Shown here in pieces: positions 1 to 64,000 of a stretch of 64,000 nt of DNA (position 1 is its first letter; every line of letters starts with the position of its first letter). Below the pieces are notes generated by a model. The model was not told where the DNA came from. It searched no databases and saw only the letters and a program-made list of their open reading frames with translations. The translations under genes and the position numbers were made by a program. The stretch comes from Minisyncoccota bacterium. GTDB lineage: Bacteria > Patescibacteriota > Minisyncoccia > Phycocordibacterales > JAGLPS01. Location of the stretch: NCBI GenBank assembly GCA_023137185.1, contig JAGLPS010000019.1:309-64308 (forward strand), read 5' to 3'.

Positions 1-3000
1 TTATAATTTCTCTTATTATCGCACCTTTTGGTAGTTTTTTCTCAACAGATTCAAGATTGATGTCATTAGTGTTCTTTGAAACAGATATTATTTTTGTCCT
101 ATCTCTTGATGGTTCATAAATAGCGATGAGATTGTCCATTACGGTTTTTAAATGGGAAATAAAGATTAAAGACTTTCCTGTTCTTGGGTGTTTCGCGTAA
201 TGGTACCTTGCGAACGCATTTTCATTATACACCGCCTTCGTCGTTGTTCCGTACGTGAGCAAATTCAGAGAAATTAAAGACTGGCGTTTCTTTTCAGCCA
301 AATCATAACTAACTGCAAGGGTGTTCCCCCACTCGTCCGTTATCGTGGTGGATTTATCTCCAAACAAAACCACGGGTTCTTGCGTTGTTTCGTCAATGCC
401 CGTTATTTCTATGCCGTTCTTTTCCATAGAAAAACCGATTCTCGCTTCGGGAGGAATGTCATCAACAGGAATCGGGGGTAAGGTTACAGTGCCTCCGATC
501 ACGGGCTCAAGCGAAATGTCCGTTTCTCCGTCATTGTCAAAATCCACGTCAAGAGAAGACGCGTTCTCTATGGTGCCAAGAGGAAAAGATATTGACGCTT
601 TCGTTGTGGTCGCAACTGGTATTGATTCAAACATAGTCGCGGCAATAATAACGCCATTGGAAGATTCTTCTATTTCAAGGTCAAAGGACCCGCTCGCGAA
701 TCCCGAAAGATTTATAACAGGAGCAGCTTGTTTTGGTATGGAGATATATTGGACTTCTCCAAAGTGTTTATACCTTCCCCCGGGTATAGCCGATGTCGTT
801 GAACTAAGTGTGTTTCCAAAACTGTCTACAGCCGTCATACCCAAAGGAGAGTGAAGATAGAAATACAAGCGGTTGTCGGATTCTCCCACCGATGGCTGGT
901 AATCGGTAACAAATTGCGGAGTGGTAGTCGTCCCCTCAATTTTGTTTTTTATGAGCTCAACTAGCTGTGGAATTTCTAAAATGTTTTTGTGCTCCCTTGG
1001 AACATGAATACCACTAGATAAAACATTGTTGTAACTATTCAAATTCACCCACCACCTTTTAACGTTCGGGCTTGAAGTGCTCATAGCAAGAGCGCTCGGC
1101 GTAACAACTATCCCATCGCCGTCAACAACAAGCTTAGGTTTATAATCCCACACAAGTTCGCTTTCCTCACAGAAAAAGTTATCCCCAATCGGCAAATAAG
1201 AAACGCATTTATTTTTCCCTTTATAAACTATTGACGACAACGTCTCCTCGCCCCAGCCGGCAATTTCGTAAATATCAATACGCGAAGGCGGAATAAAATC
1301 GTCTATTTCATTATGCGCGCTATCGGCGTACGCGAGCAATTGTTCGTTCAATACTTCCGGCGATGACAAATCGGAAAATAGCGGGGATTCCCTGCCATCG
1401 CCCTCCTCGCCTTTTAGAAAACTCCAAAGTTCCTCCTTCGTATCTATTGTATCGCCGTATTCAGCCACAGCATCGTCTATTGGTTCGTACCCGCTACCTT
1501 CAAACCGTATGGGAGGCGTGGTTATTCCTCCGCCTTCACCCAGCCAATACGAAGCGGATGGTAAAAGAGGATACGCGCCCGGCATATTCTGCGCAAACTC
1601 GCGCGCCGTGCTCCTTGAAACCACCGCGTCAAACCAGTCTTTAGGCAAACCCTGGTCAAAGCCGTGAAGAAGCGCGCCTATCGCCATCGGCGTTCCCGCT
1701 TGCGGAACCGCCACCAAAAATACGTTGTCAATTTTTTCAAGAAGCGGGCTGTTTTCATTTTCAAGTTTTTTCAGCAAATACTTTACTACCAGTCCCCCGT
1801 TTGAATGAGCAACAATAGACACTTTTCCCGTCTTTGACGTTTCAGCGAGCCGATTGAGTTCCTGAATAATGTAAGGAGTGCTAGTCGCCCGCAAATCTCC
1901 AGAATAGTAAATTTTTTCGTCCACTTTGTTCCCATAAGAGAGAATGTCATTAAGCGAGAGCCGCCAATCGTATGGCACGGTCGAATAATCGGCGATAATA
2001 CGCTCGTCGTTTTTCCAAGTTTCCAAATCGGAAAGAAACGACTTGTAAATATTCCAAAGAGGAATAAACCCAAACGCGCGCACCTCGCCAATCACGTCCT
2101 TTGTGTAAATATCAAAACGCGCGCTTTGTCCGTTTTCATCCAAAAAGAGCGCTTCAACATCGCCGTTGTTATTAGGTTCCCAAAGAATATCCGTGCCGCC
2201 GCTATAGTCGGGTTTGTACAAGCGACTTGCTTCAAGTCCCGGCAAAAACAGAACACTTGAACAACATTCCGGCGCGAGAATATTAAGAGGATACTCGGTA
2301 AGCCATGGGTCAAAATCAACGTCGCCGACAACTCCGTCCCCCGTGCCCAAAGGGTTCACGGGATTTCTCGGTCCGGACGCATCTCCCCACCAATTATTGG
2401 TGGCATCCGCGATATCAGGGTTTGCGGACGGCAAACTGGAGTAAAAATTGACGCCGTAGTTTGAGTTTCCGGCGATAGAACTGTCATGAATTTCAAGAAT
2501 CGGTCGGATGTCGCAAGAAAAAACTCCGGCGCAGACGCCTAGCACACCATCAAAATTATTCGTAATGGTCGTGCTCGCGATACTCGCCGAGCCACCTGTT
2601 AACTTCACACCTGCGATAATAAAATCTTGGATCACGGCGTCTGCTAATTCAAGATGTCCTCGCTCGCCGCTTCCGGCGCTGACCTCAATTCCAACTCTTC
2701 CACCCGAAAGAAACACGCGATTCGCACTCGCGATCGCGTTGACACTTATGTTGATTGCCAATCCCGACCCCGCGTTGGTAACAGTTATATTTTCAAATGT
2801 CGCGGTCGCGTTTCCGACTGTAATTCCCGAGCCACCAGTAAGATTTTCAATAGTAATATCGGAGAACAAGCAGGTTCCACCCCCGCCACAGGACAAGCCG
2901 TCGTTAACATTATTCAACGTAATATTTTTAAATTCATACGTTCCATTATTCGCGATAACAGAACGAACTGAATCAAGAAAATGCGTGTCTTCAAAAACAG

Positions 3001-3499
3001 TATCCGCGCGCGTAGCCCGCAAACCGTCATTACTGTATTTCCACACAAGCCCTTTAATTTTATGGGGACCGCTATATTTAGACAGGTCAACCAACCATTC
3101 GTCATTCGGCGCCCCTTCCGAAAAACCATCTCCATTTGTATCACCACCCGCGCTGTCATCCTTGAGCGAAGTAAAAAATACAGGATTTTCGGTAGCGCCA
3201 TTCACGATTAAGACGCCGGTCTGACGGACATACATTCTGGCATTATCCCCAAACTTCACAATCGCGCCTTCTTCAATGGTAAGAGTGGCACCGTCTTGAA
3301 CGCTTACGATAGTAGAGTCGCTTATGTAATACGGACTGTCCTCGGCATTCCACACAGTATCTGATGTAATAGTTGCGCCAGAGACGTCTGTTGCTGCCCG
3401 CACGGCAATCGGCAACAGCAATATAAGTGCGAAAACAGCCAATTTCAAAAACCATATATTTGTGCGTTTTTTTATGTATTTCTTGGTATGTTTGAGCAT
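1..3499 (-). CDS. Large secreted protein, 3'-truncated by the window edge (more than 1160 codons visible). It has an N-terminal signal peptide, parallel beta-helix-like repeats, and a C-terminal-half alpha/beta-hydrolase (lipase/esterase) domain with a GxSxG nucleophile elbow (VAHSNGG).
   Basis: I translated the minus strand by hand from the ATG at 3497-3499 and found no stop codon down to position 1. The frame is absent from the ORF track, apparently because its stop lies outside the window. The start reads MLKHTKKYIKKRTNIWFLKLAVFALILLLPIAVRA, a clear signal peptide. Beta-helix-like motifs include NITVTNAGSGLAINISV, and SIVAHSNGGLVVKYLL marks the nucleophile elbow. The plus-strand ORFs in this span (321..854, 2508..3224) are low-complexity shadows. 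Confidence 0.6.
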   Translation of the reverse strand, partial: MLKHTKKYIKKRTNIWFLKLAVFALILLLPIAVRAATDVSGATITSDTVWNAEDSPYYISDSTIVSVQDGATLTIEEGAIVKFGDNARMYVRQTGVLIVNGATENPVFFTSLKDDSAGGDTNGDGFSEGAPNDEWLVDLSKYSGPHKIKGLVWKYSNDGLRATRADTVFEDTHFLDSVRSVIANNGTYEFKNITLNNVNDGLSCGGGGTCLFSDITIENLTGGSGITVGNATATFENITVTNAGSGLAINISVNAIASANRVFLSGGRVGIEVSAGSGERGHLELADAVIQDFIIAGVKLTGGSASIASTTITNNFDGVLGVCAGVFSCDIRPILEIHDSSIAGNSNYGVNFYSSLPSANPDIADATNNWWGDASGPRNPVNPLGTGDGVVGDVDFDPWLTEYPLNILAPECCSSVLFLPGLEASRLYKPDYSGGTDILWEPNNNGDVEALFLDENGQSARFDIYTKDVIGEVRAFGFIPLWNIYKSFLSDLETWKNDERIIADYSTVPYDWRLSLNDILSYGNKVDEKIYYSGDLRATSTPYIIQELNRLAETSKTGKVSIVAHSNGGLVVKYLLKKLENENSPLLEKIDNVFLVAVPQAGTPMAIGALLHGFDQGLPKDWFDAVVSRSTAREFAQNMPGAYPLLPSASYWLGEGGGITTPPIRFEGSGYEPIDDAVAEYGDTIDTKEELWSFLKGEEGDGRESPLFSDLSSPEVLNEQLLAYADSAHNEIDDFIPPSRIDIYEIAGWGEETLSSIVYKGKNKCVSYLPIGDNFFCEESELVWDYKPKLVVDGDGIVVTPSALAMSTSSPNVKRWWVNLNSYNNVLSSGIHVPREHKNILEIPQLVELIKNKIEGTTTTPQFVTDYQPSVGESDNRLYFYLHSPLGMTAVDSFGNTLSSTTSAIPGGRYKHFGEVQYISIPKQAAPVINLSGFASGSFDLEIEESSNGVIIAATMFESIPVATTTKASISFPLGTIENASSLDVDFDNDGETDISLEPVIGGTVTLPPIPVDDIPPEARIGFSMEKNGIEITGIDETTQEPVVLFGDKSTTITDEWGNTLAVSYDLAEKKRQSLISLNLLTYGTTTKAVYNENAFARYHYAKHPRTGKSLIFISHLKTVMDNLIAIYEPSRDRTKIISVSKNTNDINLESVEKKLPKGAIIREII

Positions 3500-3640
3500 T
3501 TTGTTTTCCCAAATTTTCGAGTATGTGTATACTATCATAAACATAATTACGAACGTAATTACGAACGTAATTACACCCTTGAAATTATCTGAATGCCCTA
3601 CTTGGAGGTTGAGCCTCCAAAGTTCACAAAGTTGAGATTT

Positions 3641-3988
3641 TTAAATAAGCTCAAAACCCAGAATTCCGTATTCTTCTATCTTCTCTAAATAGTCGGGGTA
3701 CGAAGCATATCTTTTTCTTATTTGTTCGGCACTATTCAAGTTAGGCATAACTTTTTTTATTGGGACTTCGGTAAGCATATCCTCAATGGTCGACCAGTGG
3801 TATTTTCTAAGTATTTTTTTAGAGAAAACATCGTTACCGCACACAAACTTGATTTCACCCCCCGCTTCAATAGATTGATACTCTTTTGTTCCGGCGCGTG
3901 TTTCTATGGCTTTAACACCGTTTTTGATTTCTTCAAAACGCTCTTTGTCTACCTCTCTGAATTTTAAAATTGGTATTCCCATTCTCAA
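3641..3988 (-). CDS. ASCH-domain protein
   Basis: A 115-aa protein with the ASCH-like pattern (LKF...I..G.K.IETR... GGEIKF, short beta-barrel). Confidence 0.55.
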   Translation of the reverse strand: MRMGIPILKFREVDKERFEEIKNGVKAIETRAGTKEYQSIEAGGEIKFVCGNDVFSKKILRKYHWSTIEDMLTEVPIKKVMPNLNSAEQIRKRYASYPDYLEKIEEYGILGFELI

Positions 3989-4056
3989 AAATTATAGCAA
4001 AATAACAAAACAGTCTAGTTCGCTTTGTACATTCGGCTTTGCAAAGTTCAGTGTTT

Positions 4057-4121
4057 TTTTATCGAGTTTTTATCGAGGTTTTTTATCGAGGTTCTTTTTT
4101 ATCGAGGTTCAACCTCGATAT
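4057..4121. repeat. Iteron-like direct repeats: about four copies of TTTTTATCGAGGTT, followed by the inverted copy AACCTCGATA
   Basis: Seen in the sequence between the ASCH and GIY-YIG genes. A related TTGAACCTCGATAA occurs at 8866-8879. Confidence 0.6.
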
Positions 4122-4148
4122 TTCACTTTATTAGTTTCTTCCATAATT

Positions 4149-4430
4149 CTAAGTCCTTCTTTTAGGTCGATGTTTTGCAGTCCTTGTCATAGTGGCACAT
4201 ATTAGATTCAATTTCTTTTTTCTGCGCCAACTTTTGATTTCAGCTTCTCTTTTTAAAGCCGATGACCTGTTAGGATGTTCCTCTGTATACACAACACGTA
4301 CAACTTTTTTGGAACTTGTGTAGTGCCCGCCCATTTTATTCTTGTGTTCATTAAAGCGACGTTCTACATCAGTTGTTATTCCTGTGTAGAATGAACCGTC
4401 ACTGCATTCTATAAGATATACAAAATACAT
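4149..4430 (-). CDS. GIY-YIG nuclease-family protein (YhbQ/UPF0213-like small stand-alone GIY-YIG)
   Basis: MYFVYLIECSDGSFYTGITTDVERRFNEHK...ALKREAEIKSWRRKKKLNLI matches the GIY-YIG core (GIY...YTG...R...EH...K). Confidence 0.75.
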   Translation of the reverse strand: MYFVYLIECSDGSFYTGITTDVERRFNEHKNKMGGHYTSSKKVVRVVYTEEHPNRSSALKREAEIKSWRRKKKLNLICATMTRTAKHRPKRRT

Positions 4431-4460
4431 ATTTCATCTGCCCTTCAAAGCAAAGCTTTT

Positions 4461-4669
4461 CAGGACATTGGGTTGCATTTGTCCCTTGCCCTTCGTCGAA
4501 GACTTCTCAAGGACTGCGTCGCTTCGCTTCTTTCCCTGCCCTTCGTCGAGGACTCCTCAGGACATTAGATTGCATTTGTCCCCTGCCCTTCGTCGAGGAC
4601 TCCTCATCAGGACTGCATCGCTTCGCTTCTTTCCCTGCCCTTCGTCGAGGACTCCTCAGGACACTGAAT
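4461..4669. repeat. Tandem repeat, about 99 bp x 2.1. Each unit contains two copies of a 28-bp core (CTGCCCTTCGTCGAGGACTCCTCAGGAC) separated by two alternating 21-22-bp spacers.
   Basis: Read directly from the sequence. The spacers themselves recur, so this is not CRISPR-like. Confidence 0.8.
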
Positions 4670-4702
4670 TTTTATAGTCGCTTCGCTCGTTAAAAATTCG
4701 TG

Positions 4703-4773
4703 CTGCGGGACTTGGACTCGAACCAAGATACTCGCCTTCAAAGGGCGATGTCCTACCATTAGACGATCCCGCA
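4703..4773 (-). tRNA. tRNA-Gln (anticodon UUG)
   Basis: A cloverleaf folds by hand. The acceptor stem is U1-A72 and the discriminator is G73 (Gln identity elements). The D-arm is GUCU/GGAC, the anticodon stem UCGCC/GGCGA, the anticodon loop CUUUGAA and the T-arm CUUGG-UUCGAGU-CCAAG. No CCA is encoded. Confidence 0.75.
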
Positions 4774-4778
4774 ATGTG

Positions 4779-5891
4779 TTATTCAGAATGCCCGATTATC
4801 TTAATAAGCGCAAGCTCAAGTGGGAGCGTTTGAATGTATGAATACTGCGTGTTTTCGTACGCAGTCAAAAGAGTGTAAAGCGTAGCTGATGAAATATTAG
4901 AATCCTTGTTCTTGCTCAAGTCTTTTAAAAACTTAAAGTCCTCGTCCGTTAATTCTTCTTTGATTTCCTTTTCCATTTCAGGAGCAAACCGCAAAAGCAA
5001 CACATAGCGAACATTGCGGAGAAGGAGTTTCAAAAATACCTTCATATCAATATTCCCCTCCGCCACTTTCTTGAGAGCCATAAGTCCGTCCGGCAATTTT
5101 TTCTCGGAAATGCTTTTTATGACCGTGTTTACAAGCCCGGATTTCGGCGCGCCGGTTACCATTTCCACTTCTTCAACGGAAACTTTTTTGTCCTTTGAAG
5201 ATGTGATTACTTTTTGCAAAATTCCCAACGCGTCTCGGAAAGAGCCCTCTGAAAGAAGCGCGATCAAATCAGCAGACGAAGGCTCAAGCGAGTACCCTTC
5301 TTTTTTTGCCACATCCGTAATCATTTTTTTAAGAGTCTCCTGATTCGGTTTCTTGAACGTGAATGTTTGGCAGCGGGAAATGACAGTTTCCGGAAGTTTT
5401 TCCATTTCCGTCGTCGCGAGAATAAAGACGACATATTCCGGCGGCTCCTCCAAAGTTTTCAGAAGCGCGTTGAAGGCTTCTTTGGTAAGCATATGCACCT
5501 CGTCAATAATGTAGACTTTACATTTTGAATCAAACGGAAAGCTGGAAACCGATTCGCGAAGCGCCCGCACATCATCAATGCCGCGGTTTGATGCCGCGTC
5601 TATTTCATAGAGGTCGTTTCCGCTGCATCCGATTTCCGAAGAGAATATGCGGGCAACACTTGTCTTCCCCGTTCCACGGGAACCTGAAAAAAGATAGGCG
5701 TGGGAGAAGTTTCCTTCTTTTATCGCGCCCTGAAGCACATTTACTACGTGATCCTGCCCAATGACTTGGGAAAATTTTTGAGGCCTGTATTTGCGATAGA
5801 GTACGCTTTGAGACACTCCGATAGAATTTTTACTATTATTGATAGACATATTAAATATATGATTGCCCCTATTCCTGTCTGCGCTTATCAA
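4779..5891 (-). CDS. dnaX: DNA polymerase III subunit gamma/tau (short form)
   Basis: YRPQKFSQVIGQDHVVNVLQGAIKEGNFSHAYLFSGSRGTGKTSVARIF, with Walker A and the clamp-loader sensor motifs. Confidence 0.85.
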   Translation of the reverse strand: MISADRNRGNHIFNMSINNSKNSIGVSQSVLYRKYRPQKFSQVIGQDHVVNVLQGAIKEGNFSHAYLFSGSRGTGKTSVARIFSSEIGCSGNDLYEIDAASNRGIDDVRALRESVSSFPFDSKCKVYIIDEVHMLTKEAFNALLKTLEEPPEYVVFILATTEMEKLPETVISRCQTFTFKKPNQETLKKMITDVAKKEGYSLEPSSADLIALLSEGSFRDALGILQKVITSSKDKKVSVEEVEMVTGAPKSGLVNTVIKSISEKKLPDGLMALKKVAEGNIDMKVFLKLLLRNVRYVLLLRFAPEMEKEIKEELTDEDFKFLKDLSKNKDSNISSATLYTLLTAYENTQYSYIQTLPLELALIKIIGHSE

Positions 5892-5930
5892 ATTATAACG
5901 AAATTCTAACAGAACAAGTAGCCACAGTAT

Positions 5931-5964
5931 ATCAAAAGAAAACCCCCTTACGCATCAAGGGGGC
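5931..5964 (-). terminator. Rho-independent terminator on the minus strand (CCCCCTT-loop-AAGGGGG followed by TTTTCTTTT)
   Basis: Hairpin plus U-tract immediately downstream of the small membrane ORF 5998..6234. Confidence 0.5.
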
Positions 5965-5997
5965 AGTGGCTATTATTTTATTCGGAGAGGTTATGGC

Positions 5998-6234
5998 CTA
6001 GAGGGGCAAAAGCGGACCCCAAATCAAAAGAAAACAAACTGCAAAGATCAAAATAGCAGCCAATATGAGGGGCTCAGAAGAACCGTCGTATTTTTCCATA
6101 TTAGGAATCCAATATTTAGAGTTCCTAATATAAAAAGTAATACCAATCACAACAATGCCAGTAATTATCACTCTAATACAATATGGTGATGAAACAAGAG
6201 CCTCCGTTAAGATTCCCATTTTTCCTCCTTCCAT
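5998..6234 (-). CDS. Small hypothetical membrane protein (two predicted TM helices)
   Basis: ORF-track ORF with hydrophobic helices and a terminator downstream. No homology recognised. Confidence 0.3.
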   Translation of the reverse strand: MEGGKMGILTEALVSSPYCIRVIITGIVVIGITFYIRNSKYWIPNMEKYDGSSEPLILAAILIFAVCFLLIWGPLLPL

Positions 6235-6308
6235 CCATATATAAATGAACTTAAAATTGACTGTATAGAATTAAATAGAAGAAAGAAGTAATTGTCAAAT
6301 TATGAATT

Positions 6309-7460
6309 TTAGTTTGTCTGTCTTGTTTTTAGATAGTTTTTCACCACTTTTTTTACCTCTTCTGCGTTTTTTACTTCCATAAGCCGCATCCGCAATTCTT
6401 TTGCCCCGTTCCAGCCAAATACGTACGCTTTGAAATGTTTTTTCATAACTGAAAAATTCTTTTTGCTCTTGAAAAGTTTTTCAAACAAAAGCGTATGCTC
6501 CACCATCACTGAAAGACGCTCCTGAATTGTGGGAATATGTCCCGGTTCCAATTTTGCGAGATTTTTAGAAAGCGACGCACTCACTTCGTTCGACCTATTT
6601 CGGCTCTGCGTCGCAAAACTTCGTTCGTGTGTTTTCAATTTTTTTTCTCTATCTTTTTCCAACAGCAAAATTGGAACGGGATGCTCAATTTGCCAACGAG
6701 CTTTTAGCTCGGGCAAATTGGCAAACATCCAAGGCGCGCCGAAAATCGCCCGTCCGAGCATTACGCCGTCCGCGCCTGTTTCTTTGGCTTTCTTTTTCGC
6801 GTCCGCGAGACTCATTATGTCCCCATTCCCTAAAATAAGAGTTTTGCTTTTAAGCGAATCGCGAATTTCAACCGCTCGTTTTATCACGTCCCAGCGCGCG
6901 GGAACGTCAGACATTTCTTTGCGCGTTCGCGCGTGAATTGTAATAGCGGCCGGCTCTTCGACTAATAACTCCAGAAGCCACGTTTCAATCTCATTTGTCT
7001 TGTATCCAATTCTTGTTTTAACTGACACGGGAATCCGCCGACCGGCGGATTCCGCGCCTTTTTTTGCCGCCTTTATAAGTTCGCGCGCGAGCTTCGGATT
7101 CTTCATCAATGCCGCGCCAGCCCCCTGTTTTTCAATGCTTCTGTCAGGGCATCCCATATTAATATCTACCCCGTCAAAACCAAGCTCAACGGCAAGCTTG
7201 GCGGCTTTGTGCATATTTTCGGGCTTTATCGTAAAAAATTGCGCCACAATTGGCCGTTCTTTTTCTGTAAATTTTAAGTTAGTCATAAGCGCCTTTTTGC
7301 CTCCCTGAAACAGCCCGTCCGCAGAAACAAATTCCGTCCACATTACATCGGGCTTCCCATATTTGGCGATAACACGCCGAAAAGCCGCGTCCGTAACATC
7401 CGACATCGGCGCAAGCGCTATAATTGGCTTTTTAAGTTTTTTCCAAAATCCCTGCGACAT
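6309..7460 (-). CDS. tRNA-dihydrouridine synthase (Dus family, TIM barrel) with a C-terminal extension
   Basis: ALAPMSDVTDAAFRRV...GVDINMGCP...KTRIG...GNGDI are Dus family motifs. Confidence 0.8.
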   Translation of the reverse strand: MSQGFWKKLKKPIIALAPMSDVTDAAFRRVIAKYGKPDVMWTEFVSADGLFQGGKKALMTNLKFTEKERPIVAQFFTIKPENMHKAAKLAVELGFDGVDINMGCPDRSIEKQGAGAALMKNPKLARELIKAAKKGAESAGRRIPVSVKTRIGYKTNEIETWLLELLVEEPAAITIHARTRKEMSDVPARWDVIKRAVEIRDSLKSKTLILGNGDIMSLADAKKKAKETGADGVMLGRAIFGAPWMFANLPELKARWQIEHPVPILLLEKDREKKLKTHERSFATQSRNRSNEVSASLSKNLAKLEPGHIPTIQERLSVMVEHTLLFEKLFKSKKNFSVMKKHFKAYVFGWNGAKELRMRLMEVKNAEEVKKVVKNYLKTRQTN

Positions 7461-7519
7461 TGTTTTTTACACTACCACAACTTTAAAAAAAGAATCAAAA
7501 AAACCCGTGAGAAATTTTC

Positions 7520-8035
7520 TCACGGGCTCAAATACGCAGTTTTGTAGAAACACTCTTCCCTTTCTTTAAGAAGGTGAAGATAAAATTCAGCATTTCCATA
7601 TTTTGTAAGAATTAATGTGGCAATTGATGTACCGTTAACTTCCACATCCTCGGTTACAAATACAGCATCAGGCACAAGTTTTTTGAGCCTATTAAGCGGC
7701 TCCGGTAGAGAGGAAAAAAGACTAAAGGGTAAGGTAGTGCGACGATATTTAAATCGAGATTCTTTCTGGTCCTTAAACAAACCGACTGAACGACAATCCC
7801 AAAAAAAATCTGTAGAAATTTCGTTGGCATACCTCTTCACTGATTCCTCGGTCAGCGGCTTGATACGAAGCGCGTTAAGAGCTTTCATAAGCACCTTTGC
7901 TTGTGCGCTTTCGCGCCGTGCCTTCCCCGGACTAAATAAGCGGCCACGAAAGGAAGCGAGCCTGTCTTGTATGGGTAGATTGTTGATGAGTAAATAGACA
8001 GGAACCCTTTTTAAAAGCTGCTTGTGTTTTGTCAC
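7520..8035 (-). CDS. Hypothetical protein
   Basis: A 171-aa ORF with no recognised domain, immediately upstream of dus. Confidence 0.35.
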   Translation of the reverse strand: MTKHKQLLKRVPVYLLINNLPIQDRLASFRGRLFSPGKARRESAQAKVLMKALNALRIKPLTEESVKRYANEISTDFFWDCRSVGLFKDQKESRFKYRRTTLPFSLFSSLPEPLNRLKKLVPDAVFVTEDVEVNGTSIATLILTKYGNAEFYLHLLKEREECFYKTAYLSP

Positions 8036-8148
8036 TTTGCCCTCCTTTCTTTATGAAAAGAATTTAACCTAAAACTAGTTATAGCACAAAATCATCTTTT
8101 GCAAAGGAGAACCCATCCTATAAGATGCCGCTTGTACTACCTCATTGC

Positions 8149-8190
8149 GCAAGCGCTATAATTGGCTTTTTAAGTTTTTTCCAAAATCCC
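8149..8190. repeat. Exact 42-bp duplicate of the 5' end of the dus gene (7411..7452), displaced into the intergenic region
   Basis: GCAAGCGCTATAATTGGCTTTTTAAGTTTTTTCCAAAATCCC is present at both sites. Confidence 0.8.
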
Positions 8191-8331
8191 AAATTCATAG
8201 CTTCAAGATTAACACGTTCCCACAATATAAGCGTGGAAATACTTGACGTACTATTTTAAATATGATGTTATGTAAAAAGATAGAGTCAAAAGAATCTTAA
8301 AAAGATGTTCTTTAACAAGGAGGAAGTAAAA

Positions 8332-8790
8332 ATGAAAAAAGTTAATAAGTTTTGGCTTGTAATCGCGTTTTTAATGATTTTGAATTTGAATCTAGGAAAT
8401 TGCAAAGCGGCAATCCCTATGTTTGATAACACAGAAGCAGTCCAAATCTTTCGGACAGAGTCTGGAAAAATACCATATCAGGTAATAAAGAGAGGGTTTC
8501 AAGAACAAATTGCTCTTCTTGGAGAGAGATCGATAATGGTGTTAGACGACTGGAGTACAATTTTTCACTTACATCCTAAAAACCACAACTTCCTTACAGT
8601 ATACGGACCAATAAAAATACGCGTAAATTCTTCGGAAGAAACAATCATACTGAAAGGTAAGATTGAACAAACGATACAGCTTCACAGTACTATTACAAGC
8701 ATTCAATTTCAGGCAAGCAAAAAAGTAAAAATTCTTCTTGTTTCTCGGATGCCCAATCCGTTTGTTGATCAGTTTTTGCCAGTACCATAA
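8332..8790 (+). CDS. Small secreted hypothetical protein (signal peptide)
   Basis: AGGAGG sits 8 nt upstream of the ATG at 8332. MKKVNKFWLVIAFLMILNLNLGNCKA is signal-peptide-like. Confidence 0.45.
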   Translation: MKKVNKFWLVIAFLMILNLNLGNCKAAIPMFDNTEAVQIFRTESGKIPYQVIKRGFQEQIALLGERSIMVLDDWSTIFHLHPKNHNFLTVYGPIKIRVNSSEETIILKGKIEQTIQLHSTITSIQFQASKKVKILLVSRMPNPFVDQFLPVP

Positions 8791-8893
8791 AAGGCAAACC
8801 AGTAAAAGTGGAGAAAGAAATTTCTCCACTTTTTTTATGCAAAGAAAACCCGTCAATTATACCTAGATTGAACCTCGATAACAAAGCACTCCG

Positions 8894-8971
8894 TTTTTGG
8901 ACACTCAGTGTCCAAAAACCCAAGTGTCCAAAAACCCAAATTACACTACACTTGGAAGCCGAGCTTCCAAG
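8894..8971. repeat. Composite palindromic repeat element: TTTTTGGACACTCAGTGTCCAAAAA, then TTACACTACA, then CTTGGAAGCCGAGCTTCCAAG
   Basis: Both palindrome cores recur in the same arrangement but inverted orientation at 23646..23726. Single palindromes occur at 3602, 31520, 36964, 50946, 60241 and 60771. Confidence 0.7.
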
Positions 8972-9088
8972 TTGGCAAAGATTGTTAAACTCGCGTAAAA
9001 AAATTTGACAAAAAGGATATTTGTGCTAATATAGCAAAAGATAAAGAAGAGTACAGTCCTTTAAAAAACCGTTAAAAGGAGAGCTGCG

Positions 9089-9424
9089 ATGGATACTGTG
9101 ATTGATAATTTGGGTACTTTGAATCTAGATTTAAAAGACGAAAAAACGTTAAAATACCTGATTGGACGTTGCAAGTCGGTGGAGAATTTCGAAAGGCTGT
9201 ATGGGCAAATTTCGCCTTATTATTCAAAAGCCACAGCAAAGGTCGGGGGAGCGTGGAATAAGTTCATTCTGCCTGAAATTGAGAAGCAAATCCCAAATTG
9301 CAAGTCAGTGGAGGATTTTGAAAGGCTGGATAGCCAAACTCCGCCTTATTCAGAAGCCAAGAGAAAGGTTTGGGGGGCGTGGCAAACATTCGTAAAATCT
9401 GAAATTCAGAAAACCATCGTTTAG
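9089..9424 (+). CDS. Hypothetical protein with an internal tandem duplication of about 42 aa (CKSVENFERL...GGAWNKF / CKSVEDFERL...WGAWQTF)
   Basis: Good RBS (AAAGGAGAG) and an internal repeat visible in the translation. Confidence 0.45.
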   Translation: MDTVIDNLGTLNLDLKDEKTLKYLIGRCKSVENFERLYGQISPYYSKATAKVGGAWNKFILPEIEKQIPNCKSVEDFERLDSQTPPYSEAKRKVWGAWQTFVKSEIQKTIV

Positions 9425-9442
9425 ACTCTTAATTAAAACTTG

Positions 9443-9478
9443 AAAGCGGGCAAGGATATAATCCTGCCCGCTTTTTTT
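9443..9478 (+). terminator. Rho-independent terminator (GCGGGCAAGGA-loop-TCCTGCCCGC followed by TTTTTTT)
   Basis: Hairpin plus T-run after the 9089..9424 ORF. Confidence 0.6.
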
Positions 9479-9596
9479 GTTGCACTTTTCCGAGAGAACA
9501 ATAATCTCTTTTCTGAAGTAGTATAGAGATAAATCCGCTCAATCCTGCCTTCCGCAGGCGACAGCGCAACCACAATAGGTTCAATCCTCTCGGAGC

Positions 9597-10748
9597 TTAG
9601 CCCGAGGGAACCTTGATTTTACTTAAAGTACTTTTTTTCTCCTTTTCTTTTCCGCAAGGCATTGATAACCGACGGCAAGTTTCTTCAAGAAGAAGTTTTG
9701 TTGTGTCCCATCCCATACAGCTGTCTGTTACCGACTTATCGTGCAGAATATCCGCAGGATTGTCTGGTGTTGATTGTCTACCTTCGGTGAGATGACTTTC
9801 AAGCATAACGCCAGCAATAACATCATTTCCACTTAACCTCCTTTTTATTATCTGCTCAAGGACCTCCGCAAAAACAGACTCCTGTTTTTTGTAGTCTTTT
9901 TCCGAATTCCCGTGCGAACAGTCAATAATAAGTTTCTGTCTTAACCCTTTTTGCGTAAGACACGCAATGGCGGATGAGACAGAGAATTGGTCATAATTGG
10001 GAAGAAAACGAGGCTCCCCTTTCACACCGGCTGACTCTTTTCCTCCCCGCAAAATAATGTGAGAGTAAGAATTTCCCTTCCCGCGAATTTCACAAGGGAA
10101 ACCTTCATCATCAATCCCTGGAAAAGTATGTGGAAACTTTGTTGTGTATGCCGCATCAACCGCTACTTGAGTTGAACCTCCTTCACTGTTCTTGAAACCA
10201 ACAGGCATCGACAGAGCGCTTGCCATTCGACGGTGCTCGCTTGAAGAAGCTGTGCGAGCGCCAATCCATACGTATGACACCAGTTTGCTTATGTAGTGAA
10301 TAAAATAGGTATCAACAGGCTCCGTTGCGATAGGAATACCAATTTTAGTTATTTCCCTCGCAATTTTCCAGGACAATTCGTACCCTTCGGAAAGTTTGTA
10401 CGAACCGTCAAGACGCGGGTCATTTGAAAGTCCCGGCCAACCAGTGCCTGTACGCGGTTTTTGGAAACATACTCGCAGTACAGGAAAAATTTCTTTATGA
10501 GCCTTCTTCGCAAGCGCTTTAAGCCGCCTCGCGTACTCAAGCGCACACTCCGTGTCGGTAATAGAACAAGGACCTACAATAACAAGAAGTCTCTTGTCTT
10601 TTCCTTCTAAAATATTTTCAATCGTCGTCGTTGCACACCCAACAAAGGCAAGCATTTCATCATCCACGGGGTGCTTTTCCCATAATTCTTTTGGAGAGAT
10701 TATCCTTTTCATACTCTCGACACGATAATTATTAACTCTAACTGTCAT
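9597..10748 (-). CDS. 3-deoxy-7-phosphoheptulonate (DAHP) synthase, class I (AroG/F/H-like)
   Basis: LLVIVGPCSI, KPRTGTGWPGL and IGARTASSSEHRRMASALSMPVGFKN, in the same order as in enterobacterial AroG. Confidence 0.8.
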   Translation of the reverse strand: MTVRVNNYRVESMKRIISPKELWEKHPVDDEMLAFVGCATTTIENILEGKDKRLLVIVGPCSITDTECALEYARRLKALAKKAHKEIFPVLRVCFQKPRTGTGWPGLSNDPRLDGSYKLSEGYELSWKIAREITKIGIPIATEPVDTYFIHYISKLVSYVWIGARTASSSEHRRMASALSMPVGFKNSEGGSTQVAVDAAYTTKFPHTFPGIDDEGFPCEIRGKGNSYSHIILRGGKESAGVKGEPRFLPNYDQFSVSSAIACLTQKGLRQKLIIDCSHGNSEKDYKKQESVFAEVLEQIIKRRLSGNDVIAGVMLESHLTEGRQSTPDNPADILHDKSVTDSCMGWDTTKLLLEETCRRLSMPCGKEKEKKSTLSKIKVPSG

Positions 10749-10981
10749 TTAGACCTCCTTTTTTACTTGGGTTTTTCCAAAAACTACAAGTCACAAGTCA
10801 ATTTCCAATTTGAAAAGAACAACAAGCTCTTTTTCAGAGCCTGTTGCCAAACTCTTGAAACAAAAATTCAACAATTGACTCTGAAACAAAAACTATTTAA
10901 AAAGAAACTAAAGAAATACGAATTTCTAAAGCTGTTCATATTTGCTGCCCAGTATAGTCCTCCTTACAGAAGAATGCAAAT

Positions 10982-13363
10982 TTAGCGCAAATCATCTTCA
11001 CGTAATACTACTTTTGAACCTGGACGAAGAGCGCCAGAAATAATTTCCTCAGCGATTACCTTTTCAATTTTTTCCTGAATCGCGCGATTAAGGGGACGAG
11101 CGCCAAACTGCGGATCACTTCCTTCTCTAACAAGAAAATCAATTAGAGCGGGAGTAATCTCCAAGTCATAGCCTTTTTCATAGAGTCGCTTTTTAAGCTT
11201 GTTGAGCATTAACTCGGCAATTTTCTTGAGATGTTCTTCTTGGAGCGGATGAAAAATAATAATTCCATCAAACCGATTTAAGAATTCGGGTTTGAAAATT
11301 CTCTTTTGGATAAGCGCGTCAATGAGTGTTTCTTTTTTCCGCGCAAGACTTTTTCCCTCCTTAACCATATTCCAGATAATATCGCTTCCAGCATTTGAAG
11401 TTGCGATAATAATGAGGTTGCGAGCATTTACTTTTTTGCCGAACATATCTGAAAACATTCCTTCATCAAGAACCTGCAAAAATAAGTCGTGCACTTCTGA
11501 ATGTGCTTTCTCAAACTCATCAAGAAGCAAAACACCATACGGATATTCGCGAACCATAGAAGCAAGAACACCTGCCGTTCCCGTTGTGAAAGAGCCAATG
11601 AGACGATCAAGAGCGTCAAGAGAGTTGTATTCTGACATATCAAGCCGCATCATTTTTGCCTCATTTCCAAAAAAGATTTCCGCGAGCGCCTTAGAGGTTT
11701 CTGTTTTCCCAACACCTGTGGGTCCCAAAAAAAGAAACGAACCAAGTGGGCGATGGGGATTCGCAATCCCAGAACGAGCCCGTTTCATTGCTATACTCAC
11801 CGCGCTCACCGCCATATCTTGTCCGACAATTCTTCTGTGAAGAACTTCTTCAAGATTCGTAAGAATCTTTTTCTCGCTTCCCTTTACCTCGCTCGTGGGG
11901 ATACCTGTTTTTGATTCAATAAGCGCGAAAACATCTTTATCTTCAATAATTTTCTTTCCACTTTTTTTAACAATAGGTACAAGTTCAACCAGCAAATCAA
12001 GCGCTTTTTCTGATAAGGAACCGCTTGTTATATAACGCTCCACGCCGTAAGCAATCGCCCGAACTGCCTGATATGTAAAAAAAACTTTATCTTTATCCTC
12101 AAAAGTTAACGCAGCGCTTTCAAGCATTTGGAGTATTCCTGAAAACCCTTTTTCTTCTATCCGCAGCTTCTCAAATCTTCGCTCAAGTCTCTCATCACGA
12201 ACAATTGTCTGTTGAAACTGAGCTGCGTCTGCAAGCGCGATGCACTGCAAAGATTGGGACGTAAGGAATGGCTCAAGCAACGCCGTGGCATCGCTTCCCA
12301 AAGAAAGAGCATTTCGTATAAACATCGTAAAGTTGGGTATCACCAAAATTATATCTCCAGCTTTTTCTGCCTGATTAAGAAGTTTGAGTAATTCTCTTTC
12401 AAATACCGCTTTTCCTCCACACACCGCAATAAAATTTTCAGTCTCAAAAACTTTTATTTGTTTATGTTCAATAGGAGAAAAAACCGTGCGTCTTTGAATT
12501 TTTGCGGCAATAGCCGATAACACTTCCATTTGAAAAGAGGGAGTATCGCTTACAAGAACCGCGTTAGCTTCCCGTGCTCGAGACAAAATTGTTTCAAGAA
12601 TTTCTACCTCCCTATCAAATCGTCCCGAGGATGAAGGTTCAATAGTTCGCGCGTATTTATCAAGGAAAAAAGTTTCTCCGTATGACCACGCCGAACCGAT
12701 ACTTTTGACACGAGCAAGATTCTCTCTGCTCCACCAACGTTTTTTTCTTCTTGCCCATTCTCGCATATTCTCAACAAATATTACTGCGCCAACCCATTCT
12801 TCCCGCTGAATATTTTTTGAAAAAAGAAAATTGGAGAGTTCAGCATCTGATTCAAAAAGCGCTTCGGCATACAAAGAGAGGGAAATGTGTGTTTTAAAAG
12901 ACAAATTATTGCCCATAACCTTACTGGATCTCTCGTTAAGAAAAAACCGCATCTCTTTTTGAGATAGCCCAAGGCGAGTCGCTATTTCTTTTCCGAAAGA
13001 AGAAACAAAAAAACCTTTAGTGATATCCGATGAATTTGTTTCGAAAATTACCGAGGCAACATCAAAACTTACTGTTTTTTTCTGAGAATGGAGAATGTCT
13101 ATATCAGAGAAACGAAAGGCATATGAACGGAAAAAGACTTCAAGCATAAAAAAAGAAAGATACACAGACAAAAAAAGGAAAATGCCCCTTGTCGTGACTG
13201 AAAGAGAAACGCTGGGGACAAAAACAAAAACGAAAATAAAAAATAATACGAAAACGAGAGAAACGCGAAGAATAAGAGCGCGAATAGACGAAGGAAGTAT
13301 TTTTTCAATAAAAGCCGCGGGGGAAAAAGGACGGGAGAGCTGTGTGATTTCTTTCCAATTCAT
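10982..13363 (-). CDS. Membrane-anchored Clp/Hsp100-family AAA+ ATPase. It has N-terminal TM helices, a Clp_N-like region, a degenerate D1 module lacking Walker A, and an intact D2 ATPase module.
   Basis: D2 shows [45 protein letters not shown] ... VLLLDEFEKAH ... ATSNAGS. The D1-equivalent region has no GxxGxGKT. The N-terminus is strongly hydrophobic (LVFVLFFIFVFVFVPSV...). Confidence 0.7.
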   Translation of the reverse strand: MNWKEITQLSRPFSPAAFIEKILPSSIRALILRVSLVFVLFFIFVFVFVPSVSLSVTTRGIFLFLSVYLSFFMLEVFFRSYAFRFSDIDILHSQKKTVSFDVASVIFETNSSDITKGFFVSSFGKEIATRLGLSQKEMRFFLNERSSKVMGNNLSFKTHISLSLYAEALFESDAELSNFLFSKNIQREEWVGAVIFVENMREWARRKKRWWSRENLARVKSIGSAWSYGETFFLDKYARTIEPSSSGRFDREVEILETILSRAREANAVLVSDTPSFQMEVLSAIAAKIQRRTVFSPIEHKQIKVFETENFIAVCGGKAVFERELLKLLNQAEKAGDIILVIPNFTMFIRNALSLGSDATALLEPFLTSQSLQCIALADAAQFQQTIVRDERLERRFEKLRIEEKGFSGILQMLESAALTFEDKDKVFFTYQAVRAIAYGVERYITSGSLSEKALDLLVELVPIVKKSGKKIIEDKDVFALIESKTGIPTSEVKGSEKKILTNLEEVLHRRIVGQDMAVSAVSIAMKRARSGIANPHRPLGSFLFLGPTGVGKTETSKALAEIFFGNEAKMMRLDMSEYNSLDALDRLIGSFTTGTAGVLASMVREYPYGVLLLDEFEKAHSEVHDLFLQVLDEGMFSDMFGKKVNARNLIIIATSNAGSDIIWNMVKEGKSLARKKETLIDALIQKRIFKPEFLNRFDGIIIFHPLQEEHLKKIAELMLNKLKKRLYEKGYDLEITPALIDFLVREGSDPQFGARPLNRAIQEKIEKVIAEEIISGALRPGSKVVLREDDLR

Positions 13364-13752
13364 ATATTAATGCCTGTTATTCCCATTAAAAAAAGAGTCG
13401 GAACAAACGCTGGTAGCAATATCCAGACTCCAAAAAGCGCAATGCCCAAGACAACTGCAAGTACGATAGTGACAATTCCTGCTCCTATTACAAAGATTCG
13501 AGCAACTACTCCGACTATCCGCATCAACGTGTTAACAACAAACGTTTCAAAAAAAGCCTCAATATCAAGACCTTCTTTATATTGCTCCCCCATTCGTCTA
13601 AACGGACTGAATAAAGTTCTAGCAAGTACCGGAATAGAAAAAAAATGATAAAAAAACCAAATAAAATTTCTGAATACTTTAAAGAAATCTTTGATGGCGC
13701 GCGTATAGTGCCATACAAGATAATGTGGAATAAATGTAACAAATCCGCTCAT
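13360..13752 (-). CDS. Hypothetical polytopic membrane protein (4-bp overlap with the Clp-like gene)
   Basis: ORF track plus hydrophobic helices. Translationally coupled (ATGA overlap). Confidence 0.4.
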   Translation of the reverse strand: MSGFVTFIPHYLVWHYTRAIKDFFKVFRNFIWFFYHFFSIPVLARTLFSPFRRMGEQYKEGLDIEAFFETFVVNTLMRIVGVVARIFVIGAGIVTIVLAVVLGIALFGVWILLPAFVPTLFLMGITGINI

Positions 13753-13767
13753 ATGCGTTTATTATAC

Positions 13768-14565
13768 CTATTTATAGAAAATTTTGTTTCCAAAACGGAG
13801 GTCAAGATATTCAAAATCTGACAATTCATCTCGATTTTCTCTCCAAAAAGACTTCAGATTCGCGAGAGTTTCATTAAAGTCGCGCTCGAGAGTGAAGATT
13901 ATTTTCCCCTCGTTTGTTTCTAACACGACACTGTCATCTTCAAACACCTCAACAAAAACCGAAGGGAATCCAATTTCCTCAACTCTCTTCACAAATGAGG
14001 ACAAGCGGAAAAAAATTTCGGGAAGAAATACAGAGCGAAGCGGCTCATCATTTGAAAGCTGTCCCAAAAAACGCGTGTACACCTGCGAGGAAAATAAAGG
14101 GGACTTTGCAAATATAAAACCTCTTTCATCTAAAAAGTAGCAGTCGCTATTTTCTTCTTTGCTTTGGCACCAGAGCGCTTCGGGAAGTCTTTCTGAAATC
14201 AGCACCGATACAGCGCGCGCGCCTTTTATACGAACAATGACATTTTTAATGCGTGGAAAATCCTGAAGAATTTTTCGTTCTATCTCTCCCTTGGGATATA
14301 AAAGAATATTTCTCTTTGAGAAGAAACCCAAATACGCACCGGAAGTGTGTTCAAAGATAATAGGTTCAATATCGGAAAGGGAGGTAAACACATTTCCCTC
14401 TAGAGAAACATCTTCAATAAAAAAAAACGGACTACAAGAAATCGATGAAAGAGACCATACAATACCAATAACAGCAGCAAAGCCAACACAACAGCGTAAA
14501 GTTTTAAAATTTCTTCTTTGTTTTGCCGCTTGCCGTGACCTTCTAAGTGAGCGTCTCTTTAACAT
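13768..14565 (-). CDS. FtsQ/DivIB-like cell-division protein (TM anchor plus POTRA-like domain)
   Basis: N-terminal basic segment plus a TM helix, then IEDVSLEGNVFTSLSDIEPII, typical of the POTRA start of FtsQ. Confidence 0.45.
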   Translation of the reverse strand: MLKRRSLRRSRQAAKQRRNFKTLRCCVGFAAVIGIVWSLSSISCSPFFFIEDVSLEGNVFTSLSDIEPIIFEHTSGAYLGFFSKRNILLYPKGEIERKILQDFPRIKNVIVRIKGARAVSVLISERLPEALWCQSKEENSDCYFLDERGFIFAKSPLFSSQVYTRFLGQLSNDEPLRSVFLPEIFFRLSSFVKRVEEIGFPSVFVEVFEDDSVVLETNEGKIIFTLERDFNETLANLKSFWRENRDELSDFEYLDLRFGNKIFYK

Positions 14566-14574
14566 GAGACTTTA

Positions 14575-15843
14575 TTATGATTTTTTGAGATTTTCCTTGC
14601 CTTGCATATATACTCTAAGCGCTTCAGGAATAGAGATACTTCCGTCTTCTCTCTGGAAATTTTCAATTAAGGGTATTGCGATTCTCGGAGTCGCGATTGC
14701 CGTATTGTTGAGAGAGTGAACAAACTTGAGTCTTCCGTCACTGTCTCGATACTTGATGTTGAGACGTCTTGTTTGAAAATCATGAAAATAAGAAGAAGAA
14801 TGCGTCTCCCGATACGTTTCCTGTGACGGTATCCAGCTCTCAATGTCGTATTTCTTTACCTGCCCCAATCCAAGGTCGCCTCCACAATTAATGACAACGC
14901 GATACGGAATGGAAAGCTTTTGTAAAATTTCTTCCGCGTTTTTTGTAATTTCCTCGTGAAAAGACACGGTTATATTGTGATCGGCTTCGCATAGCACAAT
15001 CTGCTCAAGTTTGAAAAACTCATGAACGCGAAAAATTCCTTGGACGTCCCTTCCATAACTTCCCGCTTCCCTTCTAAAACAAGGAGAAAACGCAAGAATT
15101 TTTATCGGCAGTTCGCTTTTATCAAAAACCTTGTCCATAAAATACCCCATTGCTCCGACCTCCCCTGTCCCGGCAAGATAATCCCCGTCTTGAGTTTTGT
15201 ACAAATCATCTTCGCCTTGTGGAAGATATCCGGTACCCATAAACGCCTCGCGTCGAAGAAGCGACGGAGCAATCATAAATTGGAAACCTTTGGGTAAAAT
15301 AGAATCCATCACGAATCTCCACAGCGCGACATTAAGCAGTGCTCCGTCTCCTTTCAGGAAATATCCGCGGAATCCTGCTAGCTCCGCGCCTTTTTTGGTA
15401 TCAAGTATATTCAAACCCTCCATCAAAATTTTGTGGTCTTTTGGTTTAAATGAGAACCGCGGTTTCTTACCCCACGCTCTAATTTCTTTATTGGATGTAT
15501 CGTCCTCGCCCTCAGGGACAGACATATCCGGTATATTCGGAACAGAAAGCATAAGCTTCTGCCATTCTTTCATTATCTCTTTTAGCTCTTCTTCAAGTTT
15601 TGAGAGCGGCTCTTTCAACGCTTGCATATCCTGTATAAGCGCGGCCTTTTCAACTATGGAAGCTTGCGCTATTTTTTGGTTATAGGAATTCTGCTCGCTT
15701 CGTCTCTCTTCCACCTCAGAAAGAAGTTTCCGCCGTTTGTCGTCAAGAGAAAGAAAAGCGCCGACATTGAAAGAAATGTGTTTTTTCCGAGCCGCATCGT
15801 CAATGAGGTCTTTATTTTCTCTGATAAAGTTAATATCTAGCAT
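14575..15843 (-). CDS. serS: Seryl-tRNA synthetase
   Basis: An N-terminal coiled coil followed by a class II core (motifs 2 and 3: FRREAGSYGRD..., GTGEVGAMGYF). Confidence 0.9.
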   Translation of the reverse strand: MLDINFIRENKDLIDDAARKKHISFNVGAFLSLDDKRRKLLSEVEERRSEQNSYNQKIAQASIVEKAALIQDMQALKEPLSKLEEELKEIMKEWQKLMLSVPNIPDMSVPEGEDDTSNKEIRAWGKKPRFSFKPKDHKILMEGLNILDTKKGAELAGFRGYFLKGDGALLNVALWRFVMDSILPKGFQFMIAPSLLRREAFMGTGYLPQGEDDLYKTQDGDYLAGTGEVGAMGYFMDKVFDKSELPIKILAFSPCFRREAGSYGRDVQGIFRVHEFFKLEQIVLCEADHNITVSFHEEITKNAEEILQKLSIPYRVVINCGGDLGLGQVKKYDIESWIPSQETYRETHSSSYFHDFQTRRLNIKYRDSDGRLKFVHSLNNTAIATPRIAIPLIENFQREDGSISIPEALRVYMQGKENLKKS

Positions 15844-15968
15844 AAAGATAGCTGTTAGCTTTTAGGAATTAGCATTTAGGCAAATGAAACAAGGAATCCT
15901 GCAAACTACACGCTATTAATTACAAACTGTTTTATAATAGTATCAAAGCCTGTCTAAATAAACAAAAA

Positions 15969-16820
15969 ATGAATCATCCTATTAAAACATTAGCTTCTCA
16001 AGAATTTCCTCCGCTTCTTACGGAAATCCCTGATAAACCGAAGCAGCTTTTTCTTCGCGGCGTGTTGCCAAATCATCAGAAAATTCTTTCTGTTGTCGGC
16101 GCGCGAAAATACAGCCCGTACGGCAAGGACGTATGCGAGCGGCTTATTGAAGGACTCCGCGGTTACAGTATAGCCATTGTATCCGGCCTTGCCCTTGGCA
16201 TTGATTCAATCGCCCACCGCGCCGCTCTTAAAGCCGGTTTATACACACTTGCGATTCCGGGTTCCGGATTATCGGACAATGTGCTATACCCAAGTCTCCA
16301 CCGTAACTTGGCAAAAGAGATTCTTAGCTCTGGCGGCGGACTTTTATCGGAGTTTGAAGAAGAAACAAGAGCCGCGCCGTGGACATTTCCGCGACGTAAC
16401 AGAATTATGGCGGGAATTTCGCACGCGACACTCGTTATTGAAGCCGAGAAAAAATCAGGAACACTTATTACTTCTCGTCTCGCGACAGAATATAATCGCG
16501 ATGTATTCACCGTCCCCGGTTCTATCTTTTCAAAAAACTCCGAGGGACCGCATATGCTCTTGAGGCTTGGCGCTACTCCTATCACATCGGCAGAAGAACT
16601 TTTAGACGCGCTTGGTTTTGAGAAAGATGAAAAAGCGGAAAAAAACATTGACTGCTCGCCACAAGAAAAGAAAATTCTAGAAATTTTACACACACCGCTT
16701 TCCCGCGATGAGCTTATTCGTCAAAGCAAGATGACTGTAAGTGAAGCTAACACCTTGCTTTCCATAATGGAGATAAAAGGGCTTGTTGAGGAAACGCTTG
16801 GAGAAATACGACGAAGTTGA
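15969..16820 (+). CDS. dprA: DNA processing protein A (DprA/Smf)
   Basis: VVGARKYSPYGKDVCERL...IVSGLALGIDSIAHRAAL...RNRIMAGIS, with a C-terminal winged-helix-like tail. Confidence 0.85.
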   Translation: MNHPIKTLASQEFPPLLTEIPDKPKQLFLRGVLPNHQKILSVVGARKYSPYGKDVCERLIEGLRGYSIAIVSGLALGIDSIAHRAALKAGLYTLAIPGSGLSDNVLYPSLHRNLAKEILSSGGGLLSEFEEETRAAPWTFPRRNRIMAGISHATLVIEAEKKSGTLITSRLATEYNRDVFTVPGSIFSKNSEGPHMLLRLGATPITSAEELLDALGFEKDEKAEKNIDCSPQEKKILEILHTPLSRDELIRQSKMTVSEANTLLSIMEIKGLVEETLGEIRRS

Positions 16821-16888
16821 TTTTTTTACCCTTTGTGTTAAAAAGATATAAATTGTTCTAAAAATACACAATAAAGGAAAGGGGGTGT

Positions 16889-17383
16889 TTGATGATAAAG
16901 TCAGCTGGCTTAATCATTATTACACAATTGCCGTCTTGCAAAGGTAACGTAGCGATTCTTCACAGGCGAGGTATTTTAAACGAAAAATTGACACCTCAAT
17001 CGTGGCCAGGAGGATATCAGGTTACCGCAACAGGAAAAATAGAAACTGGAGAAACTTCAGACAACGCTCTCGAAAGAGAGACTGTGGAGGAACTTGGAAA
17101 AGAGTTTTCTCTGTCAATTCCCTCTGAGATGATGAGAGTATTCAGAAGTGACATACGTATTATCTATGCAGTGTGGATCAGTCCAGAAAATCTTCCTCAA
17201 GTGTCATTAAGTCTTGCCTCTGGTGGACTTGTACCTATTACAAGAAAAATGATTCCCCAGATTAAGAACCTCCTTATGTTTGACAAGAAAAAGGGGGTTC
17301 AGGATGGAAATGTAATTGCGATGTTTCCAGACGAAAAAGAAGCACTGAAATGGGCTTTTAATAGAATTTCCATCCCTCGTTAA
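16889..17383 (+). CDS. NUDIX hydrolase
   Basis: Nudix box GKIETGETSDNALERETVEELG, which is Gx5Ex7REUxEExGU. Confidence 0.6.
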   Translation: MMIKSAGLIIITQLPSCKGNVAILHRRGILNEKLTPQSWPGGYQVTATGKIETGETSDNALERETVEELGKEFSLSIPSEMMRVFRSDIRIIYAVWISPENLPQVSLSLASGGLVPITRKMIPQIKNLLMFDKKKGVQDGNVIAMFPDEKEALKWAFNRISIPR

Positions 17384-17398
17384 GTACAAAAATAAAAC

Positions 17399-17438
17399 TT
17401 GCCCATCGTGCATAATCGCACGATGGGCAATCCTTTTT
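17399..17438 (+). terminator. Rho-independent terminator (TTGCCCATCGTGC-ATAAT-GCACGATGGGCAA followed by TCCTTTTTA)
   Basis: Perfect 13-bp stem plus T-run after the NUDIX gene. Confidence 0.6.
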
Positions 17439-17479
17439 ATAGATAAAAGTTTGCAAAAAAAATTAGGTTGTAGTACTAA

Positions 17480-19708
17480 TTGGTATCAATGACTAAGTTG
17501 TTAATTGTAGAATCACCGGCAAAAGCCAAAACCATCACAAAGTATCTTGATGATACATATACCGTTACCGCGTCAGTCGGGCACATAAGAGACTTGCCAA
17601 AAAGCAATAAGAAAGCCGTGGATATAGAACACGGTTTTGTTCCACATTACGAAATTTCCAAAGGAAAAGAGAAAGTTATTTCGGAAATAAAAAGTCTCGC
17701 AAAAAAAGCAGAGGAGGTGCTTCTCGCGACCGACCCCGACCGCGAAGGAGAAGCGATCGCGTGGCATATAATTCAAGCCTGCGATTTAGAAAATCAAAAG
17801 TTAAAAGTCAAAAGGATTGTTTTTCACGAAATTACCAAAGACGCCGTCAACGAAGCATTAAAGCATCCCCGAGATATTGATAACGACTTGAAGGAAGCTC
17901 AGGAGGCCCGCCGTGTTCTTGACCGCCTCGTCGGCTACGACTTGTCGGGACTTATCTGGAAAAAAGTTAGATATGGACTTTCCGCGGGACGAGTGCAATC
18001 CCCCGCTTTGCGAATCCTCTCCGAACGCGAGCGCGAAATCGCGGCTTTTATTCCCCAGAAATATTGGGTTATTGACGCGGACACAGAAACTGATAAAAAA
18101 GAAAAAATTACTTTTACCTGCGCGAAAGAACCCACTGAAGAAAAAGAAGCGGAAGAGATTTTGAAACGAGGAAAAGAGGCGCAATGGAAAATTGTTGATG
18201 TTAAAGAAACAAAAGGGAAACGTGCACCGAAAGCTCCTTTTATCACTTCAACTCTCCAACAAGCCGCAAGTTCCCGTCTTGGATTTTCGCCATCACGCGC
18301 GATGATGCTTGCCCAGAAACTTTATGAAGCGGGATTCATTACATATATGCGCACCGATAGCACTACCATAAGTGGTTCTATTGCCACTCATATCGCGGAA
18401 GTTATCAAAAAAGAGTTCGGAGAAAAATTATACACGCCGCGTGTATATAAAACAAAATCAAAAAACGCGCAAGAAGCGCACGAAGCAATACGTCCAACTG
18501 ATGTACTGAAGAGGTTTGCTGGACACAATGACGCGGAGAAAGCGCTCTACCAGCTTATCTGGGAAAGAACTGTCGCCTCTCAAATGGCAGACGCTATTGT
18601 TTTGAAAACCCGCGTCATCGCGGAAGGAGGAAAGGAAAATCCTGAGTTTACGGCAAATGGTTCGCGAATTATTTCACCCGGCTGGCTCCTTGCTGACCCG
18701 CGCGCGCGAGGCGAAGACGTAGAACTGCCGAAAGTGCAAGCTCAAGACAATCTCTCTCTGCTTAAAATACGCTCTGAAGAAAAAGAAACGCTTCCCCCGC
18801 CTCGCTATTCAGAGGCCGGCCTCGTAAAAGAGCTTGAAAAGCGCGGTATTGGTCGCCCTTCCACTTACGCGGCTATCATAAAAACCATTCAGGAAAGAGG
18901 CTACGTTGAGAAAATAAACCGCAGTCTCAAAGTAACAGACACAGGCGAAGTAGTAAGCTCTTTTCTAGAAAATAATTTCGCAAAATACGTAAGCGATACA
19001 TTTACCGCCGAGATGGAAAACAAGCTTGACGCAATCGCCGATGGACAAGCCACATATACAAAAATACTTGAAGACTTTTATGCCCCATTCGCCAAGGATG
19101 TGGAATCAAAACAGGACACGGAAAAAATCACGACACTGGGAGACGCTGAACCTCATCACAAATGTCCTTTGTGCGGAGGAGATATGATTATAAAACTCGG
19201 ACGAACCGGAAAGTTTTTAAGTTGTAAAAAATTCCCAGAATGCAAAGGCGCGCGAACACTGGAAGGAGAAGCAATGGAAGGACCAAAAGAAACTGGAGAA
19301 AACTGTCCCGAATGCGCAAAAAGCCTGCCTGTTGAGAAACAAGGAAAACTTGTAGAGCGTATGGGACGATTCGGAAAATTTATCGCTTGTAGCCGTTATC
19401 CCAAATGTAAGTACGTCAGGAAAGACCCCGCTCAAGAAGAAAAGGCAAAAACAGGAGTTAAGTGCCCCGAATGCGCAAAAAGCCTGCCTGCCGATAAGCA
19501 AGGTGAAATTATGGAGCGTCGCGGACGATTTGGACCTTTTTTCAGTTGCAGCAACTACCCTGATTGCCGTTTTAATATAAAATCAAAACCGACAGGAAAA
19601 TTGTGCGAGGATTGCGGTTCTCTAATGATGGAAGGCACGAAGACTATCCCTGAACGTTGTAGCAACAAAAACTGTCCAAATCACAATCCTCATAAAAAAA
19701 TAAAGTAA
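17480..19708 (+). CDS. topA: DNA topoisomerase I with C-terminal zinc-ribbon repeats
   Basis: TOPRIM TDPDREGEAIAWHI, and multiple CPxC...C Zn ribbons (CPLCGGDM, CPECAKS x2, CEDCGS). The start may be Met-4 (MTKLL). Confidence 0.9.
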   Translation: MVSMTKLLIVESPAKAKTITKYLDDTYTVTASVGHIRDLPKSNKKAVDIEHGFVPHYEISKGKEKVISEIKSLAKKAEEVLLATDPDREGEAIAWHIIQACDLENQKLKVKRIVFHEITKDAVNEALKHPRDIDNDLKEAQEARRVLDRLVGYDLSGLIWKKVRYGLSAGRVQSPALRILSEREREIAAFIPQKYWVIDADTETDKKEKITFTCAKEPTEEKEAEEILKRGKEAQWKIVDVKETKGKRAPKAPFITSTLQQAASSRLGFSPSRAMMLAQKLYEAGFITYMRTDSTTISGSIATHIAEVIKKEFGEKLYTPRVYKTKSKNAQEAHEAIRPTDVLKRFAGHNDAEKALYQLIWERTVASQMADAIVLKTRVIAEGGKENPEFTANGSRIISPGWLLADPRARGEDVELPKVQAQDNLSLLKIRSEEKETLPPPRYSEAGLVKELEKRGIGRPSTYAAIIKTIQERGYVEKINRSLKVTDTGEVVSSFLENNFAKYVSDTFTAEMENKLDAIADGQATYTKILEDFYAPFAKDVESKQDTEKITTLGDAEPHHKCPLCGGDMIIKLGRTGKFLSCKKFPECKGARTLEGEAMEGPKETGENCPECAKSLPVEKQGKLVERMGRFGKFIACSRYPKCKYVRKDPAQEEKAKTGVKCPECAKSLPADKQGEIMERRGRFGPFFSCSNYPDCRFNIKSKPTGKLCEDCGSLMMEGTKTIPERCSNKNCPNHNPHKKIK

Positions 19709-19986
19709 TATTAAAGCACGCAAACTGCTTTGCGTGCGCAACTAGTCTGAGTGAGCCGGAGCGATGTTTCTGTAGCAACAGAAACCGCGAGGCGGGTGAG
19801 AAATGCTGGGAGCATTTCGCAAGACCTTTTGAGACAATTTCTGAATTGTCCAAAAGGTGTACAGACTCTGTAAGAGTCACAAGTCATTCAAGCTCCGTCG
19901 AGCTTGAATGACTTGTGACCGAAGACTATCCCTGAACGTTGTAGCAACAAAAACTGCCCAAATCACAATCCTCATAAAAAAAACTA
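19709..19986 (+). mobile_element. 211-bp non-coding structured element inserted immediately after the topA stop. It is followed by a near-identical duplicate of the last ~66 bp of topA, carrying its own in-frame stop (PHKKN*).
   Basis: topA 19642..19708 is repeated at 19920..19986 with 2 mismatches plus an altered terminal codon. The element begins with the hairpin GCACGCAAACTGCTTTGCGTGC. It ends with CCAAAAGGTGTACAGACTCTGTAAGAGTC plus a 20-bp-stem hairpin. The same 3' motif ends the tRNA-linked elements. Confidence 0.5.
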
Positions 19987-20398
19987 AAAGCCAAAAGCTG
20001 TCTTGGGAGCTTGTCCGCCAAACTTTATTTTGACGAGCGAGTATGCCATGAAAGCTTCCGAGCTTTCATGGCATACAAGCCTGCCTGCCGGCATAGGCAA
20101 GGTCAAGGTCAAGTCAAACTTATAGGTCAATACCGCCCCGCAGGCGGGGCGGGGCGATTGGACAAGCAAAGCGGGCGAGTACCGATAAGACCTGTGGACA
20201 CGGCGTGTCCACAGGTCTTTGTTACTCCCATACTCCCATATTACCCTGCGGTTTTTGCCGCAGGGACATATATTACCTAAACTTAAAATACGATGGGAAG
20301 GGAAAATTTGAGACAATGTGCTTTTTATCCACTTATATTCCATTTTTCCATAAAGTTAGGCGAGTTGCTTTTTTGCCCGCCTCTCCTAAAATAGAGAT

Positions 20399-21982
20399 AT
20401 GAGTGCCCGAGATATTCTTAATCTCCTGCCCGTTCCTCCGACAGAGAAGGATACGGCACTTATTGAACACGCTTATATATTTGCAAAAAAAGCTCACCAA
20501 GAGCAAAAACGATACGAGGGAGAACCTTATTTTACGCATCTTTTCGAGACGGCAAAAATACTCGCGGAGCTCGGTATGAGCGCTGTAACAATCACCGCGG
20601 GACTCCTTCACGATGTTGTGGAAGACAAAAAAGCAACCTCTGAGCAAGTGGAAAAAGAATTCGGAAGCGAGATTCTTTTTCTTGTTGAGGGAGTAACGAA
20701 GGTTGGAAAAATTGAATACCACGGAATAGAACGCTACAACGAAAGTCTGCGGAAACTTCTCGTCGCGACATCACAGGACATTCGCGTCATTATTATCAAA
20801 CTGTGCGACCGATTGCATAATATGCGAACACTAAACCACCTTCCAGAATATAAGCAGCAGCGAATCGCGAAAGAAACATTGGATATTTATGTTCGTATCG
20901 CCTACCGATTGGGAATAAGAAGGATACAGCGCGAACTTGAAAATCTTGCGTTTCCTTACGTATACCCCAAGGAATACAAAGAAATAAACGAATTAATAAA
21001 ACACAAGGAAAAGGAGGACGCGCGGCAACTTGAGAAATTCCAGAAGTCTCTTCGCAAAGCGCTCGCGAAAGCGGGCATAAGAGACTTCAAAACCGATTAC
21101 CGAATTAAGAGTATGTACAGTTTGTACAAGAAATATTTACGAAAGAATAGAAATATTGAAAAAATTTATGACATTCTTGCGATTCGCGTCATCGCGCCTA
21201 CTATAGAAGACTGCTATAAAGTTCTTGGGGTAATACACAGTGTCTGGAAACCAGTTTTAGGACGAATCAAAGACCACATTGCCTTTCCCAAAATAGACGG
21301 TTATCAGAGCATCCATACAACTATTTTTACCGGCGATGGAGCTATTGTTGAAATTCAAATAAAAACAGAAGAAATGTATAAACGGGCAGAATATGGTATG
21401 CATTTTATATATAAAAATGAGTATGGAAGCAAAGATGAAAACAAGGATCAATCAACATTCGCATGGGTTTTGAGACTTCTTCCTTCTTTGTTTTTCAGAG
21501 GAAGAAATGAAAAACCAATCCAAAAAAAATTAAAACGTTCTTCAAAAAATGGAGAAAATAATGATATTCCAAAATGGGTAAAGGAGCTCGCGGAATATCA
21601 AGCTTCCTTGTCTACAAACAAAAAAGACTTCGCAAAAAATCTGCAAGCTGATTTTTTTGATGAGAGAATTTTCGTATTCACGCCAAAAGGAGACGTGATT
21701 GATCTTCCGATTTATTCAACCCCTGTTGATTTTGCCTATAATATCCATTCGGACATCGGCAATCATATGAGCGGAGCCAAAGTGAATGGTAAACTTATTT
21801 CCTTTGACTCATCGTTAAATAATGGCGATATTGTGGAAATCATTATAAAACAGTCCGCAACGCCATCACATAAGTGGCTTGAATCAGTAAAAACGACGCT
21901 CGCTCGGAAACAAATCAAGTCTGAAATCGCTCGCGCGGAAGAAAAAAAATATCAATCTAAAACTAAGTTTAAATCTAAATAA
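20399..21982 (+). CDS. rel: Bifunctional (p)ppGpp synthetase/hydrolase, Rel/SpoT family (HD, synthetase and TGS domains; no ACT)
   Basis: HD domain (HLFETAKIL...LLHDVVED), synthetase domain (YRIKSMYSLYKKY...IHTTIF), TGS domain (IFVFTPKGDVIDLP). Confidence 0.85.
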   Translation: MSARDILNLLPVPPTEKDTALIEHAYIFAKKAHQEQKRYEGEPYFTHLFETAKILAELGMSAVTITAGLLHDVVEDKKATSEQVEKEFGSEILFLVEGVTKVGKIEYHGIERYNESLRKLLVATSQDIRVIIIKLCDRLHNMRTLNHLPEYKQQRIAKETLDIYVRIAYRLGIRRIQRELENLAFPYVYPKEYKEINELIKHKEKEDARQLEKFQKSLRKALAKAGIRDFKTDYRIKSMYSLYKKYLRKNRNIEKIYDILAIRVIAPTIEDCYKVLGVIHSVWKPVLGRIKDHIAFPKIDGYQSIHTTIFTGDGAIVEIQIKTEEMYKRAEYGMHFIYKNEYGSKDENKDQSTFAWVLRLLPSLFFRGRNEKPIQKKLKRSSKNGENNDIPKWVKELAEYQASLSTNKKDFAKNLQADFFDERIFVFTPKGDVIDLPIYSTPVDFAYNIHSDIGNHMSGAKVNGKLISFDSSLNNGDIVEIIIKQSATPSHKWLESVKTTLARKQIKSEIARAEEKKYQSKTKFKSK

Positions 21983-22132
21983 TTCATCTTGTTAGGTAAA
22001 TATATTTGGTATAACATTTTGAATGCATCTGCGCGACAATCAGGTTGCCGTAGAGCAATGCCAAAACTCTCTCGGTCTGAGGACGTTTGTCTCTGAGAGA
22101 TTAGTTTCAATGAGCTGGAGACTCGAAAGTTA

Positions 22133-23131
22133 CTACAGAGTGAAGTTCTTGATTGAATAAAGTTCTTCTTCTTTTTTCTCTTCTGAGGATCTATCGTCTG
22201 CTGGCTTGTCCAGAACTTCTCCGACAGAAGTCTGAGCTGGCGTTTCTCCGTTCTGTTGCAAATTTGCTATATGGCGGTCAAGCATTTCGGACGGATTTTT
22301 TTGTTGATTTGAACGGATAAGGCCGAGGATGTTATGCAGGTCGTCATTTGAGAAAAAATCTATAAGAAGTTTGCCGCCGTTCTCCTTTCTCTCAATAGTT
22401 ACCCGTGTTCCAAGGCTTTCGGCAAGATGTTCTTCAAGCTCCATAAGTTCCGGGTCAGGAATATATTTTTTCTTTCGTATCCGTTCAACCGCGATACGGC
22501 GAGCCATTGATTCAGCGTCGCGCACACTAAGTTTTTTGTATACGATTTCTTTGAAAAGAGTCACTTGCTCTTCAGGTCGGTCATCTAACATCAAAAGCGG
22601 ACGAGTGTGACCTTCGGAAATCTGTCCAGCGCCCAACGCGTCAACAATCTCTTGTGGAAGAGAAAGAATCCTCATTGTATTGGTAACATACGCGCGACTC
22701 TTTCCTACTTTTTTTCCAATCTGCTCGTGTTTGAATTTAAATTCGTTTGCAAGACGGTGGAAAGCCCGCGCTCGGTCAACCGCGTTTAGGTCTTCGCGTT
22801 GGATATTTTCAATAATTGCCAATTCAAGCTTAAGAAGGTCGCTTTCTTCACCCATACGAATCATTACCGGCACCTGTGTCAGTTGGGCTATTTTTGCAGC
22901 GCGCAAACGGCGTTCCCCAGAAATAAGCTCGTATTCAACAGCTAGTCCCCCATCTTCTTTGGAAACTTCTAACCTTGTTACCACAAGAGCTTGAAGTATC
23001 CCGTATTGTCTGACAGAATCAGCAAGATTTTCAAGTTGAGCCTGGTCAAATTCCCGCCGGGGTTGGTAGGGATTCGGTTTTATTTTGTCTGTCTCAATCC
23101 AAAAAATTGAATCGTTGTAAAATTGTGACAT
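22133..23131 (-). CDS. parB: ParB/Spo0J-family partition protein (no adjacent parA)
   Basis: ParB box ELISGERRLRAAKIA, HTH KKVGKSRAYVTNTMRIL. The adjacent upstream position on this strand is occupied by tRNA-Leu rather than parA. Confidence 0.8.
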   Translation of the reverse strand: MSQFYNDSIFWIETDKIKPNPYQPRREFDQAQLENLADSVRQYGILQALVVTRLEVSKEDGGLAVEYELISGERRLRAAKIAQLTQVPVMIRMGEESDLLKLELAIIENIQREDLNAVDRARAFHRLANEFKFKHEQIGKKVGKSRAYVTNTMRILSLPQEIVDALGAGQISEGHTRPLLMLDDRPEEQVTLFKEIVYKKLSVRDAESMARRIAVERIRKKKYIPDPELMELEEHLAESLGTRVTIERKENGGKLLIDFFSNDDLHNILGLIRSNQQKNPSEMLDRHIANLQQNGETPAQTSVGEVLDKPADDRSSEEKKEEELYSIKNFTL

Positions 23132-23236
23132 ATCAGTTTATTAAAACAATTTTAGCATATTTTTTTCTAGGAGCGAAAATTCGTGGAGTATTCTAAAATT
23201 GAAACAGAGGCTTATTTGTAGTAACGTGTATCGTAT

Positions 23237-23318
23237 GCCGAGGTGGCGGAATTGGTAGACGCGCACGACTCAAAATCGTGTGGGGAAACTCATGAGGGTT
23301 CAAGTCCCTCCCTCGGCA
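23237..23318 (+). tRNA. tRNA-Leu (anticodon CAA), class II
   Basis: GCCGAGGUGGCGGAAUUGGUAGACGC, anticodon arm CACGA-CUCAAAA-UCGUG, long variable arm, T-arm GAGGG-UUCAAGU-CCCUC, acceptor CCUCGGC-A. No CCA is encoded. Confidence 0.8.
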
Positions 23319-23638
23319 CAAATTGAGCAAAGCGAAAGCTGTGCCGAGGGAGGCGCAGCTTTCTTTCTGAAGAAAGCGTCGCGCGGACTTGAAGCCCGAT
23401 TGAGATTTTCTTGAATCCAAAGGATGAAAAGAAAATCCAATTGGGGTACTGTTCCTGTAAGGAACAGTACCCCAACACAAGTAGTCAAGGCGAAGTTGGG
23501 CGCGGCAAAATCGTGTGGGGAAAGGCTTGAGGGTTGAGGCGCGAATACTTGGAGCGCCGAAAAATCTTGTGAGATTTTTTCTGAAAAATCCACAAGGTGT
23601 ACAGAACCTGTAAGATTCAAGTCCCTCCCTCGGCACCA
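23319..23638 (+). mobile_element. tRNA-3'-end-linked element. It comprises module B (about 130 bp), the hairpin GGGGTACTGTTCC-TGTAA-GGAACAGTACCCC, a partial tRNA-Leu copy (anticodon-3' half to T-stem), the GGTGTACAGAACCTGTAAG motif, and a duplicate of the tRNA 3' end with CCA (ATTCAAGTCCCTCCCTCGGCACCA).
   Basis: It starts exactly after the discriminator A. Module B is shared with 30473..30630 and 40615..40777. Confidence 0.5.
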
Positions 23639-23645
23639 AGTCAAA

Positions 23646-23726
23646 ATTTGGAAGCTCGGCTTCCAAATGGGAGTCTCAAAACGTGGTGTAATAATTTTAC
23701 AGCTTTTGGACACTGAGTGTCCAAAA
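23646..23726. repeat. Composite palindromic repeat element (ATTTGGAAGCTCGGCTTCCAAAT ... TTTTGGACACTGAGTGTCCAAAA); same family as 8894..8971, opposite orientation
   Basis: Seen in the sequence. Confidence 0.7.
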
Positions 23727-23874
23727 CCGTATTTAGAAGCTTTGCTTCCGAGAGGCTGAAGTGTTACTAACGCTATGGTAATAGGTGGTGCGCAATTTTG
23801 ACTTTTTAATTAAAATATTGTTATATTCAGACAGTCTAATATAGCCATCGTACATTTTTACCAAAGAAAGGAGG

Positions 23875-24159
23875 TTGTCTATGAAGAAGATTTACGTGGT
23901 AATATGTGTCGCCCTTCTCATATTTTTTGTCATCGGGTGCGAAGAGAGACCTGAACTGGTTCATGAAAGGGAAGAACGCCAACGAGCGAGAAATATTAAG
24001 TACGGAATTTTTGTAATCAAAACCGTTGAGTATATAAAAGATCCGCGAACTAATATTTGTTTCGCTTACTCTTGGGGAGGACAGTATAATGGTGGACAAG
24101 CTCTCTCAACAGTACCTTGCGAAGCAATCCCGCCCGAATTGTTAACGGTGGCAAAGTAA
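23875..24159 (+). CDS. Small hypothetical lipoprotein-like protein (signal peptide ending in a Cys lipobox-like IGC)
   Basis: ORF track. Hydrophobic N-terminus VVICVALLIFFVIGC. AGGAGG upstream of the start. Confidence 0.35.
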   Translation: MSMKKIYVVICVALLIFFVIGCEERPELVHEREERQRARNIKYGIFVIKTVEYIKDPRTNICFAYSWGGQYNGGQALSTVPCEAIPPELLTVAK

Positions 24160-24247
24160 ACATCTCCAATCCCTTCCCCGCTATTTTTCGGAATAGCGGG
24201 GTTTTTGTTGAAAAAAAAGTAGAAAAACTGGTAAGATTCATTTTATC

Positions 24248-24340
24248 GCGAGTATAGTTTAGTGGTAAAATGGCTGCCCCGAACAACTTTGCTCCGCAAA
24301 GCATACGGGGTAAACTTCCCAAGCCCCTACACCAACTTTT
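24248..24340 (+). pseudogene. Degenerate tRNA-like sequence (5' acceptor/D-arm-like GCGAGUAUAGUUUAGUGGUAAAAU and an anticodon-arm-like CUUCCCAAG copy of tRNA-Gly) without a T-arm
   Basis: It resembles the 5' half and the anticodon region of the adjacent tRNA-Gly(CCC) but cannot fold into a cloverleaf. Confidence 0.3.
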
Positions 24341-24351
24341 ACATAACATAC

Positions 24352-24422
24352 GCGGGTATGGTTCAGTGGTAGAACACTTGCTTCCCAAGCAAGAAACGCG
24401 AGTTCGATTCTCGCTACCCGCA
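24352..24422 (+). tRNA. tRNA-Gly (anticodon CCC)
   Basis: GCGGGUA-UG-GUUCAGUGGUAGAAC, anticodon arm CUUGC-UUCCCAA-GCAAG, T-arm GCGAG-UUCGAUU-CUCGC, acceptor UACCCGC-A. Confidence 0.85.
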
Positions 24423-24472
24423 CAAAAAGGCCGCATTATTATTTAGAAATAATGCGGCCGAAAACTTGATAC

Positions 24473-25558
24473 TTAAAAGGAAGAATTAAAAAATACACCT
24501 GCCCATTTTTTGCCGCCCTTTGTTACTTTGGATTCTTTTATTTCGATGCGTTCCACAACAATTTTGTTCTTAGCAGATTCTTGGGTAACGTACTGTACTA
24601 CATCCAGTGCTTGCGCGGTGGGGCTAAAATTGAGCCAACCTTCTTTGCTTTTTCCCCCCTTAAGAGAAGCTTTTACAAAGTATTTTCCCTCTGCACACTG
24701 AGTACGAGGTTTTGATTTCACTAGTTTACCGACAAACTTATTACTATCGGTAAAATTTATGGAAAACTCCGTACTCCTACCGTCAAGTAGTTGTCTGAAC
24801 TGTTGAACCGCTTCCATAACCCACATTTCATTTTCTTCAACTGGACGAGGTGTACAAGTAAAACCGTTTGAGACACTTCCGTCATCCCAATAAATGAAAC
24901 GTGAATGAGATTCATTTTCTATGAAACGTGTTCCCATACATGTCTTTATCACTGGAATGTTTTTATCATCAGAGACGACAAACTTCCGTCCAAAACGATA
25001 CACCGGATCATCTTGCAGTCCTTCGGGGAAAGTATAATCACCAATAAGTTGTTCCTCGCCAATTGCGTAAAACCATGGCGTTAGAGCGCCACAGACAACT
25101 CGACGCTTGAAACCAGTAAGTTTTGGGAACGTTTCTTTGACGTTTATGCTACTAGTCCAATATTTGGAGAAAACAGCACAGGCTTGCTTAATTGTTTCCC
25201 ATTCTGTAAATATTGAGCCCTTGCGATTCGAAAACTCATTAATGACAATTCCCCACCGCCCGTCAGGTGGATTTTTAACTTCAAGCACTTCAATATATCC
25301 CCCACTACCAGAACAACCTCCACCAGCGTATTTGTGCTGTTTAATTTTATAGCGAGTGTATCGTCCATAACTCCCATGAGAGACATTGACACGACCAGTT
25401 GAGGGTATGTCAATATTACGAATGTTATTTTTGATGAATTCTTTAATTTGCTCCCTCAAACTCTTGGGTTCTGTAGGACAACTAAATTCAATATGCTGCC
25501 CAATACCGGTTCTTGCTTCGCCAAAAGTATAACAAGAGAAACGGTCAGATGTACTCAT
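24473..25558 (-). CDS. Hypothetical protein (361 aa from MSTSDRF), Gly-rich central segment, no recognised domain
   Basis: ORF track. AGGAGG sits 5 nt upstream of the ATG at 25558. The gene is convergent with the tRNA-Gly locus. Confidence 0.5.
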   Translation of the reverse strand: MSTSDRFSCYTFGEARTGIGQHIEFSCPTEPKSLREQIKEFIKNNIRNIDIPSTGRVNVSHGSYGRYTRYKIKQHKYAGGGCSGSGGYIEVLEVKNPPDGRWGIVINEFSNRKGSIFTEWETIKQACAVFSKYWTSSINVKETFPKLTGFKRRVVCGALTPWFYAIGEEQLIGDYTFPEGLQDDPVYRFGRKFVVSDDKNIPVIKTCMGTRFIENESHSRFIYWDDGSVSNGFTCTPRPVEENEMWVMEAVQQFRQLLDGRSTEFSINFTDSNKFVGKLVKSKPRTQCAEGKYFVKASLKGGKSKEGWLNFSPTAQALDVVQYVTQESAKNKIVVERIEIKESKVTKGGKKWAGVFFNSSF

Positions 25559-25629
25559 AATAACCTCCTTTTTGTTTTTAAGTTTTTGAAGAACAATATT
25601 CACCGAAAAATTACCATTATTTTACTTTA

Positions 25630-26541
25630 ATGTCCAATTTCTATATATTATGTTCTATGCAAAAACTTTTAGTAATTCTTGGTCCTACGGCTTCTGGAAA
25701 AAGCGAGCTCGCGGTAAAACTTGCCAAAAAATTCAATGGTGAGATTATTTCCGCCGACTCTCGGCAAGTATACAAAGGATTAGATATTGGAACAGGAAAA
25801 ATAACAAAAAAAGAAATGCGGGGGGTCCCGCACTATCTTCTTAACGTTGCGTCTCCTAAAAACACATTTACCGTCGCGCAGTATAAAAAGCAGGCGGAAA
25901 AAGCCATAAACAAAATTATTAAAAAGGGAAAATTGCCAATTCTATGCGGTGGAACGGGATTTTATATTCAGGCCGTCGTGGATGATATTTCCATTCCTGA
26001 AGTAAAACCAAACAGCGCGCTTAGGAAAAAGTTTGAGAAAAAAAGTATAAAGGAGCTCGCTACAATTCTCAAAAAACTTGACTCCAAACGGCATAAAACA
26101 ATAGATATTAAAAATCCAAGACGCCTTATTCGCGCGATTGAAATAGCAAAAGCGCTCGGGAAAGTCCCCTCTTTAAAGAAAAAAAAGAAATTTGATGCAT
26201 TGCAGATTGGAATAAAAACAGAGGATAAAATTCTTAAACAGAAAATAAACAAACGAATTAAGCAGTGGTTAAAACAAGGGCTGATACAAGAAGTAAAAAA
26301 ACTTCACAATCCGCCCACCCGCCTCATCGGCGGGCGGGCGGGCGAAGGGTTATCTTGGAAACGACTGGAATCTCTCGGTTTAGAATACAAATATGTCGCC
26401 CTTTATCTCCAAGGAAAACTTTCCAAAGACGAAATGCTAAAAAAACTTGAGACTGAAACATGGCGTTACGCAAAACGCCAAAAAACATGGTTCAAGAAAG
26501 ACAAGAGAATTGAGTGGGTTGAATCGAAAGAAAAATCTTAA
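25630..26541 (+). CDS. miaA: tRNA dimethylallyltransferase
   Basis: P-loop ILGPTASGKSELAVKLAKKF..ISADSRQVYKGLDIGTGK. The start may be the ATG at 25657. Confidence 0.85.
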   Translation: MSNFYILCSMQKLLVILGPTASGKSELAVKLAKKFNGEIISADSRQVYKGLDIGTGKITKKEMRGVPHYLLNVASPKNTFTVAQYKKQAEKAINKIIKKGKLPILCGGTGFYIQAVVDDISIPEVKPNSALRKKFEKKSIKELATILKKLDSKRHKTIDIKNPRRLIRAIEIAKALGKVPSLKKKKKFDALQIGIKTEDKILKQKINKRIKQWLKQGLIQEVKKLHNPPTRLIGGRAGEGLSWKRLESLGLEYKYVALYLQGKLSKDEMLKKLETETWRYAKRQKTWFKKDKRIEWVESKEKS

Positions 26542-26586
26542 TTATCAGTTGCTCGGAAAGCCCCCGGCTTTCCTTGCGAATAATTG

Positions 26587-26657
26587 CGGGAGTGGCAGGA
26601 ATCGAACCTGCAGTCACGGTTTTGGAGACCGTTGGTTTACCATTAACCGACACTCCC
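26587..26657 (-). tRNA. tRNA-Trp (anticodon CCA)
   Basis: Reverse complement is GGGAGUG-UC-GGUUAAUGGUAAACC-A-ACGGU-CUCCAAA-ACCGU-GACU-GCAGG-UUCGAUU-CCUGC-CACUCCC-G. Confidence 0.8.
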
Positions 26658-26660
26658 AGA

Positions 26661-26737
26661 TTAGTTTTGTCTCCCTACGAGAGACGCCCCGAAAGAGCAG
26701 AGACCGCCGTTATACCACTTAACTAAGCTCCCATAAG
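26661..26737 (-). pseudogene. tRNA-like 5' fragment (acceptor GGGAGCU, D-arm GUUAAGUGGUAUAAC, anticodon-stem-like) lacking a T-arm, directly abutting tRNA-Trp
   Basis: The reverse complement begins GGGAGCUUAGUUAAGUGGUAUAACGGCGGUCUC and has no GTTCGA/T-loop. It could be a truncated tRNA or a leader structure. Confidence 0.25.
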
Positions 26738-26771
26738 TAACTTTGAATAGAGTATCGCAAAAATTGGCTTC

Positions 26772-27647
26772 TTACAACGCGGGAATCGCGGAATGTTTTC
26801 CTACCTTATCTCTAAATTTTTTCATTAACTCCAACGTTACTTGCCCTGGCTTTCCACCTCCGGCAATTTTCCCGCCAACATTAACAATAGGAACAATCTC
26901 TTTGTTAGTAGCTGTTATAAACACTTCGTCAGCCGTATAGAGATCTTTCAAAGTTACATCCCTTCTAGTAACCGCGTATTTTCCTTTTGCCAAAGAAATA
27001 ACAAAATTTCTGGTTGTTCCAATCAAAATATTTTTTTCGGGAGTAATCAACCTTCCTTTTTTAACAATAAAAATGTTACTGGTGCTTGCTTCAAACACTT
27101 TCCCGCGCAAGGTATAGAGAATTTCAACCGCTTTTTCTTTAAGACGCTTTTGCTGCAAGCTCACGGCAGTAATATAGTTTAATGTTTTTGCTTCAGGAAA
27201 AATTCTTTGAAATTCCTCCACCATCAGTTTTCCACCCTTTTCATAAAGAGGTTTTGGAAAGGAAGTGAATTTTTCAATGATGATATAAAATGTCGGCTGT
27301 TTCTTATTAAAAAATATCCCTTCTATTGCTTCTCCCCCTGTAAGTATAAGACGCACCTGGTCATTGGGCATATTGTTCTTTTTGAGAAGCGTTATAATAA
27401 TTTCTTTTACTTTTTTGGGAGGTACGGAAAATTTCAATCCGAGAAGTTTCGCGGAATTAATAAACCTTCGTATATGCATATCAAAAAGAAACGGTTTCCC
27501 ATTGTATGCTCGCATCACATCAAAAATTCCAAAGCCGCGAATAATGCCGATATCGTTTATTGAAACCTTCGCGTCCTTTTCAGGAAGAATTCTTCCATTC
27601 AGATAGCAATACTTTTTAGCGCTTCGTGAAGCCATAATAAGTTTCAA
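26772..27647 (-). CDS. Class IV (D-amino-acid/branched-chain) aminotransferase, PLP fold type IV
   Basis: YLNGRILPEKDAKVSINDIGIIRGFGIFDVMRAYNGKPFLFDMHIRRF is typical of the IlvE/Dat/PabC family. Confidence 0.75.
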   Translation of the reverse strand: MKLIMASRSAKKYCYLNGRILPEKDAKVSINDIGIIRGFGIFDVMRAYNGKPFLFDMHIRRFINSAKLLGLKFSVPPKKVKEIIITLLKKNNMPNDQVRLILTGGEAIEGIFFNKKQPTFYIIIEKFTSFPKPLYEKGGKLMVEEFQRIFPEAKTLNYITAVSLQQKRLKEKAVEILYTLRGKVFEASTSNIFIVKKGRLITPEKNILIGTTRNFVISLAKGKYAVTRRDVTLKDLYTADEVFITATNKEIVPIVNVGGKIAGGGKPGQVTLELMKKFRDKVGKHSAIPAL

Positions 27648-27714
27648 TTATATGGGATTTCAGAAAAAAGAGAAAGGGCGACCAGATTTTGGCCGCCCTT
27701 TAAAACAGAAGCAA

Positions 27715-28680
27715 TCAGAGCCTGGCAAGTTTCCCATCATAATCTCTACAATGAGAAAAATCGACTTTGCCCCAGAAATCAAGAGGGATTGGAATTTTTC
27801 CTTTACCAGAGACATCAATGATGTATTCGGGAACAGCAATTCCCGAAAGTCTGCGCCGAATTTCGCTCACAATCATTCTCTCTTTCTCAAAGGAGCAAAC
27901 ATACCTCTCTATGCCCTTCACATAATCACACCGATACAGGTAGTAAGGTATAACGCCCATATGATAGAGCTCATTGAGAAGATGTCCCATAACCTCAACA
28001 TCATCATTAATGCCTTTGAGAAAGACTGTTTGAGAAAAAACAGCGGTGCAATTCTTCCGTATTCGTCTTATTACATCCCGCACATCCTTCGTCAATTCGT
28101 CAAAATGGCTTATATTGATAAGCACATAGAGTGGTTTTTTCAACGATATCCGGCAAGTCATTCTAAGAAGATTTTTAAGAGGCGTTGTTTCAAAACTTTT
28201 AGGCGAATGAATCGGCAAACGAGTACCTATTCGGATTACTTTTACACTTTTTATTTTTGCAAGCTCAGGCAAAAGTCCAAGTGTAATGTGCGGTGTGTAT
28301 AATGGATCTCCACCACTCAAGATTATATCGTTTATTTCCGGGTGATCGCGAATGTAAGACAAAGCGGTTTCTATTTCTTCAGGACTCAAATCACCTGAAG
28401 TGTCCCCTATTTGCCTTGCGCGCGTACAAAACTGACAGTGCGCGGCGCAGCGGTAAGAAACTTTGAAAAGCGCGCGATTGCGAAACTTGTGCGTAATTCC
28501 CTTAACGGGAGAGTATTGAGATTCCTCTCCCAAAGGGTCGAGATTTGCGAAAGCATATTCCACAACCTTTTCCGTATTCTCTACAGTAGGGTTCTTTCCA
28601 ACAGAATGAAACTGCAACGAGAGAGCTTTACTTCCTTCGTCTATAAGACGTTTGAGATGAGGAGTAATCTTTTCTTTCAT
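27715..28680 (-). CDS. KamA-family radical SAM protein (lysine 2,3-aminomutase / EpmB-like)
   Basis: CAAHCQFCTRARQIGD (a CxxxCxxC cluster) and ILSGGDPL are KamA family signatures. Confidence 0.75.
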   Translation of the reverse strand: MKEKITPHLKRLIDEGSKALSLQFHSVGKNPTVENTEKVVEYAFANLDPLGEESQYSPVKGITHKFRNRALFKVSYRCAAHCQFCTRARQIGDTSGDLSPEEIETALSYIRDHPEINDIILSGGDPLYTPHITLGLLPELAKIKSVKVIRIGTRLPIHSPKSFETTPLKNLLRMTCRISLKKPLYVLINISHFDELTKDVRDVIRRIRKNCTAVFSQTVFLKGINDDVEVMGHLLNELYHMGVIPYYLYRCDYVKGIERYVCSFEKERMIVSEIRRRLSGIAVPEYIIDVSGKGKIPIPLDFWGKVDFSHCRDYDGKLARL

Positions 28681-28859
28681 TAGGGGCTCCTTTCCAATTT
28701 TTTTCTTAATTTTAGGCTCTATTCAAATGTAAAGAACATATTAAAAGAGAAAAGCAATAGAGCCTTCTCTCACACTAAAAATACAATATCACAAGTTACA
28801 TTAAAAAAAATTATTGAATAACCTTGCGTGAAAATGTGTACTGAGAGAAACTTGAATTT

Positions 28860-28906
28860 TCAAAGAAACAAAAAGGGCTCTATTGTTTGCACAACAGAGC
28901 CCTTTA
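28860..28906 (-). terminator. Hairpin (GGGCTCTATTG-TTTGCA-CAACAGAGCCC) flanked by an A-run and a T-run; probable bidirectional terminator
   Basis: Lies just downstream of the MYG1-like gene on the minus strand. Confidence 0.45.
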
Positions 28907-28915
28907 GAAAAAAAA

Positions 28916-29986
28916 TTATTTTTTTCCTTTATGATAAGAATTAAACCGTATTCCACGACAGCGCGAGAGACCCCACGAATACCATGGGCACGGCTTTTTC
29001 TTCGAAGAACTACACGACCCTTTACTGCATACAGAAGCGCGTTTCGGCTCAAATACCGATGAGTTAAGGCCAATTTTTACTATCTCTTTTATTTTCTCAA
29101 GCGATAGCTGAGTTAGTGGCGCATCCGACGCCGTTTTTGAACCGTTCAGAAGAACTTGAAGCTTTTCGTGGAAATACCATTCTTCGGCTCCAGAAATTTT
29201 TCCCTCCGAAACAAGATAACTCCATGGAACTGGATCGTGAATATTCTTAACCGCCCTCTCCTCAACACGAAGAATACGGGCAACGTCCTCGAGCCTGATG
29301 CCCATTCTCTGGTTTGTAAAGATTTGGGTATGTCCCGACGGCTGTTTTTGGATAACCACAGAAATATTACCTCCTGCGCGACTCCGTGCGAATTTGCTTA
29401 TAATAGGATCGCCGGAGACAACCGTGGCAAGTTTAAGTTTTCCGCAAGCGCTATGGATTTCTTCAACTAGCGCGTTTTTAAGAAATTCCGTTTTTGTTTT
29501 TGTCCAGAATTGTCGTTGCTCTTCATACTTTGCCGTAATGCCTTGCATAACCCAATTTATTACTTCTCCGTTTGCGTTTGGTTTTTGTTCGTATAGAAGC
29601 GTCGCCAAGTGCGCGATGTCAAAAGGATGCCCTGAACCCTCAAGGTCATTGCTTTTCGCAAAGGCAATGATTTTGTTCAATGACGGACAATCATCTACTT
29701 CAAGCTCTTTCGCAACCAGAGTTGATGAACATTCATTTTTTTTGCGTTTCTTTTTCTCTGTCGGGTGTTCGTCAAATCTGCCGCCGCCGCAACCTATACA
29801 AAGAATTCCTTCTTGTTCGCGCTTTGCGGAAGAGCGATTTCCCATTTCTTTCCTCCAGAAATTAATTTTCGCATCCTGTATTTCCGGGAAAGTTTCTTCA
29901 CCAAAACGGAGCAGAAGCCAGATAGCAACAATTTCGTCAAGGTGCGGACGTTCGTGCGTGATAATTGTGTGAATTTTTTGGGCCAT
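28916..29986 (-). CDS. MYG1/UPF0160-family metal-dependent hydrolase-like protein with a Cys-rich C-terminal tail
   Basis: ITHERPHLDEIVAIWLL and IGCGGGRFDEH match the MYG1 pattern (TH..FHCDE, GG.YD..HH). Confidence 0.5.
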   Translation of the reverse strand: MAQKIHTIITHERPHLDEIVAIWLLLRFGEETFPEIQDAKINFWRKEMGNRSSAKREQEGILCIGCGGGRFDEHPTEKKKRKKNECSSTLVAKELEVDDCPSLNKIIAFAKSNDLEGSGHPFDIAHLATLLYEQKPNANGEVINWVMQGITAKYEEQRQFWTKTKTEFLKNALVEEIHSACGKLKLATVVSGDPIISKFARSRAGGNISVVIQKQPSGHTQIFTNQRMGIRLEDVARILRVEERAVKNIHDPVPWSYLVSEGKISGAEEWYFHEKLQVLLNGSKTASDAPLTQLSLEKIKEIVKIGLNSSVFEPKRASVCSKGSCSSSKKKPCPWYSWGLSRCRGIRFNSYHKGKK

Positions 29987-30197
29987 TACAGCCTCCTTTC
30001 GTTGGGAGCTAAGCGCTCCTAGGTTTACGTAAATTCACGTTTCAATTTTTTCTAAAGAAATTATACTACAAAAATAGTTTTAAGTCAACAAAATAAACCT
30101 CGGAACTGGAAACCTCCTTTACTTTTTTCTTTTTTGCATTTACATTATATGAGTATCTCTCTTCGCGAAGGCGAAGAGAGATAGAAAAAAAATATAT

Positions 30198-30280
30198 GCG
30201 CAGGTGGCGGAGTGGTCAATCGCGCCTGACTGTAAATCAGGTGGCTTATGCCTACGGGGGTTCAAATCCCTCCCTGCGCA
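30198..30280 (+). tRNA. tRNA-Tyr (anticodon GUA), long variable arm
   Basis: GCGCAGG-UG-GCGGAGUGGUCAAUCGC, anticodon arm CCUGA-CUGUAAA-UCAGG, variable arm GUGGCUUAUGCCUAC, T-arm GGGGG-UUCAAAU-CCCUC, acceptor CCUGCGC-A. Confidence 0.8.
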
Positions 30281-30818
30281 CAAAATCAAATTTCAGCAGG
30301 TTCTCCTGCTGAAATTTGTATTTCTAGTAGCACACGCAGTGTGCGATGGGATTTGAAAGATTTTGCGGGGCTACCCATTCAGCAGAATGGGTCGCAAAAT
30401 CAGGGCTGAGAAATTTTTTACTGCGGCGGCAGTAAAAAATGTTCTTGGCCAAATCCCTCCCTGCGCACAGATTGAGCAAAGCGAGAGCTGTGGCTGGGAG
30501 GCGCAGCTTTTTTTCTGAAGAAAGCGTTGCGCGGATTTGAAAACCTTTTGAGGTTTTTTGGAGTCAAAGACGAACAAAAAATCCAAAAGGTGTACAGAAA
30601 CTGTAAGTTTCAAATCCCTCCCTGCGCACAAAATCAAATTTCAGCAGGTTCTCCTGCTGAAATTTGTATTTCTAGTAGCACACGCAGTGTGCGATGGGAT
30701 TTGAAAGATTTTGCGGGGTTACCCATTCAGCAGAATGGGTCGCAAAATCAGGGCTGAGAAATTTTTTACTGCGGCAGCAGTAAAAAATGTTCTCGGCCAA
30801 GTCCCTCAGCGCGCACAA
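30281..30818 (+). mobile_element. Three tandem tRNA-3'-end-linked elements. Module A (30281..30472), module B (30473..30630) and module A' (30631..30818) each end in a duplicate of the tRNA-Tyr 3' end (AAATCCCTCCCTGCGCA; degenerate in the third).
   Basis: Module A and A' are about 97% identical over about 190 bp and are built from four near-perfect hairpins. Module B matches the elements at the Leu-CAA and Leu-UAG loci and ends CCAAAAGGTGTACAGAAACTGTAAGTTTC. Confidence 0.55.
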
Positions 30819-31011
30819 AAATTATACAAAAATATTTCTTCAAAATTTCGCCTGACATCGCGGTTATCTGAAGTTGCCGAAGGCAATTTTGGGATTTTTC
30901 GCAGGAAAATCTCAGATAATCGCTGTTAGGCGTCCCGAGCGGAATGAAATGGAGCGAGTGCCTGCAAGGCGTGGTCGGAGTAAAATCTTTGATTTTACGG
31001 AGAAGTTGAAT

Positions 31012-31434
31012 TTATGGGCTCTGAATATTTTCTTTTATGAAGAGTTTTATTTTCGATTTTATTTGAGAAATTATCTTTTTGTAACCTTTGTCATCTATTC
31101 CTTTAGGATCTTTAATGTCCCAAAATTCTGCTTTGTTGCTTTTAAATAAATATTCAGGAATTGTTTCAAATTCAGCCATGACTATTATTTTATCGAACTC
31201 TATAACCATTTCTGGAGTTAATTGAGTTCTGGCATTTTCTGCTATACCAATTCCTTCTTCTTCCATAAATCTAATAACCGGTTCTGCCAAGGGAATTTCT
31301 TTGAGTTTTTGTCCTTCTTTTTCAAAAATCTTAGTTCCTACAGAAAATGCTTTTATTCCTGAATATTTATTGAACAAAGCAGCAGCCATTTGGCTTCTTC
31401 CAACATTTCCTCTACAAACAAAAAGTATTTTCAT
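31012..31434 (-). CDS. Low-molecular-weight phosphotyrosine phosphatase / ArsC-superfamily protein
   Basis: N-terminal P-loop MKILFVCRGNVGRSQMA (CX5R). Confidence 0.65.
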   Translation of the reverse strand: MKILFVCRGNVGRSQMAAALFNKYSGIKAFSVGTKIFEKEGQKLKEIPLAEPVIRFMEEEGIGIAENARTQLTPEMVIEFDKIIVMAEFETIPEYLFKSNKAEFWDIKDPKGIDDKGYKKIISQIKSKIKLFIKENIQSP

Positions 31435-31519
31435 AAAAAAGATATTATTTTAAAACTTTATAAATATTGCCCTAAATTCAATTTCGCCTAACTGATTTTT
31501 ATCTAAACTTTCTGTTCAT

Positions 31520-31562
31520 ATTACACTACATTTAGAAGCTGAGCTTCCAAATGTAGTGTAAT
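31520..31562. repeat. 43-bp palindrome ATTACACTACATTTAGAAGC-TGA-GCTTCCAAATGTAGTGTAAT, in the TTGGAAGC/GCTTCCAA family
   Basis: Seen in the sequence, with one mismatch in a 20-bp stem. Confidence 0.7.
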
Positions 31563-31703
31563 ATGAATTTTATCTACTTATATCTACTTGAAGGCTCAAC
31601 ATCCAAACAAGCCTCAAACCTCCAATGTTTAAAGTGCATTCAAAAAATTTTGTAAATTCTCGGCGATCTTGACGCTTTTATCAGACGCGATATTATTAAA
31701 TGT

Positions 31704-31961
31704 ATGAAAGAAGAACAAATCTCCAACAATGAGCTTGCGGCGATGGTAAAGCGCGGTTTCGACGAGACCGCGACCAAAGCTGACCTTGCGGACGTTAAAA
31801 CCGACCTTATGAGCGTTAAAACCGACCTTGTAGGTGTTGAAAAACGCCTCACTCAACGTATAGAAATTCTTGAACACCGCGTGCTTAACAAACATTCCAC
31901 CCGCATTGATATTCTTGAAGACAATATGCGGCAGGTTAAAACAAAATTGGGCATAGCGTAA
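31704..31961 (+). CDS. Small coiled-coil protein, paralogous to 60380..60607 (shared C-terminal MRQVKTKLGIA / MRKVKTEIGIE)
   Basis: ORF track, a heptad-like pattern, and a paralog elsewhere in the window. Confidence 0.45.
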   Translation: MKEEQISNNELAAMVKRGFDETATKADLADVKTDLMSVKTDLVGVEKRLTQRIEILEHRVLNKHSTRIDILEDNMRQVKTKLGIA

Positions 31962-31994
31962 TATTGAAACTATCCAAACAGAAAAAACCTCAAT

Positions 31995-34694
31995 TCATCG
32001 GGTTTTTTTAATGGCAGTTTCAGCAACGAGATTTTCAGTAATTAAACTCCCCCTTCTTCCTTTTTTCACATCAAAAATAAATTCTCCGTTTTTTACGTCA
32101 ACGGAAACAGTGCCCCCTTTTACTATACCTTTGGAAATGATAAGCGAAGCGACTTGATTGAGAATTTTTGTTTGAATAAGTCTTTTAAGGGGCCGCGCGC
32201 CATATTGCGGATTGTGTCCCTCCTTAGCAAGATATTCCATCGCCTGCAAACTCACATTAAGGGTAATTTCTTTTTGATTGAGACGTTCTTGCACAAGTTT
32301 AATCTGAATTTCAACAACTTTCTTGGTAGCTTCCCTGCTCAAGATATCAAATACCACAATGTCATCTAGACGGTTTAAGAACTCGGGACGAAAATGATCT
32401 TTTAGAGCGTCCATTACTTTGCTCTTCACTTCTGTGTATGTTTCTCCTTCGCTCTTTCCCCCAAATCCGATTTTTTCCATTTTGTCTATATATCGCGCGC
32501 CGATATTCGAGGTAAGAATAATAACAGTATTTTTGAAATTCGCCGTGCGTCCTTTTGCGTCGGTAAGTTGTCCGTTATCAAGCACTTGAAGCAAAATATT
32601 AAATACTTCGGGGTGCGCTTTTTCAATCTCGTCAAAAAGAACCACAGAGTATGGTCGGTGGCGAATTTTTTCGGTCAAGCCACCTCCTTCATCGTGTCCA
32701 ACATAACCTGGAGGCGAACCGATAATTTTTGAAACTGAGTGTTTTTCCATAAATTCAGACATATCAATGCGAATAAGCGCCTTTTCATCATCAAAGAGAA
32801 ATTCGGCAAGCGCTTTCGTAAGCTCTGTTTTTCCAACGCCAGTCGGACCTAAAAACAAGAACGAACCAATCGGCCGCTGCGGATCGGAAACTCCCGCTCG
32901 TGAACGTTTGATTGTCTCTGAAATTTTAGTTACCGCTTCATTCTGTCCCACTACGCGTTTCTCTATTTCTTCCTCCATACGAACAAGTTTCTGGGCTTCG
33001 CTTTCAAGCATCCGAGACATCGGAATTCCAGTCCATCGTGAGACGATATCAGCAATGTCTCCTTCCGTCACTTCTTCTCTGAGAATTCTGCGGGAGCTTT
33101 GGAGCCTTTTTAGCCGTTTTGTTTTTGTCTCCAAATCTTTTTCAAGTAATGGGATTTTTCCATAGCGAATTTCAGCCGCTTTTCCAAGGTCAGTACGAAT
33201 TTCGGCGTTTTCAGCCTCGACTCGCGCTTCATCAAGTTCTTTTTTTATCCGCTTAATATCGGTTACCATTTCTTTTTCATTTTTCCACTTGAGCTCAAGT
33301 TCTGACGTCTTTTCCTTAAGGTCAGCAATTTCTTTTTCAATCTGTTTGACCCGCGCTTTTGTCTTGGTATTTCCTTTTTCTTTTGCTGCTTCTGTTTTTA
33401 GCGCTTCTCGTTCAATCTCAAGTTTGGTCACTTTCGAGCGGGTTTCCGCAAGCGCTGGCGGCATATTTTCAAGAGAAATTTTCAAAAATGAAGACGCCTC
33501 ATCAATAAGATCAACCGCTTTATCTGGCAAAAACCTATCAGTAATATAGCGAGCGCTTAAGGTAACAGCCGATTGAATCGCTTCATCTGTAATATGAACT
33601 CCGTGATAAAGCTCATAGCGTTCTTTAAGCCCGCGCAAGATTGCCGTAGTGTCATCAAGAGAGGGTTCAGAAACGTGAACTGGTTGAAAACGGCGAGTAA
33701 GAGCTGGATCTTTTTCAATATGTTTTTGATATTCTTTCAGTGTTGTCGCGCCGATAGCTCGTAATTCCCCGCGCGCAAGCGGAGGTTTGAGCATATTGGA
33801 GGCATCTATTGAACCTTCCGCAGCACCTGCGCCAACAATTGTATGAATTTCATCTATAAACAAAATAACTTTCCCTTCGGAACGTTCAATCTCCTTAATA
33901 ATATTTTTCAGGCGTTCTTCAAACTCTCCTCTATATTTCGTTCCAGCAACTAAAAGTCCGAGATCAAGAGATACAAGTTCTTTCCCGCGAAGTGATTCTG
34001 GCACATCGCCGCTCGCCATTTTAATGGCAAGACCTTCAACAATCGCCGTCTTCCCGACCCCAGCTTCACCAATAAGAATTGGGTTGTTCTTTGTACGTCG
34101 GGACAAAATCTGAACAATGCGGGAAATTTCGTTGTCCCGTCCGATTACCGGATCAAGTTTATTCTCCGCCGCAAGCACAGTAAGACTTCGTGTATAGCGA
34201 GCAAGCGACTTAAATCGTTTTGGCTGTTGAATATCTGTGACGTTGCCTTTCTTCAGCTCTTCAACAATTTTAAGCACTTCCTGTTTATCAATCTTAAAAC
34301 GCAAAAGAAGTTCTTTTGTTGCTCCAGGAATTTCCAAAATAGCAATAAAAAGATGCTCGGTAGAAACAAAATCATCATTAAGACTCGCCGCGACTTTAAC
34401 GCCCCCTTCAAGCACATGTGCAAGATCGGGAGTAAGGTAAATCTGGTATGACGAAGAAAGCACACCATGACTTTCAGTGCCTTCAATCGCTTCAAGTAAC
34501 GAGTCCGTAAGAAGCACATAATCTATTTCGAGCCTGTCTAAGATTGAAGCGACCATACTTTCTTCCTGCAAAATAAGCGCGGTGAGAAGATGAAGTGGAT
34601 TAACATGGTTTTGACTTCGTTCAATGGCAAGTTCATGGGCTTTGCGAATAGCCTCTTTTGCTTTGGTTGTAAATTGATTAAATGGTGGTGGCAT
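31995..34694 (-). CDS. clpB: Chaperone ClpB (Clp_N, NBD1, long coiled-coil M-domain, NBD2)
   Basis: [15 protein letters not shown] (NBD1), a coiled-coil M-domain of about 120 aa, [18 protein letters not shown] and the sensor-2 GARPLKR (NBD2). Confidence 0.9.
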
Positions 34695-34746
34695 AGATAA
34701 GATAATAAATACAATAAATTAATGAAGTTTGTCAACCCCGTAGTGA

Positions 34747-34810
34747 ATTTTGGCATAGCACTTTGAGTGCGCCCCGCGGCAATCTGATTGCCGCGGGGCA
34801 ATGCCAAAAT
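34747..34810. promoter_or_regulatory. Nested palindromes upstream of clpB: ATTTTGGCAT [AGCACTttgAGTGC] [CCCCGCGGCAAT-ctg-ATTGCCGCGGGG] ATGCCAAAAT. A CIRCE-half-like GCACT/AGTGC lies inside.
   Basis: Seen in the sequence, 50-115 nt upstream of the clpB start. A candidate heat-shock operator or attenuator. Confidence 0.3.
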
Positions 34811-34825
34811 CTACTACAGGGTCAA

Positions 34826-35650
34826 TTACAGCGCCTGCGTGGTTGTCGCAGTGATATTTATTTTCTCTACCGGCAGAAATGCTCCTTTCATAACAGAGGA
34901 AGTCTTGATGCCCACCATTTCTCCGGAAAGGTTTATGAGAAGCGCTCCAAGTGTCTCGTTGGAAACATTTATGTCTGTATTAATTAGTGAAACAGTATCC
35001 CCTACAGTATTAACACTTTCTCCTCTTATGGATGAGGAAAACCCGGATACGCGTCCCGTAGCAACTATCGTACTTATCTCTCCCCCCAAGAGAATGACAC
35101 TCTGCCCGAGCTTAAGCGGCTTATTTGATACAACAACCGGATAAAATGTATACGGGGTGGTTGTTCCAAAGGATGAAGAAAGATATATGACTCCATTAAG
35201 CGTATCTCTGCGAATGACAGAAACTGTTGTCGTGGCGGCATCATAAAATTTTGCCGTGTATATTGTGCCCTCAACAAAATCACGCAATGAAGCAACAATT
35301 ATACCTCCGCTTGAGAACACAGTACCAAGTGTATAAAACGACCCTTCTTCAGAACCACGAAAAATTCTTACCACACTCTTTGAATTTTTATCAATCGAAT
35401 CAATAACAAGCTCCTCTTCCTTTACTATTATTGTTATTTCCTTGATTTCCTTCGTTTCCGTTATTTTTCCGGGAATTTCGACAGGGACTACTCGTTCAAT
35501 AGTTTTTTCAACGACACGATTGATTGTCTGAGTTATCTCCTGCGGAGCTTCGTTCAAAAGAGAAACAGTCATAATTCCTGTCGCAATTGATGTGACAAAA
35601 CTTAATAAAAGCGTTAAAAGAATTAATTGTTGTTTAGTTAAATCCTCCAT
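34826..35650 (-). CDS. Membrane-anchored trypsin-fold (HtrA/DegP-like) pseudo-protease lacking the catalytic His and Ser
   Basis: N-terminal TM segment. GALLINLSGEMVGIKT aligns to the HtrA GNSGGPLVNLNGEVIGINT with the nucleophile Ser replaced. The His-region equivalent is GTVFSSGGIIVAS. Confidence 0.45.
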   Translation of the reverse strand: MEDLTKQQLILLTLLLSFVTSIATGIMTVSLLNEAPQEITQTINRVVEKTIERVVPVEIPGKITETKEIKEITIIVKEEELVIDSIDKNSKSVVRIFRGSEEGSFYTLGTVFSSGGIIVASLRDFVEGTIYTAKFYDAATTTVSVIRRDTLNGVIYLSSSFGTTTPYTFYPVVVSNKPLKLGQSVILLGGEISTIVATGRVSGFSSSIRGESVNTVGDTVSLINTDINVSNETLGALLINLSGEMVGIKTSSVMKGAFLPVEKINITATTTQAL

Positions 35651-35695
35651 AGATTACTCATTCATAATAACAAAACACTTTAACGAACACCAATA

Positions 35696-36880
35696 CTATC
35701 GCGCTCGCAAAACAATTGACGGAAGGGCTTTTAATAACACGTCTATATCGTTTTTGCGAGTTCCCCGCCCCATCGTAATGCGAAGGCTTGAAACAGCGCA
35801 TTCTTTTTTGCTCAACGCTTCAATAACGTAAGATGAAGCCCCTTCCGCAAGTGTCCGACAAGAACTTGCGTACGCGACAGATATTCCTAGCGCGTCCAAA
35901 AGATATACCGCGAACTCGGCGTTCATCCCCGGAATACAAATATTTATGTTATTAGGAAGCCTTTCCGCACAGCTTCCATTAAGCGATGCTTTTGGAAATT
36001 GTTTTAAAATTTTTTCTATTGCGTAATCCCGCAGAAAAGAGAGATATTTTGCTTCTTTTTCTCTGTCACGCGTTGCCATTTCTAAAGAAACGGCCATACC
36101 TACAATACCCGCGACGTTTTCAGTTCCCGACCGCAACCCATATTCTTGCCCTCCTCCATACATAATTGGAAGCAAACGGGTACCGCGTCGCGCGTATAAC
36201 ATTCCTACCCCCTTAGGACCATACACTTTTGACGCGTCAAGAGTCATTAAATCAACGCCAAGCGAGGAGACATTCAAGGGCAGGTAGTTGGGAGCCTGAC
36301 TTGCGTCTGTATGAAAATACAAGGAAGTACCTTTTTCCTCTTTATATTCACGAATTACCTTACCAATTTCACGAATCGGGTTTACAGTGCCAATTTCGTT
36401 ATTCGCATACATTACTGAAACAAGAATAGTTTCTTCCCGCAATGCTTCTCTGATTGAGCTGGCAGTAACGAGACCGTTTTCGTTCGGGTGAATAAGAGTA
36501 ACATTTCCTCCGACAGCCTTAATTGCCTTTGCAACTTCTCGCACCGCGGGGTGTTCAATCGTAGTTGTAACAATGTGAGGAGCTTTTTTCCCTTGATATG
36601 AATTAATCACTCCCCAGAGAGCCAGATTTGCCGATTCTGTTCCGCTTCCGGTAAATATAATTTCCTCCGAACGACTTCCCAATATACGCGCTATTTTTTT
36701 TCGCGCCTGTTCAACCGCTTTCTTGGCGTCAATTCCTTCTTGGTATAATGTGGCAGGGTTTCCAAAATGCTCCGAAAAATATGGCCCCATAGCTCTTTTT
36801 ACCTCCAACAGCACTGGTGTTGTTGAGGCGTAATCAAGAAATATTCTTTTCTTTTTTCTCCAAAAACCCATACGCGACAT
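35696..36880 (-). CDS. Cysteine desulfurase (IscS/NifS-like, class V aminotransferase)
   Basis: DYASTTPV...FTGSGTESANLALWG...LDASKVYGPKGVGMLYAR (PLP-lysine region). Confidence 0.85.
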   Translation of the reverse strand: MSRMGFWRKKKRIFLDYASTTPVLLEVKRAMGPYFSEHFGNPATLYQEGIDAKKAVEQARKKIARILGSRSEEIIFTGSGTESANLALWGVINSYQGKKAPHIVTTTIEHPAVREVAKAIKAVGGNVTLIHPNENGLVTASSIREALREETILVSVMYANNEIGTVNPIREIGKVIREYKEEKGTSLYFHTDASQAPNYLPLNVSSLGVDLMTLDASKVYGPKGVGMLYARRGTRLLPIMYGGGQEYGLRSGTENVAGIVGMAVSLEMATRDREKEAKYLSFLRDYAIEKILKQFPKASLNGSCAERLPNNINICIPGMNAEFAVYLLDALGISVAYASSCRTLAEGASSYVIEALSKKECAVSSLRITMGRGTRKNDIDVLLKALPSIVLRAR

Positions 36881-36963
36881 TCTACGTATTTATTGCATAA
36901 ATTTCAAACTCCCTTTTCTTGAGTAACGTATTTCCCAATCTGCCCTTGAAACAAGTGATACCT

Positions 36964-37016
36964 TTTTTGGGCATAGATTTTGGACACTCTGTGTCCAAAA
37001 TCTATGCCCAAAAAAC
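36964..37016. repeat. Perfect 53-bp palindrome (25-bp arms: TTTTTTGGGCATAGATTTTGGACAC-tct-GTGTCCAAAATCTATGCCCAAAAAA) in the divergent iscS/DUF4446 intergenic region
   Basis: Seen in the sequence. The core GGACAC/GTGTCC is shared with 8894, 23704, 60771 and 20187. Confidence 0.8.
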
Positions 37017-37192
37017 CAACAAATAACGTAACTTTCCAGAAACTCGCGCAGTCCCGCCCAGTATGGTTTCGCCCAGGGCGAATTGGCGGGACGAGCGGAG
37101 TACATAATTTTCGCTGGAAAATCATAATGCGTTTTCTGGAAAATTATGTTATGAGTGCTATAATCCAGTAGTTAATTAACTCTTAATTTTCT

Positions 37193-37678
37193 ATGCTGAC
37201 AACAGGTATCATTTTTTATATTGTTTCGGGATTTGCACTACTTGTGTTAGTCTGGTTACTTCGTTTAGAAATTAAATTCAAACGACTACTGCCGGGAAAA
37301 TCCCACAATCTTGAGGAATCTCTTACGTCCATTCAAGACGCTGTAAAAGAGCTTAAAAAATTTCAGATAGATTCTGTCGCCTATCTCGGTACTGTAGAAG
37401 AAAGATTGCAGTGCAGTGTCCAAGGCGTTGAAACCATTCGGTTTAATCCGTTTCAAGGAAGGGGTGAAGGTGGAAAGCAAAGTTTCGCGACAGCACTTAT
37501 TAATGAAAAAGGTGATGGAGTGGTCATTTCAAGTCTTTATTCACGCGAAAGAGTAAGTATGTTTGCAAAACCTCTAAAATGCTTTGTGTCAGAATTCGAA
37601 CTTTCAGACGAAGAAAAAGAGGCGCTACAAAAAGCCCGAAAGAGTTTCTCCAATCATAAAGATAAAAATGGAAAATAA
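37193..37678 (+). CDS. DUF4446-like membrane-anchored protein
   Basis: N-terminal TM segment, then RFNPFQGRGEGGKQSFATALINEKGDGVVISSLYSRE, resembling the DUF4446 signature. Confidence 0.45.
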   Translation: MLTTGIIFYIVSGFALLVLVWLLRLEIKFKRLLPGKSHNLEESLTSIQDAVKELKKFQIDSVAYLGTVEERLQCSVQGVETIRFNPFQGRGEGGKQSFATALINEKGDGVVISSLYSRERVSMFAKPLKCFVSEFELSDEEKEALQKARKSFSNHKDKNGK

Positions 37679-39200
37679 ATCTGGACAAAAGAATTCGATT
37701 CCTCTAGGCGGACAAGCCTTAAACGGGCAAGCTCGCCCTCCTGTTATCGCAGTGATGGGGCATATTGACCATGGGAAATCAACGCTTTTGGATTACATTC
37801 GTAAATCAAACATTGTTGAGAAAGAAAGTGGCGGAATTACGCAACATATTTCCGCGTATGAAGTGTCGCATAAAACAAGCGACGGGAAAGAAGGTAGGTT
37901 GACATTTCTTGATACTCCGGGGCATGAAGCATTTGGAGCTCTTCGCGCGCGCGGCGCGCGCATCGCGGACATGGCAGTGCTTGTTATATCTGCTGAAGAT
38001 GGAGTAAAGCCACAGACCCTCGAGGCGTTAAAAGTGATAAAAGAATCGGGTATCCCTTACATCATTGCAATAAATAAAATTGACCTTCCCGGGGCAAATG
38101 TAGAAAAAACAAAAACCGGTCTTGCCGAGAATGAAATCTATATTGAAGGATATGGAGGCTCAATTTCAGCGGTAGAAATTTCGGCAAAAACAGGACAAGG
38201 GGTGAACGACCTGTTGGATATGCTTGTTCTTCTCTCCGATATGGAAGAATTAAAAGGCGACCCGCATAAAAATGCGAAAGGGTTTGTGCTTGAAAACAAT
38301 CTAGATAGCCAAAAAGGAATTTCAGCTACGTTAATTATCAAAGATGGAACGCTTCAATCAGGGATGTTTGTGGTAGCGGAAAAAAGTTATTCTCCTGTCC
38401 GTATTATGGAAGATTTTTCTGGCTCTTCTATAAAGAAAGCAAGTTTTTCAAGTCCTATACGAATTATCGGATGGAATGCTCTTCCTCAAGTAGGCACGTG
38501 CTTTGTTTCTTTAAATTCTAAAAAAGAAGCAGAGAAATATATTGAGCAAAATCAGACTGAAATCCTAAACCAGGAACAAAATGAAGAGGATACACGGACT
38601 ATTATTCCTATTATTATAGAAGCCGACACATCAGGCTCGCTTGAGGCAATTGCCGCGAAAATCGCTCTGTTTTCAAATGACCGCGCGCGATTCAAAATAA
38701 CACAGAGCGGCGTTGGTTCAATTTCCGAAAGCGATATCAAACTTACCCAAAATAATAAAAACACAATTGTTATTGGATTCAATGTAAAAACTGACTCTCT
38801 TGCCCGAAATCTTGCCGAGCGTTCAGGGGTAGATATCCAGATATTTACCATCATTTATGAGTTAACTGATTTTCTCGAAAAAACGCTCCAAGAAAAAACT
38901 CCAAAAGTTGAGAGCGAAGAAGTTATTGGGAAACTGAAAGTTTTGAAGATATTTAGTCAAGAAAAAAACCATCAGGTTATTGGAGGGAAAGTTCTAGAAG
39001 GAAGTCTGAAAGTCGGAGGAGAAGTAAAGGTAGTGCGCAGAGAAACTTTTCTTGGTGAGGGAGAAATACGACAGATTCAAAAACTTAAAAACAAAGTGAG
39101 TGAAGCGACAGAAGGAGAAGAGTGTGGTCTTTTAGTGGAGTCAAAAACAGAAATTGCCATTGGTGATGTGTTAGAAAATTTTGTTCTTGTTGAAAAATGA
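37668..39200 (+). CDS. infB: Translation initiation factor IF-2 (short form; G domain plus beta-barrels)
   Basis: [29 protein letters not shown]. Start chosen at the ATG at 37668 (MENKSGQ), which overlaps the previous gene end. Confidence 0.85.
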
Positions 39201-39511
39201 GTTTCAAATTTGAAAAAGGAACACAGGTTTTGAGAGACGTCGCGGCAGAATTTGTTTCCCGCGAGTCAAACAGAACATCCCTCATTACTGTCACCTCTGT
39301 CTCCCTATCAACTGATTTCTCAAAAGTTATATTTTTGATAAGCGTATACCCAGAAGAAGCGGAAAAAGAAGCGCTTGACTTCTTAAAAAGAAAAAGGGGA
39401 GAATTGAGGACATACCTCGGAGCGAAAGTAAAAACAAAAAGAATACCCTTTGTCGATTTTGAAATAGACAAAGGCGAGAAAACGCGTCAGCGACTTGACG
39501 AGATTCTCTAG
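39197..39511 (+). CDS. rbfA: Ribosome-binding factor A
   Basis: Position downstream of infB with a 4-bp overlap. KH-like RbfA fold pattern (RTSLITVTSVSLSTDFS.VIFLIS). Confidence 0.8.
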   Translation: MSFKFEKGTQVLRDVAAEFVSRESNRTSLITVTSVSLSTDFSKVIFLISVYPEEAEKEALDFLKRKRGELRTYLGAKVKTKRIPFVDFEIDKGEKTRQRLDEIL

Positions 39512-39555
39512 AACAGTATTTACATAATAAAAAAGAAATCTTAAAGAAAAAATAT

Positions 39556-39630
39556 GGCCTGGTAGACAAGTGGTAAGTCGAGAGTCTGCAAAACTCTTAT
39601 GCGCGGGTTCGATTCCCGCCCAGGCCTCCA
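39556..39630 (+). tRNA. tRNA-Cys (anticodon GCA), CCA encoded
   Basis: GGCCUGG-UA-GACAAGUGGUAAGUC-GAGAG-UCUGCAAAA-CUCUU-AUGC-GCGGG-UUCGAUU-CCCGC-CCAGGCC-U-CCA. Confidence 0.8.
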
Positions 39631-39895
39631 GAAAACTGGTTGCAGTTTTCGTAGAGGACTAGGGAGTACGTAAACTGCTTTACGTGCGTCGGGAATCGAA
39701 AGGTGGAGGCACGTTTTTCTAGCAAGAAAAACAGCCGAGCCAAGGTCATGGAAATGTGTCTGCGACGGCAGACAAATTATCCCTGACCGATTCCCGCCCA
39801 GGCCTCCAGAAAACCGACTGTGGTTTTCGCAGAGGATTGGGAGCATGTAAACTGCTTTATATTCATAGGCTTTGTACCTTTTGTTTTTAAGGCAA
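39631..39895 (+). mobile_element. tRNA-3'-end-linked element. It starts with the hairpin GAAAACTGGTTGCAGTTTTC and a CGTAAACTGCTTTACG hairpin, and ends with a duplicate of the tRNA-Cys 3' end with CCA (39789..39808). A second truncated copy follows (39809..39895).
   Basis: GATTCCCGCCCAGGCCTCCA is repeated. The CUGC-loop hairpin is shared with the topA-linked element. Confidence 0.45.
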
Positions 39896-39898
39896 TCT

Positions 39899-39981
39899 GC
39901 CCGGGTGGCGGAATGGTATACGCGAAGGACTTAAAATCCTTTGTTCGAAAGGACGTGTGGGTTCGACTCCCACCCCGGGCA
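39899..39981 (+). tRNA. tRNA-Leu (anticodon UAA), class II
   Basis: GCCCGGG-UG-GCGGAAUGGUAUACGC, anticodon arm AAGGA-CUUAAAA-UCCUU, long variable arm, T-arm GUGGG-UUCGACU-CCCAC, acceptor CCCGGGC-A. Confidence 0.8.
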
Positions 39982-40201
39982 CAATGGCACATTATGATAT
40001 GAAGAAAAAAGAAACATACGAATCTGTACAGTAAAAAGTGTCACTAATAGAAAAATCTGGTAAAGTAGTAAAATATTCCCCGCCCATAGCCATGCCCCGT
40101 ACCTCCCGCAGCGGGATGGTATCGGGGTCAATTGGTAGATTCGCCAGCTGGCGGACTTTTAAAGAAAATGAAGCAGTTTGATTGTTTGAAAATTTAATCA
40201 T

Positions 40202-40274
40202 CCGCCCATAGCTCAGTTGGTAGAGCAGTTGCCTCTTAAGCAAATGGTCGCAGGTTCGAATCCTGCTGGGCGGA
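40202..40274 (+). tRNA. tRNA-Lys (anticodon CUU); unusual C1-G72 start
   Basis: CCGCCCA-UA-GCUCAGUUGGUAGAGC-A-GUUGC-CUCUUAA-GCAAA-UGGUC-GCAGG-UUCGAAU-CCUGC-UGGGCGG-A. It matches canonical bacterial tRNA-Lys apart from the 5' end. Confidence 0.7.
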
Positions 40275-40532
40275 CTCGCGAAGCGAGTCCGAGACGGAGG
40301 CTGACGAGCCGAGTCGGGCTCGCGCAAAAATTCAGCAGAATTTTATGTGTGAGGACACAAAGACTTTGCGAAGCGATAGGACGTCCAGAGAAAGCAAACT
40401 GCTTTGCTTTCGTCAGGATTCGAAGTTGCCTAACAAGCTAAAAACTAATAAACTACAAGCTGTGGTTATGGGCAGACGGGAAAATTCAAGTAGTACAGCA
40501 AAGCTGACCACAGGATAAATCCCGTACAAAGT

Positions 40533-40614
40533 GCTGGGGTGGCGAAATTGGTAGACGCGCTAGTCTTAGGAACTAGTGGAGCAATCCATGGGAGTTCAAG
40601 TCTCCCCCCCAGCA
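40533..40614 (+). tRNA. tRNA-Leu (anticodon UAG), class II
   Basis: GCUGGGG-UG-GCGAAAUUGGUAGACGC, anticodon arm CUAGU-CUUAGGA-ACUAG, long variable arm, T-arm GGGAG-UUCAAGU-CUCCC, acceptor CCCCAGC-A. Confidence 0.8.
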
Positions 40615-40777
40615 CAAATTGAGCAAAGCGAAAGCTGTGCCGAGGGAGGCGCAGCTTTCTTTCTGAAGAAAGCGTTGCGCGGACTTGAAGCCCGATTGAG
40701 ATTTTCTTGAATCCGAAGGATGAAAAGAAAATCCAATTGGGATACTGAAACTGTAAGTTTCAAGTCTCCCCCCAGCA
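40615..40777 (+). mobile_element. tRNA-3'-end-linked module B, ending in GATACTGAAACTGTAAGTTTC plus a duplicate of the tRNA-Leu(UAG) 3' end (AAGTCTCCCCCCAGCA)
   Basis: About 95% identical to module B at 23319.. and 30473... The whole tRNA-plus-element unit is bracketed by a 19-bp inverted repeat (40521..40539 and 40772..40790). Confidence 0.5.
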
Positions 40778-40888
40778 CTTTGTACGGGATTTGAAATAAC
40801 TTGACTTTTTTAAATATTTGTGACACTGTTACAAATAGAAGATAACGCTTTTTGAAATCGGTTTTTACATCCTAAAGGAGGGTGCAAA

Positions 40889-42112
40889 ATGAAAGAAAAA
40901 AAGAAGGAGCTTTTGGAGATAGCCTTAAACAAGGCTTTGGAAAAGAGAGAAAAAGATAAAGAACGGAGAAAACTAAAATTCATACAGTGGATTGTTGCGT
41001 TGTATAGCATCGCTCTGCTATTTTCTTCCCTTTTTCTTCTTGTATCTCTCAAAATTGGAGGAATTCTGTTTATTGTAAATGTAATCTACTCACTTGCTTC
41101 ATTCAAAACCGTTTCCTCAAATGAGTTGGGGGTAGTACGTCTTTTTGGAGAAGCCGTGGCAGAATTAGAGTCAGGACTTTGTTTTGTGCCACTTGGTATT
41201 TGTGAACTCAAAACATATCCTAAAAGCACTCAAGTAATAGAAATAGGTTCCCCTCTTGAAGATGATGAGGGAAAGCCTATCCCCAAAGAAAAAATTCAAC
41301 GGACTGGTGTTGTGATCAACGACACTCCTTTTAGAATCCCTTTAAAAGGAGATCCAGAGAGTAAAAACGTTATGGACCATGCTTTGACAGTTGATTCTCG
41401 AGCGCAAGTTCAGTACGTCGTCGAAAGCACTATTGCTTTTGACGAACAAAAGAGAGACCCCAATCTTGCTAACAACGAATTAATTGAAGTTCTCAAAACA
41501 GCCGTTCAAAAATTATATGGTGACAAAACACCAAAAATGGTACTCGAGCTCATCAGCAGTGGAAGAATCAACGATGTGCTCCAGGAAGAATTGGAATGGC
41601 TTATCGGTGAACCGACATCACAACCTCCTTCGGTTCTTTCAGGAAAAGAGCCTGAGGAAAATAAGGAGGAGACCAAAGAAAAAGAATGGGAATGGGTTGA
41701 AAACAAAAGGCCATGGTGGGGAATCGACATACTGAGTGTGGGTATCACAACATTGGGCCTTCCGAGAAGGGTGAACGAAGGCCTAGCTGATGCAAGAAAA
41801 AGAGAAATACTTGCAGAGGCAGACGAAGTGCAAAGAGTTAAGGCTGGTACGGGTGACGCATTTGCACTCAGTGCACGTCTTGACGCGGAAGCAACCGGCC
41901 TAAAGAAAAAGGCTAAAGTCGGGAAAACTGTTGAAGGAAAGAGAGTTATTGAACTGGAAACAGTTCAACAAACTTTTAAGAACACGGAGAAAATCATTGT
42001 CACCCCTTCTGAAGGGTTGATGTCCACAGTAATGGGATTATCCCAAGCTGTAAAAGAAACATCCTCTTCTTCCAAAAAGAGCGCCATTGAAAAAGAAACC
42101 GTAAAAAAGTGA
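40889..42112 (+). CDS. SPFH/band-7 domain membrane protein (stomatin/HflKC/flotillin superfamily) with a coiled-coil C-terminus
   Basis: N-terminal TM segment, then SNELGVVRLFGEAVAELESGLCFVPLGICELKTYPKSTQVIE...TVDSRAQVQYVV, the SPFH pattern. Confidence 0.65.
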   Translation: MKEKKKELLEIALNKALEKREKDKERRKLKFIQWIVALYSIALLFSSLFLLVSLKIGGILFIVNVIYSLASFKTVSSNELGVVRLFGEAVAELESGLCFVPLGICELKTYPKSTQVIEIGSPLEDDEGKPIPKEKIQRTGVVINDTPFRIPLKGDPESKNVMDHALTVDSRAQVQYVVESTIAFDEQKRDPNLANNELIEVLKTAVQKLYGDKTPKMVLELISSGRINDVLQEELEWLIGEPTSQPPSVLSGKEPEENKEETKEKEWEWVENKRPWWGIDILSVGITTLGLPRRVNEGLADARKREILAEADEVQRVKAGTGDAFALSARLDAEATGLKKKAKVGKTVEGKRVIELETVQQTFKNTEKIIVTPSEGLMSTVMGLSQAVKETSSSSKKSAIEKETVKK

Positions 42113-42233
42113 GTCCCTTAAAGTGTCCGCCCCACAAAATTTTGTGGGGCGGTTTTTGTTGACTTTTTATATAATTATGCTATACTGCTATTTAGCATCG
42201 GACATTGAAAATTTGAAAAAAGGAGGAGATAAA

Positions 42234-43178
42234 ATGATTAACCCAAAAAAGTGGATGGACGCCTTAAGCAAAAAAATACAGTATCTGAACAACAAGTGTC
42301 GGGAAAAGATTTCACTTCCAACAAAAACAAAAAGGGAGGCAAAAAAAAGTCTTCTAACACGATGGTACCTTTTACAGAAAGAAAAATACGGAAAAGCAAC
42401 AGATTGTATAGTTATTGTCGTTCTTGCCTGTCTTATTATCACTGTTACAGCCATCTTTAAAAACCCAGGAATCTATCGCCTCTCGGCAAAAACAGAGATG
42501 TGGACTATTTATTCATTGATTGGAATTGCCACTATTATTCTTCTACTAAAGAGTGGTGGAGGACAAGCTGGAAAAATTATCTTTTCTTGGTTCAAAGGAA
42601 GATGGGGTGATTTGGTAAATCTGTTTGCATGGCCGGGAGTTATCTTCGCGGGTCTTGTAATGTTCAACATCTTTCTCTGGCTTGTATTCCCGGGATCATG
42701 GAATGCATGGTTTGAAAACAAAAGATGGTTTTTTGCTTCAAGCTTGTTGATTCTGACAATACCGATATTCGTCAGAACAAAAACGATAGGAGGATATACT
42801 GTAGCAGCAATACTCAGTTTTCTTATGACAGGAGGATTTATGCGCCACAATGAAATTCCTCCTTCTATTGCCTACGTGGGTAACTTCTCCCAAACACAAA
42901 CAAAAGAAGTAAAAGAACTTCCATGCCCAGCTCGAAAGGGAGATTTCTGGATTGCTGCTCCAGCTAGCGGATACGGAGAATGTGTTGGGATTCCAAATAA
43001 CTCTTCCGCGAAATTCCGCGCCGATTTTAAAGTATCTATGCAAAGAATGGACACAATGGAGGAGTATCCTAATGTGGATTACAAGACATTCAGTATCCAG
43101 AACTTTAAGGGAGTGCGATTCAAATCTCTTACAGGAAAAGACAAACAGGTTCTAATGCGTATTGAACCTAAGTCTTAG
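42234..43178 (+). CDS. Hypothetical polytopic membrane protein with a C-terminal soluble domain (possible NfeD-like partner of the SPFH protein)
   Basis: Strong RBS AGGAGGAG 6 nt upstream of the ATG at 42234. Multiple TM helices. Followed by a strong terminator. Confidence 0.45.
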   Translation: MINPKKWMDALSKKIQYLNNKCREKISLPTKTKREAKKSLLTRWYLLQKEKYGKATDCIVIVVLACLIITVTAIFKNPGIYRLSAKTEMWTIYSLIGIATIILLLKSGGGQAGKIIFSWFKGRWGDLVNLFAWPGVIFAGLVMFNIFLWLVFPGSWNAWFENKRWFFASSLLILTIPIFVRTKTIGGYTVAAILSFLMTGGFMRHNEIPPSIAYVGNFSQTQTKEVKELPCPARKGDFWIAAPASGYGECVGIPNNSSAKFRADFKVSMQRMDTMEEYPNVDYKTFSIQNFKGVRFKSLTGKDKQVLMRIEPKS

Positions 43179-43198
43179 TTACCTTGTTCTTTAAACCC

Positions 43199-43230
43199 AA
43201 AACGGGAAGACATATGTCTTCCCGTTTTTT
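43199..43230 (+). terminator. Rho-independent terminator (AACGGGAAGACA-TA-TGTCTTCCCGTT followed by TTTT), probably bidirectional
   Basis: Perfect 12-bp stem plus T-run, flanked by an A-run upstream. Confidence 0.7.
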
Positions 43231-43253
43231 ACTTTTAAAATCTAGGTGCAGTT

Positions 43254-43529
43254 TTACGGAAAACTTGGACTATAAATTCCAAAAGTGCCAATGAGTACCT
43301 GTACTATTCCATAGACACTCCCCATTATAAACATTCCAATAAGCCCCCACATAATTGCTCGTTTTCCTTGAAGACGATCGTTATCGGTCAAACCCCCCTC
43401 ACCCTTTCCACTTATCACATACTGCACTACCCCCCAAACAAAAACAATCATTGCGACTGCGAACAAAAGTCGGATAAAAGGGTCAATAATGACTTCAGAA
43501 ACGCTGTTAAGAAAGGGACCAATTGACAT
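43254..43529 (-). CDS. Small two-helix membrane protein, VirB2/TrbC (T4SS pilin)-like paralog 1
   Basis: Helix-loop-helix hydrophobic topology with a central GKGEGG loop; similar to the five upstream paralogs. Confidence 0.4.
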   Translation of the reverse strand: MSIGPFLNSVSEVIIDPFIRLLFAVAMIVFVWGVVQYVISGKGEGGLTDNDRLQGKRAIMWGLIGMFIMGSVYGIVQVLIGTFGIYSPSFP

Positions 43530-43537
43530 ATCGAGCT

Positions 43538-43879
43538 TTATTGAACTGAAGGAACAGTAACTGAAGTTGTTTCCTGAATACCAAGTGCTTGGTTAATAAA
43601 GGCTACAATACCCCAGATTGACGCCATCACAAAGAGCGCGATTACTCCCCAAAGCATCATTGTCTTTCCTTTTGTTTGTGCTTCTTCATTTCCTCCAGCA
43701 AGAAGATACATTGCCAATCCCCAAAAGAAGAAAAGAAGCGCGGCAGCAAACGCGATAGGAATAAGAAGATCAACTATTGACCCAATTGCCTGAACAAGTG
43801 TTTGCACATTGCTTAAATTCTGAGCAAACGCGATTACAGGCGCCCCCAAAATTGCAAAAAGTGCTATATTTTTTTTCAT
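43538..43879 (-). CDS. VirB2/TrbC-like pilin paralog 2 (signal peptide MKKNIALFAILGAPVIAFA)
   Basis: Core AAALLFFFWGLAMYLLAGGNEEAQTKGKTMMLWGVIALFVMASIWGIV. Confidence 0.5.
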   Translation of the reverse strand: MKKNIALFAILGAPVIAFAQNLSNVQTLVQAIGSIVDLLIPIAFAAALLFFFWGLAMYLLAGGNEEAQTKGKTMMLWGVIALFVMASIWGIVAFINQALGIQETTSVTVPSVQ

Positions 43880-44055
43880 TTTTTTGTATAAAGCTAATAA
43901 AAATAATACGAAAACGACCTCATTTTCTAACAAATCATTCTTTATAATACCTTAATTTCAAGCGAAGAACAAGGAGACTGTGGATAAATACCAAGGAGGA
44001 TAAAGCAATTTTAAGGTATTTGTTATTCAAAAAAAAGACCGACCTGATTCACCGT

Positions 44056-44370
44056 CTAAAAAATGTCTTCTTGGAAGAATGTGATAATCCCCCAAATCGA
44101 GACCATAACAAAAAGAGCGGTAATCCCCCATTGCATAAGCCGTTTACCATCGGCGCGCGCTTTCTCGTTATCAGCATTAAGAATAAACTTTGCCAATCCC
44201 CAAAAGAAGAAAAGAAGAGCGGCGGCAGCGGCAATACGAGTAAGGTCATTAAAAAAATCTACAAGGTACCACAAAATCTCTTGGATATTCTCAAAGGCTT
44301 CTGTAATGAATGGGAAAGAAACTAAAATGGAAATAAATATAAGAAAAATGGAGAATGAATATATTTTCAT
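44056..44370 (-). CDS. VirB2/TrbC-like pilin paralog 3
   Basis: Core AAAALLFFFWGLAKFILNADNEKARADGKRLMQWGITALFVMVSIWGII. Confidence 0.5.
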   Translation of the reverse strand: MKIYSFSIFLIFISILVSFPFITEAFENIQEILWYLVDFFNDLTRIAAAAALLFFFWGLAKFILNADNEKARADGKRLMQWGITALFVMVSIWGIITFFQEDIF

Positions 44371-44380
44371 AAGACCTTAA

Positions 44381-44710
44381 TTAAAAACGTGGAGCAAGCG
44401 GCACACCAAATTGAAAGTCAAAACTTCCCGCAATGATACTTGCAAGCGCCCAGGCCGAAAGAATTACGAACAGACCTATAATTCCCCACAGCATAAGTTT
44501 TTTTCCTTCTTCAACCGATTCTTCACTTCCCCCACGAGAGAGAAATTTAGCCAAACCCCATACAAAAAGAAAAAGAGCGTACGCCACCGCTGCCGGAAGC
44601 GCCAGATTTATAATTCCTATAACAATCCCTACAAAACCGCTAAAATCCTGCGGCTGAGCAAACGCCATTAGAGGAAAAAGAAATGAAATTAAAAGCAAAA
44701 AATATCGCAT
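44381..44710 (-). CDS. VirB2/TrbC-like pilin paralog 4 (signal peptide MRYFLLLISFLFPLMAFA)
   Basis: Core AYALFLFVWGLAKFLSRGGSEESVEEGKKLMLWGIIGLFVILSAWAL. Confidence 0.5.
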   Translation of the reverse strand: MRYFLLLISFLFPLMAFAQPQDFSGFVGIVIGIINLALPAAVAYALFLFVWGLAKFLSRGGSEESVEEGKKLMLWGIIGLFVILSAWALASIIAGSFDFQFGVPLAPRF

Positions 44711-44713
44711 AAA

Positions 44714-45055
44714 TTAACCTGTGATTTGGCTGATAGTATTTTCAATAACCTGCGCTATTACCCACGCGCCAAGCAGGATAATCGCTCCGATAGCGCTCCA
44801 CAAAAACGCCCGTTTTGCCACCTCCAGTTTTTCTGGGTTTCCTTGCGCCGTGACAAAAAGAAAACCAGAATAAATAATTGCCAAGACTACAATCACAGCG
44901 CCTATTGGAATAACTATATCCGTGACAATAACCTCAACAAATTTGCCAAGCGTATCAATACCTCCCTTGAGAGGATTTTCAATTCCCTGGGCAGAAACTG
45001 CTAAAGGCAGAGTGCCTGCAATAAGTGAAACAAGTGATATATATGCTTTTTTCAT
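44714..45055 (-). CDS. VirB2/TrbC-like pilin paralog 5 (signal peptide ...LAVSAQG)
   Basis: Core VLAIIYSGFLFVTAQGNPEKLEVAKRAFLWSAIGAIILLGAWVIAQV. Confidence 0.45.
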   Translation of the reverse strand: MKKAYISLVSLIAGTLPLAVSAQGIENPLKGGIDTLGKFVEVIVTDIVIPIGAVIVVLAIIYSGFLFVTAQGNPEKLEVAKRAFLWSAIGAIILLGAWVIAQVIENTISQITG

Positions 45056-45064
45056 AATAGGTAA

Positions 45065-45433
45065 TTAGAGATATGAATAGCTTTCTTTGACAAGAGCGCC
45101 GAGAATAGTGTGAACGATAAGCCACGCGCTTAAAATAATAATAAATCCCCATAACACTTTCCAAAATACTAAATGCGCCTTTTTTATCTGATTCTCACTG
45201 CCTCCTGCCGTGAGATACAAAAATCCAGCGTACACAAACGCGATAACAGCAAGAGGAATTGAGATAACAACAAGAAAATTAACGATACTGTCCCCAAGTT
45301 CCAAAAGAGACCCGAAGTTGCAATCAAGACCGTCACACGGAACAATCCCCTCTTGAGAAAATACGAGTAATGGAAAAACAAAAAAGAGAATACTCGCAAG
45401 AAAAAAAGACTTTTTAAAAATAAGTGATTTCAT
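45065..45433 (-). CDS. VirB2/TrbC-like pilin paralog 6 (signal peptide; CDGLDC motif)
   Basis: Core AVIAFVYAGFLYLTAGGSENQIKKAHLVFWKVLWGFIIILSAWLIV. Confidence 0.45.
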   Translation of the reverse strand: MKSLIFKKSFFLASILFFVFPLLVFSQEGIVPCDGLDCNFGSLLELGDSIVNFLVVISIPLAVIAFVYAGFLYLTAGGSENQIKKAHLVFWKVLWGFIIILSAWLIVHTILGALVKESYSYL

Positions 45434-46728
45434 TGGCTGCTTCTAAATAATTCTGCCATTTCGGCATGAGCCCGCAATACCGCTTCAGTTGTCGCCGTTC
45501 TTCCTCCTGTAACAGATTCTATCATAGATTGGAAAATAGCTCCTGTCGCTGTATTTTCAGGGTCAAGCCATGCTTGCGAACGCAAAGCGCTCTGATAAAA
45601 AATACTAGAATACGCGTCCCCTTTATTTTGGGACAATAAATCACGGCGCGCGGGAGGAAGAGTGGTTTCGCCGCTTAAAACGCTCGCAACCGTAGCTTCA
45701 GCAAAAGCATAGGCAACTCGTATTGAATCAGTAATGTTATCCGATGTTTTTAACACCGACAGCGCGTATACTTTGCCAAAAGTGCTCCGAGTGTCTTCGC
45801 CGCGCGCTTGTGGAAAAAGTGCAACGTCAAAATTAAGATTTGGATTTTTATTTTTGAGAGAAATAAATTCGCTCGCGAAACCAAAATATATCGCCAAATC
45901 GCCTCCTAAAAATGCGTTGTCAGAACGTGAAAGAGAACGATTCCATGAATAGAATAGTTTAATAGGATTTGAAAATTCGGTAAAGAAATTTATTGCCGCA
46001 ACAGCGGGAATAGTAGGTTTGCCAAGTTTCTCTCCAAAGACAAGGGAAACTATTCCATCTGCTTTGCGTGTTGTAATCGGACTGCCTGCCTGAATAACAA
46101 GCGCGCTAATAATATCTTTTGCATTCACTACGTTACGATACTCACCAAACGCGATAGCGCTTTCAAGAATGTTAAGAGACTGGTCTTTCTTTGTGAGTAT
46201 CGTAGAAAGATTGAAAAGTTCGTCCCAATATTGCGGCGGACGACTTATTCCAGCGTTTGAAAAAAGAGTTCGATTCCAATACATCACGAGAGGGTCAACA
46301 AGAATCGGAAAACCCATTACTCCTTCAGGAAAAAGATATAATTCCCCTTCTTCTATAAAGGTATCTTTAAATTGTCGTTCAGAAAAAGATTTGTAGGGTA
46401 CCGGAAAGATTTTGTTTCTGTGCTCCCATAACGCATCTTGAGGTAACATAACAATATCAGGACCTCTGTCTTCAGCAAGAGCTTCAATAAGCTCTTTTTC
46501 TATGGTGAGAGCATTTTTTTGCACGTAGGTGACGATAACTTCTTTCTTTGTCCCCAGAAGAGAGTGGCTCCGTATAGCCTCAGCAATCACAGATTCTGAA
46601 ATTGTGCCCCATACTTCAATATTGCCGTTGGGGCCAGGACCACTTCCTCGGTTTGTCGAAAATATAATTACCCCAGTAACAATAAATACCCCGAAAATAA
46701 TGAGTGTGATAAGTTGAAAACGTGTCAT
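45430..46728 (-). CDS. Membrane-anchored extracellular solute-binding-protein-like protein (ABC-type SBP family 1 fold)
   Basis: N-terminal TM segment. PDIVMLPQDALWEH, VMYWNRTLF and PQYWDELF are typical of MalE-like SBPs. 4-bp overlap with pilin paralog 6. Confidence 0.5.
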   Translation of the reverse strand: MTRFQLITLIIFGVFIVTGVIIFSTNRGSGPGPNGNIEVWGTISESVIAEAIRSHSLLGTKKEVIVTYVQKNALTIEKELIEALAEDRGPDIVMLPQDALWEHRNKIFPVPYKSFSERQFKDTFIEEGELYLFPEGVMGFPILVDPLVMYWNRTLFSNAGISRPPQYWDELFNLSTILTKKDQSLNILESAIAFGEYRNVVNAKDIISALVIQAGSPITTRKADGIVSLVFGEKLGKPTIPAVAAINFFTEFSNPIKLFYSWNRSLSRSDNAFLGGDLAIYFGFASEFISLKNKNPNLNFDVALFPQARGEDTRSTFGKVYALSVLKTSDNITDSIRVAYAFAEATVASVLSGETTLPPARRDLLSQNKGDAYSSIFYQSALRSQAWLDPENTATGAIFQSMIESVTGGRTATTEAVLRAHAEMAELFRSSQ

Positions 46729-47252
46729 ATTTTTTTAAATATAAGTCCGTAATGATGAGCGCCTGCTGGCATACGGCGGTCAAGCGCAAAACCGATTTCT
46801 TCAAAAATTTCTTGTGCTCTTTCCGAAGTCAGTACATTTTCTGGTGTCGGTCCCATATTTTCAAACGACGAAGTCCAGTCAATCACAAGCACTCGCCCTT
46901 TTGGTTTTAAAATCCGTCTCGCTTCTTTTACAAGTCCCGCTTTATCAGGCGTTTGGAATAAGACATTAGAAAGAAAAACAGCGTCAACAAAATTGTCGTG
47001 TAAACCGCTCCCGCCAGGTTTTTCTATATTCCCCCATATTGTTTCAATATTTTTTTTATATATATTCTCTGCTTCATTTTTTAGCTTCGCCAAAAGGTCT
47101 TTCTGAACATCAACGGCATACACTCGTCCTTTCTCTCCTACTATTTTTCCCGCGGCCAAACTGTAAAAACCCGAACCCGAACCCAAATCGGCAACACGCA
47201 TACCAGGCATAAGCCCAAAATTGGCAACATTTTTTTCAGGGTCAGAAAACAT
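46725..47252 (-). CDS. Class I SAM-dependent methyltransferase
   Basis: Motif I VADLGSGSGFYSL; post-I acidic VYAVDV. Confidence 0.7.
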   Translation of the reverse strand: MFSDPEKNVANFGLMPGMRVADLGSGSGFYSLAAGKIVGEKGRVYAVDVQKDLLAKLKNEAENIYKKNIETIWGNIEKPGGSGLHDNFVDAVFLSNVLFQTPDKAGLVKEARRILKPKGRVLVIDWTSSFENMGPTPENVLTSERAQEIFEEIGFALDRRMPAGAHHYGLIFKKI

Positions 47253-47419
47253 AAAGACAGCTTGTTAGTCCGCCAGCTGGCGGAGTAACTTATTAGCTCG
47301 TCAAATACAACAAGCTAATTATATTATAGCGCGCACAAATTTTACTTACCACATATATCCAGACACATCTGTGGAAACCTTGGCTTTCTGAAGTTTTTTC
47401 CTACAAACCAAACAAGCTG

Positions 47420-49885
47420 TTAGAGACAGATAAGAGAGGCGATACTGTCTTTGTCCCGCAACTTCATAATACGAACACCCTGCGTTGAACGACTTAAGAG
47501 TGGAATTTCTTCAATTCCAACGCGTATAACTTGGCTTTTCTTGGAAATCGCGACAATTTCACTATCTTCCTCTTCAACAATTTTTGACGCAACAAGTTGG
47601 CCGGTTTTTGTGGTTACATTTGCCGTTTTAATTCCTGAACCTCCGCGTTTTTGTATTTTATATTCTTTAATGGATGTTTTCTTGCCAAACCCGTTCGATG
47701 AAACTACCAAAAGGAACGGATTTCTCATATCTTTTGTTACAACATACGCGCCAACAATAAAATCGTTTCTAGAAAGGCGGATACACCGAACACCACCGGC
47801 GCTTCGTCCCATTTCGCGAATATCGGATTCTTTAAAGTGAATTGACTGACCCTTTCCTGTTATTGCCATAATGGTTTCACTCTTTGCTACAAATGAAGCG
47901 GAAACAAGCTCATCTCCTTTTGGCAATTTAATGGCTATAATACCGCTTCTACGCACATCGTGAAAACTTTTCGCCGCGACTTTTTTTGCAGTTCCTCCTT
48001 TTGTTACCATAAGAATAGAAAGGGGGCTTTGTTTTATCTCTATTGGCATCGAAAGCACGGAAGTAACTTTTTCCTCGGCTTCAAGTGAAAGAAAGTTTAG
48101 TATTGATTTTCCTTTAGTCGCCCGTCTTCCTTCCGGAATATCATACATTTTTATCTGATACGCCTTTCCCTTGTCAGTAAAGAAAAGCAAGTCGCTGTGA
48201 GTAGAAGCATTAAGGAAAGTTGTTACAAAATCCTCTTCTTTTGTGTTTAGGTCAACGACACCCACCCCCCCGCGTTTCTGTTTTTTAAACTCATCAGGAT
48301 TAGTTCGTTTTATATATCCGCCAGAAGTCAAAACGAGAGCATTTTCTTCGTCAGGAATTAAATCCTCTGGAGAAATAACACGCGCACCTGATTTGATAAC
48401 TTTGGTTCTCCTCTCATCTCCGTACTTATCCGAAATATCCGCAAGTCCCGCTTTTATAATTGATAGAATTTTCTTTTCGCTCGACAGAATCGTTTTGAGT
48501 TCAACAATAAGTTTTTGCGTTTCCTTTAAGTCATTCTCGATTTTCTTGCGTTCAAGACCCGCAAGTTTCTGCAACTTCATTTCAAGGATAGCGGTAGCTT
48601 GTCTGTCGGAAAACTTGAATGTTTTCATCAGTTCACTGTGCGCATTTTCCACGTCTCTCGCGGCCTTAATGAGCTTGATAATCTTGTCTATATGGTCAAG
48701 CGCCTTTTTAAGACCTAAAAGAATGTGTTCCTTCTCTTCGGCTTTGCGAAGGTCAAATTCGGTTCTTCGGCGGATAATAATAATCCGATGTTTTATGAAT
48801 TCTTGCAGAATGCCTTTAAGAGCAAGCGTATGCGGAATGCCATTTACAAGCGCAACAACATTAAAGTGGAAAGTATCTTCAAGCGCCGTATGTTTATAGA
48901 GATAATTGAGCACTTTTTGCGGGTAACTTCCTGTTTTGAGTTCTATGACAATACGAATGTCCCTTGTTGACTCGTCGCGAAGCGCTTTAATCCCTTCAAT
49001 TTTTTTATCCCGTACAAGCTCGGCAATTTTTACAATCAAATCCGCTTTATTTACCCGATACGGTAATGATGTAACGACTATCTGAAACGAACCCGCTTTT
49101 GGTTCAACAATTTCAGCAACACCACGTGTCACTACACCGCCCCGTCCTGTAGCATAGGCATGGTGGATATCTTTTTCATTAAAAATAAGGCCTCCTGTTG
49201 GAAAATCAGGACCTTTAATAAACTGCAGCAAATCTTCGGTTGTCGCGTTTTTGTTATCAATGAGATAGACGGTTGCATCAATGACTTCTCCAAGGTTATG
49301 AGGTGGTATATTTGTAGCCATACCAACAGCAATACCAAGAGTGCCATTAAGCAACAAATTCGGAGCGGCAGATGGAAGAACAGTCGGTTCTTTTTTAGTG
49401 CCGTCGTAGTTTGGGCGAAATTTTACTGTCTCTTTTTCAATGTCTTTCAAAAGCTCTCCGGAGAGTTTAGACATTTTCGCCTCTGTATATCTCATTGCCG
49501 CCGCGGAATCTCCGTCAATGTTCCCGAAGTTTCCTTGTCCCGCGATAAGCTGATAACGCATCAAAAATCCTTGTGCCATTTTTACCATTGCGTCATAGAC
49601 AGAGGCATCGCCGTGAGGATGATAATTACCGAGGACATCTCCCACTACAACCGCCGACTTTCTGAATTTTGATGTTGAAACAAGCCCCATTCGATGCATT
49701 GAATAAAGAATGCGACGCTGAACCGGCTTAAGTCCATCCCGAACATCGGGTAATGCCCTTGATGTAATAACAGACATCGCATAATCTAAATACGATTCCT
49801 TCATTTCGGAAGTTATGCTTCTCGGTACAATATTTTTGGAGCTATTTTCCGCCCCATTTTCTTGTGTATCTTTCTTTTCCGTCAT
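47420..49885 (-). CDS. gyrA: DNA gyrase subunit A
   Basis: [12 protein letters not shown]...AAMRYTE (active-site Tyr region), beta-pinwheel C-terminal domain, and a GyrA box QKRGGSG. Confidence 0.9.
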
Positions 49886-50062
49886 ACAAATTTAAAAGCT
49901 ACTGTGTAAGTGAGGAGCGCCATGTAAATAGTTTATTTACATGGCGTCCAAGCAAAATCATAACAAAAGTTTACTTTGTAATTATAGCATATTTCCAGCC
50001 TTTTACCTACTAAAAATTGTATTTTTCTCCATTACTTCGCAGCCTTTTTGTTACAGAGAAAA

Positions 50063-50263
50063 TTACATTTCATCAAAAAAAATGTTGAGTGGAGATGATG
50101 CAGCGGATTGTTCCACGCCCTTATCTATGCGGAGAGAACGGGTATATAAAATAGTAAGCCACACAAAAACAATAACGCCTGTGAGAACAACTGCTGTAAT
50201 GATGGCAATGCGTTTGCGAACACTCTCCGGTTTTGCTTTTAAATGTTCAAGAATATTAGGCAT
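50063..50263 (-). CDS. Small hypothetical single-TM protein, translationally coupled to the upstream MBL-like gene (start 2 nt after its stop)
   Basis: ORF track; ATG at 50261-50263; TM helix IAIITAVVLTGVIVFVWLTILY. Confidence 0.3.
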   Translation of the reverse strand: MPNILEHLKAKPESVRKRIAIITAVVLTGVIVFVWLTILYTRSLRIDKGVEQSAASSPLNIFFDEM

Positions 50264-50918
50264 ATGAAGGTGAAATAACAATAATATCTCCCTTTTTGCC
50301 TTCTACATCCTTTCTTTTAAGCGTTACTTTCTCCTGCGGTTCTACTTTTTCTACTCCTCCCTCCTTGAGAAACGTGTTTAACAACTTGTTCTGCTGGTCA
50401 AAGTGCATTGGAATAATAATACTGGGTTCAAGACTTACTGAAAATTCATACGCTTCCGCGGGAGACATTACCCCGTCTCCTCCAATAGGAACAAAAAGAA
50501 TCCCAATATCCTCCATTTCCTCAAGCACTTCAGGGGAAAGATTTTTGTTTGAAAGGGCGCCTAAAAAACACAGACGAATATCTTCCAATGTAACCATATA
50601 AATGGTATTGATTCGCTTCTTTTCTCCGTAATGCGAAACTGAAGGAAATCCTTTTATAATAACTCCCTTCACATCATATTCTCCGGGACCGGAAATAATA
50701 AACGGTTTTTTCTCTCCGAAAACAAGACTGTCAACTCCGTTAAAGTCTTTGTCTCGAACACTTACCAGAGCTATGTCAGCCCCAAATTTCGGAGATTTGA
50801 TTTTAGATTCCTTTGAAGGCGGATTAAAACCTAATACCATATCCCCAAACTGGACTTTGAAAGATTGCAAACCGTAATATGTAATAATCATAGGAAAAAG
50901 TATAGCACAATATGGCAC
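50256..50918 (-). CDS. Metallo-beta-lactamase-fold hydrolase-like protein (COG2220/UPF0173-like) with a degenerate metal-binding motif
   Basis: ITYYGLQSFKVQ (versus the usual ITWLGHSSF) ... LFVPIGGDGVMSPAEAYEF...IIPMHFD. Confidence 0.45.
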   Translation of the reverse strand: MPYCAILFPMIITYYGLQSFKVQFGDMVLGFNPPSKESKIKSPKFGADIALVSVRDKDFNGVDSLVFGEKKPFIISGPGEYDVKGVIIKGFPSVSHYGEKKRINTIYMVTLEDIRLCFLGALSNKNLSPEVLEEMEDIGILFVPIGGDGVMSPAEAYEFSVSLEPSIIIPMHFDQQNKLLNTFLKEGGVEKVEPQEKVTLKRKDVEGKKGDIIVISPSYA

Positions 50919-51002
50919 TTTTTTTCGTGAAAATTGAAAGTCAACTTGGAAGCTCGGCTTCCAAAAAAGAGCTCCGAAATGTTGTATGGGGCAGCCTTTA
51001 GC

Positions 51003-51066
51003 TATTAGCTCTTAGGCGGAAGAATTTTTCCTAATAGCTATCTTCCTAAAGGCTAAAAGCTATACC
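51003..51066. repeat. Intergenic motif copy 1 of TAGCTNTTAGGCRGAAGAATTTTTCYWAAAGCTA (also at 53262..53300 and 58358..58392), embedded in AGCTATTAG/CTAATAGCT inverted repeats
   Basis: Three copies, each upstream of a plus-strand gene (rpsA-like, lepB, trxB). Confidence 0.6.
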
Positions 51067-51441
51067 AGGGGGTTTACCCCCACACCTGTTTCCCCGTTGT
51101 CACAGTATTTTCAGGAATAATGTGATTGTAAAAAGTGTGGCTATACTTTCCAATGTTATGAATACATCGACTTAGGCGACAAAATACTACGAGAAAACAG
51201 GTGTGGGGGTATACAAAAGTCTTTTTCTCCGTATAATAGGGAAATCTGTCTTTATTATGTACTGTCTTAAAGAGACAGGGTAGTTAAGATATGTTCTTTA
51301 TTGGAAGCGACCATTTATCCTCACAGCTCTGCTGCGGGAATCGACGGACGGCAAACTTTATTATTAATCGGAAAAGAGTAGCCTCATATTTGAGAACAGA
51401 GAGAATCGGCACTATGAACCTCTTTTCTATACAACATTATA

Positions 51442-52569
51442 ATGGAAAATGAAACACAAACTTCGGCAGACGCCCTAGAAACGCCTCACGAAGAAAAAGA
51501 TAAGAGCAAAAAAAAGGACTCATTGATGGGGTCTTTATTTTCATCCACCCCAAATCCCCCACTTGTCGGCGATCTTGTGGAAGGTTCTGTAATTGGCGTA
51601 ACCAAGGACGCGGTGTATGTTAACCTCCCCCCATTTGGAACAGGAATTATTTTTGGTCGGGAATATCTAAACAGTCGCGATGTTATAAAAAAGATAAATA
51701 TCGGAGATAATGTCGCTGGCAAAGTAATCGAAATCGCAAACAAAGACGGTTACATTGAAATTTCTCTGAAAGAAGCCCGCCAAGCGCTTTTATGGAGCGA
51801 GGCAGAAATATATATTAAAAACAAAACTCCTCTTGAGCTTGTCATAGCCGACGCAAATCGCGGAGGACTTATTCTTGAATGGCAAGGAATACAAGGGTTC
51901 TTGCCTGCCTCCCAACTTAAAACAGAGCATTATCCCCGCGTAAACGACGGAAACAAAGACAAAATCCTTGAAGAACTTAAAAAATTAGTCGGACAAAAAA
52001 TTTCTGTCTCTATTATTTCCGTTCTTCCGAAAGAAGGAAAAATGATTTTTTCGGAAAAGGACCCCGAACAAAAGAACAAGGATGAAATTGTTGACAAGTA
52101 CTCTCTCGGAGACGAAATTGAGGGCGAAATAACAGGAATCGTTGATTTTGGAATCTTCATAAAGATTGAGGAAGGCCTTGAGGGGCTTGTGCATATTTCT
52201 GAAATCGATTGGTCGCTCGTTGAAGACCCGCGTTCTCTTTATAATCTCGGAGACAAAGTAAAAGTAAAAATCATTGATATCAAGGATGGAAAAATTTCAC
52301 TATCAATTAAAGCGCTCAAAGAAAATCCCTGGATGTCAGCCGAAAAGAGATACAAAAAGGATAACATCGTGCAAGGAGTAGTCATTAAGTTCAACAAACA
52401 CGGTGCTCTCGCATCAATTGAAGAAGGAATCGCCGGACTCGTTCATGTGTCTGAATTTGGAAACGAAACTGCGCTACGTCAGAAATTGGAGCTTGGTAAA
52501 ACTTACGCGTTCAAGATTTCACTTTTTGATCCGAAAGAACGTCGTATGGCGCTTTCGTTTGTGGAATAA
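51442..52569 (+). CDS. rpsA: 30S ribosomal protein S1-like (four S1 domains)
   Basis: Four S1/OB repeats (GDLVEGSVIGV..., NVAGKVIEI..., GDEIEGEITGIVDFGIFIKI..., NIVQGVVIKFNKHGALASI...). Confidence 0.75.
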   Translation: MENETQTSADALETPHEEKDKSKKKDSLMGSLFSSTPNPPLVGDLVEGSVIGVTKDAVYVNLPPFGTGIIFGREYLNSRDVIKKINIGDNVAGKVIEIANKDGYIEISLKEARQALLWSEAEIYIKNKTPLELVIADANRGGLILEWQGIQGFLPASQLKTEHYPRVNDGNKDKILEELKKLVGQKISVSIISVLPKEGKMIFSEKDPEQKNKDEIVDKYSLGDEIEGEITGIVDFGIFIKIEEGLEGLVHISEIDWSLVEDPRSLYNLGDKVKVKIIDIKDGKISLSIKALKENPWMSAEKRYKKDNIVQGVVIKFNKHGALASIEEGIAGLVHVSEFGNETALRQKLELGKTYAFKISLFDPKERRMALSFVE

Positions 52570-52639
52570 CTACTAGCTTTTGCCAGAGTGATTAAAAATA
52601 TTTTTTCTAAAAGATAATCCGCTAGATGGCGGATTAAAG

Positions 52640-53233
52640 CTACTTCCGATGTGCAACTTCAGTAGCCTTTCCCCTCCCTTCCGTTAACCACGCATCAAGC
52701 GCAATATTTACTCGGTGGGCAACTTTTTTAAGTTCGCCTTCCTCTTTTGGTTTAAAATTATTGAGAATAAAACTATTGACGGCTTTCTCTCCGCGAGGTT
52801 TTTTTGGGATACCTTTTGATGTTTTTTCTGATACTCCGACGCGAAATCGTAAAAAACCTTTAGTTTTAACAGCGCGCATAATTGATTCTACCCCCCGATG
52901 GCCGGCAGACCCACGATTAAAAGAAAGTTTGAGCGTCCCAAGCGGCAAATCAAGGTCATCGTGTACTACCCCCAGTTTCTCTGCTTTTTTTACGCTTGTT
53001 ACAAGATGCTTAAGACTTACACCCGACTTATTCATAAAAGTCTCTGGAAATACAAGAGTAACACTCTTTCCCCCGCGCTTCCCCTTTGAAACAAGAGCTT
53101 TAAGCTTCTTATCTTCCTTCCACTCCGGAAATTTCCACAATATCCGCACTTCTTCTACAATAATATGCCCCGTATTATGGCGAGAGTGAGCATATTCTTT
53201 TCCGGGATTTCCAAGACCAACAATAATATACAT
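52640..53233 (-). CDS. pth: Peptidyl-tRNA hydrolase
   Basis: MYIIVGLGNPGKEYAHSRHNTGHIIVEE. Confidence 0.85.
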   Translation of the reverse strand: MYIIVGLGNPGKEYAHSRHNTGHIIVEEVRILWKFPEWKEDKKLKALVSKGKRGGKSVTLVFPETFMNKSGVSLKHLVTSVKKAEKLGVVHDDLDLPLGTLKLSFNRGSAGHRGVESIMRAVKTKGFLRFRVGVSEKTSKGIPKKPRGEKAVNSFILNNFKPKEEGELKKVAHRVNIALDAWLTEGRGKATEVAHRK

Positions 53234-53369
53234 AGCTTTTAGTTTTTAGCTATTAACTGTTAACTCTTAGGCAGAAGAATTTTTCTAAAAGCTAATAGCT
53301 AACTAATTGTACTGACTATGTCTCTATTGCGTCAAGAGAAGCACCTGTATTACAATTGGCTTTATAATA

Positions 53370-53963
53370 ATGTCCGATACTCCTCAAGAACCATTTTCCA
53401 AAGAAGGTTATTCCTTGGGAAAAAAAGAAAGCGGATCATTCGCAGATACACTACGTTTTGTGTTGTTCGCGTTGCTTATAGTAATTCCATTCCGGATTTT
53501 TATTGCCCAACCTTTTATCGTCAGCGGCGCATCTATGGATCCTACGTTTGAAACTGGAGATTATCTTATTGTTGATCAGATAACACCACGTTATTTTAAA
53601 GAACTGAAACGCAAAGAGGTGGTAGTATTTCACTATCCACTTGACACGACACGCTCTTTTATAAAAAGAATAATCGGACTGCCGGGAGAAACTGTCGAAA
53701 TACGATCTGGTGTTGTCACTATAAAAAATGAGGAAAATTCGGATGGACTTACTCTTTCAGAACCATACGTTCTTTATCAAAGAGACGTAACAATGACAAC
53801 GATTTTGAAAGAAAATGAATATTTCGTTATGGGAGATAATAGAGAAGGGAGTTTGGATTCGCGAATCTGGGGACCACTTGAAAAAAAATATATTATCGGT
53901 AGACCTATATTTCGGCTTTTTCCATTTCAAAAATTTAACATTATTTTTCTAGAGTATGAATAA
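53370..53963 (+). CDS. lepB: Signal peptidase I
   Basis: TM segment, SGASMDPT (Ser box), IKRIIGLPGETVEI, VMGDNREGSLDSR. Confidence 0.8.
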   Translation: MSDTPQEPFSKEGYSLGKKESGSFADTLRFVLFALLIVIPFRIFIAQPFIVSGASMDPTFETGDYLIVDQITPRYFKELKRKEVVVFHYPLDTTRSFIKRIIGLPGETVEIRSGVVTIKNEENSDGLTLSEPYVLYQRDVTMTTILKENEYFVMGDNREGSLDSRIWGPLEKKYIIGRPIFRLFPFQKFNIIFLEYE

Positions 53964-55152
53964 AACCAAGAATAAGAAAATCAAAAAGAAAAAAGAAAAG
54001 GCGCGACATATCGAACGACCTGCTGAAGTGGCTTTTTATTTTGGATTTACAGAAATTTCATCACCCTCCATAGAAAAAAAGGACAAAGATTCAATAAAAT
54101 GGGGGAAAAGGGGGGAATTAAACAGCGAAAAAAAGGAGGATATATACAAAGCAGAAGAGAAAGCTCGTATACTTCGTTTATATTTTGAGGATATGAAGGC
54201 GTTTCCGCAACATTACTTTCTTTTTTATCGTAAACCGCTGTCAGGAGGTTCATTGAAAAAAAGAACAAGCAATTATGAGTGCGGTCTTGATATAATCGGG
54301 TCATCAAAAGCGGTCGCTGAAGCCCTTGTGATTCAAGCCGCTCTGTCAATTCTTTCAGAGGAAGGATTTGTAGATCTTGAAATTATAATAAATAGTATCG
54401 GGGACAAAGGGTCTTTTACGGCGTTTGAGCGTGAACTTATCGCATATTATCGGCAGAACATAGAAAAATTTCCAACGTTATGTCGTCAGACATTTAAAAA
54501 AGATATATTTGAAATATTGCGGACAGAAGATGAAAAGTGCCGAGAGGCGGTTGCTGACGCGCCTCAGTCACTGAATCTGTTATCAGATTCTGCCCGTCTT
54601 CATTTTAAAGAGGTTCTTGAATTCTTGGAAAGTATGGGTGTGCCATATACAATAGATAATCATCTTATCGGAAATCCTTTTGTTACCTCACATACAATTT
54701 TTGAAATACAAGGAACCACAAAAAGCGGTAAAAAAATGCTCCTCGCTTCAGGATATCGTTATAATGACTTCTCCAAAAAAGTGGGGATTAAAAAAGAAAT
54801 CCCCGCAGTCGGAATAAGTCTTTCATGGAAACGAAGCGGAAAACCTGCTCCAAGACGTCTTCCCAAACCTATTTTTTATCTTGTACAACTTGGAACATTT
54901 GCAAAATTTAGAAGTCTGCCAATTATTGAATCTCTCCGAAAAGCAAAAGTTCCAATTTTCCACGCGTTGACAAAAGATAAATACGGAGGACAATCTGGAA
55001 CAGCTGAGAATATGAGAGTTCCGTTTCTTCTTATCTTTGGACAAAAGGAAGCAATCGAGAATACAATCGCCGTTCGTGATGTCAAGACGCGATTCCAAGA
55101 GACAACTTCTCTTGCAAAACTTCCTTCATATTTGAAAAAACTTTCGTCTTGA
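53956..55152 (+). CDS. Histidyl-tRNA synthetase-like class II aaRS (HisS/HisZ family) with divergent motifs 2 and 3
   Basis: EADAEVIAL-like ALVIQAALSILSEEGFVDLEIIINSIG; motif-3-like LLASGYRYNDF...PAVGISLSW; anticodon-binding-like VPFLLIFGQKEAIENTIAVRDVKT. The conserved Arg residues of motifs 2 and 3 are substituted. Confidence 0.5.
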   Translation: MNKTKNKKIKKKKEKARHIERPAEVAFYFGFTEISSPSIEKKDKDSIKWGKRGELNSEKKEDIYKAEEKARILRLYFEDMKAFPQHYFLFYRKPLSGGSLKKRTSNYECGLDIIGSSKAVAEALVIQAALSILSEEGFVDLEIIINSIGDKGSFTAFERELIAYYRQNIEKFPTLCRQTFKKDIFEILRTEDEKCREAVADAPQSLNLLSDSARLHFKEVLEFLESMGVPYTIDNHLIGNPFVTSHTIFEIQGTTKSGKKMLLASGYRYNDFSKKVGIKKEIPAVGISLSWKRSGKPAPRRLPKPIFYLVQLGTFAKFRSLPIIESLRKAKVPIFHALTKDKYGGQSGTAENMRVPFLLIFGQKEAIENTIAVRDVKTRFQETTSLAKLPSYLKKLSS

Positions 55153-55185
55153 AGCCTCCAAACATTTGTGGTAGCATAGGGTGCT

Positions 55186-55443
55186 ATGATAGGAAATATA
55201 AAAGTTGAACGCGGAGGAAGTGAAAACAATTTAAGTATTTTACGTCGTTTTACAAAACGGATGCAAGGTTCTGGAATTCTTCGTCGCGTTCGCGGACGAC
55301 GCTACCACAGTCGAGCGCTATCTCAAAGCGTGCAAAAAAAACAGGCGCTCAAAAAGCTCGGGAAGAGAGAAAAGTACGAAGAGTTGGTTAAATTAGGAAA
55401 AATTATCCCGCGAGTAACAGGAAGGAGACCTCGCAAAAAATAA
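55186..55443 (+). CDS. rpsU: 30S ribosomal protein S21
   Basis: IKVERGGSENNLSILRRFTKRMQGSGILRRVRGRRYHS parallels [37 protein letters not shown]. Confidence 0.6.
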   Translation: MIGNIKVERGGSENNLSILRRFTKRMQGSGILRRVRGRRYHSRALSQSVQKKQALKKLGKREKYEELVKLGKIIPRVTGRRPRKK

Positions 55444-55832
55444 TGGAAAAGGAGAGCTTCTATATAACAAACCACACAAAAGGCAAGCTCAAAAGCTTGC
55501 CTTTTTCGAAGATTAAAGGACACTGCGTCGGCCAAAACTTTGAAGTTAGCCTCGTTTTTATAGGAGAAAAGAAGGCGCGTTTCCTCAACTATAGATATCG
55601 TAAAAAAAAGTACGTCCCTAATGTTTTAAGTTTTCCGCTCGGAAATAACAGCGGAGAAATTTTTATTTGTCCAAAACAAGCGGCTCGCGACGCAAAAAAA
55701 TTTGGTATGAATTCGGAAAAATTCCTCCCATTTCTTTTTATCCACGCCCTTTTTCATTTGAAAGGACTCTCACACGGTAGTACAATGGAGAAGAAGGAAG
55801 CGAGTGTGAGAAAAAAGTTTCGCATTGCGTAA
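55443..55832 (+). CDS. ybeY: Endoribonuclease YbeY
   Basis: C-terminal H..FHLKGLSH metal-binding motif (HxxxHxxGxxH); about 129 aa. Confidence 0.7.
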   Translation: MEKESFYITNHTKGKLKSLPFSKIKGHCVGQNFEVSLVFIGEKKARFLNYRYRKKKYVPNVLSFPLGNNSGEIFICPKQAARDAKKFGMNSEKFLPFLFIHALFHLKGLSHGSTMEKKEASVRKKFRIA

Positions 55833-55910
55833 CAAACACACAAAAAAAATTCTTCTTTCTCTTATCCCTTTCATCTGGAAAGGAATGGATTTGTCTTTAA
55901 TCAAAAATAA

Positions 55911-57086
55911 ATGGCACGGCACATTATTACAGGTATAGATATCGGCACACACCAAGTGAAGGTGGTTATTGCCGAGGGAATACGCAAAAATGGCGGATAT
56001 GCGCCACGTATTATAGGAAAAGGTTTGGCCGAATCAAAAGGGCTTCGTCATGGCTATATCATCAATCCAGGAGATACAATTCGAAGTGTTAGGCAGGCAA
56101 TAAATGAAGCCGAAAAAGTAGCTCGTGTTGGAGTACGAAGGGCATTTGTTTCTATAGGAGGTATAGGTTTGGGAAGTATTATTTCTCAGGGAAGCACGAT
56201 TATTTCCCGCGCTGACTCCCTTGTGACAGAATTGGACATATCAAAAACTCTTGAAACAAGCGAAACTCAAATTCCCCAGTCACTTTCTCTCAATAAAGAA
56301 ATAATTTATACCATTCCTGTCCAGTACAAAATTGACGGAAAACCAATTCTTGGACGTCCTGTTGGAATGAAGGGAAGTAAGTTTGAGGTTAGAGCGCTTT
56401 TTGTAAACTGTCTTAAACCCCATCTGGATGATTTGATTGCCGCAATTGAAGAAACGGGGGTAGAAGTAATTGACGTAATGGCTGCTCCAATAGCCGCAAG
56501 TGTTGTAACGCTCAATAAAACACAGAAAATCGCAGGTTGTGTTCTCGCTAATATCGGAGCAGAAACCCTTTCTATTGTCGTATTTGAAAACAGTATTCCT
56601 ATTTCTCTTGAGGTTTTTCCTATTGGCTCAACCGATATCACAAACGACATTGCTCTTGGGCTTCGTATTTCCATAGAAGAAGCGGAACAAATCAAATTGG
56701 GAGCAATAACGAGCACTAATTATTCAAAGAAAGAGCTTGACGACATTGTCAGCGCGAGACTGTCGGATATGTTTGACCTTATTGAAGCGCATCTTAAAAA
56801 AATCGGACGAAATGGACTTCTGCCCGCGGGAATTATTATTACAGGAGGAGGTTCGGGAATCGGAACAATAGAGGATTTTGCAAAAGCGGCGCTTAAACTT
56901 CCTTCGCGAAAAGCGGTATTTCAAGCAAAAGCGGGGTTCGCCGAAAACCTTGACACAACGTGGTCAGTTGCGTATGGTTTGTGCGTTTTAGGACTTTCTG
57001 CTGAAAATGAGGATGGTTTTGGGAAAAAATTGGTAAGAACGACAGGTAAGAACATCGCATCTTGGGTAAAACGATTCCTTCCATAA
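55911..57086 (+). CDS. ftsA: Cell division protein FtsA
   Basis: Actin-fold ITGIDIGTHQVKVV ... IIITGGGSGIGTIEDFA. Confidence 0.85.
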   Translation: MARHIITGIDIGTHQVKVVIAEGIRKNGGYAPRIIGKGLAESKGLRHGYIINPGDTIRSVRQAINEAEKVARVGVRRAFVSIGGIGLGSIISQGSTIISRADSLVTELDISKTLETSETQIPQSLSLNKEIIYTIPVQYKIDGKPILGRPVGMKGSKFEVRALFVNCLKPHLDDLIAAIEETGVEVIDVMAAPIAASVVTLNKTQKIAGCVLANIGAETLSIVVFENSIPISLEVFPIGSTDITNDIALGLRISIEEAEQIKLGAITSTNYSKKELDDIVSARLSDMFDLIEAHLKKIGRNGLLPAGIIITGGGSGIGTIEDFAKAALKLPSRKAVFQAKAGFAENLDTTWSVAYGLCVLGLSAENEDGFGKKLVRTTGKNIASWVKRFLP

Positions 57087-57194
57087 CCTCAAAAAGATAG
57101 TTTTTTGAACACAAAACTTGAAAAAATCAAGTATTTTTTATTTAACTTTCTGCTATGATGGAGAGCACATAAAAGTTCACAGTAAAAAACGCTT

Positions 57195-58355
57195 ATGCCA
57201 CAAGTTAAACCTGAAGTAGAAACATTTGCCCGCATTAAAGTGCTAGGTATCGGTGGTTCCGGCAAAAACGCCGTCAACCATATGGTCAATTCCCGTGTCA
57301 AAGGAGTTGATTTTATTGCCGTCAATACAGACGCGCAAGATCTCCATCATTCTCTTGCTAAAAAGAAAATTCATATTGGAAAAAATCTCACTCGTGGTTT
57401 GGGAACTGGAATGAATCCCGACCTCGGACGAAAAGCCGTTGAAGAAACACGCGAAGAAATCCAAGAGTCCATAAAAGGCGCCGATATGATTTTTATTGCT
57501 GGCGGTCTTGGCGGCGGAACATGCTCCGGTGCCGCGTCCCCTATTGCCCAGATTGCAAAAGAACTTGGAGCGCTTACAGTAGCTGTTGTTACAAAACCAT
57601 TCTTTTTTGAAGGACAACAGAGAATGCGAATTGCGGAACAATCTTTGGAAGTTCTCCGTAAAGCGGTAGATGCGATTATTATCATTCCAAACGATCGACT
57701 TCTTAACGCTATTACAAAAGAAACAAGTGCCCGAAATGCCTTCGCGCTTTGCGATGAAGTTCTAAAACAGGCCGTTGAGGGAATCTCCGACCTTATTACT
57801 ACTCCGGGAATGATTAACGTTGATTTTGCCGATGTACGTTCCGTTATGGAAAGCGCGGGTTCCGCTCTTATGGGAATCGGTTCTGCAAGCGGAGAAAACA
57901 GAGCTGTTGAAGCCGCAAAAATGGCAATCAATTCTCCTCTGCTCGAGCTTTCTATTGCCGGAGCAAAAGGTGTATTATTCTCAATTGCCGGAGGGGACGA
58001 CCTTTCAATGTTTGAAATTCAAGAAGCCGCTAAAGTTATTACCGAATCCGTTGATTCTGAGGCAAAAATTATTTTTGGTACTGTCCATGATGAAAAATTA
58101 AAGAAGAACGAGATTAAAGTTACTGTTGTCGCTTCCGGTTTCCCAGATGTTCCAGGGAAACGCTCAAGTCTTTTTACAAGTGGAAGTCAGGAAGGAAAAG
58201 ATGAAAAAGGCAAAATTTACAATTCTGTGCCTGCTGTAACTCCCGAGAAAAATGATAAGAAAAAAGACGAAAAGGAAAGCGCTGTAATTGAAGATACTGA
58301 CGATGATGACTGGAGTGCAGTTCCGGCATTTTTACGGCGCTCAAAACTTAAGTAG
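57195..58355 (+). CDS. ftsZ: Cell division protein FtsZ
   Basis: GIGGSGKNAVN, GGGTCSGAASPIAQIAKE (T4 loop GGGTGSG-like), acidic C-terminal tail. Confidence 0.9.
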   Translation: MPQVKPEVETFARIKVLGIGGSGKNAVNHMVNSRVKGVDFIAVNTDAQDLHHSLAKKKIHIGKNLTRGLGTGMNPDLGRKAVEETREEIQESIKGADMIFIAGGLGGGTCSGAASPIAQIAKELGALTVAVVTKPFFFEGQQRMRIAEQSLEVLRKAVDAIIIIPNDRLLNAITKETSARNAFALCDEVLKQAVEGISDLITTPGMINVDFADVRSVMESAGSALMGIGSASGENRAVEAAKMAINSPLLELSIAGAKGVLFSIAGGDDLSMFEIQEAAKVITESVDSEAKIIFGTVHDEKLKKNEIKVTVVASGFPDVPGKRSSLFTSGSQEGKDEKGKIYNSVPAVTPEKNDKKKDEKESAVIEDTDDDDWSAVPAFLRRSKLK

Positions 58356-58499
58356 CTGTTAGGCAGAAGAATTTTTCTAAAAGCTATCTTCTTAAAAGCT
58401 ATGCGATAGCTATGAGTTTATTAGTCGGCAGAAATTGTTATAATAACAAAGATTTATCTTTATTTATTCCTAAAAGCTAACAACTAATCGCTAAAAGCT

Positions 58500-59435
58500 A
58501 TGCAGTATGATTTGGCAATTATCGGCGGCGGGCCTGCGGGAGTTGCCGCTGGAGTTTACGCAGCCAGAAAGCGCCTTAAAACGATTCTTATTACTAAAGA
58601 ATTTGGGGGACAAAGCGTTGTGTCAGCAGATATTCAAAACTGGATAGGCACAGTATCGGTATCAGGCGAAGAACTTGCGAATATGCTTGAAAAGCACATC
58701 AGAACATACGCCTCTGATGTTGTTGATATTCGCGCGGGAGAATTGGTAGAAAAAATCAGCAAAAAACCCGCGTCTCATCAAGAACAGGATGATAGTTTTG
58801 TAATCAAGACTGCTCACGGTGAAGAAAAAGCCAAAACAGTTCTTGTAACAACAGGAAGCGAAAGACGAAAACTTTCCGTTTCCAGAGCGGATACATTTGA
58901 AAATAAGGGACTCACCTATTGCGCCTCCTGCGATGGACCAATGTTTTCAGGCAAAGACACGATTGTAATAGGCGGCGGAAATGCGGGATTTGAAACGGCA
59001 GCTCAACTTCTCGCATACGCTAAAAGTGTTACATTACTTGAATCCGAAAACGAGTTTGGGGCAGACCCGATAACCGTTGAAAAAGTCCTTTCAAACCCGC
59101 ATATGAAGGCTGTCAACGGAACGCGAATACTTGAAATAAAGGGCGATACATTCGTGAAAAGCGTTGTGTATGAAAAAGGTGGAAAGAAGGAGGAATTGCC
59201 GGCAGAAGGCGTATTTGTTGAAATAGGGCTTGCCCCAACGACATCTTTTGTTAAAGACCTTATTGAGTTGAACAAGTACAGACAGATTATTATTGACCCC
59301 CGTACCCAGAAGACTTCCGTAAAGGGTTTATGGGCCGCGGGAGACTGCACTGACACGCTTTATCATCAAAATAACATCGCCGCTGGTGACGCGGTACGAG
59401 CGCTTGAAGATATATACATTTATCTAAAGGCGTAG
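58500..59435 (+). CDS. trxB: Thioredoxin-disulfide reductase
   Basis: FAD motif DLAIIGGGPAGVAAGVYAAR; redox CASCDG; NADPH motif VIGGGNAGFETA. Confidence 0.85.
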   Translation: MQYDLAIIGGGPAGVAAGVYAARKRLKTILITKEFGGQSVVSADIQNWIGTVSVSGEELANMLEKHIRTYASDVVDIRAGELVEKISKKPASHQEQDDSFVIKTAHGEEKAKTVLVTTGSERRKLSVSRADTFENKGLTYCASCDGPMFSGKDTIVIGGGNAGFETAAQLLAYAKSVTLLESENEFGADPITVEKVLSNPHMKAVNGTRILEIKGDTFVKSVVYEKGGKKEELPAEGVFVEIGLAPTTSFVKDLIELNKYRQIIIDPRTQKTSVKGLWAAGDCTDTLYHQNNIAAGDAVRALEDIYIYLKA

Positions 59436-59493
59436 TATAATATTTTTAGACAAACATTCATAAAAGTACTCTACGGGAAAGGAGGTTTGGGAT

Positions 59494-59844
59494 ATGAGGA
59501 GGAAAGTAAAGGTCTTTGTCTTTTTAATGATTAACGAAAGCGCGAGGGAAAGATACGAAAAAATCCAGGATGAGAGAGAAATGCCAGATTTCACTATCAC
59601 TGACCATATTCCTCTTGTCGGAGAACTTATTACTCGTCGCGGAAATTTATGCTTTTTTCCGCGGGAAGGACGCTGGATACAGCCTGATAAGAGAAACGGG
59701 GAGCTTCTTATTACGTCAAAGGTGTATAAGGTTACCCGTAACACAAGTTCCCCCTCTCGCATTCCCATTTCCGTCTACGCATTTATAAAAGATGTGGAAA
59801 AAAAGGTAAAAGAAAAAACCTTAAGGAATATACCCACTCTCTAA
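59494..59844 (+). CDS. Hypothetical protein
   Basis: ORF track with a strong RBS AAAGGAGG upstream. Confidence 0.4.
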   Translation: MRRKVKVFVFLMINESARERYEKIQDEREMPDFTITDHIPLVGELITRRGNLCFFPREGRWIQPDKRNGELLITSKVYKVTRNTSSPSRIPISVYAFIKDVEKKVKEKTLRNIPTL

Positions 59845-59904
59845 GGGGTGGGTATATTTTTTTGTAATTTCTATACTTAGACAGACAAGAAAGGAAGGTG
59901 CGAT

Positions 59905-60192
59905 ATGACACAGTTTTACGTTCTTTTGTATGGAGGCAAAGGAGTGTATCAGAAACCGTTTTTTTTGGCAGACTCCGATTACATTTTTTTCAATCCGCAA
60001 ATAGGAGATTTTGTTGAATGTCCAGAAGAAATTCTCTCTTCAGAAAAACTAAGGAGAAAATTTGGACTTAAGCCAACAGAAAGTTACGTGTTTAGAATTA
60101 CCCACGTCGAAAACTCCCTAATCGAAAGTACCGTCTTTCTGTCACCTGTACGAGTAAGCTCTTTGCCAACATTAGTAGAGGTATGTTCTTAA
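59905..60192 (+). CDS. Hypothetical protein
   Basis: ORF track with an RBS GAAAGGAAGG, followed by a terminator. Confidence 0.4.
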   Translation: MTQFYVLLYGGKGVYQKPFFLADSDYIFFNPQIGDFVECPEEILSSEKLRRKFGLKPTESYVFRITHVENSLIESTVFLSPVRVSSLPTLVEVCS

Positions 60193-60203
60193 TTTTTAGC
60201 TCA

Positions 60204-60234
60204 AACTCCCGTGTAAAAACGGGAGTTTTTCTTT
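60204..60234 (+). terminator. Rho-independent terminator (AAACTCCCGT-GTAAAA-ACGGGAGTTT followed by TTCTTT)
   Basis: Hairpin plus T-run. Confidence 0.6.
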
Positions 60235-60379
60235 AGCGTCTCACTTGGAAACTTCGCTTCCAAGTGAGGCTTACAAAGGCTTCGTCTTTGTAAGCCTTTG
60301 TAAGAGGCTATTTGGAGTTGAGCCTTCAAGTCGCATCCAAACATCAAAAAGTTTCGATTCATTGAAACTTTTTAAAAGT

Positions 60380-60607
60380 TTACTCTATTCCGATTTCCGT
60401 TTTCACTTTCCGCATATCGTCCCTCAATCCGTCAAACTGATTGGTGAAATTCGTTTCAAAATAGTCTTTGAGGTCTCTCAAATCCTCTTTTGTGGCCATT
60501 GTCTTTCTGATTTCTGAAAATTCATTCTGCGCCGCCGTAACGACATTTTCAATTTGCGTAACCAGACCTTTAACTTCGTTGTGAATTTCATTAAGTTTGT
60601 TTTCCAT
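60380..60607 (-). CDS. Small coiled-coil protein, paralog of 31704..31961; flanked by palindromic elements at 60241..60268 and 60771..60793
   Basis: The C-terminal MRKVKTEIGIE matches MRQVKTKLGIA of the paralog. Confidence 0.45.
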   Translation of the reverse strand: MENKLNEIHNEVKGLVTQIENVVTAAQNEFSEIRKTMATKEDLRDLKDYFETNFTNQFDGLRDDMRKVKTEIGIE

Positions 60608-60815
60608 TGGGTTAATAATAACTTGCCTGATAATATCGTCAAGGAAATGTCCAGTCTATAACATCTGACACTCCCGCTCTGGGTAATGTACTGACAAAGA
60701 AAAACACCAATGAGGGCATCTTGTGTTGTGCCACAGAAGCCAAACGAGGAGGGTATCTGTGTCTGACACTTTTTGGACACTGGATGTCCAAATGGTGTTC
60801 AATAATTAGTGCGAG

Positions 60816-63494
60816 TTAAAAACTTGTAAAAGCGTTCCGCAAGCGAGTACGCCTTAAGAGCACATCTGAAATAAGATAGGACGCAAGAAGCGCAAGGGCA
60901 AGAAAATACGTGTCCTGAATATTTTTTCGGTTGAAAGCAGAAAAGACAGCAGCTTTCTGGTCAGGTAGTTTCGGCGCCGTAATAGAATCCTTAAACGCAA
61001 ACACCTTGTGAAGAAGGGGTGAAAATGGCGCATAAAACGGCATTTCGGCAGGCATTGGAGTAATATTTCCGCTATCTTTCGGAATTTCAGTCGCGACAAT
61101 CGCGCGTTTGATGACAGCCGGAAGCGCTGTTGTGGCAACTTCCTCCTCTACAAACTCTTCTGTCGCAGTAACTACGGGAGTCGGAGGAACTTCAATAATA
61201 GTATTTGAACTCGTCGCGATATTTGAATCGGCAATATATCCATAAAACGGCACTAGCGACGGATGGCGACCGGTAGCTTTCACCTGCGCGTAGTTTGTAT
61301 ATACGCCACCCGGAGTATCGGCGCTAAATATAGACGTATAAGTAACTTCAATCTCTTCATTTGGATAAATATCGTCAAGCTCCCATTGCTGCTCGTTTAG
61401 CACCTCTCCATACTCATTCTTGAGTGTATCTATAAGCACAGCATGGTGAGCAATTCCTCCTTCGTTTTTAATGACAATTCTATAGTTAACGGTTGTCGTG
61501 CCAGCAGTCGGGAAAAATACATCATTTGTTTTTGTAACAACAATTTCAGGGTCGGGGGTAAATGTGAGATTTTGGACGCCAGTTCGTCCGGGAATAAAAC
61601 TTGTCGCGAGTATTGTAAGTAAATCCCTGTTATCAATAAGGTCAGCGTCAGTTTCTGTCAATACAACATTGGTCGTTGCCACTATGTTTGTATCTTGGTA
61701 AGGAATTTCGGGGCTAATTTTTGCGTCATAGGTAACTTCTACCATTCCACCAGCTGGAATATTGCCGATATCCCAACCAGTGATTCCTTTTTCAGGGTCA
61801 ATATAGTTATACCCTTCTTCAAAAGAAATAAATTGCGGCTTATCAAATTTTGTTAACAGACGCACACCAGAAGCGTCGGCGTCACCATGGTTTATAATCG
61901 TGAAGCGATAACGAACTTCTTCGCTCTGCCCGAAGAAATTCTTTTCAGGCACTTCTACCTGTGTTCCAACCCACAAGTCGGGCATACCAAACGACACATT
62001 CCCCGCCCAGTCTCCAAAAATATTCACAATCGCCAATATCCAGTTTTGACCCATAATGTTCGTATTGGCGACATTCACGACATTCGCGCTCGCGTAAGCA
62101 TTTCCAGTATAGATATCACCTTCCCCAAGCAGATTGTCTCCGGTAAGAGCTTGAACTTGCACATCGTTATGTATGGAGGCCGTGTTTGTAGCATCCACTG
62201 TAAGTTTTGAAAGGTTGCTTGCCGCGCCCGATGTTAATTCCGCGTCAGGAGCTCCGTAGAGCTCTACCCCGGAATCTGTTTCTCTCCAATACACTCCCGG
62301 AGGCGCGTTAAATACGTCCCCAAGCCAGTTTCCATGAATACGAATAAGTATCCGAAGATTGCTTCCTCCAAAAAAGTTTGAGTTTATTTGGTTTACAACA
62401 TTTGTCCCCGCGTAGGCATCTCCTGTCTGTATATTTCCCCCGTTAACAGCCGTATTCTCTCCTGTTGAAGCCGCTGTGGTCACGCTAGTGGTAATTTCAG
62501 CCGTATTATCCGTGGAAACATCAACTCCAGAATTCGCCGTTCGCCCACCGCCAAAAAAGAAACCAGTGAAAAAATCATCATTAGGAAGCACCAAATCTCC
62601 GCCCAAACCGCCAAAATTATTGAGGGTAAATAAAAGATAATTTGAATCAATAATATTGGTATTAGCGACATTCACGACGTTCGCGCTCGCGTATGAGTCT
62701 CCCGTGGCAATAATTCCCGCGCTATCAACATTTCCTCCCGTGTTTGAACGAACCAAAACCGTATTGGAAATATCGGCAGTGCTTGTTGATGAAATCGTCT
62801 CGGATGAAGGGGCGATTTGAGCTGAACACCCGTCTCCGGAAGAGCACAAAGAGGGAGGTGAGGTAGAAGCATTTTGAAAATCGCGCAAGTCAATGTGTCC
62901 GTCAAAACCGAAAAATTGGTTTAGCAAATAAAAGAAGCCGAATGAATTAAAGATATTCGTGTTTACCACGTTAAGAACATTTGCTCCCGCGTATGAGTCC
63001 CCCGTCACAATCACTCCGGCGTCCCCGATAATTTCATTTCCTCCAGTATTTGCTTCCGTATCAACCTCATTGATAACCTCTGCCTCATTTTCAATTTCAA
63101 CGTCAATTGACAGGGGAGTGCTTGTTGCTTGTGTTAGTGTCGCCTCTGCCTCGCCTGTTTCCTCAACTACAACTTCCTCCTCGGTAGTTGCCTGCTCTTC
63201 TTCGGGAACCGGCGGATTTTCTTCGGATTCCTCCGAAGCCTCTTCTTCGTCTTGAGTACTTTCGTTTTGGGTACTGTCGTCTCCCTCAATTTCCGCTTCA
63301 TTAGTATTCACCTCATTTTCAATGTCAGTCGTCGCAACCGCGTCCCCTGTCTCAATTACCGGGTAATCGTCTGCTTCCGTAGTGCCAACGTCCTCCGCGG
63401 AAAGGATAAAAGGATAAAAGACAAGCGCAAAAACCGCGCACAACGCGAGCGCTTTGTTTAATAGGTTATTTTGTTGTAAACCAAGAAAATACAT
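60816..63494 (-). CDS. Large cell-surface protein. It has a signal peptide, an acidic region, four tandem ~35-aa repeats (TG.N...G.I.TGDAYA.ANVVNVANTNI), a DUF11-like beta domain and a C-terminal TM anchor.
   Basis: ORF track; repeats visible in the translation; hydrophobic C-terminus YFLALALLASYLISDVLL. Confidence 0.6.
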   Translation of the reverse strand: MYFLGLQQNNLLNKALALCAVFALVFYPFILSAEDVGTTEADDYPVIETGDAVATTDIENEVNTNEAEIEGDDSTQNESTQDEEEASEESEENPPVPEEEQATTEEEVVVEETGEAEATLTQATSTPLSIDVEIENEAEVINEVDTEANTGGNEIIGDAGVIVTGDSYAGANVLNVVNTNIFNSFGFFYLLNQFFGFDGHIDLRDFQNASTSPPSLCSSGDGCSAQIAPSSETISSTSTADISNTVLVRSNTGGNVDSAGIIATGDSYASANVVNVANTNIIDSNYLLFTLNNFGGLGGDLVLPNDDFFTGFFFGGGRTANSGVDVSTDNTAEITTSVTTAASTGENTAVNGGNIQTGDAYAGTNVVNQINSNFFGGSNLRILIRIHGNWLGDVFNAPPGVYWRETDSGVELYGAPDAELTSGAASNLSKLTVDATNTASIHNDVQVQALTGDNLLGEGDIYTGNAYASANVVNVANTNIMGQNWILAIVNIFGDWAGNVSFGMPDLWVGTQVEVPEKNFFGQSEEVRYRFTIINHGDADASGVRLLTKFDKPQFISFEEGYNYIDPEKGITGWDIGNIPAGGMVEVTYDAKISPEIPYQDTNIVATTNVVLTETDADLIDNRDLLTILATSFIPGRTGVQNLTFTPDPEIVVTKTNDVFFPTAGTTTVNYRIVIKNEGGIAHHAVLIDTLKNEYGEVLNEQQWELDDIYPNEEIEVTYTSIFSADTPGGVYTNYAQVKATGRHPSLVPFYGYIADSNIATSSNTIIEVPPTPVVTATEEFVEEEVATTALPAVIKRAIVATEIPKDSGNITPMPAEMPFYAPFSPLLHKVFAFKDSITAPKLPDQKAAVFSAFNRKNIQDTYFLALALLASYLISDVLLRRTRLRNAFTSF

Positions 63495-64000
63495 TTTTTA
63501 GAAAATTTGAAACCTTTTTGAATAATGAAAATTGTTTTGCTGGCGGAACCTTTTCTGTTTTCCCGTCATTTCCTGCGAGTTTTTCCGTTGCGCCCGAGCT
63601 GTTTTTTTGGGTTGACATACCAGTCTCTTCGTTCTGTATCTTCTCGGTAATCGCGATCCGTTCAGAGATATGTTCTTCCGCGTTTTCTTTCTCAGAAACT
63701 TTCCCTCCTCCAAATATGTTTTCAAATAGTCTGGAAAGAAACGCTTTCGCGGGTACTTCAGAAGCGGAAGTCGTCGCATTTGCTTTAACCGATATGTTCG
63801 TCTTTACCGACGCGTTGCCGCCTTCGTATGTATGCGATTCATTTATTTCAACCGACTCCGTCCCTTCAACGGTTTTATGAACTTCCTGAACCGTTACCCC
63901 ATTGACCGTCGTTTTTACGTCAACGCTTGCTTTTGCAGACGATTCAGCCACTTGCCCATCGCCTGCGGTATTTCCTCCGCTATTAGCGCTTGAAGAAACT
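63466..64000 (-). CDS. Ser/Thr/Asn-rich hypothetical secreted or surface protein, 5'-truncated by the window edge (overlaps the downstream gene by 29 nt)
   Basis: The open frame continues upstream of the GTG codon at 63951 to the window end without a stop. Confidence 0.4.
   Translation of the reverse strand, partial: VSSSANSGGNTAGDGQVAESSAKASVDVKTTVNGVTVQEVHKTVEGTESVEINESHTYEGGNASVKTNISVKANATTSASEVPAKAFLSRLFENIFGGGKVSEKENAEEHISERIAITEKIQNEETGMSTQKNSSGATEKLAGNDGKTEKVPPAKQFSLFKKVSNFLKNVFSWFTTK

What the first reader, a model, noticed from the sequence alone, without database searches (positions are those of the whole stretch)
43254..47252. Tandem array of six VirB2/TrbC-like pilin paralogs, co-oriented with a membrane-anchored solute-binding-like protein and a SAM methyltransferase
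Six consecutive minus-strand genes encode 91-131-aa proteins. Each has a signal peptide or N-terminal anchor and two hydrophobic helices separated by a short charged loop. The shared core is AAALLFFFWGLA.YLLAGG.EE....K.LMLWG.I.LFV..S.WG. This topology and the repeat expansion resemble T4SS/conjugative pilins (VirB2/TrbC-like; such families are expanded in reduced-genome bacteria). Immediately upstream and overlapping by 4 bp are a 432-aa protein with an ABC-type SBP fold but a TM anchor, and a small class I methyltransferase. dprA lies 27 kb away. A diversified pilin array may serve host attachment or DNA uptake.
Basis: partly seen in the sequence, partly recalled or inferred. Interest (0 to 1): 0.65.

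Follow-up and report, generated by a model that had tools for sequence, protein, structure and literature searches.

The report
Conserved secretion-pilin operon in ultrasmall bacteria
Six small neighbouring genes in this ultrasmall (Patescibacteria) bacterium do encode type IV secretion pilin-like proteins, a kind of array already published, but here they form an ancient operon, conserved across a whole bacterial class, that is always headed by a sugar-binding-type surface protein.

Summary
Six tandem minus-strand genes (43254-45433) all pass Pfam's threshold for T4SS_pilin (PF18895). They follow, with 4-bp overlaps, a membrane-anchored family-1 solute-binding protein (SBP) and a class I methyltransferase.

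VirB2-like pilin arrays in Patescibacteria are already published, and a six-gene array is essential in Southlakia epibionticum. The kind is therefore known.

What this work adds is that the array is not a recent expansion:
- In 71 of 73 related loci with enough downstream DNA, the SBP gene is directly followed by a co-oriented array, usually of 5-7 pilins, and gyrA usually lies upstream.
- The paralogs fall into ancient, position-fixed types: T1 first, T2 second, a variable T3-T5 middle, and a signal-peptide-less T6 last.
- A conserved internal promoter with a DnaA-box-like TTATCCACA precedes the penultimate gene.

No VirB4, VirB6 or VirD4 gene lies in the window or within 10 kb in relatives. 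Five array-bearing relatives are listed as VirB4-positive in a published table.

Best reading: these are pilin subunits of the Patescibacteria T4SS, encoded away from its ATPase, with an orphan sugar-type SBP as a co-expressed accessory protein. Pilus formation and the SBP's role are inferred, not shown.

The parts
47253..47419 (-). Intergenic region between gyrA and the methyltransferase gene, and the likely operon promoter. It holds an inverted CCACA pair (TTTCCACAG...ATGTGG), a TATAAT hexamer and a 5'UTR palindrome TCCGCCAGCTGGCGGA.
   Evidence: Read directly from the sequence. Function is inferred.
46725..47252 (-). Class I SAM-dependent methyltransferase of 175 aa, cytoplasmic, substrate unknown. 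It overlaps the SBP gene by 4 bp.
   Evidence: Methyltransf_31 at 64.9 bits and Methyltransf_11 at 53.8 bits. It scores far below the cut-off of every specific NCBIfam model. It lies directly upstream of the SBP gene in 46 of 57 related loci.
45430..46728 (-). Membrane-anchored family-1 (MalE-like, oligosaccharide-type) solute-binding protein of 432 aa. It has an N-terminal TM helix and no lipobox. It is an orphan: no ABC permease or ATPase gene lies nearby.
   Evidence: SBP_bac_1 at 45.6 bits and SBP_bac_8 at 35.9 bits. The AlphaFold2 model has pLDDT 89.3, with helix 3-27 followed by the SBP fold. Foldseek's best matches are sugar and oligosaccharide SBPs at E about 1e-22. The best sequence-profile hit is the mannooligosaccharide-binding protein 4r9f at E=1e-16. 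There are more than 3105 homologues, at about 45-60% identity among the 120 listed.
45065..45433 (-). Pilin T1, 122 aa. It has a signal peptide, a Cys pair (PCDGLDC) and two TM helices. It belongs to the first-position orthogroup.
   Evidence: PF18895 at 29.0 bits. It best-matches position 1 in 52 of 54 related arrays. The conserved signature is PC-x4-C-x-F.
44714..45055 (-). Pilin T2, 113 aa. It has a signal peptide, an ENPLK motif and two TM helices. It belongs to the second-position orthogroup and is the most TrbC/VirB2-like of the six.
   Evidence: PF18895 at 36.7 bits and TrbC at 27.0 bits against a cut-off of 27.9. NF045849 at 37.5 bits against 40. It best-matches position 2 in 53 of 54 arrays. 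It shares 36% identity with the pCLJ protein encoded upstream of PrgI-VirB4.
44381..44710 (-). Pilin T3, 109 aa, of the canonical middle type.
   Evidence: PF18895 at 37.4 bits. It matches middle positions in related arrays.
44056..44370 (-). Pilin T4, 104 aa, of the canonical middle type. It shares a 34-nt stretch, 97% identical, with T5.
   Evidence: PF18895 at 35.8 bits. The shared stretch comes from blastn.
43880..44055 (-). The only long intergenic gap in the array, carrying a conserved internal promoter.
- DnaA-box-like TTATCCACA at 43979-43987.
- -35 hexamer TTGTTC at 43967-43972.
- -10 hexamer TATTAT at 43944-43949.
- 5'UTR motif GGTCGTT at 43913-43919.
   Evidence: This is the only perfect TTATCCACA in the 64-kb window. 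The gap before the penultimate gene has a median of 101 nt, against 4-18 nt at the other junctions, in 54 arrays. The box is present with at most 1 mismatch in 37 of 57 gaps and is about 76-fold enriched there. It usually lies a fixed 28-29 nt upstream of the -10 hexamer. Promoter activity and the binding factor are inferred.
43538..43879 (-). Pilin T5, 113 aa, the canonical type and the penultimate-position orthogroup. It is the candidate major subunit.
   Evidence: PF18895 at 42.7 bits, the best of the six. It best-matches the penultimate position in 45 of 54 arrays. The AlphaFold2 model has pLDDT 81.9 and shows a hairpin of helices 22-60 and 65-99. The family profile's best PDB hit is the pilus subunit TraM, 8cw4.
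43254..43529 (-). Pilin T6, 91 aa. It has two TM helices and no signal peptide. It belongs to the last-position orthogroup.
   Evidence: PF18895 at 32.2 bits. It best-matches the last position in 50 of 54 arrays. Its 62 orthologues have a median length of 93 aa with about 2 residues before helix 1.
43199..43228 (.). A 13-bp-stem hairpin flanked by A and T runs, lying between the convergent T6 gene and the 351-aa membrane-protein gene. It is the likely bidirectional terminator that ends the operon.
   Evidence: Terminator scan and the sequence itself.

Best explanation
The region is one operon, MT-SBP-T1-T2-T3-T4 / T5-T6. It encodes the pilin set of the Patescibacteria-type type IV secretion system. 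The ATPase and channel genes of that system (VirB4, VirB6, PrgI) lie elsewhere in the genome.

Proposed steps, all inferred unless marked otherwise:
1. T1-T5 are exported by Sec and cut by signal peptidase after an AxA-like motif. T6 inserts without cleavage.
2. Each protein sits in the cytoplasmic membrane as a two-helix hairpin. Both ends face outward and the short loop containing G-K-K/R faces the cytoplasm.
3. The VirB4/VirB6 machine extracts the hairpins and stacks them into a surface filament or stalk.

The six proteins are not interchangeable copies. They represent four ancient types, each with a fixed place in the operon (shown). The roles I assign to the types are inferred:
- T3-T5, the canonical type, vary in copy number, and the T5-T6 pair has its own promoter. 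I take T5 to be the bulk subunit.
- T1 and T2 have longer and variable outward-facing N-termini. In one relative the T2-type protein carries 2,000 residues of Ig/cadherin-like repeats. I take them to be minor, adhesive or initiating subunits.
- T6, which lacks a signal peptide, would be a base or terminating subunit.

The membrane-anchored sugar-type SBP is made with the pilins in every relative examined. It most likely works at the cell surface as a glycan-binding accessory, either as a receptor or sensor for host or cell-wall oligosaccharide, or as a partner of the filament base. It probably does not act as the receptor of a neighbouring ABC importer, because no such importer is encoded nearby.

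The DnaA-box-like element suggests that T5-T6 expression is tied to a DNA-binding regulator, possibly DnaA.
For: Family membership:
- All six proteins pass the PF18895 threshold.
- T2 is nearly at threshold for TrbC/VirB2 and for the Mbov_0395 pilin-like conjugal transfer family.
- The best PDB hit of the T5 profile is the pKM101 pilus subunit TraM.
- The predicted structure is a helical hairpin.

Link to T4SS loci:
- PF18895 relatives of T2 in Clostridium pCLJ and in a Pontibacillus plasmid sit immediately upstream of PrgI/TraC/VirB4-like genes.
- In S. epibionticum, six tandem PF18895 genes lie next to VirB6/VirB4 and each is essential (PMC10633639; PMC12857230).
- Five relatives that carry this same array are listed as VirB4-positive Paceibacteria in Table S1 of PMC12102498.

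Operon conservation:
- 71 of 73 loci have a pilin array directly after the SBP gene. gyrA lies upstream in 54 of 57 loci and the MT in 46 of 57.
- The same block appears in L087, L090 and L091, which carry precomputed Pfam labels.

Non-redundant types:
- The paralogs show positional orthology and type-specific conserved signatures.
- The lack of a signal peptide in T6 is conserved.

Outward-facing N-terminus:
- A 2170-aa T2-type fusion carries He_PIG, cadherin-like, PKD and fn3 repeats.

Internal promoter.

SBP:
- It has a sugar-SBP fold.
- No permease or ATPase gene appears in any of the annotated contexts.
Against: - No VirB4, VirB6, VirD4, PrgI or TraC homologue lies in the 64-kb window or within 10 kb of the array in about 80 relatives. 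The link to a T4SS is therefore indirect, and the rest of the source genome could not be searched.
- Foldseek found no significant match of the pilin model to any solved pilin. A helical hairpin carries little fold information.
- The TrbC and NF045849 thresholds are narrowly missed.
- No pilus of this type has been seen in any Patescibacteria, and monoderm conjugation systems that carry PF18895 homologues are not known to make pili. The proteins could stay in the membrane.
- The role proposed for the SBP has no direct support. It could serve an ABC importer encoded elsewhere.
- The DnaA-box reading rests on a 9-mer match alone.
Confidence: 0.6

Rival explanations
1. The six proteins are T4SS components that never form an extended pilus. 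They stay in the membrane as part of the translocation channel or its base, as may be the case for PF18895 homologues in Gram-positive conjugation loci. The long N-terminal extensions are then simply membrane-anchored surface domains.
For: PF18895 homologues sit next to PrgI-VirB4 in Firmicutes plasmids. According to PMC12102498 and PMC12857230, the systems of those organisms are not known to build pili. The 2170-aa fusion fits a plain membrane anchor as well as it fits a pilus subunit. No fold match to a pilus subunit was found.
Against: The best PDB sequence hit is a true pilus subunit. Six to nine distinct subunits, with a separately promoted abundant type, look more like a major/minor pilin set than like a channel part.
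Confidence: 0.22
2. The array is a set of interchangeable, recently expanded paralogs. They would be used for antigenic or host-range variation, as proposed for VirB2 paralogs in Bartonella and Anaplasma. This is also suggested for Patescibacteria in PMC12102498 and is implied by the first reader.
For: Identity between paralogs is low, at 15-42%. The copy number of the middle type varies from 1 to 5 between genomes. T4 and T5 share a 34-nt near-identical stretch, which hints at gene conversion.
Against: T1, T2, T5 and T6 keep their positions in 45-53 of 54 related arrays, and each has its own conserved signature. All six are individually essential in S. epibionticum. There are no silent cassettes or recombination repeats.
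Confidence: 0.06
3. The SBP and the six two-helix proteins form a T4SS-independent membrane complex. This could be an SBP-dependent uptake or sensing device whose membrane part is built from small hairpin subunits. The similarity to PF18895 would then reflect only shared hairpin architecture.
For: The SBP-pilin linkage is strict, with translational coupling and no ABC partner nearby. No T4SS gene lies nearby. One PF18895 protein gave a weak sub-threshold hit to the TRAP small subunit DctQ.
Against: All six pass a curated T4SS_pilin threshold. Homologues lie in bona fide T4SS loci that have no SBP. Array-bearing relatives do have VirB4.
Confidence: 0.08

Closest known systems
VirB2-like pilin arrays of the Patescibacteria T4SS. 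Examples are S. epibionticum SEML1_0014-0019 (Wang et al. 2023, PMC10633639) and the 441 arrays of 2-11 genes surveyed by Quinonero-Coronel et al. 2025 (PMC12102498).
   Same: - Same Pfam family (PF18895).
- Tandem co-oriented genes, six of them in S. epibionticum as well.
- Low identity between paralogs (mean 25% in the survey, 15-42% here).
- Monoderm host with a reduced genome.
   Different: - The published arrays are those located near virB4 (Fig. S9 legend). This one is far from any T4SS gene and sits next to gyrA.
- This array is headed by an SBP and usually by a methyltransferase, which neither paper mentions.
- The fixed order of four types, the signal-peptide-less last gene and the internal DnaA-box-like promoter are not described in either paper.
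Conjugative pilins of diderm T4SS: VirB2 (Agrobacterium), TrbC (RP4) and TraM (pKM101 pilus, PDB 8cw4)
   Same: - Small protein with a signal peptide and two hydrophobic helices joined by a short charged loop.
- Weak but specific sequence similarity: TrbC at 27.0 bits for T2, and 8cw4 as the best PDB hit of the T5 profile.
   Different: - The TrbC threshold is not reached.
- There is no outer membrane here and no adjacent VirB3-B11 genes.
- There are six different subunits instead of one.
- Cyclisation or C-terminal processing (known for TrbC and VirB2, from general knowledge) was not examined.
PF18895 / Mbov_0395-family 'pilin-like conjugal transfer proteins' of monoderm conjugative elements (Clostridium botulinum pCLJ, a Pontibacillus plasmid, Mycoplasma ICE)
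   Same: - Same Pfam family. T2 shares 36% identity with the pCLJ protein over 73 residues.
- Monoderm cell envelope.
- This fits the reported MPF-FATA ancestry of the Patescibacteria VirB4 (PMC12102498).
   Different: - There, one or two copies lie directly upstream of PrgI-TraC-VirB4 on a mobile element.
- Here, six copies lie on the chromosome among housekeeping genes, with an SBP.
VirB2 paralog arrays of Bartonella and Anaplasma (antigenic variation)
   Same: Tandem VirB2-family paralogs in a host-dependent bacterium.
   Different: Those arrays are interpreted as variable, lineage-specific expansions (as cited in PMC12102498). Here the paralogs are ancient and position-fixed across a whole class.
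Family-1 carbohydrate SBPs of ABC importers (MalE, CpMnBP1 4r9f/4r9g, Atu4361 4qsd)
   Same: Same fold and same family signature. The membrane tethering is as in monoderm SBPs.
   Different: - No permease or ATPase genes are adjacent in any locus examined.
- It is co-translated with pilin genes instead.
- Identity to solved SBPs is only 15-18%.

Membership tests
Pfam PF18895 T4SS_pilin | Score at or above the curated gathering cut-off of 26.6 bits | tested here: met
   All six pass. T1 29.0, T2 36.7, T3 37.4, T4 35.8, T5 42.7 and T6 32.2 bits. Precomputed Pfam labels on the identical contigs agree.
VirB2/TrbC-type conjugative pilin | Signal peptide followed by two hydrophobic helices joined by a short charged loop | tested here: met
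   Hydropathy and the alignment show this topology for T1-T5. The AlphaFold2 model of T5 has helices 22-60 and 65-99. T6 has the two helices but no signal peptide, and this absence is conserved.
VirB2/TrbC-type conjugative pilin | Pfam PF04956 TrbC score at or above the cut-off of 27.9 bits | tested here: not met
   The best score is T2 at 27.0 bits (E=5e-6). T1 scores 16.7 bits. The other four give no hit.
VirB2/TrbC-type conjugative pilin | Similarity to a pilin whose structure within a pilus is solved | tested here: inconclusive
T4SS pilin (functional sense) | Encoded with, or in the same genome as, VirB4/VirB6-type assembly components | tested here: inconclusive
   None is found in the window or within 10 kb in relatives. 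Five array-bearing relatives are 'VirB4: Yes' in Table S1 of PMC12102498. The rest of the source genome could not be searched.
T4SS pilin (functional sense) | Polymerises into an extracellular filament | not testable with these tools
   This needs microscopy or biochemistry. No multimer prediction tool was available.
NCBIfam NF045849, Mbov_0395 family pilin-like conjugal transfer protein | Score at or above the cut-off of 40 bits | tested here: not met
   T2 scores 37.5 bits and the others 11-21 bits. This is a related family, not a membership.
Antigenic-variation type VirB2 paralog array (Bartonella/Anaplasma-like) | Lineage-specific, recently duplicated and interchangeable copies | tested here: not met
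   T1 matches the first position in 52 of 54 arrays, T2 the second in 53 of 54, T5 the penultimate in 45 of 54, and T6 the last in 50 of 54. Each type has its own signature.
Family-1 extracellular solute-binding protein (PF01547/PF13416) | Pfam thresholds and a two-lobe SBP fold | tested here: met
   45.6 bits against a cut-off of 26, and 35.9 against 27. The model has pLDDT 89.3. Foldseek gives E about 1e-22 to sugar SBPs. The profile gives E=1e-16 to 4r9f.
ABC importer receptor (functional sense) | Adjacent permease and ATPase genes | tested here: not met
   No BPD_transp or ABC_tran gene appears in any annotated context or among the ORFs of the window that were scanned. A partner elsewhere in the genome cannot be excluded.
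Class I SAM-dependent methyltransferase | Pfam thresholds for the Methyltransf_11/25/31 families | tested here: met
   64.9, 53.8 and 48.2 bits. No specific NCBIfam equivalog threshold is reached, so the substrate is unknown.
DnaA box | Match to the consensus TTATCCACA and binding by DnaA | tested here: inconclusive
   There is a perfect match at 43979-43987, unique in the window. The element is conserved and about 76-fold enriched at the same place in relatives. Binding by DnaA rather than another factor cannot be tested here.

The most novel reading that the evidence does not exclude
The sugar-type SBP is an integral extracellular part of the Paceibacteria T4SS filament apparatus. It could be a glycan receptor that docks or triggers a heteromeric VirB2-type filament on the host cell wall, or it could capture host-derived oligosaccharide delivered along the filament. 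Production of the main subunits (T5 and T6) would be timed by DnaA through the conserved box, coupling host contact to the epibiont's replication cycle. If so, this would be an SBP recruited into a secretion or pilus machine, and the first cis-regulatory link between replication control and a T4SS in these organisms.
Probability: 0.15. Interest if true: 0.8.

Novelty: new variant of a known kind. Interest (0 to 1): 0.48.

Why it matters
The T4SS is one of the few machines shown to be essential for the epibiotic life of a Patescibacterium, and its function is still unknown (PMC11665869).

Paceibacteria are the class best represented in the published survey dataset (PMC12102498), and almost none are cultured. 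This work shows three things about them:
- Their pilin set is a fixed ensemble of four protein types, not a pool of variants.
- The set is always co-expressed with a sugar-binding-type surface protein.
- Its probable main subunit has a separately conserved promoter element.

This gives concrete handles for experiment. It says which subunit to tag, which ligand class to screen and which promoter to probe. It also argues against the antigenic-variation reading offered in the literature.

A second point is that PF18895 homologues sit in Firmicutes conjugation loci. The pilin may therefore have arrived together with the monoderm-type T4SS rather than being borrowed from diderm systems.

Tried and rejected
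- Foldseek of the T5 model against the PDB gave only non-significant helical-bundle hits. A two-helix hairpin is too simple for fold search.
- A profile of the six window paralogs alone found nothing in PDB sequences. The deeper T5 family profile was needed.
- phmmer with Firmicutes VirB4, TraC and PrgI sequences found nothing in the window or in the loci fetched up to that point. Sensitivity to divergent Patescibacteria VirB4 is limited.
- The generic sigma-70 and terminator scan of 43000-47600 found no more sites than shuffled sequence. The internal promoter was recognised only by comparing loci.
- The RNA fold of the T4-T5 gap is no more stable than shuffles, with z=+1.1. Rfam finds only tRNAs in the window. 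A structured RNA element there is therefore rejected.
- I considered that the SBP might be a lipoprotein. It has no Cys or lipobox and carries a TM anchor instead.
- I considered that the 131-aa ORF was real. I rejected it in favour of the 113-aa form.
- Literature searches for an SBP-pilin link in Patescibacteria found nothing.
- I could not map conserved SBP residues onto the binding cleft, because model coordinates are not exposed.

Full report
**1. What is in the sequence**

The minus strand between 43254 and 47252 carries eight tightly packed genes. I name the six small ones T1-T6 in transcription order.

| Gene | Coordinates | Length |
|---|---|---|
| Class I methyltransferase (MT) | 46725-47252 | 175 aa |
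| SBP-like protein | 45430-46728 | 432 aa |
| T1 | 45065-45433 | 122 aa |
| T2 | 44714-45055 | 113 aa |
| T3 | 44381-44710 | 109 aa |
| T4 | 44056-44370 | 104 aa |
| T5 | 43538-43879 | 113 aa |
| T6 | 43254-43529 | 91 aa |

- The MT/SBP and SBP/T1 junctions each overlap by 4 bp.
- The other junctions are 3-10 nt, except for a 176-nt gap between T4 and T5.
- A 13-bp-stem hairpin at 43199-43228 ends the unit, opposite a convergent gene.
- gyrA lies just upstream at 47420-49885.
The ATG at 43879 gives 113 aa and matches the conserved MKK start of orthologues.

**2. Family assignment**

- All six small proteins exceed Pfam's curated threshold for PF18895 T4SS_pilin, scoring 29.0-42.7 bits against 26.6.
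- T2 almost reaches the TrbC/VirB2 threshold, at 27.0 bits against 27.9. It also almost reaches NCBIfam's Mbov_0395 pilin-like conjugal-transfer family, at 37.5 bits against 40.
- T1-T5 each have a signal peptide ending in an AxA-like motif, followed by two hydrophobic helices around a short loop that contains G-K-K/R. T6 has the two helices only.
- An AlphaFold2 model of T5 (pLDDT 81.9) is a long helical hairpin.
- Foldseek on that model found nothing significant, which is expected for so simple a fold.
- The T5 family profile's best hit among all PDB sequences is TraM, the VirB2-type subunit of the solved pKM101 pilus, at E=0.0075.
- tblastn of T2 against plasmids found PF18895 proteins in Clostridium botulinum pCLJ-type plasmids and in a Pontibacillus plasmid. 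They lie directly upstream of PrgI, TraC and VirB4-like ATPase genes and cell-wall hydrolase genes.

The family is therefore a real component of T4SS loci, including those of monoderm bacteria.

**3. The neighbours**

- The 432-aa protein has an N-terminal TM helix and a confident two-lobe SBP fold (pLDDT 89.3).
- Its best structural and sequence matches are sugar and oligosaccharide SBPs such as 4qsd, 4r9g, 2zyo and MalE, at 15-18% identity.
- The methyltransferase is a generic class I enzyme with no specific assignment.
- The rest of the 64-kb window is housekeeping: ClpB, TopA, RelA, IF-2, DnaX, ParB, FtsA, FtsZ, DprA and others. No VirB4, VirB6, VirD4, PilB or ABC transporter gene was found.

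**4. Origin and conservation**

- The same sequence occurs in a metagenome-assembled genome whose depositor labelled it 'Candidatus Pacebacteria bacterium'.
- The SBP has more than 3105 homologues. The 120 best listed share about 45-60% identity with it over the full length.
- A scan of one genome per species found 555 loci encoding a relative. I analysed the best 80.
- In 71 of the 73 loci with at least 450 nt downstream, a co-oriented pilin gene starts within 400 nt of the SBP stop, and often overlaps it by 4 bp.
- One of the two exceptions, L074, shows a pilin ORF cut off by the contig end.
- gyrA lies within 3 kb upstream in 54 of 57 loci, and the MT directly upstream in 46 of 57.
- The 58 complete arrays have these sizes: 25 with six genes, 18 with seven, 10 with five, 2 with four, 2 with two and 1 with eight. 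A Wolfebacteria genome has nine.
- The named relatives are Zambryski-, Taylor- and Wolfebacteria and 'Paceibacterota', that is, the GTDB class Paceibacteria.

**5. The paralogs are ancient and position-fixed**

Best-match analysis against the 54 arrays of five to eight genes gives these results:

| Window gene | Position it best matches | Arrays |
|---|---|---|
| T1 | first | 52 of 54 |
| T2 | second | 53 of 54 |
| T5 | penultimate | 45 of 54 |
| T6 | last | 50 of 54 |
| T3, T4 | mixed, middle positions | - |

- Typed by their best window paralog, the common array patterns are 1-2-3-5-5-6 and 1-2-3-5-5-5-6. Only the canonical middle type changes in number.
- Each type has its own conserved signature. 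T1 has PC-x4-C-x-F. T2 has I-x-NP...IIYAGFLFVTAQGN. T5 has LIPI...FFWGLAK...MIWGVIALFVM. T6 has ILNP...WGI-GMFIMFSVYGII.
- T6-type proteins lack a signal peptide throughout, with a median length of 93 aa.

This contradicts a recent expansion or an antigenic-variation pool. It fits the finding that each of the six tandem PF18895 genes of S. epibionticum is individually essential (PMC10633639 tables).

**6. Clues to function**

- Both ends of a VirB2-type hairpin face outward, so N-terminal extensions are displayed outside the cell.
- T1- and T2-type proteins have the longest and most variable N-termini.
- In the closest non-identical relative, a T2-type gene encodes 2170 residues. It has a signal peptide, then He_PIG, Big_9, cadherin-like, PKD and fn3 repeats, then the pilin hairpin. 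That is an adhesin-like display.
- The T4-T5 gap is the only long junction in these arrays, with a median of 101 nt against 4-18 nt elsewhere. It holds a conserved promoter.
- In the window the promoter reads TTATCCACA (43979-43987), G, five bases, TTGTTC, 17 nt, TATTAT.
- That 9-mer is the DnaA-box consensus and is the only perfect copy in the 64 kb.
- Across 57 related gaps it is perfect in 14 and within one mismatch in 37. Fourteen of the 27 perfect copies in 1.0 Mb of loci fall in these 6.8 kb.
- In most of the forward-oriented sites its end lies 28-29 nt upstream of the -10 hexamer.
- T5 and T6 therefore probably have their own regulated, strong promoter, which is why I propose T5 as the bulk subunit.

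**7. Link to a T4SS**

- None of the annotated contexts shows a T4SS ATPase within 10 kb.
- phmmer with Firmicutes VirB4, TraC and PrgI sequences finds nothing in the window or in the loci fetched up to that point.
- The published survey found VirB4 in 2417 of 3035 Patescibacteria assemblies. In Paceibacteria it often lies near dnaA and dnaN (PMC12102498).
- Table S1 of that survey lists five genomes that carry this array as Paceibacteria with VirB4 present. They correspond to L014, L020, L083, L085 and L091.
- The survey's count of 441 arrays refers to arrays near virB4 (Fig. S9 legend). This explains why the gyrA/SBP-linked arrays were not highlighted there.

**8. Comparison with what is known, and verdict**

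The kind is known. VirB2-like pilin arrays of the Patescibacteria T4SS are described in PMC10633639, PMC12102498 and PMC12857230.

This locus is a clade-wide variant of that kind:
- It is unlinked from virB4.
- It is embedded in a housekeeping neighbourhood.
- It is headed by an orphan sugar-type SBP and usually by a methyltransferase.
- It has four position-fixed pilin types and a conserved internal promoter element.

I found no paper in the searchable library that describes the SBP link.

What is shown:
- the gene content and the family membership;
- the membrane topology;
- the conservation across the class and the positional orthology;
- the conservation of the promoter motif.

What is inferred:
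- pilus formation;
- the division of labour among the pilin types;
- the SBP's role;
- DnaA control of the internal promoter.

Noticed in passing
window 43880-44055 (minus strand); box at 43979-43987: The only perfect DnaA-box consensus (TTATCCACA) in the 64-kb window lies just upstream of a -35/-10 pair in the T4-T5 gap. The same element sits at the same place in 37 of 57 related arrays (at most 1 mismatch), about 76-fold enriched, usually 28-29 nt from the -10. It is in reverse orientation (CTGTGGATTA) in Zambryski-like arrays.
   Followed up: yes
window 43913-43919 (minus strand) and the same gap in L010, L011, L013, L042, L056 and others: A second enriched motif, GGTCGTT, often followed by ATTATTAG, lies in the presumed 5'UTR 25-40 nt before the T5-type start codon. 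It occurs in 18 of 58 gaps, about 50-fold enriched. It is too far from the start codon to be a Shine-Dalgarno site, and no RNA structure is supported. It remains unexplained.
   Followed up: partly
L007:9747-16259: In the closest non-identical relative, one array gene encodes a 2170-aa protein. It has a signal peptide, then He_PIG, Big_9, cadherin-like, PKD and fn3 repeats, then a C-terminal T2-type pilin hairpin. The ORF spans a short run of N in the assembly.
   Followed up: partly
L089:8851-9228 (C. botulinum pCLJ) and L088:8755-9667 (Pontibacillus plasmid): PF18895 pilin-like genes lie directly upstream of PrgI-TraC-VirB4-like genes on Firmicutes plasmids. This is at odds with the statement in PMC12102498 that monoderm (MPF-FATA) systems lack VirB2 homologues. 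It suggests the Patescibacteria pilin could have come with that system.
   Followed up: partly
window 44190-44223 and 43714-43747 (approximate; T4 nt 148-181 and T5 nt 133-166): T4 and T5 share a 34-nt stretch that is 97% identical, encoding AAALLFFFWGLA, although the proteins are only 42% identical overall. This may be gene conversion or strong constraint.
   Followed up: no
L067:13576-14313: A 245-aa array member contains two PF18895 stretches, that is, two pilin hairpins fused in tandem.
   Followed up: no
window 47253-47419 (minus strand): Upstream of the methyltransferase gene there is an inverted CCACA pair (TTTCCACAG...ATGTGG), a TATAAT hexamer and a perfect 16-nt palindrome TCCGCCAGCTGGCGGA in the 5'UTR.
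   Followed up: no
window 40889-43178 (plus strand): Convergent with the array is a pair of genes: an SPFH/Band-7 protein (407 aa) and a multi-TM protein (351 aa) with no Pfam match. An SPFH gene followed by an unannotated gene recurs downstream of the array in many relatives (L014, L029, L087, L090).
   Followed up: partly
window 9597-10748 (minus strand): A DAHP synthase I family gene (214 bits) occurs in what otherwise looks like a reduced genome. The family also includes KDO8P synthases. Neither role is expected in a typical Patescibacterium.
   Followed up: no
window 60816-63494 (minus strand): An 892-aa ORF has only a weak sub-threshold DUF7507 hit. It may be a large surface protein.
   Followed up: no
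window 10982-13363 and 31995-34694 (minus strand): There are two Clp/Hsp100-type ATPases. One is a full ClpB-like protein of 899 aa. In the other, of 793 aa, only the second AAA module scores well.
   Followed up: no
L009-L081 record titles: Many loci with this Paceibacteria-type synteny come from assemblies titled 'uncultured Candidatus Saccharibacteria bacterium'. The window's own source is labelled 'Candidatus Pacebacteria'. These depositor names probably do not reflect the true lineage.
   Followed up: no
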